Shown: positions 1-64,000, counted from the stretch's first letter. The stretch is DNA of 64,000 bases from Haliotis cracherodii (GCF_022045235.1 NW_027266286.1:46128001-46192000); one strand, 5' to 3'. Program-made: numbers and translations. The notes: generated by a model from the letters alone, not told the origin.

Positions 1-287
1 ATGCACACGCATGAATGCATACAAACGTGAACCATGAAAGAAGATTGAAGCTCTTGTGCGTCTTAAATATTTGTTTCAGTTGGTGTCTCCACCAAAGAGT
101 TTGGGTGTTGTGATCAGTTGGCTTCTCAAGTGAGTTTACACATTATTCAGAACCCAGGGATGGTATACACACGTTGTATACGTAAGGGGGATTCGAACCC
201 CTGTCTACGGCGACTCAACCACATTATTATAAGGCTAGAGTTGTTACATACTGAAAGGAGACATTCAAGATTTGTTGTTTCTTTGTA

Positions 288-466
288 CAGTAAACTACGG
301 TCATAACGAACTCAAAGGGATCACTAATTGTAGTTCGTAATAACCGTAGTTCGTTATACATGTAAGTATATATACAGCATATATACAACAAATGGCCGGG
401 GAAAAAATATGTTCGCTATATCGGTCAGTTCGTTATAAGCGTGTTCCTTATAAACGTAGTTTAGTG
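288..466. mobile_element. MITE, Tc1/mariner(pogo)-type
   Basis: Terminal inverted repeats CAGTAAACTACG...CGTAGTTTAGTG flanked by TA. Same family as 23763-23938, in the opposite orientation. Confidence 0.75.
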
Positions 467-1359
467 TAATTAGAATGGTAATAATAATGATTCCAAACAA
501 GTATATGGCCTTGTCTTTTCATGCTTTTGTAAATTCCCCTTCTTCGTGTCTTATTTTATGTCATCTCTCGGAACCATGATGTTTCATCAGATGATATTTG
601 AATGAAATACTCAAAAGAGATCAAGAAATTGTGATTTCAATTTGACGCTGCGTTTTGCAAAATTACAACCACATCACGGCTGCGAAATCAAGAATCGACT
701 TCACACATTGTGCCAATGTAGAGAATCGAAACCAGGATGTTTGCGTGAGGAGACAAAGCTGTAACCGGTACGCCACCCACCAAATAAAGCTTGACACAGA
801 TTTGGGAATGATCAATAAAACATGCTGACTTGTTTATGATACAAAATGAACACGAACAGATATTTACAAGGTTTGTATCACTAAAACAGGTGAAGGAAGT
901 CCCAGATGCGCCAGAAAAGAGAGATAAGTGTGAGAGAACTGTCGTTTCAACATTACGTACATGTGTGGTGTAAATGAGTATTAATGTTCCTCCTAAAGAT
1001 TGACAGACAGACACATAAATTTACAATAATGTATCTCACATCCCGTAAGCAGATGCAGTGGACATCCTATGTACATGCAACTGTCATATGTTACATGTCG
1101 CACGGTGTAAATATGTAGAGAGCTCGTAAGAAATTAATCTTCAGTACAAGAAGCCGTCATATGCAGCATCTGTACAAGCCTCACCAGCTAAATTAAAAGC
1201 TGACGCTTCAGGAAGCGCGTTCACACCTTAGAGACAAAACAGAAATAGGTTTGTTCGTGTTATGAATAATTTTTTTTAACTGTGTTGTCAAACCAGTGTG
1301 TTCTGTAAAGAACGTCGTTGACATTCTGCGAAGTGTGAGCAGAAGAGACGCATATCGTA

Positions 1360-4300
1360 ATGCTTTGTATTAAGGGTCCGATGTACTGGATTGGTCTCAT
1401 CTGTGGGGGCTGTATGTCTCGTGAGTATCACCATAATCACTTTATTGTTGTTATTTGGAATCAGTGTTAATACAAGGTGTATTGGCGACTATTTAGCTTC
1501 CTGTAAAATTGCTAATGTCCTTCCCAGAAACATTATGACATGACATGTCAAGAGTTGGCTTAAAGATTCCATCTTCTTTATTCTTCGAACGTGACGTTTC
1601 GGTAACGAAAGAATATAAAGAACTTGCTATTTCTTCACCTGTTTCTATTTTTACAAACCACACTCATGTATATGCTCATGCGGACTTTATATCATTGATA
1701 GGTCATTGAAAGCGTAAAGCAGTTGGTATCCATAACTCAACTTTGTCTTCATTGATAATGCAGTTTCTAAAATGTCACTTAAAGATAACGACGACATAAT
1801 TCACACAGTAGTTAGTGGGTTATTCTCCACTGAGTCTGCTAATCAAACAAATCCAATGTTTCAGGCATCTTGGCATACTGGTAATTACAATAGGGTGAAT
1901 AACCCTTACACATATCTCATAACCGTAACATATCATTTGCTTCAATATGCCAAATGAATGTGTTTATAGATACATCGTATATCCAACAATGAGCAAAGTG
2001 TAAATAAATCAATTTCAGTTATCTCTGTAAACGGAACACCCGTGTTCAATACGTTCTATGGCCCGCCAAGATCACCTCCCTCGCAGACGTTATTGTCTAC
2101 GGCAACAACGTCTACTTCAACAGCGTCATCAACACTTCAGTATACATCACCAGCATTTGGAACGCAAATATCTACTGACGACCCCGTGGTGTCGACACTG
2201 TCCGTCACGACGACAAATCCAACGACGACTACAACAAACAAAACAGCAGCAACAACTCTATTGATATACACCAATACGTCGTCATCGACTTCGGCTCCAA
2301 CAAGCACGGCAATTTCAACACCGAGTTCACACTCGACGGATTTTGATCACCAGCGAAACATTTCTTTGGAACCCGAAGGAAACAGCACAAGTACAGATTC
2401 GACTAGTTTTTGGTCCACGACATCGTCTCCGAGGAGTACTGTGCAAAATGCGTCTCCAGATAACCAACAGAATGACAACGTGGACAATCTGAATACATTG
2501 GGTAAGGTTAACTTCATGTCGTTATTCCAGATATTATAGTGAATATCATCTGCAGAATAATTGACTATTAATAAGCATGCGTTGATGTCACCGAAGGCGC
2601 TCACATAATGCCTATAGTCCTTGCCACTTAAAATAGAATCACGAACTATTGCGATGATTTATTAGGTGAGGTGAAGTGAAATGGGGTTTAACGTCGCTTC
2701 CAAGATTTTTGCACTGATATAGCGACGTGCGTGTACGTGTGTGTGTTTGTGTGGCTGTTTGTACTAGTCCGGACTGATGCCGATTTAAAGTGCTAGCTCA
2801 CTGAGATACCATGCCGCAGTTTAACATGAATACCCCACTCAGACACAGTACACTGACTCCGAGCCGACCAATCCTTGCTTTAGTCCCTTAATGCCGAGCG
2901 CCAGACAGGGTAACAACAAGTACCATCTGTTAACGTCTTTTGGTATGACACAGCCGGGGATCGAACCCCGGATCTTCCGCTCTCCGGGCGGACGCTCTAC
3001 CACTAGACCACGGAGGCGGTTGATGATTTATAAAAGAAGATAGCTGCATGTGTGCTAATACTTATAAAGTGGAAAACAAGCCATTCCGCAGAATATTACT
3101 TACATTAATTGCAAAGTGCGCTTTTTAAGAAATATCCATTTTGTTGGCGACAAACATCATCATTGTGTTTTGATCACGTGGTTACCATCTGGGTAAGAAT
3201 CGACCAACAGTTGACTACGAGCAGTTATATTTAGCAGTGACCTTGGCCAAAAGCGTTTTTAATACTACATATGCACGTGTTGTTTTAGTTCGTGCTCGTA
3301 GTGTACGGACGCTGCCGAAGATAACCCAGATAGTAATCACGTGATCACAACTCAATGATGATGATGATGTTAATCGCAAGCAAAATGGATCACTGGCAGG
3401 GACTGTATGTTATATATTCACGGCTTCGTTCCCATAATTAGAGAGTATTAGTCGAGTGGGTTTCCGTATAGTAAATATCATATAATAGTATTAGGAATAA
3501 TAATTGTCTTATGCGAGACTTTGGCAAGCATTTTGCATAGTATTTATTCGAATCCTTATACATAATTTTAACGTATAATAAGGTAATAAATAAATGTATT
3601 TATCACTTAATGTCATTTTATCAATTGTCGATGTTTCAGAAGTAATTTTCGCACTGACGTAGCTTTAGAAACCGAATATGAATACAATTTGTGAGTGAAC
3701 CGTCCAATTTATGATATAGTGCCAATGACAAGCAGCCATGCCTGTCTTCAGAAACACTAAGACACAACTGTAAACCCCACACCAAGCATATATGTTACGT
3801 CAGTTGAGAGTTTATTGAGAAGGAAGGCATTAATGTTTGGACTTGAAAGTAGTTCCTGCTAGGTGAGCTCATTTGCATATATATATATATATATACCAAG
3901 TATACGGGATGGGAATCAATAATACTAACCAGGACATGTTAATTCGTTGCACCAGAAACACGTTCACCCGAAGGATTTCACTGGGACCCAGGAGGTTTAA
4001 CTGTATGATAGTGTATCACTGATTTCTTGTGTGGAACTCCGCCCGCGGAATGTATCATGGATGTACTTACAGGTGGCGTTATATCCGGTTCCGTTGTTGG
4101 AGCTTTCATCCTTCTGCTTGCCTTCGTGGCTGTGTTTATATTTGTTGGTGAGTAGCTTTAGTAGGGACGGTAGCACTTCATGTTATATGCTTGTCGTAAG
4201 AGGCGAGTTATTGGATCGGATGATCAGGCTCGCTGATTTGGTTTGATGCATGTCATCGGATCCCAACTGTGTGGATCGATGCTCATGACGTCTATGACTG

Positions 4301-5373
4301 GATTGTCAGGTCCAGACTCGGTTATTTACAGACCACCGTCATATAGCTGGAATATTAATGAGTGCCGCGTTAAACGATCAAACAAACAAATAAACAAATT
4401 TCATGTATCTCGCTGGAATTCGCAGAAAAGGTCCCACAAAACCATGATTGTCTTTTGTTTGTTTGTTTGTTACCTTACTCCGCATTCAGCGGAGATATCT
4501 AAGCCACATGGCGGCGACCAGACACAATTGCGTCATTTATATTGCGAGCATGGCTCTACGCCGTTGGGGTACGATAACAGATAACACGTATCGTCCAAAC
4601 TGTGTATTGCGTAGACACAATGTAAAAAGTATTAGTGTCATCTTACCGGGGTAGCCTTGGCCGTTGCTCATGCTATCAACCACTTTGTTGCCCTGAGAGT
4701 ATTATCAGCGGCTGTTATATAATTTAAAATACTGCTGATTAAATGAAAGTAATAAACCTTTTCCATAATCGTCCATTGTACGATTCCGATTTTATGAATC
4801 ACTGTCAAATAGTGATGATGCCAGGTGTTCGCAAAAGCAGCGAACACCCCTCATGATCCTTAATAGTTAAAGTTAACGTGGATGTTACTGGAATTCTATG
4901 CCATTAATCGCTTATATATTTATCCGGATCCATATGGATACCAGCTTATATGTTTCCACAATTTAGTATTTATAGATATATTGCATACCGATATTAGACG
5001 AATAACAATGTCGTAATTGCGCTAATTACCTATCAGCGCCAATTATCAGTTAGCTCCCCTTGTTACATTGCGTTTTGTTATCTTATTACTTTTGTTGTCC
5101 TTACATGTACATATATATGCTCTCTGTCTCAAAGCATTCTTTCGCCTGATGAAGGAGTCAGTATATACTCCGAAACGTTGTGTTCCTCTTAATAAAGAAG
5201 TTGACATCCATAACTGCTCTTCCTAATCATGACGTATACAAGTGAGATCTACCTTTATCATTATTTCAGGGCATCGTAGAAACACGATACATGAAGTGAG
5301 ACCGGAGGATGAATATAGCAGCATGTACGTCTACCACTGTGTGATGGCTCTTCCGTTTGCTTACAAGCCTTGA
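1360..5373 (+). CDS. Gene A: mucin-like type-I membrane glycoprotein (signal peptide, Ser/Thr stalk, TM, short Tyr-containing tail; about 233-240 aa)
   Basis: Exons 1360(or 1381)-1420, 2019-2501, 4073-4147 (TM GGVISGSVVGAFILLLAFVAVFIFV) and 5270-5373 (HRRNTIHEVRPEDEYSSMYVYH...KP*), all GT-AG phase 1 and in frame. The first exon and the 3' end are less certain (possible further donor near 5325). Confidence 0.65.
2667..3020 (-). mobile_element. tRNA-derived SINE with Meta-like central domain
   Basis: Minus strand shows A box (GGTCTAGTGG), B box (GGTTCGATCCC), body GATTGGTCGGCTCGGAGTCAG...CAGTGAGCTAGCAC and flanking direct repeat GATGATTTAT. Several copies occur in the window. Confidence 0.8.
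4187..4397 (+). mobile_element. GACCCGTGAAG-family SINE-like copy (5'-truncated)
   Basis: Aligns with 45111-45374. Confidence 0.75.
5140..5200 (+). ncRNA. Minimal hammerhead-ribozyme-like motif, typical of Penelope-like element pseudo-LTRs (probably degenerate)
   Basis: CTGATGA (5146-5152), stem II GGAGT/ACTCC, GAAAC-GTT, then AATAAA (5191-5196). The expected cleavage triplet reads GUG rather than NUH. Confidence 0.6.
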
Positions 5374-7645
5374 TATCGGCCGTCTGTTAAAATGTACAGG
5401 CACAAGTTTTGCTTTGATAGAGATATTTCTGAGTATCTAGATGGCGATTCGGTGATGACTGTGGTATTGGAATACAAATACCGAGAGTATCGTGAAAGCG
5501 ACACATTTTCAGGTCAATTTCAATAAATTCTAGTACGCATAAACAATTCTTATTAACAACGTTTTGTTGTCCCCTATAATTCGTTACTGACTGGCATGGC
5601 TCCCTACCACTTCAAATTGACACGCCGTGACGTGACTGAATAACTCTCCACAGCGGCGTTAAACTCACTCACTGACTCACTTACTTACGTTGAGTTAAGA
5701 AATAAACGACGAGTGCGAGTCGTTCATTGTTCAGTTAAACACTGCAGGGATATAACCATGATGAGTTGAGCAATAAAACTTGGCAGGGAAAAACCCATGC
5801 GGGCCCACGAGTCGTATGTACAGCCTGTTTAAATATGTTTATAAAATGTATTGTAAAATAATTGTGACTCCCTGAAAATAATCCGTCCTCGGCAATGTCT
5901 AACATGACCATTTAATGAACAGGGTGGTTAAGTTTGGTATTTCCCAGATATTCTCATAATTTTCACGTCGATTATCTATACCTTTTCTTCCAATATTGAC
6001 TGTCATATCTCGCCCACTATTGGATGGGATCGTTGGACCATAGCGTTTATCTCTGTTGCCCGGCTTCATCTATGGGGAACAACTCACCACACACTTCCCT
6101 CTCAAGTATAACGTCGTCCAATATACTACGTCATCCATATGCAAGCGTATGTTCGAATCTCCAGAAATGACGTCATTACAGAACAATGATTTATCGTGAA
6201 ATGAACCACGCCTCGCCCTGTATTGTTCTTTGCGATTTATCGCATAGCTATCTTACATTAGTTGATGAACATGAAGCGATGAAGGTAGGTCACATGTGGT
6301 CATGTTAACGTTGAAATGTAAGATAAATAAAGTTTATTAGTACTCTACCCTGTCAGTTGTGATGTTCCTGTGTTAAAGCTAACACAGGGTCTGATATATC
6401 GAATGACCACTATTACAAAGTCAAGTATGACTGAATGAACAGGAACATGAGTAGTGTGTGAATTTCGTTTGCAACCGCTTTGAACAGTAGTAGTATTTCA
6501 GTTACTGCACGGTATGTCAGAATAATAAACCAGGTCATAGTTGTTTACCCCTTCGCCGAAACCAACTATTATTTAGATTCGAACCCTAGCCGAACCCTAG
6601 CCGAGATCCAAACACGGTAGCTGGTCACAACTCAATAAATAAGGACACCTTAGACTTTCGGATATCACAAGACCTCTAATGACCCCGGCGCCCATCATCC
6701 TTGGCATATACACACATGTATGGAACTTGTATCCATGACGACCACATCATTCTGACCGAGTAACTAATCATGATAATCAAACAGATTACTCCGTCACAAA
6801 TATTCACACCGCTTACTCATAAACATCATGATTTCAATGTTAGGCGATGTAAATATATAGCTCTCGATGTCGTAATATTTACTTGTGACAGGGTAGTCAC
6901 GAGTAGATCAACTTCCAGGATCGTGATTCCCCTTTAATCACCACCCGTATTACCACCCCAATATCCACTACAAGGGTATTGTACACAGGGCGTGTTCCAA
7001 TTGACATCAAACATCCAGAAACATATATCACAACCTTACTATCCGCTAAGCTGGATGCCAGTGATCTTATCTATACTGTTTCTAACATGTGGGCCTTTGT
7101 CTACCAATGCTCCACCCGTTCTGACAACATACCGCGGTAGTCAATTCAGCGTCAGTTTGCTTTAATATATGTTAGGCCCGCGGCTTCCATTGGATGCTGT
7201 ACGTATAGCGTTATATTGACGTTGACATTGTGTAGCAATCCTCATCTTCGCGAGTGTATTTGAATAAGCCAGAACTGCTTTTATATGGTTTAACGCCATT
7301 GGTCTGTGAAAACATTAGTGCATGAATAGAGTTGTATGGAAACTGAAACGATTTCGTAGCAGCACCTGAATGACTGTGCTACGTTAGGTTTATGTTACTT
7401 TCACACCGTTTGAATGGAGGTTACGTTATTTCTGTTGGGGGTGATTGCGTCACATACTTGAGGAACCTTTTGACTACAACTGTCTGAACTCGCCACCAGA
7501 GACCTATTGCGGATGTCACATCCAGGGAGAGGCGATCTACCATGGATGTTACTGTATTTCCTCGTGTACATCGGGAACAGTTTCGTCACGTTGATCGAAG
7601 TGTATTGACTTCACTGCTTGTCGTATTGTAAGAGATCATTCCAAG

Positions 7646-10612
7646 ATGAAAACGTGTAATGGATTGACCTTTGTTGTGCTGCTGGGGAATACATTGTTCC
7701 TGGTTGGTGAGTATGGGCTTTTCACATACCAGGTATACATGCTCTGTATTCTGAACTGTATACTCAAGATATTGTCTTCTCTGTGAAGTCTTCGACCTGA
7801 TTCTGCAGTGTGTTATAGACTGATGATATAGTTAAGTGTTCAGGCGTGATAAATACAATACGGGGAGACTATATGTTTAGAGCGTGAAAGGTAAGTAAAA
7901 TATTTATAAAACAATATATTGTGTGGCATACTGTGTGCGTTTGAAGAAATGATGAATGTGTTAGGGATAAGTCTTAATGTTGCATGGTGATCAGTATTTA
8001 AGGTGTTGATAGGGAAGAATGTTTAGTGTGTGAAATGTAGGCCAAGGATATAACTTTCATATTGGAGAGGTACAACATTGATAGAACTTTGCTATGTGTT
8101 TGAATGATACAATGTGAATGCGACTACAACAATAATCTAATGTGCGAGATGAGATTGCAGTACGAAAGGATCCATGGAAATGGCTAAGGGATTTGTGTTT
8201 GAAGTATGCTGTGTTTATGAGATGAAATGTTTAGTGTGTGGTAGATGCATATTGTGGATAGGACTACATGTCATTGATTAGTTTTTGAGAGTTTCACTGT
8301 GGACATTTTTAGGACGACAGGTTTATTTTGTGAGAGATACAGTTTGAAAACTTTAAGAACTACATGTTTAGTGTTTGAGAGATACAGTTTGGAAACTTTA
8401 AGGACGACACGTTTGGTGTGTCAACGATACAGTTTTCAGAACTTTAAGGACTACACGTTAAGTGTTGAGATATACAGTTTGGAAAGGAATACACGTTTAG
8501 TGTATACAACATACAATGTGAAAAGGATTCAATCTTTTGTGTGTGAGAGATATAGTGAGGTTGAGACTACATGTTTAGAGTGTTGAAAATACACTGTGGA
8601 AAATATATCTACGTGTGGAACATGCAGTGGGGAAAGGACTATACGCTTTTTTGTTGAAAACACTGTGTGGAAGGGACTATAGGTTTGGCGTGTGATAGAT
8701 ACTGTGCGGAAAGGATATTTAGTGTGTCAGAGAGACATTGTGAACAAGACTACACGTTAAATGTGTGAATAATAATGTGTTGGAATGACTATATGTTTAG
8801 TGTGTCAGAGATACAGTTTGGAAAGGACTATACGTTTTGTGTGTGAACAATACTGTGTGGGAATGACTACGTGTTTAGTGTGTCAGAGATACAGTTTGGA
8901 AAGGACTGTACGTTTCGTATGTGAACAATACCCAGCGGAAAGGACTACATGTTTAATGTGAAAAAAAATCAGGACTACATTTTAATTGTGCGGGTGACAA
9001 ACACAGTGTGAATGCTTATTCAGGACTGCATGTTTTGTGTGTGGATGTAGATATAGTATGGCTGTGAACATACAATTTACGTGAATATGAATTACAAAAT
9101 GTGTATACTAAGTTTATTGTGGTCTTAATATAAGCATCCGTGTCAGTAGTCTTAAACTTTGATATAACACGCACACATCCAGCACACAGAGATAAAATAT
9201 TGCTATATATACTGGCGTTTATTTCTTTTTTTTTATTCATTTCATTGTGCCAGTTACACGTATCAGTCACCAATGTCTATCTTGTCTTAACTGCAAAGTC
9301 CCTTCTAGAGACGTACACGTTTTGTCTGTTCTATATGTTCTTTACCTGTTGTTGCATGTTCGCTTCGCCCTTTTTTTATTCGTACTTCTATGCTCACCAA
9401 AACCTCCACTTCGTTTTGATAACTGTGGGAAATCTTGTAATATCAAAAAACATATTGTCCATAAATTACTGCAATTCACTAATATGTGTTTTAATGCTGA
9501 ACTGTGTAATACCATTTTTAACTGTAACTGGGATAACCAAATGAATTGATCTGTCTCGCTATTTGTGTTGTTGTTAGGTCAAAAATGATAAAACAGCCTA
9601 AAAATTCCCAGACTTACTTTCTTTAATTACTACTTTTCGAATACCTGTTCCTTTCGTAACCTACAAGTCACTGTGGAGGTTTTAGTTGAAGGCCATCTTG
9701 ATCCCTACTGTCTGATATCTTCTTTCATCCCTGCTCCTCTCAGGCCACGTTGTTCGCTCTGCCTGCCCAGATGACGGAACACCGGGTAAGATGCTACTGG
9801 TCGTTTGATAGAAGGTTGATAATCAATGTTGTATATTTATTTATTGAATTGTTCTTGATCTCTGTTTCACGTTTGATCTTCCAAACCCACACATGTCCCA
9901 AGTAACGCTTATAAAGCCCTGTAGAAGTCACATAATTAATCTTTTAGGGGAAGTAACGTTTTGATAATAGGAATTAAACGTCCAATTTACTTCAAAAGTG
10001 TTCTTATTTTCTATTCTTACAAAACAGTATACTAAGGTTTTGTCTATATCCTTCAATATCAATTTATTTTATTGTTCCCAGTACTAGAGGGTATGTTTAC
10101 AACTCTCTATTTCGTGTATGTAACTGTCTCAATTGTTCGTCAGTGCTGCAGATGTGTACAGCAGAATCACTAAAAGTGTTTGGAGCCTACCTAGACTCAA
10201 AAGGCATGGCGGATGCCTACCTCGAGTGTTCTTGCAGAGTAGAGTCCTCTTCACCCGATGTTGTTACTGTGACCCCGAGTAGCACACTGAACCCCACAAC
10301 ATGCAAGTTCACGGATGTGTTTTTCAATGCTGGACTGAGTAATGCCAATTATAACTGGAATTGTGATAACCCCAATGGATTTTCCACGGTAAATGAACGA
10401 GTCGACAATAGAGGCCCTCTCAGTTTTACTATCAAAAGGACAGACACGTCGAACAGCCCTGATCCTGGATACTGCATACTTCTTACAGCACAGACGGGTA
10501 TGTTTTCTTTTTGCTACTACTATTTCTTGTACTTTATCATAAAAACATGTTCACACACACACACGCACGAACGCACGCACGCACGCAAGCACGCACGGAC
10601 GGACGGACGGAA

Positions 10613-10651
<39 letters not shown>

Positions 10652-13600
10652 CGGACGGACGGACGGACGCACGCACGGACGCACGGACGCACGGACGCAC
10701 AGACGGACGGACGCACGCACGCACGCACGCACGCACGCGCGCGCGCATTCACATATACATAGATACTATTTATTTTGCACATGTAATTTTGTCAGTATAA
10801 TTTACTTAAAACACAAGTACATCAATACATGTATGTGTATAAATGTATGTGTGTGTATGAAAAACAACGATGCTGCGGATGCTGCGCGAGTGATACAAAA
10901 GAAAGAAATTAAATACCAATGTATACCAATACCAATTTCATGTGTGACACATCATAGCACTGACATTCAATTTATGTATTGACAAAATTGATCATATGGA
11001 CACATTGGGCTGGGGCGTTCGGGTAGCCTTGTGGTTAAAGCGTTCGCTCGTCACCCCGAAGACCCGGGTTCGATTCCCGACATGGGTGGAATGTGTGAAG
11101 CCCATATCTGGTGACCCCTGCCGTGATATTGCTGGAATATTGCTAAAAGCGGCGTAAAACCATACTCACTCACTCGCTCACTCACTTAAACACATTAGGG
11201 ATTGCCATGATGTCATCCAACGTGTCGCACTCATATGAACCTGGGTTCAAATCCAGTTTGTAATCTAAGCAAAACGTCGTGATATAGCTGAAAATACGCT
11301 GTTTCATCATTATCGTCTCTCACATTATACTATGCAAAATTGGGATTGTGTATTAATACCAATTAAAACTACACATTTTAGTTGTTGATGTCATATGCGG
11401 CGAACAGCTACAAACAACGTCAACAACTACAAGAAGAGGTATGAACACGATTGATGCGTTTCCATTAAAACGTCGGACCACCACTGCACCTCCGGTCACA
11501 ACGACAGAGACAACGACAACGGTAACAACAACAACAACGGCAGATACGACATCGCCAATTACTTCAGCATCGACAGAACAAACAGTATCATCAACAACGT
11601 CCCTACAACGAGATACGACGCCGCCTGACGTTACAACGTCAACATCTGACTCATCCAGTAGTTCAACAACAAGTGCGCCCGCGCTATTCTCATCATCTGC
11701 ATCCACTACAGATGCAACAACACAACCAGCATCCTCAGACTCATCCAGTGGGGATACAGTATCACCTGTCTCCGTGACCGCGAGGAATACGTTCCGGCGG
11801 GATAATGCCACCGTAGCGATTCTACCCTTCCCTCCTTTTAAAGGTAAATATTGCTCTGTGTGCTTGTCATTTATACAAAGCCACATCTTCGGATGGCTTC
11901 TTGAAATTGGAAGAACGTGAAGTCATGTCACTTTAGTGAATAACATCATGTCATTGATGAAGAGGCAAAACAGTAGCCTCAACCGTTCCAAAAAAAATTG
12001 ACGTTACAATTTATTAAAGTCTCATTTCTTCACATACAAAGTATATTGATATTGTAAAATCTACAATTTATGTTGTTTTTGATATTTGGTAGAGCATGAT
12101 AGGTTTTTGGACCAAGTACATATAAAGGCAAATAAGTATCAAATAAAATGATCACAGGGAAACACTGAAACACTGATCCCGTTTTTACAAAGCTTCTACG
12201 TTTTTTGCCCTTCAGACAGTATGACTTATGAAACATTTTATTTGCATTGATTTGCTCTGATTACCGCGAATATAACTGCATTTCACTGAATATCACCATG
12301 ACCATTGCTTTGTTTGAGAGAGTGACATTAACATATTTCAATAGTCTAACAAAGGTTAGGTGCGGTCGGGTAGCCTAGTGGTTAAAGCGTTCGCTCGTCA
12401 CGCCAAAGACCTGGGTTCTATTCCCGACATGGGTACAATGTGTGAAGCCCATTTCTTGTGTCCCCCGCCGTGATATTGCTGGAATATTGCTAAAAGCGGC
12501 GTAAAACCATACTCACTCACTCACTCACTCACTCACTAACAAAGGTTCATGGAGACTGAACTGAAATAGAGAGTCTGTAACAGTGGCACAGGGCATTGCA
12601 TTGGACCTACCTGTTGTTGGTCGTATGCAATATATGGAAAAGATAGGAACCACGTCTTATTGTTTGTGATGTCTCCCCTATTTGAAACATGTTTCCAATA
12701 CAGCTACCACTATCACAACAACGAAAATACAGGGGAGGCTACTCCCCGCCTTGCCAAGTCAACCAGTGTTTACAGGTATACGAGGGACGAAGTTGGTGTA
12801 GATGTTGGGTCACCTCCTGGAGCTTATGCTTGTAGTCTAGTCGGCTCGTTTGTATAAAGATCACTCTAGTTGTTATAAATTTTTTTTTGTGGATATGTGC
12901 AAATATTTGATGTTTAACACACTATGATAATTGTGGAAAAAGAACAAAATGTAGAGGCGGTGGATGTGATTAGGGCCAGTTACTCTAGAAAGCTTTGGTG
13001 TGGCTGTGATTTTAGTTTCTTTGCACACATTTTGGGTGGTGCTTTCACGAGGTGCATGGAGATTTTTGAATAATGCATGATATGTGACCTGACATGGTCG
13101 TGGTTTACTGTCAAAATGTGGCTCCAGGTTCTTAACGTGCGTTATACCACTAGGGTGTGTCTATTGTTTTACCCAGTTGTAACTACCCTGTGTGTTTACG
13201 TGCTGTGTTTGGACGATTGGATTTAATGCCAGGGGAGTAAGCCTTGGTTCTGGGTTTTGCGTTATTGTGTGAAGTGCATTGTATTACAGACGTGTGACTA
13301 TGCTTGTCGAAGGAGGCGACTAGCGGGATCGGGTGGTCAGGCCCGCTGACTTGGTTGATGCATGTCATCGAATCCCAATTTCGTGGATGGATGATCATGA
13401 TATCAGTCACTTGATTGTCTGGTCCAGACTCAAGTATTTACAGACTGCCGTCATATACTTGGAATATTGCTGAGTGTGGCGTTAAACAACAAACAAACAA
13501 ACAAACAAACACACAAACAAAACATTTATGATCTGCCTAATGATCATATTGGACTCCTCCAAAATTATCATAACAGACTGACGCGCGAAATACTGACAGT

Positions 13601-16600
13601 TGAAACACGACTCACTCAATATATATCATAAGTGTCCTTTAATTTTTGTTCGGTCATACCTTTCGTTTATCATTGACCTGAATCTTGTAGAAACATGATG
13701 CGAAACAAAAACATGAATTTTGAGGAAAGGGCCGGCCCATGGGCAAAACCTTTTTCTCCCCGATGGGCGAAATATTTTGATAACGCTATAAAATCGTTGA
13801 ATTAAGTTTAAATGAGTTAAATTTTGTGTCATGATATTTGAAAGAAATACATTTATGTATTTGCGAAACAAAAACATGAGTTTTAAGTAAATCAACATAT
13901 TCTCGTACATGGGCCTACCCATGGGCCACTCGTCGCCCATGGGCAGGCCCATGGGCGACATAGTGTAATTACTGAGTTTTTGAACAATTCTTTTTCATTT
14001 TTTCTTCCTTGGTATGTTCCCATGAAAACAGCATGTTTAATTTTGTAAATACCTTTGACCGAGACTATTGGGTTTCCAGAATTAAAATGGGACGTGTTTG
14101 TATGACATGTGCTATCATATCCCCAGGTACAACGACGACATCAACTCCAACTTCTTCAGGTAACGGTCTCAAGGACTAATTGTTTCCTTGTTCAATTACA
14201 AATTATTAAGCATTAAATACAATATTCAGATATTTTTTACTCATAGAACTAACGGGTTAACTGAAAGACTTCTCATGAAGTTGCTGAGGGGGAATGTTTA
14301 ATGTGGTCCCATTCGAAATATGAAGAAATTGTTTATGCCGTAAGTATGGATTTGCCGAGGAATGTCATTACTTACTTTTAATCCCGCACTTAATACGCAC
14401 TAATTTACACAATATACATATATTACTGTGCAAAATGATAATATATATTATTTAATGGTGAAGGGTTGCACAATGATAATGAATTTAACGTTTGTATCAT
14501 TCTAACTGCATGATGTTGTTATATATGTTGTAAATGCGAATGTATGTAGTACGTGTATGATACTCTGTAACGTTGCACTAACATCTCCAGAACCGAACTC
14601 ATCAACACACAGCGGTACAGGGATCACAGGTCATACTTCTGATATGGTGTCAACGGTCAGCACTGTTGGCTCTACAAGGATTGATAAAACAGGTGGTATT
14701 TTTCACAGGTACAACTGATAACACAGCTGGCGTTACCGACACTGCCACAGGTACAACTGATAACACAGGTGGCGTTACCGACACTGCAACAGGTACAACT
14801 GATAACACAGGCGGAGTCACAGACACTGTCACAGGTACAACTGATAACACAGGTGGCGTTACCGACACTGCAACAGGTACAACTGACAACACAGGTGGCG
14901 TTACCGACACTGCCACAGGTACAACTGATAACACAGGTGGCGTTACCGACACTGCCACAGGTACAACTGATAACACAGGTGGCGTTACCGACACTGCCAC
15001 AGGTACAACTGATAACACAGGTGGCGTTACCGACACTGCCACAGGTACAACTGATAACACAGGTGGCGTTACCGACACTGCCGCAGGCACAACTGATAAC
15101 ACAGGTGGCGTTACCGACACTGCAACAGGTACAACTGATAACATAGCTGGCGTCACAGACACTGCAACAGGTACAACTGATAACACAGGCGGAGTCACAG
15201 ACACTGTCACAGGTACAACTGATAACACAGGTGGTGTCAAATACACTGCCACAGGTACAACTGATAACACAGACGGCGTTACCGACACTTCCTCAGGTAC
15301 AACTGATAACACAGGCGGAGTCACAGACACTGCCACAGGTACAACTGATAACACAGGTGGCGTTACCGACACTGCCTCAGGTACAACTGATACCACAGCT
15401 TGTGTCACAGACACTGCCACAATGTGCAAAAGGATAATATATAATATTTAATGGTGAAGGGTTACACAATGATAATGAATTTAACGTTTGTATCATTCTA
15501 ACTGCATGATGTTGTTATATATGTTGTAAATACGTAAACTATGCATGTAGTACGTGGATGATACTCTGTTGCACTAACATCTCCAGAGCCGAACACATCA
15601 ACACACAGCGGTACAGGGATCACAGGTCATACTTCTGATATGGTATCAACGGTCAGCACTGTTGGCTCTACAAGGATTGATAAAACAGGTGGTATTTTTC
15701 ACAGGTACAACTGATAACACAGCTGGCGTTACCGACACTGCCACAGGTACAACTGATAACACAGGTGGTGTCACAGACACTGTCACAGGTACAACTGATA
15801 ACACAGGTGGCGTTACCGACACTGCAACAGGTACAACTGATAACACAGCTGGCGTTACCGACACTGCCACAGGTACAACTGATAAAACAGCTGGCGTTAC
15901 CGACATTTCCGCAGGCACAACTGATAAGACAGGCGGAGTCACAGACACTACTGCTACAGGTACAACTGATATCACAAGTGGGGTGTCCAGCATTGTGACA
16001 GATACAAGCGAAAGTGGAGTCAAAACTAGCACATCGGCGATCGGGATAACGGGCTCTGCTACAGATTCTGGAGCAACGGCATCAGGCACATCAAGTGTAC
16101 CATCTGGTTCGAGTTCTGGAGGCCGCACATTTTCTTCTACCTCTGTCATAACCAATACCCTGTCTTCCATGCTCAGCTCACCACATGTATCCACTATTAA
16201 CAGTACACCTTCCACTACACTAACTCCCCATGTACCCGGGGTGTCTACAGTGTCTCCCACTATACACACAACTAACACAGGGAGTCCTGGACAGGATACG
16301 TCCATCACCTCAACCCTCACGACAACAGGTGATGGTACAGGACTTCCGCCCACACCACCACAAGCCGCCGTGTCCGACACCAGGGAACTTATAGGTAAGT
16401 GGTATGTTTCACCATTTGCTTGTATGATTTTTGTTTCTCGTTTAACGTCGCACTCATCAATATTCCAACTATATAAGTGAGTGTGCGAGTAAGTTGTGTT
16501 TAACGCCGCTTTTAACATTATTCCAGTTATATAACGGCGTGTCAGCCTAATGTGGGAGGAAAGCCCAAGTGATGCAGGTCGTAGACGTTTACCACTTCGG

Positions 16601-18687
16601 TGAAACCCACGAGCACGGGTATGGTGCTGACAAACCTGGAAACAAAATCGGGGCGAACCCACAATCATAGGTTTCTGGCGGAAAGGGATGCAACTCTGAG
16701 CAGCGAATTGTGGCGCCGTAGACGACTGGGCCACCCGTGCCCCCTCCAGCTATATGGCAGCGGTCTGTAAATAATCGAGTCTGAACCAAACAGCAGGTCA
16801 CTGATATATTGATCCATGATCCCCACTGTAAGGGTACAATGAACAAACAAATAAAAGTCACCGAGCCTGGACATCAGGCCACTAATTATAAGTCACCTCT
16901 TACACGAGCAGCATAGGTAGCTTGGAAGTCATTTTAATTTCATGCAAGACAAAGCATTTGTTTTGTAACAGCCGACAACGGCTGTATAACACCTGCCTGT
17001 AAATAGGCAAGTCAGCACAACCCATGCCATCGCAATGCGCTAACGCAGAACAGAGATTGTCACCACCTGATCCTCATTGGACGTTATATCCAATCCCTGT
17101 GACGGACAGTCTGCAAATGATGTATTCTGGACCGATCAATCCTAAAGATTAACATCAAGATTACTTAACTTATAATAGCGACGTGCATGAAGGTTTGCGT
17201 GTGCGCACGCGTCTGTGTTTGTGTGTCGGCCTGTACTAGTAAGGACTAATACTGGTTTAATAGTGCTAGCACACTGAGATACCATGCCGCAGTTTAACAT
17301 GGATACCCCACTGAGACACATCATACTGACCCCCACCCGACGAATCCTCGTTTCTATCCCCTTAGTGCAGAACGCCAGGCAGGGTAACAACAAGTTCGAT
17401 CTTTCAACGTCTTTTTGGTATGACTCGATCGACATTCAGCTCTCCGGGCAAACACTCTATCCACTGGACCATGAAGGCGGTCAATAATAAAATGATATTT
17501 TTTACACAGAGTGTCAAACATGTACTATACGTACCCTTTACACATTCTCTGCAAAATGTTGGTCGTCGTTACGTTTACATACTATTCCGACCAGTATTGT
17601 AAACACTGAAATTGTGAGGAACAATCGAAAAGGCTTTTTATTTGGCATCTACACGTTCTCATTTAATGAAGTATATCAATTGTGGCTAAACACACATGTA
17701 ATATTGATTTACTAACATCTGTTTCAGGGTTGGTGGTCGGATGTATCCTAGGAACAGTTCTTCTCATAGCCATCGCTGGCGTCTGTCGATATTATCACTG
17801 TGAGTGTGTTAATTGGTATTGACGTATCAACATTATGGAACATTACGAATAGTTGAATTTTCCACTGTCAGTATGGCTTTAATAGCCATTTTTACGTCAT
17901 GGGGCCTATGTACAAAATAATACATATGTATGTGGATGTTCGAGAGCTACATTTAGCTCAATGTGTGAGCGAATAACAACATCCTGCAACATCAATCCGT
18001 GATCACGAAGTTATGGTGTCATGGTTTTGTTTGTTTGTCTGTAAATAATCGAGTCTGGACCAGACAATCTAATGATTGATATCACGAGCATCGTTCTTCG
18101 CAATTGGGATACGAGGACATGCATCAACCAAGTCAGTGAGCCTGACCACCCGATCCCGTTAGTAGCCTCTTACAAGCATAGTCGCCTTTGACGGTAAGTA
18201 TGGTGTCATGACGGGAGAACCATTCAACCATACATGTATTGCTATCCATTTGAAGAAGTTAGCCGAGTACAAAACTGTCTCTCATTACTTTTCACATTAC
18301 TTAATCAACACACTGGAATAGTCGAAGGCGAGCGTTTTGATCATGTCAAATTTCAGTATTTTCATTCCCGCCTCGCTTACACCTTATACATCATCACCAT
18401 CCATTTAATTTGTATTTCCTCCTAGAAATCTGAGTTAGGGACTATCTTAAACCTATAAATACACTATATGTTCGAGACAACACTTTTGTATTATAGCAAG
18501 TCGGAGGAGGAGCGACCCAGAGTCCGATGCGTCAACTGACTCAACATCTGACGGGAGTTGGGACAGGACGCTGTTCAGTAGAAGTACTCTGGTGCTCAAG
18601 AGTAACGCCTCCACCCTGATGTACAAGCCCAGCCACGAGATCCTCTTCCCTCCAGTCAACTACCTGCCCACGTACAAAGTCTACTGA
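7646..18687 (+). CDS. Gene B: type-I membrane mucin-like protein with 8-Cys N-terminal domain and Thr/Gly/Asp repeat stalk (about 670 aa or longer)
   Basis: Exons 7646-7706 (signal MKTCNGLTFVVLLGNTLFLV), 9744-9785, 10144-10497 (Cys domain), 11382-11843, 12704-12775, 14127-14159, 14591-14629 and/or 15587-15625, 15705-16394, 17728-17799 (TM GLVVGCILGTVLLIAIAGVC) and 18497-18687 (tail ending PVNYLPTYKVY*). All are phase-1 GT-AG and sum in frame. Use of the duplicated repeat exon 14709-15422 is unresolved. Confidence 0.8.
7865..8990. repeat. Degenerate ~40-nt minisatellite in gene B intron 1
   Basis: Recurrent AGGACTACATGTTTAGTGTGTGAGAGATACAGTTTGGAA-like units, best conserved at 8270-8960. Confidence 0.8.
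10552..10746. repeat. Compound microsatellite (CA)n/(GCAC)n/(GGAC)n
   Basis: Directly visible. Confidence 0.95.
11011..11186 (+). mobile_element. Short tRNA-derived SINE with (ACTC)n tail
   Basis: A box TAGCCTTGTGG, B box GGTTCGATTCCC, and 3' end GCTGGAATATTGCTAAAAGCGGCGTAAAACCATACTCACTC. Confidence 0.85.
12360..12537 (+). mobile_element. Short tRNA-derived SINE with (ACTC)n tail
   Basis: Same family as 11011; flanking direct repeat CTAACAAAGGTT. Confidence 0.85.
13297..13520 (+). mobile_element. GACCCGTGAAG-family SINE-like copy
   Basis: Aligns with 45111-45374; (ACAA)n tail. Confidence 0.8.
14427..15960 (+). repeat. Tandem duplication (996-nt offset) of intron + 39-nt exon + repeat exon in gene B
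   Basis: 14427-14708 is nearly identical to 15423-15704. Acceptors at 14591/15587 and 14709/15705 are exactly 996 nt apart. Confidence 0.92.
14709..15422 (+). repeat. Coding minisatellite: 17 x 42-nt units (GTTDNTGGVTDTAT)
   Basis: Directly visible tandem array; six more units occur from 15705. Confidence 0.95.
16478..16745 (-). mobile_element. V-domain-like SINE copy
   Basis: Reverse-complement match to 20193-20470, nested inside a fragment of another SINE family. Confidence 0.75.
17205..17481 (-). mobile_element. Meta-like SINE copy (diverged)
   Basis: Aligns with 2667-3020. Confidence 0.7.
18023..18200 (-). mobile_element. GACCCGTGAAG-family SINE-like copy (partial)
   Basis: Reverse-complement match. 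Confidence 0.7.
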
Positions 18688-19642
18688 GTGAACTGCGTGG
18701 CACTGACAGTTGGACCTCTTCTGAGACTCTCCCAGAACATGCAGTGATGAAGATGGTCGGCATCATGTGTTGATGCTGTGCCAGGCCCATTGGTGCCAAA
18801 CGAAAATGGCTTACTTCTGGACACTGGCTGTGTGGGTTATCGTTCGCATATGGGATGTCGTGGTTCCTTGCCCTGAAGTCCAGTTGTCCTAGGTTCCGGG
18901 TGTCCATGTGTCCGGGTGTCAGAAGAAGCAGATTTATGTACAGTTTACATGTATTCAAAATGAGAGGAAAGACAAGGACGAGGACAAGGTTTACCATACG
19001 GTTTCTTTGTTCACAATTCAGTCTGAAGATTGCTTACTGATACCCTCATCGACCTTATCTTGTAATCCTCCAAAGCAATTACTCCTGATGGATTAATAGC
19101 CTGATATGAATTTATTTATATATAATATTTATCAAAATATAAGTTTCGTACATTCTGTTTCAGAAATGTTTTTTTTGGGGAAATGTACGTATGCAGGAAC
19201 ATTACGCTGTGAATTGTTCACGTAGACCACATTCTAAATCCCATTTTGTAATGTTACTTCCACGCATATATGTTTGCGTAAATAATTGATTGGTCAGTTT
19301 AAGTATATCAAGTTACATAAGATAGGCAATGGCGCATCGTTGAATAAGTACTGTGTGTGGATTAGTTAATGATATTGTATACAACAGGTTAGTAGAGTAT
19401 ACATAAAGTGGTCTTTGTACATATGTACTATTTTGTCCACGGTGTCACATTGTGATAACAATATACTTCTCTGATACTACTCTGATACTCTGAAATGTAA
19501 AGCCTTATACTCAGCTAAGCAGTTAGTACCTGCTTGTGAAGAACTTTTAAACATGTTATTTCATACTTTTATATCATTGTGATATTTTTTGTACATGAAC
19601 AATTGTATTTATCACATATCTGTCTAAAATATACGAATGTAA

Positions 19643-19648
19643 AATAAA
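19643..19648 (+). terminator. Candidate polyadenylation signal of gene B
   Basis: AATAAA ending an AT-rich tract about 950 nt after the gene B stop; positional inference only. Confidence 0.4.
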
Positions 19649-20192
19649 ACTTGTACCTCACTTAGCATCGTCCACGCTGCGCCTCTGTAACAAGTAACCT
19701 GCTGCACCAAGAGAGTAGAATTCGTCAGGTGGCCTAGTCATCTATGGCGGTACAATTCACTCACTACAATGAATTCCTTTTGCATACCCGAAAATTTGGA
19801 TTTTGAATCTCGATTCATGCTGATTATGTTTCTAGGTTTGTCAGCAACATACCCGTGCTCGTGGGTTTCACCAAAGTGGTAAACATCTGACACCTGCATC
19901 ACTTCGGGCTTTCTTCCAACATCTGACTCGCCGTGATACAACTGAAATAATTTTGAAAGCAGCGTCAAGCAAACTCACTAAGCGTTCAGCTGTATATAAT
20001 GTAGCGACGGTTACGTATACCGAACGTGGATCTGTAGATACGTAAGGATTTGCCTGATATAGGAGTGTTGCACGAAGGTCATTGTGATGTAAAAAGATTC
20101 GATGATTTAAATACATATAGCTCCGCATTTCTATCAGTCTCTGTATTTGACAAAGAAAAGAGTATATATATAAATATTCTTAAGGCCCTCTA

Positions 20193-20470
20193 GGGGGCAC
20201 GGGTTGCCTAGTCGTCTAAGGCGCCGCGATTCGCTGTGCAGAGTTGCGTCCCTTTGGCACGCCAGAAACCAAGGATTGTGGGTTCGATTCCCGGTACGCC
20301 CCGATAATGTTTCTAGGTTTGTCAGCACCATACCCGTGCCCGAGGGTTTCAGCGAAGTGGTAAACGTCTGAGACCTGCATCACTTCGGGCTTTCCTCCCA
20401 CAATAAGCTGACACGCCGTGATATAACTGGAATACTGTTAAAAGCGGCGTTAAACTCAACTCACTCACTC
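20193..20470 (+). mobile_element. V-domain-like SINE with extended tRNA head
   Basis: Head GTCGTCTAAGGCGCC...GTGGGTTCGATTCCC, V-like body ending CTTCGGGCTTTCCTCCCAC, and (ACTC)n tail. Confidence 0.8.
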
Positions 20471-20589
20471 TTAAGGCCTTCGTATTTCGATTATGAGTTA
20501 CCATGGACATCCACTGGGAATATGCCTGCACAACCAGAGTATAACTGACAGGCTGTAAACGTAATCTGAAAACGGTATTTACTTACAGG

Positions 20590-20848
20590 TTTTATTTGTT
20601 GTTTAACGCCGAACTCAGCAATATCCCAGATGTATGACGGCGATCTGTAAATAATCGAACATGGACCAGACAATCCAGTGATTGACATCGAGAACATCAA
20701 ACTACGCAGTTGGGATAAGATGACATGGATCAACCAAGTCAGCGATCCTGACCACCCAATTCCGTTCGTCGCCTCTTTTGACAAGCATAGACGCCTTTTA
20801 CGGCAAGCATGGGTTACTGAAGACCTATTCTACCCCGGATCTTCACGG
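20590..20848 (-). mobile_element. GACCCGTGAAG-family SINE-like copy
   Basis: Reverse-complement match, near full length. Confidence 0.8.
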
Positions 20849-21174
20849 TTTAATTACAGGTGGAGTTACACGAGGCTAACACTGTATTCACACCAGTAAC
20901 ATTTACCATTAACCATTACCAGTAACCATTGCCATTTACATATGTGTAGTGAAACAGCAGCTATTGAGCAAGGTGCATGATCTGTACACATATCGCAAAG
21001 ATGAGATCACGGATGAATTCAATAACGTATTGACACTGCCTAAACGTGGTGGTAAAGGGACCCGCCTTGTACAATAACGATCATAGGCTGCTGGTACACC
21101 TAAGGGACGGTGCTCTGCAAGCAAATTGCGACCTTTCAGACAATGGGGCCACCAGTCCTCCGATGGTCTTACAG

Positions 21175-21452
21175 TGAGTGAGTGAGTGAGTGAGTGAGGG
21201 AATGATTTGGGTTTAACGCCGCTTTTAACAGTATTCCAGTTATATCACGGCGTGTCAGCTTAATGTGGTAGGAAAGCCCGAAGTGATGTAGGTCTTAGAC
21301 GTTTACCACTTCGGTGAAACCCACGAGCACGGGTACGGTGCTGACAAACCTAGAAACATAATCGGGGCGAACCGGGATTCGAACCAACAATCATAGGTTT
21401 CTGGCGTGCCCAAGGGACGCAACTCTGCAAAGCGAATTGCGGCGCCTTAGAC
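21175..21452 (-). mobile_element. V-domain-like SINE copy
   Basis: Match to the 20193 family; flanking direct repeat CGATGGTCTTACAGT. Confidence 0.8.
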
Positions 21453-23161
21453 GATGGTCTTACAGTCATGTTGACCGGGTTAATGTGACCGTATTAATGG
21501 GTTGATGTGCGAGCGAGTGGGTTTGGTTTCATCATAACGATAGGACTAAAATCGGACAACGGGCGGGCAACCAAGTACCTGATCGTGGATACCTGAATAA
21601 TTCATTTCTAGTAGCAGTTTGTTGTGACTGAGAGTACAGTTGAAGAATTCACTCAGCATCATATCTACGGATCAGGAGGTCGTGAAGGGGGATGTACCCC
21701 AACCCGTCCTTTTTGAAACATACATTTAAAATAGTTTGTATATATTGAGTGAGTATAAGGACGCCGCTATATATATTCCCGCAACATCACAACGAGGGTA
21801 ACCAGCATATTTTATACAGGTGATCGGGTATATTTAAGGTAAACGTATAACATCACAATGACACATTTGGGGGTATATATTCAACATAATGACACGAATA
21901 ATTAGTACTAATTGCCAAATCACAAAATGCGTCCCTACGTTTCCATGAAACTGTCACCGCGAGTGCATCTCCGTGGTCAAGGCGTTCTTCCCAGATGGGA
22001 GTAAGGAAAGGTCTTCGAAAAGAGCAGCGAACACTGTAGCAACACTGTTTTGCACGCCCAGTGTTGAAATTACATATCATACATAGTATATAGAAATATA
22101 TATACAATACATCGCAACTATACCCAGTTTAGCGCTGAATATTTTGTATATGGGATGTAAATTCGACTAATTCAATAAAAGTTGAAACATACCTCTTAAC
22201 CTCAAAGTACGAATCCAGGTAGAGTTGCATAAATATTGCCGTTCTTTTCTTCAGTTATTTACTGAACCCTTGTGATGTTATTTCGGTTCAGATGTTCACC
22301 AAAGGTGATACAGGGTCAGTTATAGTTACCTTGCATTTACATATCCCCACCTTTACCTTTATAATAAACATACATCTCTACCGTTTTTAGTGATAAAGTT
22401 AATAAACCTCAAATTAGATAAACATCGTTATATTAATGATGATATACAGTTATACTCTACTTAACTAATATTGTCAGCGGATGGAGTAAATATATCTTTT
22501 TTCGCTGTTTTCTTTGGGAATTTATGCAAACATGGCAATAGATGAATACACTTGCGAAATTAAATTGGAGGTCAGCAAATATTAAGCTTGGATGTATATT
22601 TGAACATCAACAAGAGAGTCGAGTCGTTGCTGTGCATCTATGCGACTGTCAACGTCCCGACAGTGAATACCTACATGTACCTCTCACGTCCCCTACAAGT
22701 AGCCTAATTTATCACTGAACACACAATAGCAGAGACATGTGCTTTCCCTGCGAGTCCTCTGGATGCGCTAGGCGGGAGATTGTGTGTGGGAAACGAGAAG
22801 TGTTGTATTGAAGAAATTATTTACCTATCACAATTGACCTGTGTATTAGAGCGGGGCCATCTGGCGACGTTATGCTATAAATGGACCGACCAATTGCTAA
22901 ATGTCGTTCCACACAATGCGTACTATATATGACGACTGGAGAATCACATTCCTTGTAGTAGGTGAAATCACAACTAGTACTTTTTGTGGCGGACATAATG
23001 GTGGAGAAAGCATTTCGCAACGCTCAAGTGCACAACATGATGTGAATATGTTCATAAGTAATATAAAAGGAATGAGCGGGCTTGAAGGGGATGTCACCAG
23101 CAGATGTTGGCATAGGGGAGACACAGGGAGACTCAGAATGGATTAAGAGATACTAACAGGC

Positions 23162-26100
23162 ATGGATATAGGTTGTGTCATAGCATTGGCTGTGTTTCTT
23201 GTAAACACGGGTAGGTACAAGTACATTGAGTTGAAGAGATTCAGGTATCCGTGTGGCATGAGATGTATATAAGTAACATAAGTAATATAATCCTGATCAC
23301 GCATTTTTAAAACCCCGAGGAACATGTTATATATAAATATGAATTATTAAATAAATGCGATTAAATACCACCTTCGTTTATAAATATGATTGATATGTTA
23401 TGTATGTACATATGTATATAGATCTACATGCATTCACAGTGGTGTGATGTGTAAATAAATAGTATAATTAATACCTATTGTTCACATACAGTTTTGTTGT
23501 TGTTTGTTTATTTGTTGTTTAACGCTGCACGCAGCAATATTCCAGCTATATGACGGCGGTCACATACAGTCTGACGACCGAGGAAAAATAAGATCATTAG
23601 TGCGAATACGATATAATAACATTCTGATTGGTAAGAATTATGTGCTGTATATGATATTTGTATTTATTTCCAGTGCACCGGGTCTATGCCGAGTGCCCTC
23701 AAGATCGAATTCCGGGTAAGACTAATATGGAATACATGGAAAACTAGTATTAGTTTCATTTACAGTAAACTACGGTTATAACGAATACGCTTATAACGAA
23801 CAGACCGATATAACGAACTTATTTTTAAGTCCCGGCCATTTGATGTATATATGCTGTATATAATGCTTATAACGAACCACGGTTATAACGAACTAAAATT
23901 AGTGGTCCCTTTGAGTTCGTTATAACCATAGTTGACTGTAATAGGATGTGGTACACAGGTAAAAACGACATTAGTATCAGAATGTCCTCCCACTACGTGT
24001 CGGGTGAGTAGATCGAGGTACACACAGGAAGGAACAAAATTGATGATCGTGATGCACCTAAGGACACATATAATTATCCACCTTTAATAACGAGGTAGTG
24101 ACGTGGATATATATGACAGGTCTCGTGAACTCAATTGTTCTATCATCAGCTTGAGCTAAATCACGTTGCCATTATTAATATAATAACTGACGATTTAACA
24201 AATATCCCTAAGAAAAAGGCCATTTATTCCATGTTTGTAGAACATAACTTCAAGCATCTGTTTTGACACGGTGGTAGGCTGTGGTTTAGTGGTTAAATAA
24301 CGTACGCTCATCACGTCAAAAATTCGTTGTCCCACATTCTGAAGGTCAGGATATTAGTGGCTGTCGTTTATAAACAATGGGGATTTTCTCACAGGGTGTT
24401 AACACTCACTAACTCATTGACAATCTCACTCACACTTCAGTCGTGGACCTGTGCGGTACCGACCCATTCACAGACTACGTCTTCTACATCCAGAGTGCCG
24501 GCATGTCCGGTGGCTTTAGTCACTGCAGCTGTACTTTGTCTACCACACAAGACAAAAACAGCGTCACCATCAACCCCTCAGCCGACGTCATACCATCCAT
24601 CTGCCAGGCGTACATCCTCGTCGTCGACGGACTACCCCGTGGCTCGGCCTACGCTTGGTGTAACAGACAGGGGACGCTTGCGGCTGTCATGGATAAAGCG
24701 ACATCGTGGTCTGTAGACGTCGTGAAGACATCGTCGACGGCGCCAGCTACTGACCCGGGTCATTGTCTGCTTGTTCGTGGAAGCAGTCGTAAGTGGTTTT
24801 AAGTAAATAGAATATGCAACCTCTGCGGATGTACGAGATAAAATAAGTGACAGTATACGAAGAGTGCCTTTGTATAAAATGGGGAAAGTGACAGAATGCT
24901 AAGATATCTCATATTATTTGCACACACATATACATTTATACGAATATCGGATCATGAATGGATAATATACGATTTACCATTCGGGAATCTTCTGGAAGAT
25001 AAATCTCTTTAGAAGTTATGTTAGATAAAATAGTGCTAAATACTATTTGAAACGGGGACATAGAGATTACAAACATATTTTCCCTGTTTTCGTTGTGTAG
25101 CCAATGTAACGTCATTGGATTTCAAACAGTTCTCACAATGTATATATGTAATGGTTTTAGTTTGAGACGCTGGACATGGTCTGTTGTTGTTTTTTTGTCT
25201 AAAAAGATGCATGAGTGAGTGAATGTTGTTAAACGCCAGAGTCAGAAATATCACAGCCGTCCGTAACAGACGCGTCCTGGAGTGAGGTACAATTTAACGT
25301 CGCAGCCATACAGTGACAAACCAGCGGTTGATATTATGAACAACAGCCCACACAGTCGCAGTCTTGACAAGAGTGAGGTACAATTTAACATCGCAGCCAT
25401 ACAGCGACGAACCAGCGGTTGATATTATGAACAACAGCCCACTCAGTCGGGTCCCAGGAAACAATCAACCGAGCCCCACCACCCAACCTAACTTAGTTGT
25501 CAACAGTAGAGTGCATCGGACCGCTTCTTACACGGGGCCCTCTGCTATAGATTCAATTCTAATGTCACGGGCCCATAGATTACAAACATCCGCAGCGGTG
25601 CAGGTTTTCACATTGTACAGACATTCTTCCGAATGTCACATTAAGGGGAAGTCGATGTCTAACTGAACAAGTAGAAAATGACATATCGCTTGTTGTTATG
25701 TGAACAATATGACAGCGCTTGTCGTTCTACCTGACTTCAACCTATTTCCAAAGGTGTACAAATAATACAATTAGAGTCGTGAGTCAGCTGATACAATCAA
25801 CGCCCGTGCAGCCACCATTGAAGTCCCAGCCAGAGGTGGTATAGGCCCCGTGGCCACATTCTTGTGGATATTGTACACAGAGATAGTGCTGTACCACTGA
25901 AGGACTTTACCGGCATACCCACACCCATCCAGCCAAGGCAAGCTTTACTTAAAGATGCCTCAGCTGCACCCGAGGATACACCAATAGAGTATTAGATATC
26001 ACAATCAGACACACGCCGTAGGAACACGCAGGACTAGAGCACAGGGAGTATTAGCTTTAAAAAACAGCGGGCTTATACACACTGGTATTTCAATATTTCA

Positions 26101-29100
26101 TTTCAGGGATGTTTATATTCAAAACGTTGGGATGGAGACTGATGCTATTTGTGCACCCTGTGGTCGGATCTTGTCATGCGTGTTCTGTAATAGGCCTTTC
26201 TTTATAGGCGATACTGCGATTATTATATTATATTCATACAGATGTTTGTGTGTTTGGGTGCAACGCGTTTCGTTCAGTGGTGATTAAGAGAGTGTTCGTG
26301 TTTCAGTGTTGACGGTGGCGTGTCGGAATGACGGAACTGGGAAGGATGTGACACGTCCAACAACGACACCAACTACACCAACTACACCAACAACGCGGGT
26401 ACCATCGAGGATTGTGACACAAGAACCGTCCATTAACACTACCGGTAGGACTGTTACGATAGTGTCGTGCACACAGTGTGGTGGTATTTGCACGAGTGTG
26501 TCTCTAAGCTGATATTTATAAGGTTCAGATTAGCATTACAATATGACATTGTACATGTACTCGTACTATGCAATAGTGTCCCCAGGTTTATAGCTACTTA
26601 CGCGGCATGGTATTCACTTCAGGAAAATACATGTCTGTTTAGCGAATCACCCAATTCAATGTTTCACAAATGCTCTGTCATTTTTTCATATATGAATATG
26701 TACGTTATAGATATAATAATTAGTTCAGTGCTTATGTGCACTGAAGAAACAACGAAAAGATAAAACTTCAATAATTCGACGTCTTATAGACCATCAAAAC
26801 TGAATACACTGTTCAAAAGAAGTTAAAGAATACCCGATTCTTTCATATTACTATGACACAATAACTATAGTAATGAATGAATCTGGTCTTCCTTAACTTT
26901 TATAGTAATATATAGATATATACCCACAGTACGAGACAAACGGTTTGCCAATAACAAGTATGTGACTCTGGTCTCGAGAGGGATATTTCATAATGTACAG
27001 CTCCTGTCGTTGATATTTAGTGACAGGCACCACCATCCAGACTGAAGGTCCGGCGAGAACGGAAGAAACAGCGGCCACTCCCTTCATCACCACACCGTCG
27101 CCCACAGCGAACCTTAGGCTCTTCACTACATCTTCACCCTCGACAGTCCCTCCAGTCGTAGCCCAACAGACATCCACAGAGATGGATAATGAAAGTAAGT
27201 TGTCAACATGTCTTCATATACACAAAACTGATATGGAATCGAATGGCTTATAAAAATGCATATAATTGAAAAGGAATAACTTCCCGGAAATGAATATTCT
27301 GAAGACATGTTTTTAACATTACCACATGGCGAAACGAAGGTGTCATGACAGTGGAAATGAATATAGGATTTGCAAGGAATTGATCCGTCGTTTGTAAAAT
27401 AATTTTTCAAATATATTGTGTCAGTGTCAGGTTAATCTCCACGTTAAACTTGGACATATCTGCAAATAACTTAAATGAAATGACAATTAAAATACAAAAC
27501 ATGTATCCTTGCAAATTCAAATTGATATAAATGTACACAGAAGCAATAAAGTAGCCATTTACTGGTACGCGAATGATGTATTGTTGGATGAACTAGTACC
27601 TCTTCCAGACTGTTCCACAAGCACTTCTGTTCTTCAGAGGGCATCATCATCGGAGTGTCTGTTGGCGCGGTGCTGTTGCTCATCCTCATCTCTGTCATCA
27701 TCTACAGGTAGGTGATACGTCTCACATTGGACCGCTGCAGTCAGCTCCGAATATAACGAACTTTATTCTCCATCACTCGTATTGACATCCTCGATAACAA
27801 ACCATAGCTTTGTGTATGAAGTGGCGTCACCACCTCCATCACTCCGATGTCTAACTGAGCAGGCAACTGCTCTCGCGAAGGGCAGTAATTTGATTGGGGA
27901 GTTATTAGCGTCGAGCCAAACGACTGTCAAAAAACGAGGTTATAGTAGAGAATCCTGGGTAATAATATTGGAGATATGCTGTATGATTGAGGATGTGGTA
28001 TTGAAGATTATTTGATATGGTGAACTTACCCGATACTACATACGCGACGATCCTTAGGTATTCGTTAAACCAGAATGAAGTTATTTAACAAAAGTACCAA
28101 GATGACAAACAAAAGAGGGATACAAAGTCATTGCAAATTCGTCATGCTTTTTTTTGTTATAAAACACTGCTGTGTGTGATCAAGTTGTGAGCGATTGTTA
28201 CTGGTATCATCATTGAAAGTTTTAATGTTGTTTAAAGAAGTTCCACCTCTTTGAGGTTAGAACGGGTAACACCGACCATGTAGGACCTTCTTGTTCAGAG
28301 TTGCACCCGTTAACATTACCAGGACCCGCTTGTCGTTTGTTCGAATTCCAGAATCTCCACGGTTATGATCAGTGATCTGTCATTCGTGTAGCGTGCCTTT
28401 CGCGCAATAACATCTACGGCCTGTATGATTTTGGTCTTCCAAACAAAGCAGAGCTGACATGTCGGAATATAACTGAAATGCTGCCATAATCGGGGATGCA
28501 CCCAATTCAATTCAATACTTACCTTTAACAATACAGCTTACATCTTTTAATTTTCCAATGGAGAAAAAAGAAACTAAATGAATTAGTTCACATCTTAATA
28601 TACTTGCACGTTTTCAAAAGTTACATCTCTGTTTTACATTTTATGCAATTCTTGCTTCAACCAAATATAATTGTATCCAATACTGGCTAATATGAGCCTA
28701 TTTCCCCTATTCCTAATATATTCATATTCAGGTTTCAGATTAAACATAATCGTAACAACCTTTTTATATACAATTATCAGTATCAAAATATTTACACCAG
28801 TATTTAACCATATTAAACATTCTGATATATTTCAAAGGATATCGCCAAATAAACCATATCATTACATGTACACATCTTTATTCTAAGTATATTCTTACAA
28901 TAATCGAGAGAAACGTTTTCAATATTATAAGCCTTGGGCAAATTCCGTAACTGAGAAGCATAACACTTTACACTGCCAACATATCTGTCAAATAATAATA
29001 ACATGGTTTCAACACGAAGAAAAAATGATTAAACTTTGCGATCTAGACAACATTATATTTTTCCTACCCTGATCCGCCAACTTTTTCAACAAAAGTAAAT

Positions 29101-30033
29101 ATACCATTTATACTTACAAACATTCTGAAATATGAAAACATACCAACCACCTTGATTGCTTAATTGTCATAAAACCACTTGTATATATTCCTAATCTTAC
29201 CCCCTTTTCTAAACATTATAAACTTATCCTTTCCACATTGAGTTACTCCACTCTATTGAATACTAAAGATCACCTAAATCCTTTGGAAGACCCTCGTTTA
29301 TTATCCGTGACCTGTCACTCGTGTACCGTGCCTTCAACGGAAGTGATAATATATACAACCTGTTTTATTTTGGACTTTCCAAGAACAGTAATCTGACAGG
29401 TCGGAATAAAATTGAAATACTTCCCATCTGGTGGATACACAGAATTTACACACTCTTCCTCTTTGGTACAGGTTATGTTGCCGAAATGAAAGGCCAGTTG
29501 AAAAGTATACACCACATGAGATACCCGACATAAAACCCATGACTGAAGTCGTCCCAAGCTTTAATCAAGACAACACGACCGTCCATCCCGCCAATCTCTA
29601 TTCCAAAAAAGAGAAATTGAGAAGAGTCAAATCAAGCCCTCCAGGTACACGACCAAACATGTTTGCAGCTAATGACAGTCACATCCCCGCACACGCCATA
29701 ACGGCAGATGGACACCTCTTCAAGGAGACATCGAAGGTGTTTCGCCAGCATCAACTGGATGTGTTCAAGGAAGGGAAGAGGAATGCGGAAAGGGTCAATA
29801 GTGGAGCGACCATTGAGGCCAAGCGGAGGTACATCACCAGGGTTGCCATAACAGGCAGTGGATACAGCTCACAGCCAAACTCCAGAGTAAACAGCATTAA
29901 AAGGCAATCTGGCAAATTTGTTACGACAGATGAGGCTTTCTTGAAGAGGGAGAGATGGTATAAGGCTGAGCCAAGAAGCATCCTCGCTGATTCACGAAGT
30001 CGTAGTCACAGCGGTTACCTTGGTTCACTGTGA
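23162..30033 (+). CDS. Gene C: type-I membrane mucin-like protein with 8-Cys N-terminal domain and long basic cytoplasmic tail (460 aa), paralogue of gene B
   Basis: Exons 23162-23210 (MDIGCVIALAVFLVNT), 23674-23715, 24441-24788, 26307-26444, 27021-27194, 27638-27707 (TM GIIIGVSVGAVLLLILISVII) and 29472-30033. All GT-AG, total 1383 nt in frame. The 42-nt exon 2 and the Cys spacing match gene B. Confidence 0.85.
23763..23938. mobile_element. MITE, Tc1/mariner(pogo)-type
   Basis: TA|CAGTAAACTACGGTTATAACGAA...TTCGTTATAACCATAGTTGACTG|TA, with internal GTTATAACGAA repeats. Confidence 0.85.
25279..25450. repeat. Tandem duplication of a ~90-nt unit
   Basis: GAGTGAGGTACAATTTAAC...GAACAACAGCCCAC occurs twice in tandem. 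Confidence 0.85.
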
Positions 30034-30394
30034 TATAGGAATGTGACAAGGTTATGTATTTAGTGCTTGCATATGCCGTTATCATTTTGTGTTTCAACCT
30101 CTGAGGTCCCTAATTATCGCTCAAGGCCCATAGGCTAATGTATTTCCCTATTCTCCTATTATAATATAAATTTCACCCCGATCCTAAAAGAGTGAGCGGA
30201 TTCCTGGTTAACTAAGGAAATCTTCACTGTATGTCATCGGAATGATGTTCGCAAATAAGTGGCCTTACACTGCCCTTAGATTCGCCTTTGGTTCAGTTTG
30301 TTTTTCTTTCTTTTGGACCCCCACTAACGCAGATACAGCGAAGAACATAGCCTTATAATTAAGGATGTCTGCGAGTTTATGAGCATATGCTTTA

Positions 30395-30622
30395 GTTGGT
30401 TTGTGGTTTACGACGCACTCAGTAATATTCCAGTTTTATGACGGCGGTCCGTAAATAATCTGGCCTGGAACAGACAATAATTGCATCGGTATCATGAGCA
30501 TCGATATACGCAGCTGGGAAACGATGACATGCATTAACCAAGTCAGAGAAACTAACAACCCGATCCCGAAAGTCGCCTTCATGAGTTGCTGAAGACCTAT
30601 TCTCCTCCCTGATCTTCAGGGG
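30395..30622 (-). mobile_element. GACCCGTGAAG-family SINE-like copy (diverged)
   Basis: Reverse-complement match. Confidence 0.7.
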
Positions 30623-31879
30623 CCTTATGAGCATACGCAATTCTGGAAAATGTTCATGCTATTAAGGGCAATAATCATATTGGGAACCATTTTGTTATTT
30701 CTTCGTACTGTATATGACAGGCACCTTATCACTTATACCATCACCCAAATACTAAGTAGTATTCCAAGGTGACAAAGGAGATGAGATACAACAATGTGTG
30801 GGCAAGTCTGCGTTTTAACATAAGATTCAGGTGTGGTTGTGTTACAGGATTGTACGACCGCTTCTTATAGCAAACCATTACTTACTCTTCGAATGCACGC
30901 AATGGTATCAAATGATATATGTTATTGTCTGTTGACCTTTATACACCAGAGCCCACTTTCACAAAGCGACCTTAGCGTTACGACTTTTGTAAGCCTATGT
31001 TAAAGTACGGGAGATAAAATAAAAATGATCGCAGAGCTTTGGTTGCTTTGTGCAAGTTGGCCCAGATTTGTCCATGTATTGATGTAAAATAACCATCGAC
31101 CTCTTTGCGTGCATTTACAGTTATAGACTCCAGAATTCGATATAGCGATTACCTGAGAGGCTTACAGAAGTATGCATTTGCATTTAAAATAGTTATGTGA
31201 ACGGAACTTAGCATTTAGTACCGAAGAGTTTGTGCTAGTTGAAATGTATCTGAAACACACTGAACAATGTGTTACATGAATTCGTGTTGCCATGTAGACA
31301 AACGTAGCCTTTGGTATGTGATACCGAGTTGTGTTAGCCTGAGACACATATCAGTAAAGCCATAGAAGAGTGCACATCTAATGTAACTATGAGATCGTCC
31401 AGATGCATCATGTAATCAAGTTCATCTGTTGATCGAATTGAAGATGAAGCATGTACTACTTATGCTGGGTGGTAAAAAACGCATAAACATTCTACGTGAA
31501 GAACGGTCCAAGTAAAAGAAATCAATAAAGCAGGAAAAGGACAGTAACAGTAACACCACAAAAAAATGCACACAAGTTTTAGACCCAGGTTTGAATATTT
31601 TCTATCTGCAGCGTCACATTACATCGTAGACTTTACAGTTGTCTTAGTTTCTATATACCTTGCCTTAATAAAATAAACACGAACATTTCTATATACGTAT
31701 TATACATTTAAATGCATATATATTCATATTCCAATAATTATTTGGACAACATTTATGCTAAATGAGAGTGAGTTCTCATACATCGAAAGTTTCATTACTG
31801 TTGGTGATTACAGAGTCAAATCTAATGGAGCGACCTATCCGTGGCTGTCTATACAAAAGAACTATGTCACTCCTACGAC

Positions 31880-32130
31880 AATGCCACAAAGTGTTTGGTA
31901 TAATTACCTACAGCAATGAAACAATGTTGATTGAATGTTAATAATATACCATAAAGCCACGAAGTGTTTAGTATATTTACCTACGGCAAAGAAACAATCT
32001 TGATTGAATGTTAATAATATACCATAAAGCCACGAAGTGTTTAGTATATTTACCTACGGCAAAGAAACGAAGCTGATGTGAATGTAATAATATCTAATAA
32101 TGCCACAATGTATTTATTTACCTAAGGCAT
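31880..32130. repeat. Tandem repeat of a ~69-nt unit (3-4 copies)
   Basis: GCCACGAAGTGTTTAGTATATTTACCTACGGCAAAGAAAC repeated. Confidence 0.85.
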
Positions 32131-32379
32131 AGAGATAATGCTGCATTTATATGAATTGGTGCCTTAAAGCATAAAAGTAGAAACGTACATGAAAGGTAAT
32201 GTTAGTACAGATGTTGAAGCCATAATATATTTTGCACAATGTACTAAAATATGTAATGGCTTGTATAAAGAGACCTGTATTATTATTACAAACTATGTGC
32301 TTACTACATACATGTATGTCTCAGGAAAAATAGTATGTATCCTACCTCATTACTGAAATAGACTAATTTGTTTGGCTGT

Positions 32380-32726
32380 TACGAGAGGCGTTCAGTAAGT
32401 TTTGCAACGTCAATATAAGACCAAGTCGACGAATATGTTTTGCACTTTTATTTTTCAATATAATCTTATCTCACCTCAATACACTTATTCCTTTTGTCCT
32501 TCAAGCTTTTAATACCACTTTTATAGAAACCCGCAGATTGGCCATGGCCCTCTAACCACGCCTCTGTGGCAGCCTTTATGTCCTCGTGATTTAACTGTAT
32601 AGCACAGACTTATCCCTTAGTGACTAGTGAGGTGAATGGAGATTATATTGAAAAATAAAAGTGCAAAAGATATTCTGCGATTTGATCTTATATTGAAGTT
32701 GCAAAACTTTTGGAACGCCCCTCGTA
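32380..32726. mobile_element. Mariner deletion derivative (MITE-like)
   Basis: Inverted termini TACGAGAGGCGTTC...GAACGCCCCTCGTA. The minus strand reads the mariner transposase C-terminus ...GFYKSGIKSLKDKRNKCIEV.*DYIEK*. Confidence 0.85.
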
Positions 32727-34589
32727 GTATTGCGGCCTAGATGAATGTGGTTTTAGACGAATAATTGTGTGATTCCAAATCCTGAAATTACACAAAATAC
32801 ACCCATTCACATGAACTGGAGATGTTCAATATGGACAAAGTTGAGTCTGGAGATAACGTTTTAATGTTATTAATTATATTCCCATTTGTAATTTGCCATA
32901 TCGACATTGTTTACCTGTGTCAATTGTATATCTGTAACATGCATATTGAAGTAACTATGAAATAAATATGAATATGCTTGTCCCATCACACTTTGTGTTC
33001 GATCACATACATTAGGACACATGTTATGATGTCATTTGTGACAACCAGTTAGCTTGAGTATGCCGAAATAAAATAAACGGTTACCAGAATAATTCTTTTT
33101 ATATATTTCGGATACACATGTTTTGGTCGGTCGCTTTAGTGAGGAAAACATGTCATTATTTTGAAGTGCAGGATGCGTGTTATTCCCATACTTAAAATGT
33201 ATCTGAAAAGGACAGATATACTTTAATTATAAAATGCATTTGAACAAACATTATTTAAAAGGGTCAACAGTTACCCATATTCTGATTTTTAGCTTAATAT
33301 TTTTCTTAATGATAGAGAGCCCGGAAAAATGAAAATAAAAAATAAATCAATAGAAATAAAAAGTGAATCTAATTATATTTTTGTGTGTGCCGGTCGGTCG
33401 ATTCGAAAGCCCAAAGATAAGGACATATGTACCATGTGTCCTTCACAATTTCGTCCACAGAATTAATGAGTGTTGGCTTCGGGGTTACCAAGGGACCCTT
33501 CAGCAGCTGCTTATGCCGGTGTCGTTCTGTGTCGCCATGGAAAGTCAAAGACATCAATCTGCAACTAGATGCTACTTTCTCAAGGTCCTGGAGCGATGGG
33601 TCCAAGGGCCCTGTCTTCTAATTACCCATATGGGCATTAATGTATCGTCGTACAACCATAAAGACATTAACGCAACACACGGTTTGAAACTGACATAAAT
33701 TTGATTAAACTTCAATCAATCTCTAACGACAAAACCAACTGTAATTGAAAGGCTCGTCACAGAATGGGCGAGGTTCGACTCGACCTCAAGACCATAAAGC
33801 CCGCACTACTGGAATAACCACGCGAAGCTCTTTTTAAGGTGTTCGAGTCCGACGTGCCTGTCACGTGCCCTGTGGTTTCGTTTGGATTGGTTAAAACATA
33901 TCAGACAATGGTTACATGTTGTTTTTGTCGTGATCGGAAAATTCCGACGGTGAGATACGATAAATTGATATCCTAAGCCTTATTTCTGAAATAAGGGTTG
34001 TACGTTAGTAAGACAAATCGGTTCGATTCTCTGCATACTTATTTAAACGTCATAACTTTAAATGCATTCGTACTCTTATCTCACGTGCAAGAACGCAAAG
34101 AGTACACAACGAACAACATTGGACATGGAAATGAATCCTGAATAATTCACAGTTTGCACATTTAGTGAGTGAGTGAGTTAAAGCTTTACGTCACATCGGC
34201 AATATTTCAGCCATATCGTGACGGCACATTTAGTAAAACACAAAGGAAACTTTGAAATAATGCGATAGACTCACATCGCGTCTCTGAAATGAACATATTT
34301 TACAGAAAGAAACAGTTGCCAAACTACAGTAATAAAACATAATCAATAGGAGCCAAGAAACGTTTTCATTTTCAGATGCTGCTGCCGTAATCTTAACCAA
34401 ATATTATAGACTTGCATGGGCTTTATTGGATATATTTGTTTCAGGGTCTGTGTGACAGACAAAAAAATGCCAGTACGTATCAATTATACGTTATGCCTGC
34501 CTGCTATACAAACTTGTGTGATTTCTATTCTCAAACGTATTAAGCTAAAAAACACGCAGCAATAGCTATGTTTACAAATGATATTGTAG

Positions 34590-34921
34590 ATTTGGGTTTA
34601 ACGTCGCGTCCAAGATTATTGCACTTATATAGCGTGTGTGTGTGGCTGCTTGTACTAGTCCGGACTGGTGCCGATTTATAGTGCTAGCCCACTGAGATAC
34701 CATGCCGCAGTTTTAACATGAATACCCCACTCAGACACAGTATACTGACTCCGAGCCGACCAGTCCTTGTTTTAGCCCTCAATGCCTCAGCCCCCGAGCG
34801 CCAGACAGGGTACCCAACAACAAGTACCATCTTTTAACGTCTTTTGGTATGACGCGGCAGGGGATCGAACCTCGGACCTTCCGCTCTCCGGGCGGACGCT
34901 CTTCCACTAGACCACGGAGGC
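34590..34921 (-). mobile_element. Meta-like SINE copy
   Basis: Close match to 2667-3020, including A and B boxes. Confidence 0.8.
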
Positions 34922-35367
34922 ATCCTAGATTTGAATAAGTTGAAATGAAGGCGATATCCTCGCACAAGCGTTAATACGAAATAAATGTCATGGAACGATT
35001 ATGGACACAGAGTGTTAACAATATTGTCAAAACATACATACATATTATACGGCTATTAAGAAGCTTTGAATTTCACTGGTTAACCAACGGCCGTCGGTCA
35101 AAACAATTATGCGAAAATGAGGACCTATGACATGATGCTTGGATTTTCCCTTATTTGGAAACACAGACTAAATTACTTTGAACGTACTGAACATTTAAAG
35201 CCATCATCGATGGTTGCCTGCTTTGGCAATTTTCACATTATGACATTCGTTTTATTCGTAACTTCATCATATTTTTCTTACGTAACCAAAAACACTGAAA
35301 CCGATTTTTGAATATCATTGAAAATAGGTGATGCAAGTATTTTGACCCATCGCACGTGGAATATTAA

Positions 35368-35640
35368 GGTTTGGTTTGGTTTGGTTTGTTGTTTTACGCC
35401 GTACTCAGCAATATTCCAGCTATATGACGGCGGTCTGTAAATAATCGAGTCTGGACCAGACAATCCAGTGATTTACATCATGAACATCAATCCACGCAAT
35501 TGGAATCGCTGATGTGTATCAACCAAGTCAACGAGCCTGACCACCCGATCCCGTTAGTCGCCTTTTACGACAAGCATAGTCGCCTTTTACGGCAAGCATG
35601 GGTTGCTGAAGACCTATTCTACCCCGGATCTTCACGGGTC
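35368..35640 (-). mobile_element. GACCCGTGAAG-family SINE-like copy (full length)
   Basis: Reverse-complement match ending TTCACGGGTC. Confidence 0.85.
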
Positions 35641-36237
35641 TAATAATATTAAGGGCAATTCCATTCATGACATCATATTTAGCTCGTAAGTTCCATGTAA
35701 AATGCATGTATATAACGTTTCTTGGTGTGTATGTATCTATGTATGTGTGTATGTTTGCGTGTCTGATTTATATCGAAAATCAATGTAATAGATTTGAGCA
35801 ATAATTATGTTTGCTTCTTTTCACGTCCATTCTTTTTGTTATTGTCTATTCAATTGTTTAATATATTACTATTTGATGTTTTGAGATGAAAATATTCGTT
35901 TTAGTCCGTTTTTTATGCCACATGCGACTACGCAAATATATGGTATTCTTGAACAAATACAGTATTACTTCATAACGCAGCGCAATAAATGATCCATCCA
36001 TCTGGTACCTGATTAGTGAACTGACGTCAAGGTATGATTAAGCGAGGATAGATGCCAAGCCTGTCTACGTAAACAGGCAACACACTGATACCACCTGTTG
36101 TCGGATGGGATGGTGTTGTGATGGCGCATTGGTCAAAGGTGTCCTCCATTGCACAAGTACTCAACCAAGTCAGAACCCCCGATCCATTTTGTCACATCTT
36201 ACAAAAAGCACAAGTTGGTGGGGACCTATCCTAACAG

Positions 36238-36518
36238 GAGTGAGTGAGTGAGTTGCGTTTAACGCCGCTTTTATCAGTATTCCAGTTATATCACGGCGTG
36301 TCAGCTTAATGTGGAAGGAAAGCCCGAAGTGAAGCAGTTCTTGGACGTTTACCACTTCGGTGAAACCCACGAGCAAGAGTACGGTGGTGACAAACCTAGA
36401 AACATTATCGGGGCGAACTGGGATTCGAACCCACAATCATAGGTTTCAGGCGTGCACAAGGGACGCAACTCTGCACAGCGAATCGCGGCGCCTTAGACGA
36501 CTGGGCCTTCCGTGCCCC
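36238..36518 (-). mobile_element. V-domain-like SINE copy (full length)
   Basis: Match to the 20193 family; target-site duplication CCTATCCTAACAGGA. Confidence 0.85.
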
Positions 36519-37707
36519 CTATCCTAACAGGAATCTCCACGGGGTGCAAAATAATTATGATAAATTTAATATGTAACCCTTTGTACAATGTGACGATGAT
36601 TGTGATTTGCCATTGGCTTCGTAATCTCGGTCCATCCGACATTAACATATGTGAAATGTCAACATGCATAATTATATTGTCAATTAAGTACATAATCGTC
36701 ATAGATGCATTACATTGTGATATGACTATTTGTTTGTGGATTATAAAACAATATGGTCTTTAGACAATGTAGCGGAAAAAAACGCAACGAATCTTGATTG
36801 ATAATTCTCCGATTTCTCTCACAGTGGTAATACGTTTATAATTTACATAGGATGATATGTCAAGCTTGATGTTGTATAAAGTTTCAATTGTTGACATAGC
36901 CCGCGCCGGGGTGGGATATGTCCTGCTCACAATCTTTAAACCTCACCTTAAGCGTTCAGAATCTGCAGGGAAATCCGAGGCGAGTGAGTGAAAAAATCTT
37001 GTTAACAGTCTGTAACTTCACTTTACACGGTTCTGAATCCGCAGCTAAATACGATGCAGGGGTAACAGCATGTATCATGTATAATGAAAAAATGTCTGAA
37101 AAAACTGTCACATCTGTTTCAGATATGGCTACAGATTGAGGACTGCTTTAGGTGAAGTTATACATTACCAGTTGAAAACTATCGACGCCAAAATCCCATT
37201 TTACCACAGTCAGACCATGAAATCTATTACCCGTTAACAGTTTTTCCTCATTACAGTTTAACTGATAGAATTTAACTTGCTCAAGTAGATCAGTTGTGGG
37301 ATTGTTAGTTTAACGCCGCATTCAACAATATTCCAGATATATGACGTTTTGTAAATAATGGAATGTGTGTTTAAAGACCGGACAATGCAGTGACTACATC
37401 ATGAGCATCGATCAAAGCAATTGGGATACGATGACACCCAGCCTGACAACCTGATTCATTCTCACGACAAGCATAAGATGCTGGGGACTTATACATAGGT
37501 GAACCTACACGGGTTTGTAATATATCATAACCACTCAAGGAACAAACGTTCATATGTAAGAAAACATCATAACTTATATGCGTTAGTGTGTGAGTAAATA
37601 TATAAACGTACGCTTCTAGGCATTTTCCTCTAACGTGCAGCGATATGCCATCAGGTTACAACGCACAGTCATAAAGTAACGAATGTTGCAAAGAAAGTTT
37701 CATTCAC

Positions 37708-37869
37708 GGTGAGTGAGTATGGTTTTACGCCGTTTTTAGCAATATTCCAGCAATATCAGGACGGGGACACCCGAAATGGGCTTTACACATTGTACCCATG
37801 TCGGGAATCGAACCCGGGTCTTCGGCGTGACGAGCGAACGCTTTAACCACTAGGCTACCCGACCGCCCC
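37708..37869 (-). mobile_element. Short tRNA-derived SINE
   Basis: Reverse-complement match to the 11011/12360 family. Confidence 0.85.
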
Positions 37870-38726
37870 TTCATTGTTTCGTAAGCAATACATGTACATG
37901 TACACCATCTGTCACTTAATTTCACATTTGAAGCTGCCCTTTCACGTTTTTAGTTATAGCCTTGTATGATATCACCTAACATCCTAAACGCCGCCTTGAA
38001 CACTATTTGAGTCACATCACGGTGTGTGAGCTTAATTCTTTAATGTCATCAGCAATTTAAAATCAACCAACCAACCAACCAATTACTCAATCAAGTACTC
38101 AATCCATATACAGAACAAGCTATTTTCAAAACATTTAGTGATAATTGTTTATGATTGTATGCTAGTTTTAACGATTAATCTGTGATTTTCTAGTTATTTT
38201 ACTGTTCATCGATGACACGTTTTTTATTTATAAAAATATAATAACTTACAATATGATAAATAGTGCCGATGTGACATTAAATTTTAACTCACTCACTCAC
38301 TATTTTCAAAGCCGCTGAAAAAAACAATAAACTGAACGAAGATACGTCCAAAGCGAACTCCAACCCTACTACATTTACATCATGCTGAATAAATACTCCC
38401 CACAACATGATTTGTTGACACTGGAGCATGAGACACGTTTAAATGCCTTTTTTTTGTTTACACAACTATGGTATTATTTTTTTATTCATGAATTACAAAT
38501 AAGGACTAAGTGTTAATACGGACTTAGCACTCCAATCTGACAATCGATCACCTCATCCCTTCATGTACTCCAGAGGCAATGCGACAGATGTGACCTGACC
38601 TGGTCCAACAAATTCGAGACAATGTGTTTGTGAATCCACAGTGCTGTCAGTGATTTATGGTATGATGCTATCTACTGACACGGGATATGTATCAAATAAT
38701 AGAGAAACTGCATATATATCACGGTT

Positions 38727-38998
38727 AGTGAGTGAGTGAGTGAGTTGGGTTTAACGCCGCTTTTAACAGTATTCCAGTAATTTCGCGGCGTGTCAGCTTC
38801 ATGTGGGAGGAAAGCCCGAAGTGATGCAGGTCTCAGACGTTTACCACTTCGGTGAAACCCACGAGCACGGATATGGTGCTGACAAACCTAGAAACATAAT
38901 CGGGAAGAACCGAGATTCGAACCCAAAATCATAGGTTTCTGGCGTGCCCAAGGGACGCAGCTCTGCACAGAGAATCGCGGCGCCACCCGTGCGCCCCT
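38727..38998 (-). mobile_element. V-domain-like SINE copy
   Basis: Match to the 20193 family. Confidence 0.8.
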
Positions 38999-40166
38999 AT
39001 CGCGGTTAGTAAACACACGGATTCTTCATGCTACAGTTATGACATCATTACGTTCAACAGATGGAAAGGAAAACGACAGAACCCCTTCCATAATAATATG
39101 AAGTCGCTGTTAAAAGCAGAATCCTTTTTACGATTCCATCTTTATGTATATCATCAGTATGTGTTTATGAATCATAATTATATTGACAATGTGATTCTGC
39201 TAGGTGTTGGCCAAAAGGTGAGCTCATCCTGCCCCATCGTTGTCTGACGTCACTAACACATGCACAAGTTCATTTAAAAAAAACCCAGTGAAACATCAGG
39301 ATGCAATAATGTGTAACTTGTATGTCTTGCAGTGACAAATCTCAAACTCAGATAAGTTTACAGTGCAATCATTGTTAGGATTTTAGTGTTATACAGATCA
39401 TACAGACACTTTTGTGAAGGATTACAGCACCAAAACACCTTATTTTGTCACTACGACATGGTAAATTAACCGATGTAACTAACTATAGGCTGTAATAAGT
39501 ACTCAAAAAAAAATCTTTCATCATCTAACGTATTTTAAAACATTTTTTTCATAATCTGTGTTTGGTATATTACATAATAGATATTTGTCTTATGACCTTT
39601 CAAAATATAAATACCAACTTGTGCTTTCGACTTTCTAAACTTGTCCCATTAATGATCACTTATTCAGATACCATATGGCGACACATGCAGTCAGTAGAGG
39701 ACAACGCCCGAGTTTATGTCCATTCTAAAAAGTAACGGCGACGAAGAACGAGGGCTCGAGAACTCAGTCAGTTAAAAATATATATATTGCAGGTGCCAAA
39801 TCGTCAAAACCTGCAAAGTTAAAAGGTACAAAAATGTATTTCAGTCCTAAAAGTACCACAAAAAACACACACACAAAAAAACGACAACCACCAAAGAATA
39901 AAGTCTCAGGGCCAGATAAAATAATATATTATTTATTGCATTAGTAAGCATATACGTTATCTTTCAATATATTATTACGTCAAATTAGCAGAGATGTTCA
40001 AAATATAGGCTCTAACCTTGTTTTTAATCTATAATATACAATATCACTAATAATATGTATTCATCAATGAATTGAGAAAGCTTAAATATTATCATCATGT
40101 TTATATACAAATAGCCAGTTGGCTTCACAGTCAAAGCTGATCCCGCCACTTTTCATCAAGAAGTAA

Positions 40167-40430
40167 CCCGTGAAGATCCGGGTTAGAGTTGGTCTTCAGC
40201 AACGCATGGTTGCCCTCAGAAGCGACTATGCTTATCGCAAGAGGCGACGAACGGGATCGGTGGCGGTCTGGCTCGTTGACTGGGTTGATGCATGTCATCG
40301 TATCCCCATTGCGTAGATCAATGCTCATAAGGTGAATCACTGGATTGTCTAGTCCAAGGTCCCTTCTTTACAGTCCAGCGTTATAAATCTGGATTATTGC
40401 TGTGTGCGGCGTTAAACAAACAAACACAAC
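40167..40430 (+). mobile_element. GACCCGTGAAG-family SINE-like copy
   Basis: Aligns with 45111-45374. Confidence 0.75.
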
Positions 40431-41593
40431 AAAAAATGAATGCATGTGTGTATCCCTGTTTTTGCATGGATATCTGCTTTCTCAGCCCTGATACATATCC
40501 CCCATCAACAATAACGATGCAGAGAGTTAATGAGTGTAACTTGTTCTGAAATCTTGACGTCCATTTATGGACGTTTTTGTCCAGAGCTAAAAAATCCACA
40601 AAACTATTACCAATTGTATGTTCAACAATACACTTATGTTTCTTCTGTTATACTTGTTTCGCCTGGATTGTCTGGTCCAGGCTCGATTATTTACAGACCG
40701 CCGCCACATATATGGAATACTACTGAGTGCGGCGTTAAACAACAAACAAACGAACAACATGAAGAAGGAATAAGAAAATAATGAAAATGGCAGCCGTTGT
40801 AGCGTATAGTGACATAACAAAAGCTTTCTGTTCAGAAAAGAATGGTGTACAGGTGTTCTTGATTAATACTTCAACTGAAACACAGTTTGTCATTGTCCCC
40901 CTAACCCCTGAATCCTCGGAGATGTCATAGACGCCGCTAATGTCAATACTATAAAAGGCGATTCATCCGGCATTTCCATCGAGCAATTACCTACTTCTGT
41001 TTCAAATTTTATGTGAGCATCCCTCCTGAATACTCTAAAATAAAATTAGCAGACAGTCTTGTTCATCATGTAGAACTTAGCAAGCTCGACTATAAAATAG
41101 ATCGGTATTACATCAATACGAACTAACTTTCAAAGAAGTGCGTCCGATGCCATTTATTCATTTTCGCCCTCAGCAGCTGGCATCAGATGCACCTCTAACA
41201 GCCTGTGATGGGTATACTTATCGGTACATGATTGATTAACTGACGTGAAAAGATGGGTTTGGCTCGGTATAGGTCGCTGTATGTGACACACAGGTTAAGC
41301 CTGTCTCATTTGAGTGACTAATGCCATTAGCATGTGACATGTCAGTGCTGCAACACACGGTTGATTAATTTCACAGAAGCCATATCTTGTCCAATTTGAT
41401 GAAGGAATAATGTCATATGCGATATTTGATTTGTAAAAAACACACTCAGTAAATCATCCAGTTATATTGCAACCACCTGTAAATAATCAAGTCTGGACGA
41501 GAGATTGATAGCAGACTTTAATCTCATTTGCAAAGGTCTGAAAATAATCGATTCTGATTTATGTCATGTCCAACACCGCCCCCTCCCCCCCCT

Positions 41594-41597
<4 letters not shown>

Positions 41598-41650
<53 letters not shown>
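41598..41650. repeat. (CT)n microsatellite upstream of peptide gene copy 1
   Basis: Directly visible; a degenerate CT-rich tract lies at the homologous position of copy 3 (about 60315-60340). Confidence 0.95.
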
Positions 41651-41653
<3 letters not shown>

Positions 41654-42001
41654 GTCAGTATTTTGGTGATGTAAACCAAAGCACACATTCCGTTTTTAAA
41701 TCAGATCCTCAGAAACCTGTCCAAGCATGATCTGTTAAGTCAACTGGTATTATTTCGCCTATATACACGCATATATGTTCCAATGCTAGGAATGTTCTTT
41801 AGGAAATAAAACAATTCACACAACATCATGTGTGTATACATAAATATATATCACAACCCTGACAGATAGCTACGTGTATATGATGCCATCAATTACACAG
41901 TGCTGATTAGACATCTACATGAATTGTGGTGTCTAATGTGGTGTTGATTACATTATTCACCGTGTATAACACCTCATCTGTGATAGTGATTATACACCTT
42001 C

Positions 42002-42056
42002 TATATAACCCAGTCCACTTTGAGTCCTTGGCATCCGAACCGAGAGACTACTCAAG
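42002..42056 (+). promoter_or_regulatory. TATA box and short non-coding exon 1 of peptide gene copy 1
   Basis: TATATAA at 42002-42008, then about 25 nt later a segment ending GAGAGACTACTCAAG|GTAAG (donor 42057). The same arrangement occurs at 50500-50555 and 60693-60746. Splicing puts CTCAAG directly before the ATG at 43161. Confidence 0.75.
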
Positions 42057-42254
42057 GTAAGTCAATCTGTGCAGGTTCTATTGAAATTCAAATAGATTTC
42101 ACTGTTCACCGCCGATTCTGTTCAGAAAGATACTTTGATTAAGACTGTATTTGTTTGTGTCGCTGATCTTATCGCCGTCTGCCCGACGGCTCAACAGTAG
42201 ATGAAATACGTTGAATATGAACCCAAGCACTCGTCTGAATACGTGTATTACCCT

Positions 42255-42535
42255 TGAATATCCGGGTTAAAATGGGCCTGCAGCAACCCATGCTTGTCGT
42301 TAAAGGCGACTATGCTTGTCTTAAGATGCGACAAACGGGATCGGGCGATCAGGTTCGCTGACTTGGTTGATGCATGTCATCGTATGCCAGTTGCGTAGTT
42401 TGATGCTCATGGTGTTAATCACTGGATTGTCTGGTCCAGACTCCCTTATTTACAAACCGCCGTTAGCTGGAATAGTGTTCGGCGTTAAACAGCAGCAGCA
42501 ACAACAACAAGAAGAACAACAAGAAGAACAACAAA
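42255..42535 (+). mobile_element. GACCCGTGAAG-family SINE-like copy in intron 1 of peptide gene copy 1
   Basis: Aligns with the family; the tail has expanded into CAG/CAA/GAA triplets. Confidence 0.75.
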
Positions 42536-43160
42536 ATAATACATGTGTGTATCCTCCAATGTTGAAAGATATTTGCTTTCTAAGCTCTCAGCACCGATAC
42601 ACAAACCTCATCAACAATAACGATGCGAGTTTATGAGCACATGCATTAATGAAAAAAGCGTAACTCGTTCTGAAGTCTTGACGTCCAATAATGGACATTT
42701 TTGTTCATATCTAATTAAAGTCACCTAAACGGTTACCAATTGTATACTCAAACTTCATCAAGCAGAAGAAATTGAACTCTGTTTTTAATTTGACATCCGT
42801 CGTATGAGAATCCTCAGTCCCCAATGGTGTTTACTTTTTGTCGTGTTTTTTATCTTCCACAGTCTCAAATTACTTCTTAGCCGTATCCTACAACAATCAA
42901 AGCTGTATTTTCTAGCTCTCTAGACACCAAAATACGATAAAAGAAGGTACTTGTTGTTACCGTGCCTGAATCATCTCGGAATTAAGGGGCAAAAACAAGG
43001 ACTGGTCGGCTCGGAGTCTGTACACACAATGTACATCGCTATTTAAGTGCAATAATCTTGAACGCGACGTTAAACACCATTTCACCTAACCTCACCTCAA
43101 TCAATGTGATAACTTATGTATGCACAGCTGATTGCTTTATGTGCCCATATCTGTTTCCAG

Positions 43161-44987
43161 ATGAGACTGCTCGTGGTGTTCCTCCTGGTGGCTTTGATTG
43201 TTCTCCCCACGGAGGGACTGTTCCGTCGTCGTCGTCGCCGATGGCTCCGTGTCAGAGGCAGTAGGGTTCTCGCTGGCCTTGCTGTTGCTAGCAGACTCGG
43301 TCTGATAGGAAAGAGAGGTAAGACGATGAAAATGTTGACCACCATCCGACATGCAACCGTTTTTATATGAATTTTGTATTGCCAAATTACAAATGTGACA
43401 TATTCACATAGGTATTAATTGTCGTTAAGGCCGATGTGGCGTTTTCAAGAAGCGTCATACGACTCTTGCTCAAAATTCGTTTCATCAGACTTAAAGCATT
43501 CAATGCCTTAGTAAAGCTTTCATAAAGTTTTGCGATAGACATGTGGAGCACAATTCCACATTTGACCCATCCGTGACTATAATGATATCCGATACACTTC
43601 TCTATTTTGACTTTGACTTTTCATTTTTGCCCTGAACTATTGACGCGCCTATGCAATTTAATAGCAATGGACACGCTATAAACGACCATATCATATTACT
43701 TAATCTTTTGAAGTGTTGAGAATTATAAGATTGAAACATATCCTATTTACATATCATAACGTCACATCTTTATTGCTTCTAGGGACATAGGTTAGGCACA
43801 GGTTCACAAAGCTCTACATTTTGCTTGTTGTAAGAGGCAAACAAGTTGGATCGGTGGTAAAGCGCGGTTTCATGGTTGATTGCCGCTGGCGTTCCCCGTC
43901 GCCATGGGACGCTGCATATACTGCCAACCACAGGTTTTTCAGGCCTAGACCAGTATATTTACTGGCTGCCATTACAATTACAATATTGATGAATGCACCA
44001 TAACATAACAACAAAACAAAGAAACACGCAAAATTCATACCATTCCAATTTGATTTACAGAATAATACAATAAAATCATGGATATGTTTTATTTGTCAAT
44101 TATAGATTAAAGATAAACTAGGTATTATCATTTCCTGTTGTGGGGGAACTGCATTGTTCGATTATTAATGATGACATTCACGACTAATCACGTATTTGTC
44201 AGAGGCACAAGATGAACTTTTCTCTGCTGATCTGAATGAGGATGGGAACATTGACCAATCGGAAGCTGAGAATCTCTTCGACAATCGCGATGCGGAAGAA
44301 ATCATGCAAATGGCTGACATTGACGGCAAGTAACTAAATAGCGGATGCATATAGTTTTAAAACAGTTATATGTATTTAGCACTACTAGAGATTCAATTGT
44401 GATTCACTTCTGAAAATAAACTGTGTTTGAGTAGTATAGCGTGTCATAAAACGCAGAATTTGCCTTGACCACATGGTCAGTAGGACTGTTAAGGGTTCCT
44501 TGCATTTGAACTACATTTATGGCTTGTCACCGTATCCCAAATACGTGGATCGATGCGCATGATGTCAGTCACTGGATTGTCTGGTCCAGACTCGATTATT
44601 TACAGTCCGCCGTCATATAGCTGGAATACTGCTGACTGCGGCGTTAACCAACCAACAAACAAAAAAACATTTATGGCTGTGATTGTATCCCTCTCTATTT
44701 ACCATTCATTGATTCGTCTTTGTGTGTTTCAGGTGACTCTGTTGTTAGTCATGAAGAGTTCATCCGAGGAGCGGAAGACTTTTTCTCTCAAAGTGTGTAC
44801 TATTCTATTTTATCAAATATAATTATAAAATATCACTGCATTTTTCTAATGATGATATGTGTACCACTCCTCTCTTTATCATGGTCGTCACTATATGGCT
44901 GAGATACTGCCGATGTGACGTAAAACTTTAACTCACTCACTCACTTTATCATGGCTTTATTTGCTTTTTGTTTTAGATGCTGAGTAG
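43161..44987 (+). CDS. Cationic (antimicrobial-like) peptide precursor with C-terminal acidic two-EF-hand pro-domain, copy 1 (intact, 116 aa)
   Basis: Coding exons 43161-43317, 44203-44325, 44733-44792 and 44977-44987 splice in frame (all phase 1; the 44326 donor is GC-AAGT). Product: MRLLVVFLLVALIVLPTEG | LFRRRRRRWLRVRGSRVLAGLAVASRLGLI | GKR | EAQDELFSADLNEDGNIDQSEAENLFDNRDAEEIMQMADIDGDSVVSHEEFIRGAEDFFSQNAE*. It has a hydrophobic signal peptide, 10 Arg and no acidic residue in the mature region, and EF loops DLNEDGNIDQSE and DIDGDSVVSHEE. Exon sizes are matched in the paralogues. Confidence 0.88.
44885..44943 (+). mobile_element. 5'-truncated retroposon 3' end in the last intron of peptide gene copy 1
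   Basis: (ACTC)n-tailed fragment flanked by the 11-nt duplication CTTTATCATGG (44874-44884 and 44944-44954). Absent from the homologous intron of copy 2. Confidence 0.7.
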
Positions 44988-45051
44988 ATATTTTCGACAA
45001 AAGTACAGCAAGATGAAATAATCTGTCAGATTTTCTACACCGGTGCTTGAA

Positions 45052-45057
45052 AATAAA
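45052..45057 (+). terminator. Polyadenylation signal of peptide gene copy 1
   Basis: AATAAA about 65 nt after the stop, in a 3' UTR context (TGAAAATAAATCA) conserved in copies 2 and 3. Confidence 0.7.
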
Positions 45058-45110
45058 TCAGTGCAGAACAAACTGTTTTTATCATTGTTATTTGTCACTA
45101 AACCTGAAAG

Positions 45111-45374
45111 GACCCGTGAAGCTCCCGGGTAGAATAGGTCTTCAGCAACCCATTCTTGTCGTAAAAGGCTACTATGCTTGTTGTAAGAGGCGACTAACGG
45201 GATCGGGTGGTCAGGCTCGCTGACGTGTTTGAAGCATGTCATCGATCCCAATTGCGTGGATCGATGCTCATGATATCAATCACTGGATTGTCTGGTTCAG
45301 ACTCGATTATTTACAGACCGCCGTCACATAGCTGTAATATTGCTGAGTGCGGCCTAACCAACCAACCAACCAAC
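45111..45374 (+). mobile_element. Abundant ~270-nt SINE-like repeat (GACCCGTGAAG... family), full-length copy
   Basis: Begins GACCCGTGAAG, contains GTAAGAGGCGACTAACGGGATCGGGTGG and ACTGGATTGTCTGG, and ends in a (CAAC/CAAA)n tail. More than a dozen copies or fragments occur in the window. Confidence 0.85.
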
Positions 45375-45891
45375 TTAAACTGAAAGTCAAATACGGTTCA
45401 CTTAACCTTCAGCAAATGATCATATACACGGATCTACATTAGATGACATTCGCATACTTTGATTCCTTCCATTGTGTTACATTTTTTATGACTCGGGCTT
45501 TGCTATGAGGGAGGAAGTGAACAGATTTTTTTCCAAGAGTCCTCAGTATGTGAGCTGTGAACAACACAATGCAAATTATAACCCACACTCAATAACACAT
45601 CCAACAGGCTTAGTTGTTTAAGGTGGAAATGACTTATGTCGTTCATAATTTTTAAAGTGAAAGAAAAGTTTAAGAAGACTAGATTTTGTGAGTTCAGGTT
45701 ACAATTTAAAAAAAAATCAACGTTCGACGTACGTGAATGAGGCTGTCAGAATGCTGTTATTCAGAACATGCTGGACAGAGGGTTACTTACGTCATATTAA
45801 TTTTGTTCTACTGCATATTGACAGCGAGGTTTAAGTCTTCATGAATGATATGACCTGTAATACATAACTGTAATACAGACGAGGGACAAAG

Positions 45892-45923
<32 letters not shown>

Positions 45924-47189
45924 CATTGTGAGGGGTGTATAAATCTGCAAAGATACATTAATATTGCATAAGCTCTATATGTACATAAGCCAATTGAAAA
46001 TGATATGCCATAAGCTGATTCATACTGTAATAATCATGTCTGAACCAGACAATCCAGTGATTGACATCATGAGCATCGATCCACGTCATCGTATCGCAAT
46101 TGCGTGGATCGATGTTCATGATGTCAATCGCTGGATTGTCTGGTTCAGACTCCATTAAGGTGGAATATTGCTGAGTGCGGCGTTGAACAACAAACAAACA
46201 AACAAACAATCAAATCATACTGTTTAAAAGATGGGCATACGTGGAGTTACCCGACCTTTGATGTGTACACAACACTCAACACCCCTACATATTTGCTAAG
46301 GATCTAACTACATATAGTTAGAATTGGATGTTTCTCTCTTGAATATTCTGATATTGTTGAATTAAACTCTGGTTTATGAATGAAATACCTGATCATAAAT
46401 GAGGTTAAATCAGCAACAGTTGATGAGTTGCGCGCTTTTCAAACGGGGTCCCTGAAGACATCAATTGCATGAAAGAACGACCAACCACAGAGGAAATGTT
46501 CATCTTTTGAGATGACAATAGACTTCATCAAGAAAGAAATAGAGAACTTTAGACTCTCAGCAATATTCCAGCTACTCATTTATGACGGCGGCCTGTAAAT
46601 AATCGGGTCTTGAATAGACAACCCAGTGATTGAAATCTTGAGCATCGATCTAAGCAATTGGGATACGATGACATAGGTCTTCAGCAACCCGTGGGATCGG
46701 GTGGTCAACCCGATCCCACGGGTTGCTGAAGACCTATTCTAACCCGGATCTTCACAGGTCTAGCAGCAAAATTCAGGCAGTCGATAAACACCAATCCATT
46801 CTTATCAGATAACTAGGGCATCTCAAATAATGTAAGACAGATCTAGATTATTGCAGAAATGCGATGTCGTGGTTGATTGTCACTTTTCAAGATCGGCCGC
46901 CTCCAGACGAAACCACTGAAGACAGATGACAAAAGGCAAACACAGACTTCAGCGAGAAGATCGAGGTCAAAGGTGATTAATGACGGTAGACAGCCGACCC
47001 CAAATGCCAACCTGGAGGAGAAGTCACAACCTTCACTCAGTAATACCAGTGATGCTCCTGAATAGGGGCGAGGCCATGGACCAGAGAACCGTCAAGCACC
47101 AATCCTTACCATTTCCTTATCAGGTGAATATTTACTTACTCATTGTCATAACGTTTGAACATGGAATGTTAACGGTAGATATTATAACT

Positions 47190-47860
47190 CGATGATTTTA
47201 AATTTTCTGAAATATTTATCTGAGTTTGACTTTCTGTATTTACTGGAAACAGTCAGTGATAAAAAACTATTCAATTCCATATTTATTAGTGTTTACACCT
47301 TATTTAGTGAAATTCACATGGACGACTGTTGGACGGTTTGTATATTTTGTCAAAAATACATCAGAACCATTGCGCACACTTGTACATGTGATGCTTGGTA
47401 TTGATAATTCTGTTGCTCTGAGAATACTTAAACGGGCACAGCAAAGTAAAAATGATATTTCTTGATAGGTATGTACGTATCAGAGGGGTCCCCATACTAT
47501 ACATCAAGTTGGAAAAACGTTGGTATTGAACTCCTTGAGCAGTGGTTGGATGACAACCCAGATATCCTAGCTCACCGATGGACGCAGTGACAACCCCTCC
47601 CGAGAGTTTATCTGACCTATCCGGGAACGTTTTTCCAGAAGAAGAAGCGGTGCCACTTAACAGTCGCAATATTATAGTAAGTGACAATATTACCAATAAA
47701 TTTGAAAGAATATTATTAAAGCTGTGTAATACTTTCAATTTTCATATTCTCAACGGACCCCGAAGGAGAATTTACCTTCAACACGATTATTTTATCGCTG
47801 GAGTTGATAGCCACTGCATGTAAAGGACAGGGTTGAACCGGATCATATGCCATTTAAGCC
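47190..47860 (+). mobile_element. Decayed LINE (CR1/L2-group) endonuclease fragment
   Basis: Frame-broken motifs FLKYLSEFDFLYLLET, SDNITNKF..LLKLCNTFNFHILNG, DYFI and RVEPDHMP are typical of AP-endonuclease domains of LINE ORF2. Confidence 0.75.
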
Positions 47861-48714
47861 ATTGGTAATGCGTAGTCAGCAACATTCAGATATATGTATG
47901 TATGTAGTGATAATTACAAATGCACCTGGAATCCAACTGTAGCTAATGTATATATTTCAAATATCCACCGTGCCTCCCAATCACCTTTACAATCAACTAA
48001 GCTAGCGGATACAAGCATTGATCACGTTTCGAATCATTTGTCCAGGGTTTCTTTACGAAAGCCTAACGGTGCCACTTGGGTAGCATATATATTTATTTTT
48101 TAATCGAAATTTCGCGATATTACAAATATTGGTTTATTTTCACGAATTTGTTTTCTTTGGTCGTTATTTCGGGTATATTTTCGTAATTTCAATTATTTTC
48201 CCGTTACTTCCATTATTTACTCGTGGTTTCAATTTTTTTTGCTTTTCAGTTGATGAAAGAGGCAGGGACAAACTAACAATGTCCCGTCACAATATATAAT
48301 ACCAGCATCACCGTTGTGTGTTACTAGGAATGTGACACCACTGTCTCTTCAAAGCTTGTTTGCTCGTTTGTTGATCGCTCACCCCCCTATCATCAAAACA
48401 TATATTGTCTCACAAGGGATGCCACAGTTCGCTTTGGTGAGACCTGACCACCCGATCCCGCTAGCCGGATCTTACGAGGCATAGTCGCCTTTTACGGCAA
48501 ACATGTATTGGGTTGTTCAAGACCTATTCTTACTCTGATTTGGAAAGGGGTACGCCCACACTAAAGAATTATATATCCGTGGCATCAAAAATGACCCCCC
48601 CCACCAGAGAAAATTTGAAAATCCAAAAGTACCATAATAAACACTGAACGAAAGTCAGCAAAGAGGAAGTCTTCAAGCCCGGTTAAATTAATATATTGTT
48701 TATTCCGTTAGTAG

Positions 48715-48993
48715 GTTAGGTGAGGTAAAATATGGTTTAACGTCGTGTCTTCTTCTACTTGTCCCTGACACGTGCCGATTTTATGGTGCAAGTCCACAAA
48801 ATATTGGCAGCAGTTTAACATGAATACTCCATGGCCACTCTGACACTCCGACACAGTATTCTGACCTCGTTTCAGACCCTTAATGCCTGTAACAAGTACC
48901 ATCGTGTTACGTCTTTTGGTATGACGCGGCCGCGGATCGGATCCCACACCTTTTGCTCTCCAGGCAGACACTCTACCACTAGACCACGTAGGC
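48715..48993 (-). mobile_element. Meta-like SINE copy (diverged)
   Basis: Aligns with 2667-3020 with internal deletions. Confidence 0.65.
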
Positions 48994-49849
48994 ATTCGTA
49001 GGCATATACATTATCATTCAATATATTATAGTACTTATAAGTTCAATAGTTCCGTTTAAACGGTATTGTGATCCATAATTATGTGCCTCCAAGACAAAAT
49101 ATGCAAACGAAATTTTATGAGGAAGCTTAAATATTCACTGTCACAGGATTATGTACAAACAGCAAGCAGGTTTCAAAGCGACACATCATTACACACCGTA
49201 AATATAAATGATACCAATTACGATTTGTGTATGGCTATCCAGCATGAATATAGAACTATTATTTGTTTGTGTTAAACCTGAGGCCACATTTTTTTCCACC
49301 GTTTTCTGGAACAAATTACTTTTTGACAAAAGTACCAGCCACCTTCCTGTATAACTTAAGATGTGAAATTAGGAGACTGTTGTTTAGGTAAAAGATACCG
49401 TATTTCGCAATTTTACTTAGATTAATTAGCTCTGGGAATGCAAAACCTCACCCGCTCGCATCAGACACTCTCTGACAGGTGGTGGTGAGTCAGCTAATAT
49501 TAGCAGACTAATATACCTGTATAAGCACCGACGTGAACTTACAGGTTGGGCTTGGGATAGGTTGCTGTATGTGGCACACAGATTGAGTCTGCCACATCAT
49601 AGTGACAGATGTCATCAACATGGCGCATGTCAATGTTACAATTAATGGTTGATTCTATTTTTCAGAAACCATATGTCATATGCGATGTTTGATTTGTTTG
49701 ATGCTTTAGGCCACACTCAGCAATCTTTAATCTACATGTATATTGCAACGGCTTGTAAATGATCGTTTGGATTAGACAAAGGTTTGGCAAAAAGTCACAT
49801 CGTATGCCATTTTTACTATCAAACACCTCTCAACCCTTTCTCTCATAGA

Positions 49850-50016
49850 GGGGCGGTCGGGTAGCCTAGTGGTTAAAGCATTCGCTCGTCACCCCGAAGA
49901 CCCGCGTTCGATTCCCGACATGGGTACAATGTGTGAAGCCCATTTCTGGTGTCCCCCTCCGTGATATTGCTGGAATAGTGCTAAAAGCGGCGTAAAAATC
50001 ATACTCACTCACCCAC
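49850..50016 (+). mobile_element. Short tRNA-derived SINE
   Basis: Same family; target-site duplication TTCTCTCATAGA. Inserted in the upstream region of peptide gene copy 2. Confidence 0.85.
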
Positions 50017-50499
50017 TTCTCTCATAGAAATCAATAAAAGTAACAAAATCATAATCATAAGAAGTCACTGTCAAGAGAAGAGTCCAATGTACGATTCCAA
50101 CTCCAACATGAAGATGTGTTTATGAATCACTATCAAATATTGGCGATACTAGGTCTTCGCGAAAAAAAGTATGAAGGGAAGTCCAAAGTTGACCATCATT
50201 GAACGATATCAGATTATCAAGAAAGCATTATCAGAATCTCATATTCCTGTCATGGCCACGTGATCCTTTCAGTAGGCTCGCATTAGTTGCATGCATAATC
50301 TGTGCCTAGTTTAGCAATGTTCATTGTGAATGAAATAAAACAAACCCAAAACCTAATTTATAATCACACGAACACATGGTGATGATGCATGGATGCTATC
50401 GATTATACAGTACTGATTTGAACTGACGTCGTGTTGAAATACATTATTCATCGCTTGTCATGCCAAACACCTCATCTGTGATAGTAATCGTACACCTTC

Positions 50500-50555
50500 T
50501 ATATAAACCAGCCAACAATGAGTCCATATCATCCGAATTCGAGAGACTACTCAAG
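50500..50555 (+). promoter_or_regulatory. TATA box and non-coding exon 1 of peptide gene copy 2
   Basis: TATATAAA at 50500-50507 and GAGAGACTACTCAAG|GTAAG donor at 50556, homologous to copy 1. Confidence 0.72.
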
Positions 50556-51180
50556 GTAAGATGCGTTGTGTATGATTTGATTGAAATGCTAATAGTTTTT
50601 CATAACGCGAGTGTTCACCACCGATTGTTTAGGAAGATACTTTGATGATATTCAGAATTGTGCGTTTATTTTCGTCACGTAGGGTAACATAAGTTTCATA
50701 CAAACATCCATTAAGGCATTTGTATTTGTTTGCGTTTCTGAGCTCATCTCCCATCTTTCCATCCTGCTCAATGAAAGAAAAAGTGTTTTATAACAATCCA
50801 ATTCCTCGTCCGACCACATATGTGTACCATCCCGCTTTGCAAAGAACTCCGCTTATTAAGAGCCCAGGACTGATGCACCAACCTCATCAACAATAACGAT
50901 GCTGAGAGTTTATGTGAACGTGCATGTGCCATTGTCAGAAACTATTTAAATCTATCTAATGTGTTGAAAACCAGTTGTGGATGATTCTGTCCATTTCCAA
51001 ATATTCAACAGTTACCAATGCTAAACAATACAGTTGTGCTTCTTATTTTTCATTGTTTTCGCCCGGCCCTCCCACTGAAGCTGAACTTAAGGTATGACCT
51101 GCAAACATGACACATCGATTACAATACGTAGCCATATTCGTCCGTTGTCACCACACAAAATAATCCCACAAAATAATAGT

Positions 51181-51430
51181 CCCGTGAAGATTCCGGGGTA
51201 GAATAGGTCTTCAGCAACCCATGCTTGCCGCAAAAGGTGACTATGCTTGTCGGAAAAGGCGACTAACGGGATCGGGTGGACTTGGTTGATGCATCTCATC
51301 GATCCCAATTGCATGGATTGATGCTCATGATATTAATCACTGGATTGACTGGTCCAGACTCTATTATTTACAGACCGCCGTCATATAGCTGGAATATTGC
51401 TGAGTGCGTCGTTAAACAACAAACCAACAA
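51181..51430 (+). mobile_element. GACCCGTGAAG-family SINE-like copy in intron 1 of peptide gene copy 2
   Basis: Aligns with the family. Confidence 0.8.
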
Positions 51431-52443
51431 CACAAAATAATATATATTTGTATTTCTTGTATTTGTTCAGATGAAACTAAAGAAAAAAAAAGAAAGCCCA
51501 GGCTCTATTAAGAGCTAAGTTGAAAAGTGTTCGCCAATGATTCTGTTAAAGAAATCACTCTGATGATATCCATAGTTTTGTGGTTATTTTCTCCCTGTGT
51601 GTTTGGCTAGTGTTTCATGCAGTTCTATTGGCGTACGAAAGTCATCAGTGTCTCACTGAGCCTATGTTTTATGATCTTCCGCAGTTCCAACCGATTCTTC
51701 CGCTGAAATATGAAAATGTTTCCTCGTTTATAACGACCCATTCGATTAGATAATAGATATCATCCCACTTTTGAAAGTTGTTTTTTATTTATATTTTTTT
51801 ATGAACCAGATTTGAACTACGGAGTTAAAGTGTGAACCACGTTTGTCAATATTCTCAAACAAAGATAATTAAATATACATTTTTGTCTCACAGCTGTTCT
51901 CTATGAAGACGAGCAGGGATGAGTAAAACACACACAATGATATGAATTGACTCAAATATTGATTACTGTGCGTAGCCAGATTCTTCCTAATACTGGTCGA
52001 TATGAGGCAATTCATGTTGATGTTGGTTATTTTGGAAACAGACCTGTACTTTCAAATAAGCGGTTGTGAGGGTAGATTCAGTACACGTGGTGTTCCTTCA
52101 AAATGGATTTCGCCAAAGTGAGATTTTGTATTGGATTCTGATTCAGAAACCTCAAGTTAAAAAAAACCGAAACACGGTTGGTTTGACTCGAATCTACCCT
52201 GACAAAGTGACCGCTGATAACCGAAGTCCTTTGGTGATAATAATTATAATTAGTTTTTATTCTCACTTTGGAATTTTTTTGAACATCCATCTAACCCCTA
52301 TATGTATAACTGAATTACTTTTAAGAGTGGCATTAAAACAAAATACACTAACACACACACACTTGCTTTTAGTTGTCCACCATTTGTCTTCCTGTAATTA
52401 TAATGCATAACTGATTCTTTTATGTGCCATTCTCTGTTTCCAG

Positions 52444-54148
52444 ATGAGACTGCTCGTAGTGTTCCTCCTGATGGCTTTGATTGTTTTCCCCACCGAGGGT
52501 CGTCGTCGTCGCAGATGGCTCCGTATCAGAGGCAGTAAGGTTCTCGCTGGCCTTGCTGTTGCTAGCAAACTGGGACAGATAGGAAAGAGAGGCAAGGCAA
52601 TGCTGATAACCATCCGATCTTCAACTTTTGTAGTGCCAAATTAACAATGATAACTATCAACATACATATAGTAACAGTCATTATATGGTAGATGTGGCGT
52701 TAAATCCTAAAACACATACTCACTCATTCAGTTATCTACATCTAAAAAAATGACGGGAAAGAATTATTCATTTAATTTCTTTTTAAATCAGGGCGCTCGT
52801 CATGACCTCGATGACCCGGGTTCGATTCCCGACATGGGTACAATGCGTTAAGCACATTTCTGGTGTTCCCTGCCATGATATTGCTGGAATATTGCAGAAA
52901 GCGGCGTAAAACCAAACTCACTCTTTGAAATCGTTTCAACAAATTATATCACGCGAGTGTTGCTTTAAAGTTATGTCCAGTGGAGTTCCCTTTTTTGACT
53001 TGTTCCCCATACAAACGCTACAAACAACCATGTTGATTTTTGTTGTGAAATGTAGAGAACAATATCATATTGTAGAAAATAATAATGTCCCAAGACCTGA
53101 GGGACACGTGAGGTCCTTAGAGGTCGTTGGCACGCATTATATTTTGCTTATAATAAGGGACGATTAAATGGGATCGGCCGTGAATTTCGATGTCTTGGTT
53201 GATTGCAAATATTGTAACCTGACGTTGAACATAATGCTAACCAGTGGTTAATCTTGCCTAGAGATTTATATTTACAGGCTGGCATGGAAAAATTGATATA
53301 CAGTCAACTACGATTTTAACGAACACGCTTATAACGATTTGACGGATAAAACGTACTGTTGTTTTTGCCCCGGGGATTTGCTGTATATATCATGTATATA
53401 TGCTTATAATGAACTACGGTTATAACGAACTAAAATTGATGGTCCCTTTGCGTTTGTTATAACCGTAGTTTAATGTTTGGCTGACTGCAGCATAACACAA
53501 CAAACAAACATACCATTGAATAACATACGTGTCTTGTTTGTCAATTAAAACATCGTTTTTACATCTAGGTATAATAATGAATTATTCTGTTGTGGAAGAA
53601 CTGCCTTGTTTCTGTACTGATGAAGACATTAACGAACTCACAATTCATGTAATCCGTCACATATTTTCTAGATGTGCAAAATGAACTTACCTCTGCTGAT
53701 CTGAATAAGGATGGGAACACTGACCAAACAGAAGCTGAGAATCTCTTCGATAAACGCGATGCGGAACAAATCCTGGAAATGCTTGACATAGATGGCAAGT
53801 ACCGAAATAGCAGATGCATGGGAATGTCTTTTTTATCGCAACGAGAGATTGCTTTGTGCTTCACGTCTGAACATAACATGTGAAAGAGTACAATGTACTT
53901 AGCGTGACATAATTGTTGCTTCTTGTAAGCAGTTTATAAAAAAATCCCTGATCACCAGTTTACCATGACCGTAAACGTTGCAGAGTCCTTGCAACTGTGT
54001 TGCTTCAGTTCTCGTACATAATATATCTTGCAGTGTCTTGACTTTTTTGATTGTATACCTGCAAATTTGATTAAGCATTCCTTATTTCCTCTTTCTGTGT
54101 ACAGGTGACTCAGTTGTAAATCATGATGAGTTCATCCGAGCAGTGTAA
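52444..54148 (+). CDS. Cationic peptide/EF-hand precursor, copy 2 (104 aa, slightly truncated; possibly decaying)
   Basis: Exons 52444-52591 (donor GC-AAGG), 53672-53794 (donor GC-AAGT) and 54105-54164, with TAA at 54146-54148 where the paralogues have GAA. The former last coding exon is at 54276-54286. Product: MRLLVVFLLMALIVFPTEG | RRRRRWLRIRGSKVLAGLAVASKLGQI | GKR | DVQNELTSADLNKDGNTDQTEAENLFDKRDAEQILEMLDIDGDSVVNHDEFIRAV*. Confidence 0.75.
52793..52923 (+). mobile_element. Short tRNA-derived SINE (5'-truncated)
   Basis: B box and 3' body of the 11011 family. Confidence 0.7.
53301..53475. mobile_element. MITE, same family as 23763-23938
   Basis: Aligns end to end with 23763-23938; lies in intron 2 of peptide gene copy 2. 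Confidence 0.75.
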
Positions 54149-54347
54149 CACCTTTTCTCTCAGGGTGGGTGTTCTATTTTATCGAATATAATTATAATAT
54201 ATCATGGATTTCTCAAATGATGATATGCGTACCACTTCTCTCGTTATCAAGGAATGTTTTCGTTTTTTGTTTTAGATGCTGCATAGATACATTCGACACA
54301 AATCCAAGATGAAATAACGTGTCAGATTTTCTACACTGATGTTTGAA

Positions 54348-54353
54348 AATAAA
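54348..54353 (+). terminator. Polyadenylation signal of peptide gene copy 2
   Basis: AATAAA in the 3' UTR position homologous to copies 1 and 3. Confidence 0.65.
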
Positions 54354-55519
54354 TCATTGCTGCACAAACTCTTCAACAATTGTTGTTTGTCACCTAACCT
54401 TACAGTCACAGTTCAATTAACCTTTTTGAAAAGACCAATGTCATATTCAACTACAAGAATATGTGTAAGATTCGTATATTTTGATTCCAGGTGTTTCACG
54501 TAAATAAATAATACAAAACCCTTCCTATATCATTTGTTCATAAAAATAAAAGCGACAAAACCATGTAGGTCAGGTCTCACCTGTAAATAAAGTGATCAGA
54601 ATAGGTCTTGAACTTGCGTTTGGAAAGAAAGGAGAGACCCCTTCACAAACACCTGACAAGGGTGCACCGTAAGAACATGAATTGTTGGTTTGAGACTAAA
54701 TAGATCCCCCTTGTTCACCACAGAACACCGACAGAAGGATTATGATTTTGTATTGTATCAGAGAATTGGCTGAATCCGAGGAATAATCTTATTACATGCT
54801 GATGTCAGAACATGCATGCAGAACATTCAATAGTGGATTTGTACCTATATGCATCTAGGAAAATGTTCGGGGGCAAAGGTGGCATTTTGTTGGATCAGAA
54901 ATCTGTGATCGTAGATTCGAGTTCCGGTTCATCCTGTTTATATTTCTGAGTTTGTCAGCATCATACGCTTGCTCCTGGGACCTACATCACTTCGACCTTG
55001 CTCCCCCGTCAAGCTGACACTCAAAGTGGCGTTTAACCCACAAACACTGGGCAAGTGTTCGATGTCATCGTTGGTCTGTAACCTCGTACTGATATGCACC
55101 TTAGAGGGACTCTTGAAATGTTCTAAGCCCATGCATTCTATATTCGCCGCTTATTTAAGGCCACATGACATGTGTTACGAGGGAGCATAAGACTGCAAAG
55201 AAACATATAAATAAATGTGTTTGCAAGATGGGCATCTATCGTTGTGAAATAACATCGTATTTATCATGTTAAATTTTACTAAAATGTATGCAATCAGTGA
55301 CTTTTATCACGAATAGCAATGTTTAAGGCGGTAGTAAATTACAATGTATGTGAATAGTACCATGAGTATACAGGAGGTGCATTTAAGTATTTAGTGGATG
55401 GACAAATATATAGTGAACAGCAAAAGAAAGTCAAGTTTTAAACAGTGATGGGGTCAGGTATATACTGTTGAGGAAGTAAACAATGTAAACGTCTTCCTGA
55501 ATCGTATCATTACAATGAA

Positions 55520-56395
55520 ACGCAAGTTGCAAATGAGATACGACCAACATCATTGGCGCAAACGCAACGTCCAAAACGTTGGTGTGGGCACGTTGCGAAA
55601 GGTTCTTGTAAACATGTTTAACACATGGTAGCTATGGTTATAACGCCACAAAAAGCATCGACGACCACGTAGTGGTCGACCCATCGTCATCACACCTGGA
55701 CAAGATGGTCATATCCGCAAGAAGTTGCAGAAACGATTCACCAGGGCCACTGAAATAGCTTGGCAAACAGTGGACATTTAGTCAGTGCCGACACAGTCCG
55801 ACGTCGTCGAAGGACCAACGACGTCTTATGCCATCGTCCAGGTCCCCATTCTTACAAACCGTAACCGACAGGAACGACTTTGACTGGCCACACAGCATGA
55901 ACATTGGCGTCATCAGCAATGGAGGGCCATCATCTACAATGATGAGAGAGTCGATATTGCATCTCAACGTCGGATGGTAGAATCAGGGTAGGCGAAAGGG
56001 GGACGAACGGTAACGAATTGTAAAAGGGGCAATCCATGCATCATGTTTTGGGGAGGAATAAGACGGAAGCAGCGAGCTGGACCCGTGGTCTTTCAGAACA
56101 TAGGCCACGGCAGGTATAATGGCGTCACTGCTATCTGCAACACCGACCACGTTTTCAGACCGTAGGTCCTGCCGAGGTACGCCCGTCACTGGAAATACGT
56201 ATTCCAGCTGGACAACGCCCGTCCCTATACGGCTATAGTCAACAGTGACTTCCAACAGTAGCACAACATCTCGATCATACTTTGGCCCGCCCTCAAGGCG
56301 AGTGGCAAAAACGGACTTTCTCCGCTGTTTTACACACGTATACTAATATTTGAAACAAAACATGTTGATACATTTCGTTTGCTGCTGAATAAGTA
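55520..56395 (+). mobile_element. Decayed Tc1 transposase
   Basis: Frame-broken motifs RPRSGRP, VSADTVRRR, QWRAIIYNDE, FQLDNARPYTA and LWPA are diagnostic of Tc1-type DDE transposases. Confidence 0.85.
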
Positions 56396-56532
56396 TAATA
56401 TTAGATGTTTAAACGTCACATCTTGAGAATATGAAGCTCCACCCCACTATAACGATGTTATATTATAATCCTCAACATCCTGTGCCTCGGGCATTGTAAA
56501 CTTTTTCAGTTCAATGTGCATGAAGGGTTTTG

Positions 56533-56744
56533 TACGGAAGCGTAGTAGGGCCACGGTGAAAGTTTTTGTGTCTAAGAATCTACTACGTAGGACTTAGTAT
56601 CTTCCACGTAGGACTTAGTATCTCATAAGATAGTAAGTCCTAAGTAGGAAATAGTAATTATAAGACCTACGTAGAAGATACTAAGTCCTGCGCAGCAGAT
56701 CTTAGACAAAACAATTGTCACCATGGCCCCACTACGCTTCCGTA
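56533..56744. mobile_element. Non-autonomous DNA transposon, IS3EU-like
   Basis: Long imperfect TIRs TACGGAAGCGTAGT...ACTACGCTTCCGTA with 6-bp target-site duplication GTTTTG (56527-56532 and 56745-56750). Confidence 0.8.
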
Positions 56745-57371
56745 GTTTTGCAAACAAATTACAATTTTATTCCCAGGCTACTGCGGGATAAAATATGGAA
56801 AAATTGAAAAAATGTCCATAACTCTCCACAAAAACGATGTGTTTAGTTACATTCCTCAAGACCAGTGCCATTCAAATAGTCCTCGTAAGAGTGCCCGGAA
56901 ATGCCTTCTCAATGTACGTCCTTTGATCTGACCTGGTCCGATCCTCCGTGTCGCAACCTTTTCCTAATTACATGTTACTGGCATGTCCTAAGGTGGACTA
57001 CCACTCTGTTTAGGACTACATATTTTGGGAAGCGACTATAATGTACCCTAACGTATCAACACAACTGTATAAAAGTCAGAAAAAGCGAGAGTAACGCTTT
57101 CAAATCGCTCACTCCAAACATGCTTTTAAATGGCACCCTGGTTAATCTGACAATTCAGAATTAACCATCAAGCACTTCTTGATTTAATACAGTTGCTGAA
57201 CCAATCTTTGCAATATTTTGTTTGGCGCAAATCCAGTCAACTTGTTTCCTTTCTGACATTTATGGCGACCTCAATACTAGTTTTTAGTGTCTTCGTGTTT
57301 CCAAATTTTTTATAATCTTCATTAACAATACCATTCGGTTCTTGTTGGATTTGTCCGCTGACTGACATTTA

Positions 57372-57645
57372 GTTGATTGGTTAGCTGGTATGTTGTTTTA
57401 CGCGACACTCAGCAATATTCAAGCTGTATGACGGGGGTCTGTAAATAATCGGGTCTGGACCAGACAATCCAGTGTTTGATATCATGAGCATCGATCCGCG
57501 CAATTGGGATACGATGACATGCATCAACCAAGTCTGCGAGACTGACAACCCGATCCCGTTAGTCGCCTCTTACGACAGGCTTAGTCGCTTATTACGGCAG
57601 GAATGGGTTGCTGAAGACATATTCTACCCCGGACCTTCACGGGTC
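57372..57645 (-). mobile_element. GACCCGTGAAG-family SINE-like copy (full length)
   Basis: Reverse-complement match. Confidence 0.82.
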
Positions 57646-59344
57646 TGACTGACATTTCGTTAATGCCTTTTCCAGTAGTATGATACATGATATTTGAAGA
57701 TATTCAACGGTTTTCCACCGTGACGTCAAATGAAGTGACAATACAATACAAATGCCACCGATACACATTTATAGCCAAGAGTTTTGAAATGATAAAACAA
57801 GCATATGTATGACACATGTTTTGATCGTTTACAGACGCTTCTTTTTGTTTTTGGTACTGAATTCTAGGGATTGTTTGTTTGTTGTGACACTATACTCCTT
57901 CGTGTAAATAAGCCTTTGTTGCGTATGAAGGACAACATTGTCATCACAACATATAAACAATAAACACAAAAATATGGGTGGAACTTAGCTTACATCACAA
58001 ACACAACCATAAGCGGAGACACGGCTCGGACAGGTATAGGTAGGTATATATTCTTCATACATGCATATGTTATACATTGAAATATAGCTTGTTAATGGAT
58101 TATGAAATAATATAGTCTGTAACGCGAAGAGCAGATGACAACTTATTTTGATGAATAGCTCTCTTGTGTACTCTGTATCATTTATGTGGACTGATATGTC
58201 AAGTTTAGTGTTGTATAAAGTATCAATCGTTGACGTTGCTACGCCCGGATGCGATGGGAGTGAGTGAAAATATCTACAATTTCTGTCTTGGATTTGGCTA
58301 CAGAATCGGAACTGCTAAATGAAATGTCTAATGGTGGTCAGTAGAGGATATCTGCGCCATATTCACTTTTTATCATAGCGGTATATCAGGAAATCACACA
58401 CCGCGTTAACAGTTTTGCATAACATTATAAATGATAGCATTTAACTTTTTAACTTTTTAATTCCCTCATACGTCTAATATGCGGAGATATTCTTTTTATG
58501 GCGTCATGCAGTGCAACGAGGTTGCAATGCAGGGACGTCATAGTATAAAAAATATCACAGCGCAAATTCTATTCACCATTTTATTCACCTATGACCAAAG
58601 CCATACATGTACGTATACACGACCTGTCGTAGTATGTGAATAAATTCCCTTAACTTGATATTTTACGCTGGATCTTTGACGTTTTGTGTAATAGCCTCCT
58701 GACCTGACGCCACCTTAAACACCATTTCACTTATATGTGTAAGCTTAAATACACAACGAAAGTTCACAAAGAATAGGCTTCAGGGCTGGATAAAATAATG
58801 AATTGTTTATTCACGTAGTAAGTACGCAATATCTTTCAATATATCCTTACGTAGCTATACGTTGGCACAAATGCCATTTGTTCAATATATCCGATTAAAA
58901 GGTTTTTTTTGTCTATGATCCCGTAGCTCTATTATAATGTTTTCAAAGATAATATGAGACAGGTATATATTATTATCACAGGATTATGTATACATATCAA
59001 GCAAGGTTTCAAGCTCATCACTCCACCTTTTGTGTAGTGTATAGTGATGTTACAGAGGCTTTCGGCTCAGATTAGAACGCTGAACGAGTGTTCTCGAATA
59101 ATATTTATCTGAGAAATATAGTGTGCCTTTATCCCTCGTAGAGTCTCAATCCTTGGATATTTCAAAGACGCCGTTAATATATATAACACTATGGACGATT
59201 TTGGGTCCATCAAACAAATACTTGTTTTTGTAAAACCCGAAGCAAAAATAAACATTTGCCAGTATTTGCTGATTCATGAAACAAATTAATTTCCCAACCC
59301 CTCTCCTGAATACTTTTAGAGGTGACATTAGGAGACGGTGTTGT

Positions 59345-59820
59345 TTAAGTAAGACTTATATAACTTAACTAGCGCTTTGGCTAAAGCTAGATGTTGATAT
59401 TATTTCTATCCAAATTGAACTAGGGCGGTATATTAACATGCCTTCTGAGGAAGTGTTTTCAGTGTTTGAACATTATGGAAGACGAATGCCATGTTATTTT
59501 CAATTGTCCTGTGTATAATGTTGAGCGATGTAGTTCCCTTAACAAATGGCACACTTCTTAAATTGTATCAGCTCGTGAGATATACAGAAAATACAAGCCT
59601 ATATGTTTACAGATAATATTTCATGTCCTCTTACCAAAAAACTAAAGTGATTTACACAGCTGCTGATCAGCTTCTGTTTTCTTTTGATATGCTAAATACG
59701 TAAATACATTTTAGAAGAGTCTCTCCGATCTCCGTTTGGAGTGGTCCATGCATGTATTGTACTTGTTACAATGTTGTGACGACTTGGAGTAAAAGTGTAA
59801 TACAAATCTGTCTCTCTGTC
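59345..59820 (+). mobile_element. LINE ORF2 3' fragment (C-terminal zinc-finger region) and tail
   Basis: Broken frame ALAKARC...IELGRYINMP...CFQCLNIMEDECHVIFNCPVY, followed by a (TCTG)-type tail. Confidence 0.7.
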
Positions 59821-60692
59821 TGGTTGTCTCGTCAATAGGCAAGATCGGTATTATCATACTAAGATTGATCTCTGGGAATGCAAACTTGTAAATCCTATAT
59901 GTGATCCCCGTTCACCCATTCTCACTCTCACTGGCTGGTATCAGACACAGCTCTAACAGGATGTGGTGACCATAATAAACAGAATATGATTAATGACGTG
60001 AAAAGATGGGCTTAGCTTGGTATGGGTTGCTGTATGTGAACCACAGGTTAAACCTGCCTCGTTAGATGAGTGACTAATGTCATTAGCATGTGACATGTCA
60101 GTGCAACAATATATTGTTGATTTATTTCACAGAAACCATTTGTGATTTTGTGAAAGAACATCTAGAAATGACCTATTTCATTTGTTGGATGTTCTAAACT
60201 GAACAGTCTTTCACCTGTATTGCAGCGATCTGTATATAATCTAGCGCTGACCAGACAAACCAGTGATTGATATCATATGCCATGCACTCCCCCAATCCCT
60301 CAATCGCCACCACCCCTCTCTCTCTCCCTCTTCCCTCTCTCTTCGCTATATGACTGGAATAATGTCGATCCGACGTTAAAGTTTAACTCACTCACTCCCC
60401 TCTCTCTCCTATCTCAAGACAGTGGTGTAATAACACAAAGCATACATTTCATTATATTAATCAGAACCTCGGATTTCCGTCATATCCATCCAATCGTTTA
60501 AGTCGCCTCGTATTTGTCATATTGACACGAAAATGTAACTTACACTAATTGATAGTTATATCTAACTTGCTATCGATTAGTCAGCGCTGATTGGACAGCT
60601 ACGCATATTGTGGTGTCTGAAGTGCTGTTGAATACATTATTCAACGTTGATCCCGTCAAACACCTCAGCTGTGGCAATGATCACATACATTC

Positions 60693-61658
60693 TATATAAA
60701 GTCAACAAGCATGTCCCTGGCATCTGACTTCGAGAGGCTACTCAAGGTAAGTTACTGTGTGTAGATACTATTAAAAGTACGTTGATGATATTGCGTTAAT
60801 TGTACTCATATAGGTTAACAGATGTAGAACCAGTCCTAAAGATGTCTGCATTTGTTTGTCACTCTGGTCCGTAGGGCAGATGTAACGTTCCTCTTGTTGC
60901 AGATTTTAAAAAATACAACTTTATTTTCATTGAAAAGCTCATCAGCGCAAATTCCGTTAATGAAATAACTACAGTATTCTATAGCAATTTATTAAATTAC
61001 GATTCTTTGAATCTTCCAAGATGTGCAGGATGACCTTGCCTCTGCTGATCTGAATGAGGATGGCAACATTGACCAATCAGAAGCTGAGAATCTATTCGAC
61101 AAACGAGATGCGGAACAAATCCTGAACTTGGTTGACATAGATGGCAAGTAACGAAATAGCAGATGTAATGATTTCAACCTGTCATGTGTATGTTTTTATC
61201 ACAATGAAATATGCTATTGAGATTCCTGTCTGAAATTAACTTGTGTATGAGTGGTCAGCCGTCATCATGGCAGTCTCATGGGTCCTTGATATTAAACTGC
61301 TTTATAACTTCAATTCTAATACATATGTTTCAGAGTCATGTATGGATTTGAATATATTCCTGTCGTTTTTGTCTGGCATTCATTGTTTGTGATGGTGTTT
61401 TCAGGTGACTCAGTTGTCAGTCATGATGAGTTCATCCGAGGAATGGAAGACCTTCTCTCACAGGGTGGGTGTTGTTCTGTTTGGATACGGGTAATTTCTT
61501 ATAATATATCACGTGATTTCTCTAATTATTCGTGTAATTTCTGTCTTTCTCATATACAATGTGTTTTTTGTTGTTGTAGGTGACGAGTAGATGCTTTCAA
61601 CACTAGTGCTACAAGTGATATAATATATCAGTGTTTCTATCCGATGCTTGAAAATAAA
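60693..61658 (+). pseudogene. Peptide/EF-hand gene copy 3, lacking the signal+cationic-peptide exon (EF-hand exons intact)
   Basis: TATA at 60693-60700, exon 1 ending 60746, then only 274 nt to the EF-hand exons 61021-61143, 61405-61464 and 61580-61590 (DVQDDLASADLNEDGNIDQSEAENLFDKRDAEQILNLVDIDGDSVVSHDEFIRGMEDLLSQGDE*). AATAAA at 61653-61658. No exon-2 homologue is visible and there is no upstream ATG in the EF-hand frame. Confidence 0.75.
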
Positions 61659-62056
61659 TCATTGCAGAACAAACTGTTGTGTAATTGTTATTTGTCAGTT
61701 TTCGGAGCCTTCAGCAAATGGCTAAAACTTAAAACAAGAAATCTGAAACAGATGCTGTACAACTATTTGAATATATTTCTGACTCTGTTACATGTGTATT
61801 ACATGTGTAATTCGGGTTTAAATATTGACCAACAGAAATGACACAAGACACACAGGACTCCCGTTTTGAATGGCAAAACACACCAGAAGCATGCATTTCA
61901 TAGTAGTTATGGAGGGGCTGCATGAGCCGACACTATGTAAACTATAAACAATACAATGCAAATTGTAATCCAGACTGAAGAAAACAAACAACTGACTAGT
62001 TCCTCATTGTCAGCCTGGACATGACTACGTGTTGTTTAAAGTGGTCATCATGCATG

Positions 62057-62181
62057 ACTGAGTTAGTATGGTTTTACGCCGCTTTTACCAATATTCCAGC
62101 AATATCACGGCGGGGGACACCAGAAATGGGCTTCACACATTGTACCCAGGTCGGGAATCGAACCCGGGTCTTCGGCGTGAC
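62057..62181 (-). mobile_element. Short tRNA-derived SINE (partial)
   Basis: Reverse-complement match to the 11011 family. Confidence 0.75.
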
Positions 62182-63564
62182 CATTTGACCATTAGGCTGG
62201 TAATCATGACATGACAATATCAACCTTATACATATACATGTAGTTCATTAAGGGAGAGCATTGGTCCGAAACGACCTAGCTAGGACCGTCCAAATATTGT
62301 TACATCCACAAAAGACTTAAAGTTTTTTGATAATTACAAAGGACTATTTGCCTTTACGTCTGGGTCGACATTCAATTCCCCTGACAAGGCATGGCCTGTT
62401 TCACGATTGTAATCATGTTAAAACAACACCAGCGAGTTGAAAGGCGTAGTTCATGATCAGTAATGAATAGGAAATCATGTCCGCCAAGAAGAGAAAGTTA
62501 AATTGTACAGCATATGTAACCATGTCGTGTAAGGTGTTCCTCCTACGTCAAGTTGAAATTGTATTCATAGCTTGCGATAAACCCAGCTCACGCGCGTCAC
62601 GCTTTGTGATCGTGAGTCTGTAACATTATAACGATATGCACATTATAATCACTCTGGACATTAGTCGGAGCTTTATTCAAGACCGCATGGGTTAATAATG
62701 CGAGGTTTGATAAATCTGCAACTTAACAGATGTGTAACGAAAGGTCCGTACGCACATTCAATAAATGAATATTCCCCAAATGCCTCAATATGTTTTAAGG
62801 AGGGCATCTACAATACAATTTTGGGATGTACCAACCATGCTCAATGAAGAATGTGGTACATCATGGTTTCACTGCAATGTATACGATCGATATACTCTAA
62901 TCATGAAGAGTATTGTTTTACGCTGCTGTGATTTCAGCACGGGTTTAACGAAAAGTACCATGAACAAGAGGTGCAATTATTTGTACTGTCTCTATTAACA
63001 TTGCATTTCAATTGATAGAAACAGATAATAATTGTTTTTTTCAAACGTCATAGCTTGAGAAAATGATCTACGCTTCACTATGATGATGTAATACTGTTGT
63101 ACATGCAAAATGTCGGACATTGTGACCTGAGGGGTAATGCCAATTCTCAAACACACTCCGTTTTAAAAAAAAGAGAATTATTTCTGTGGTTTTCAATCTT
63201 GAATATGTTGCCAAAAGTGAAAGTCATACATACATATTTTCGAGAAGAAAGGCGAGTTATTATAAGACGCCCTCTACAATTTAGTAAATAGCAGGCAATG
63301 CCGTATTTTGTTGGATGTGAAAAACTCCTTGAGTATGAGTACACACAGGGAGAGAATTATTTCATTTGGACATGCATAAATCACGAGCTGTATGCGGCTA
63401 CAGCAGCATATGGTATGGAGTCAGTATGGATACTTGTGTATTAATATCCATCAATGTCCACAGAAATGCTGTGCTTAGTAATGATCCACAAGTCCAGTGA
63501 CTTTAAAAAAGTTCCCATGGTCATAGCCCCGAAAAGGCCGAAAACATTGTTTTTTCACACAGTA

Positions 63565-64000
63565 GGTACACAATATCTTTCAATATATCCTTACGTAGCT
63601 AAACGTTGGCACAAATGCCATTTGTTCAATATATCCGATTAAACGGGTTTTGTCTATAATCCCGTAGCACTAATACAATGTTTACAAAGATAATATGAGA
63701 CAGGTATAAATTATTATCACTGAGATTATGTATAAATATCAAGCAAGGTTCCAAGCTGATCACTCCTCCTTTTGTGTAGTGTATAGTGACGTGACAGAGT
63801 CTTTCGGCTCAGATTAAAACGCCGAACGAGTGTTCTCGAATAATATTTATTTGAGACATATAGTGTGCCATTATCCCTCGTAGAGTCTCAATCCTTGGAT
63901 ATTTCAAAGACGCCGTTAATATATATAACACTATGGACGATTTTGTGTCCATCAAACAAATACTTGTTTTTGTAAAACCTGAAGCAAAAATAAATATTTG
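63565..64000 (+). repeat. Segmental duplicate of the copy-3 upstream region (58825-59265)
   Basis: Near-identical alignment from CAATATCTTTCAATATATCCTTACGTAGCT to the window end. Confidence 0.9.

What the first reader, a model, noticed from the sequence alone, without database searches (positions are those of the whole stretch)
42002..61658. Tandem gene family: amidated Arg-rich peptide fused to an acidic two-EF-hand pro-domain (candidate Ca2+-gated antimicrobial peptide system)
Seen in sequence: hand-splicing gives signal peptide (..PTEG) + LFRRRRRRWLRVRGSRVLAGLAVASRLGLI (10 Arg, no acidic residues, no Cys) + GKR + a 64-aa domain with 21 Asp/Glu against 2 Arg and two EF-hand loops. The gene recurs three times with the same exon structure, and the ORF track misses it because it is split into short exons. 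Established knowledge: G-K-R signals prohormone-convertase cleavage plus PAM amidation. Mussel myticalins are linear cationic peptides with an acidic C-terminal pro-piece, and mussel mytimycins carry a C-terminal EF-hand but have a Cys-rich mature peptide. Inference: this precursor combines a linear cationic peptide with an EF-hand pro-domain, and I do not recognise it as a named family. The anionic EF-hand module could sequester the peptide and release it on Ca2+ binding in the secretory pathway, haemolymph or seawater.
Basis: partly seen in the sequence, partly recalled or inferred. Interest (0 to 1): 0.92.

Follow-up and report, generated by a model that had tools for sequence, protein, structure and literature searches.

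The report
Abalone cationic-peptide/EF-hand precursor gene array
This is a real tandem array of black-abalone genes, each encoding a secreted precursor that joins an arginine-rich peptide through a Gly-Lys-Arg processing site to a small calcium-binding domain; it looks like an antimicrobial-peptide family, but its only named relative is a pearl-oyster "shell" protein and no activity has been tested.

Summary
The hand-spliced 116-aa protein is correct. It is identical to a RefSeq model of Haliotis cracherodii ("calcium-binding protein 5-like", a misnomer).

Of the three units in the interval:
- Copy 1 is intact.
- Copy 2 has an early stop in the second EF-hand.
- Copy 3 lost the peptide exon through a ~1.1 kb deletion.

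The array is larger than reported. It holds 12 head-to-tail units, 9 of them intact, and runs 88 kb past the window. The genome carries at least 60 related loci.

Signal peptide, peptide and EF-hand domain are all under purifying selection. The peptide evolves fastest. Both calcium loops are canonical.

The same layout occurs in other Haliotis loci, in the vent snail Gigantopelta, and in Pinctada. Its parts are a signal peptide, a Trp/Arg-rich Cys-free peptide, a G-K-R site and an acidic EF-hand pair. Pinctada fucata EFCBP, published as a shell-regeneration protein, is the only named member, so the family is not unnamed.

A host-defence role is the best reading, from the architecture and a gene layout parallel to myticalins, but it is untested. 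Calcium-triggered release is unsupported. I could obtain no RNA reads.

This scan had already reported the same family on another contig of this genome (s1-823166).

The parts
42002..42056 (+). Copy 1 (g01): TATA box 42002-42008 and non-coding 5' exon ending at donor CAAG|GTAAG (42056). The transcription start is not mapped.
   Evidence: The block is conserved in all 12 units.
43161..43317 (+). g01 exon 1. The ATG sits directly after the acceptor. Signal peptide 43161-43217, 30-aa Arg-rich peptide 43218-43307, Gly-Lys-Arg 43308-43316, phase-1 donor G|GTAAGA.
   Evidence: Equals residues 1-52 of RefSeq P0001.
44203..44325 (+). g01 exon 2: EF-hand 1 and the first four residues of the EF-hand 2 loop. 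The donor is G|GCAAGT (GC-AG intron).
   Evidence: Paralogues g07-g12 have GT at the same position.
44733..44792 (+). g01 exon 3: the rest of the EF-hand 2 loop and its exiting helix.
44977..45057 (+). g01 exon 4: last three codons, stop at 44985-44987, 3'UTR with AATAAA at 45052-45057.
50500..50555 (+). Copy 2 (g02): TATA box and 5' non-coding exon.
52444..52591 (+). g02 exon 1: signal, a peptide three residues shorter with 5 consecutive Arg, then GKR. The donor is G|GCAAGG.
   Evidence: Equals P0013.
53672..53794 (+). g02 exon 2 (EF-hand 1 and the start of EF-hand 2), GC donor.
54105..54164 (+). g02 exon 3, with a premature TAA at 54146-54148 that truncates the last helix (104-aa product).
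54276..54353 (+). g02 exon 4 and 3'UTR, AATAAA at 54348-54353.
60693..60746 (+). Copy 3 (g03): TATA box and 5' exon. Its ATG at 60710 is out of frame with the EF exons once the peptide exon is missing.
60941..60965 (+). g03 deletion junction. About 1,123 bp present in g04, including the signal/peptide exon, are absent here.
   Evidence: blastn of g03 against g04.
61021..61658 (+). g03 EF-hand exons 61021-61143, 61405-61464 and 61580-61590, with AATAAA at 61653-61658. The 64-codon frame is open but has no start codon or signal, so this is a probable recent pseudogene.
   Evidence: 98.6% identical to g04 downstream of the deletion.

Best explanation
The interval holds the first three units of a 12-unit tandem array in Haliotis cracherodii (C23:46.170-46.280 Mb). 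The array is one subfamily of a mollusc-wide family of secreted prepropeptides.

Each intact gene has five parts:
- a TATA promoter and a 5'UTR exon;
- one exon encoding a cleavable signal peptide;
- in that same exon, a 29-33-aa Cys-free peptide with an (Arg)5-8-Trp head and a hydrophobic Gly/Ala/Leu tail (net +9 to +13);
- still in that exon, an invariant Gly-Lys-Arg;
- three exons encoding an acidic, compact pair of canonical EF-hands (net about -18).

Most likely mechanism:
1. The precursor enters the secretory pathway.
2. The EF-hand pair folds with Ca2+ and keeps the polycationic, potentially lytic peptide soluble and harmless.
3. A prohormone convertase cuts after Lys-Arg, carboxypeptidase trims the basic residues, and PAM uses the Gly to amidate the C-terminus.
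4. The freed peptide acts as a membrane-active host-defence effector.

Shown: the gene models, the selective constraint, the conserved architecture across taxa and the EF-hand fold. Inferred: signal cleavage, convertase cleavage, amidation, antimicrobial activity and any peptide/EF-hand contact.
For: Gene models:
- They are identical to RefSeq proteins: g01=P0001, g02=P0013, g04/05=P0016, g11=P0014.
- There are 11 peptide exons with intact frames and conserved splice sites.

Selection among intact copies:
- dN/dS is 0-0.2 for the signal, 0.13-0.93 for the peptide and 0.16-0.39 for the EF domain.
- It is 1.47 for the EF region of the degenerate copy g06.

Conserved architecture:
- 22 diverse members from Haliotis, Gigantopelta and Pinctada share the layout. 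The peptide is 23-40 aa, net +3 to +16, Trp-rich and almost free of acidic residues.
- The junction is G-K-R in 17 of 22, and the Arg is invariant. The EF domain is net -7 to -22.
- All 22 signals obey the -3/-1 rule, usually with Trp at +1.
- Mean pairwise identity is 0.34 for the signal, 0.20 for the peptide, 0.78 for GKR and 0.33 for the EF domain.
- G-K-R also lies inside an exon in the C56 subfamily, so splice-site constraint does not explain its conservation.

EF-hand domain:
- Loops are canonical in all intact copies.
- The AF2 EF pair has pLDDT 74-83.
- It superposes on calmodulin and troponin C C-lobes (TM about 0.6, rmsd 2.3-3.3 A).

Parallels with proven antimicrobial peptides:
- Myticalins share the exon layout: a 5'UTR exon, the ATG at the start of exon 2, signal+peptide+KR in one exon, a phase-1 intron, and Gly for amidation.
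- Mytimycins carry an EF-hand extension after a dibasic site.
- The genome holds at least 60 loci in tandem clusters.
Against: - There is no direct evidence of transcription of these copies.
- There is no peptide, activity or Ca2+-binding data.
- The only studied homologue, EFCBP, was interpreted as a shell-formation protein induced by shell damage.
- The EF domain is better conserved than a mere charge-neutralising spacer needs to be, so it may be the main product.
- Peptide dN/dS stays below 1, so there is no clear diversifying selection.
- The helical hydrophobic moment of this subfamily's peptide is low (0.27-0.48).
- The complex prediction gave no verdict.
Confidence: 0.55

Rival explanations
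1. Extracellular calcium-binding protein of shell formation and repair, as published for Pinctada EFCBP. The EF-hand domain, or the uncleaved proprotein, is the functional product in the extrapallial space. The polycationic segment tethers it to anionic matrix or mineral. This reading does not exclude a host-defence role.
For: - EFCBP responds quickly to shell damage and is listed among biomineralisation genes.
- A Haliotis diversicolor transcript annotated EFCBP is high in postlarvae, the stage when the shell is being built.
- The EF domain is under stronger constraint than the peptide.
- Secreted EF-hand proteins such as Hdh-SMP5 are mantle-enriched in abalone.
Against: - An in-depth P. fucata shell proteome found no EF-hand domain protein.
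- A near-invariant convertase/amidation site argues for cleavage.
- Hypervariable Trp/Arg peptides and at least 60 tandem loci are unusual for a Ca2+ buffer.
- Induction by wounding is equally expected of an immune effector.
Confidence: 0.25
2. One reading: the acidic EF-hand module sequesters the peptide and lets it go when Ca2+ binds after secretion.
For: - Opposite charges on the two halves and canonical Ca2+ loops.
- The EF pair resembles calmodulin lobes. From general knowledge, calmodulin lobes bind basic amphiphilic peptides.
Against: - From general knowledge, ER, Golgi, haemolymph and seawater Ca2+ exceeds typical EF-hand dissociation constants. The domain would already be loaded before secretion.
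- In calmodulin-type systems Ca2+ promotes target binding rather than release.
- Charge co-variation is not significant.
- The complex prediction gave no verdict.
Confidence: 0.1
3. Precursor of an amidated signalling peptide (a neuropeptide or hormone), with the EF-hand domain as a sorting or pro-region.
For: A G-K-R amidation/cleavage motif directly after a signal-led peptide. Further dibasic sites inside the peptide could yield a short hydrophobic amide.
Against: - Net charge of +9 to +13.
- Peptide sequence hypervariable across paralogues and species.
- Dozens of tandem copies.
- None of these is typical of neuropeptide genes.
Confidence: 0.07
4. The N-terminal hydrophobic stretch followed by poly-Arg is an uncleaved reverse signal-anchor (positive-inside rule). 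That would leave the EF-hands in the cytosol as a membrane-tethered Ca2+ sensor.
For: A strong positive charge lies immediately C-terminal to the hydrophobic core. EF-hands are classically cytosolic.
Against: - The hydrophobic core is only 12-15 residues.
- It is followed by a polar, often acidic c-region with small residues at -1 and -3 in all 22 members.
- EFCBP was reported as extracellular (reference cited).
Confidence: 0.03

Closest known systems
EFCBP, extracellular EF-hand calcium-binding protein of Pinctada fucata (Huang et al. 2007, BBA 1770:1037; P0100)
   Same: - Signal peptide, a Trp/Arg-rich Cys-free segment of 30 aa (+15), G-K-R, then an acidic two-EF-hand domain.
- The profile alignment runs from the cationic segment through GKR into both EF-hands (hhalign 97%).
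   Different: - Only about 25% identity.
- EFCBP has a longer linker with Cys before EF1 and a longer inter-hand helix.
- It is single-copy as far as seen here.
- It was interpreted as a shell-regeneration protein. In the papers I could read, its cationic segment and GKR site are not discussed. The original paper is not held in the library.
Myticalins (Mytilus linear cationic AMPs; PMC5577615, PMC12294457)
   Same: - Conserved signal, hypervariable Arg-rich Cys-free peptide of 23-42 aa, Lys-Arg site with Gly for amidation, anionic C-terminal extension and tandem clusters.
- Same exon layout: a 5'UTR exon, the ATG at the start of exon 2, signal+peptide+KR in one exon, and a phase-1 intron.
   Different: - The myticalin extension is low-complexity and unstructured. 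Here it is a conserved, folded EF-hand pair split over three exons.
- Myticalins have shown antibacterial activity and gill expression. Nothing has been shown here.
- Sequence homology could not be tested.
Mytimycins (Mytilus antifungal peptides; PMC8004829)
   Same: Signal, cationic mature peptide, dibasic site, then an anionic extension containing an EF-hand whose role is unknown.
   Different: The mytimycin mature peptide is 54 aa with 12 Cys. Here there are no Cys. Homology between the two EF-hand regions was not tested.
CaBP1/CaBP5 and calmodulin C-lobe (source of the RefSeq name)
   Same: Best sequence and structure matches of the EF-hand pair.
   Different: - Those proteins are cytosolic four-EF-hand sensors without a signal peptide.
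- Here there are two EF-hands, the stretch between the loops is shorter by 8 residues, and the protein has a secretory leader.
- The name 'calcium-binding protein 5-like' is a best-hit label, not an orthology statement.

Membership tests
EFCBP-like secreted cationic-peptide/EF-hand precursors | N-terminal cleavable signal peptide | tested here: met
   Hydrophobic core of 12-15 residues with small residues at -1 and -3 in all 22 aligned members. This was judged by inspection; SignalP was not available.
EFCBP-like secreted cationic-peptide/EF-hand precursors | Trp/Arg-rich, Cys-free cationic segment directly after the signal | tested here: met
   Net +9 to +13 in this array and +15 in EFCBP.
EFCBP-like secreted cationic-peptide/EF-hand precursors | Gly-Lys-Arg (or Gly-Arg) junction followed by Asp/Glu | tested here: met
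   Invariant in all 11 peptide exons of the array. The Arg is invariant in the 22-member alignment.
EFCBP-like secreted cationic-peptide/EF-hand precursors | C-terminal acidic pair of EF-hands, alignable to EFCBP | tested here: met
   hhalign probability 97% with E 7e-11. hmmsearch E 2.4e-4 over profile positions 3-111.
EFCBP-like secreted cationic-peptide/EF-hand precursors | Mantle, gill or haemocyte expression and induction by shell damage | not testable with these tools
Myticalin | Linear cationic mature peptide, dibasic site, Gly for amidation, and the same exon layout | tested here: met
   compared with the description read.
Myticalin | Low-complexity unstructured anionic extension | tested here: not met
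   The extension is a folded EF-hand pair.
Myticalin | Sequence homology of signal and extension; demonstrated antibacterial activity | not tested
Mytimycin | Mature peptide with 12 conserved cysteines | tested here: not met
   There are no Cys in the peptide of any of the 11 copies that carry the peptide exon.
Mytimycin | EF-hand-containing extension after a dibasic site | tested here: met
   compared with the description read. This is shared architecture only; homology was not tested.
EF-hand (Pfam PF00036 / PF13499) | Canonical 12-residue loops with ligands at positions 1, 3, 5 and 12, and a helix-loop-helix pair | tested here: met
   - Loops are D-L-N-E-D-G-N-I-D-Q-S-E and D-I/M-D-G/S-D-S-V-V-S-H-E/D-E in all intact copies.
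- PF00036 scores 25.9 bits for P0014 (cut-off 25.4), 25.2 for P0001 and 24.3 for P0016.
- AF2 predicts a four-helix pair.
CaBP5 / neuronal CaBP family (the RefSeq name) | Cytosolic protein with four EF-hands and no signal peptide | tested here: not met
   Two EF-hands behind a secretory leader.

The most novel reading that the evidence does not exclude
The EF-hand pair is a built-in, calmodulin-like receptor. It grips its own melittin-like peptide (cationic head, hydrophobic tail) in the Ca2+-rich secretory pathway, acting as a folded safety catch and carrier. On this reading the EFCBP-like family is an old, mollusc-wide antimicrobial-peptide chassis that has been mislabelled as shell or calcium-binding proteins. 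It has at least 60 loci in abalone, and the mytimycin EF-hand extension, and possibly the myticalin layout, may derive from it.
Probability: 0.2. Interest if true: 0.8.

Novelty: new member of a known kind. Interest (0 to 1): 0.6.

Why it matters
Few abalone host-defence peptides are known, and black abalone is an endangered species devastated by a bacterial disease (withering syndrome).

If these peptides are antimicrobial, this family would be a major, previously unrecognised arm of gastropod immunity. The genome holds at least 60 loci.

It would also give a function to the unexplained EF-hand propiece of mussel mytimycins. And it would prompt a re-reading of the pearl-oyster "shell" protein EFCBP as a wound-induced defence precursor.

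If instead the biomineralisation reading holds, the family is an unusually expanded set of secreted Ca2+-binding proteins with a processed polycationic module. That would still be of interest for shell repair.

Tried and rejected
- Complex prediction (EF domain plus 2 Ca against the peptide): no verdict, score 0.02. This is not evidence either way.
- Foldseek against PDB: generic EF-hand lobes only, with none at E<=0.001.
- The ESM Atlas gave only generic EF-hand leads, all below 0.9.
- Charge-matching between peptide and propiece: weak and not significant.
- Hdh-SMP5, a secreted EF-hand abalone protein, is a different protein. It has three EF-hands, is Asp/Ser/Val-rich and has no cationic peptide.
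- The long multi-EF-hand hits of the representative search are unnamed metagenomic proteins and are uninformative.
- Literature searches for the RefSeq name and for LOC identifiers were blank. No paper in the library describes this family as an antimicrobial family in abalone.
- The original EFCBP paper is not held.
- The broader profile search added no taxa beyond Haliotis, Gigantopelta and Pinctada. It was capped at 8,000 candidates, so absence elsewhere is not shown.
- I considered a reverse signal-anchor topology and rejected it on the c-region features.
- Joined model: I did not send any hand-joined sequence to a search tool. Exon 1 was searched by reference, and later searches used database protein ids. 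Joined models were built only inside scripts, for translation and dN/dS.


Full report
**Where we are.** The window is Haliotis cracherodii contig C23:46,128,001-46,192,000 (RefSeq names). It contains no N.

**Checking the observation.**
- The ORF list shows the signal-plus-peptide exon at 43116-43370 and again at 52444-52644. It also shows three EF-hand exons.
- Direct repeats recover the EF exon, the following exon, the 3'UTR and the promoter three times. They recover the peptide exon only twice.
- Reading the junctions gives a five-exon gene:
  - a TATA box and a short non-coding exon ending CAAG|GTAAG;
  - exon 1, which starts exactly at the ATG and ends one base after Gly-Lys-Arg (phase 1);
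  - exon 2, with EF-hand 1 and the first four residues of loop 2;
  - exon 3, with the rest of EF-hand 2;
  - exon 4, with three codons, the stop and a 3'UTR carrying AATAAA.
- The exon 2 donor in copies 1-5 is G|GCAAGT, a GC-AG intron. Using the nearby GT instead breaks the frame. Paralogues g07-g12 carry G|GTAAGT at the identical position, which settles the phase and gives a canonical second loop.
- The spliced product of copy 1 is 116 aa and identical to RefSeq protein P0001.

**The three copies are not equivalent.**
- Copy 2 has a three-residue-shorter peptide, a GC donor after exon 1 and a TAA at 54146-54148. This truncates the last helix. RefSeq models it as the 104-aa P0013.
- Copy 3 has promoter, 5' exon, EF exons and 3'UTR. 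About 1,123 bp present in copy 4, including the peptide exon, are deleted. Downstream it is 98.6% identical to copy 4, so the loss is recent. Its 5'-exon ATG then runs into a stop after ten codons. I read it as a pseudogene.

**The array is bigger than the finding.**
- A search of the genome with exon 1 found 11 peptide exons, all on the + strand of C23 between 46.171 and 46.277 Mb.
- After fetching the flanking DNA, I mapped 12 units from window-equivalent position 41,990 to 152,021 and built models for each.
- Nine are intact, at 116-119 aa. g04 and g05 are identical. g06 has a destroyed second EF-hand.
- The poly-Arg run is encoded by a (CGT)n-type triplet repeat and varies from 5 to 8 residues between copies.

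**Selection**.
- Among intact copies, pairwise dN/dS is 0-0.2 for the signal, 0.13-0.93 for the peptide and 0.16-0.39 for the EF domain, at dS of 0.05-0.5.
- The EF region of g06 gives 1.47, as expected of a dead copy.
- So both halves are functional. The peptide changes two to four times faster at replacement sites than the EF domain, but not faster than neutral.

**Relatives.**
- The exon 1 reference search returned only Haliotis proteins (H. cracherodii, H. rufescens, H. rubra, H. asinina). All are 'uncharacterized' or 'calcium-binding protein 5-like'.
- A profile search of 1.84 billion representatives found, besides generic EF-hand proteins, about twenty small proteins that align over the whole profile.
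- These come from other Haliotis loci, from Gigantopelta aegis and from Pinctada. One is 'EF-hand calcium-binding protein' of P. fucata, that is, EFCBP.
- All share the same plan:
  - a signal peptide;
  - a 23-40-aa Trp/Arg/Lys-rich segment, almost free of acidic residues and of Cys;
  - G-K-R (17 of 22; the others have GR, RKR or SGR);
  - then Asp and an acidic EF-hand pair.
- Across lineages the peptide is the least conserved part (identity 0.20) and the G-K-R junction the most (0.78).
- EFCBP aligns to the abalone profile from the cationic segment through GKR into both EF-hands, at 97% probability.
- In the abalone's own genome the profile hits 128 exon matches in clusters on C23, C56, C6 and C11. 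That is at least 60 loci. In the large C56 cluster the GKR lies inside an exon, so splice-site constraint does not explain its conservation.

**Structure.**
- Pfam sees EF-hand_1 at or just below threshold.
- The best solved relative by sequence is the CaBP1 C-lobe, which explains the RefSeq name.
- AF2 with the 22-sequence alignment gives a four-helix EF pair at pLDDT 74-83. It gives a low-confidence helix for the peptide.
- Foldseek places the pair next to calmodulin and troponin C C-lobes (TM about 0.6).

**Literature.**
- EFCBP is cited as a two-EF-hand extracellular protein that responds quickly to shell damage. It is listed among biomineralisation genes.
- An in-depth P. fucata shell proteome reports no EF-hand domain among 72 matrix proteins.
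- An EFCBP-annotated transcript is high in H. diversicolor postlarvae.
- Myticalins, proven linear antimicrobial peptides of mussels, have a strikingly parallel precursor and exon layout, but their extension is unstructured.
- Mytimycins have an EF-hand extension of unknown role behind a Cys-rich peptide.
- I found no paper describing this abalone family as antimicrobial.

**Interpretation.**
- The architecture, the near-invariant convertase/amidation site, the hypervariable Trp/Arg peptide between conserved flanks, the tandem birth-and-death dynamics and the myticalin-like layout make a processed host-defence peptide the best reading (0.55).
- The published shell-repair reading is a serious rival and is not exclusive (0.25). 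Wound induction fits both.
The domain should already be Ca2+-loaded in the secretory pathway (general knowledge). Charge co-variation is not significant. The complex prediction gave no verdict.
- If the EF pair binds the peptide as calmodulin binds basic amphiphilic peptides, Ca2+ would favour holding it rather than releasing it. This is inference only.

**Limits.**
- No RNA reads were obtainable.
- No hand-joined sequence was sent to any search tool.
- This scan had already reported the same family on another contig of this genome, with the same EFCBP link (s1-823166). I reached the link independently.

Noticed in passing
Beyond the window: C23:46,193,729-46,280,021 (loci L012-L020): Nine further units of the same array (g04-g12) lie downstream, and eight of them are intact. 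g04 and g05 are identical 6.1-kb repeats. g06 has lost its second EF-hand.
   Followed up: yes
window 41,890-42,008, with the equivalent block upstream of all 12 units: The roughly 110 bp before the TATA box are conserved in at least 10 of 12 units. They contain palindromic homeodomain-like elements (TAATTGATA ... TATCAATTA, and TGAATA.ATTATTCA). No NF-kB-like site stood out.
   Followed up: partly
window 43,224-43,241 and the same place in each peptide exon: The poly-Arg run is a CGT/CGC triplet repeat whose length differs between copies (5 to 8 Arg). This suggests replication slippage tunes the peptide charge.
   Followed up: partly
window 44,326 / 53,795 / 61,144 compared with g07-g12: Copies g01-g05 use a GC-AG intron after exon 2, while g07-g12 use GT-AG at the same site. 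Copy 2 also has a GC donor after exon 1.
   Followed up: yes
window 40,279-40,759, 42,344-42,465, 44,494-44,668, 45,112-45,379, 46,078-46,157, 51,181-51,436; inverted copies at 46,581-46,674 and 57,427-57,520: A short interspersed repeat of about 160 bp litters the introns and spacers of the array. It yields spurious ORFs with motifs such as ITGLSGPDSIIY.
   Followed up: no
G000 C56:55.90-56.07 Mb, C56:53.86-53.90 Mb, C56:0.72-0.84 and 2.34-2.37 Mb, C23:21.25-21.49, 41.12, 70.40-70.46 and 7.33-7.41 Mb, C6, C11: Other tandem clusters of the same superfamily sit at these places. One isolated hit lies on the minus strand about 81 kb upstream of this window (C23:46,046,687). In the big C56 cluster the intron sits inside the peptide rather than after GKR.
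   Followed up: partly
window 9,744-26,325: Another first-reader note (s1-829801) flags genes with an unnamed 8-cysteine extracellular domain upstream of the array. I did not examine it.
   Followed up: no
RefSeq proteins P0004, P0005, P0007, P0012, P0017: Some RefSeq models start at an upstream ATG in the 5' exon. In some cases that ATG overlaps or lies upstream of the TATA box, so these N-terminal extensions are probably annotation artefacts.
   Followed up: partly
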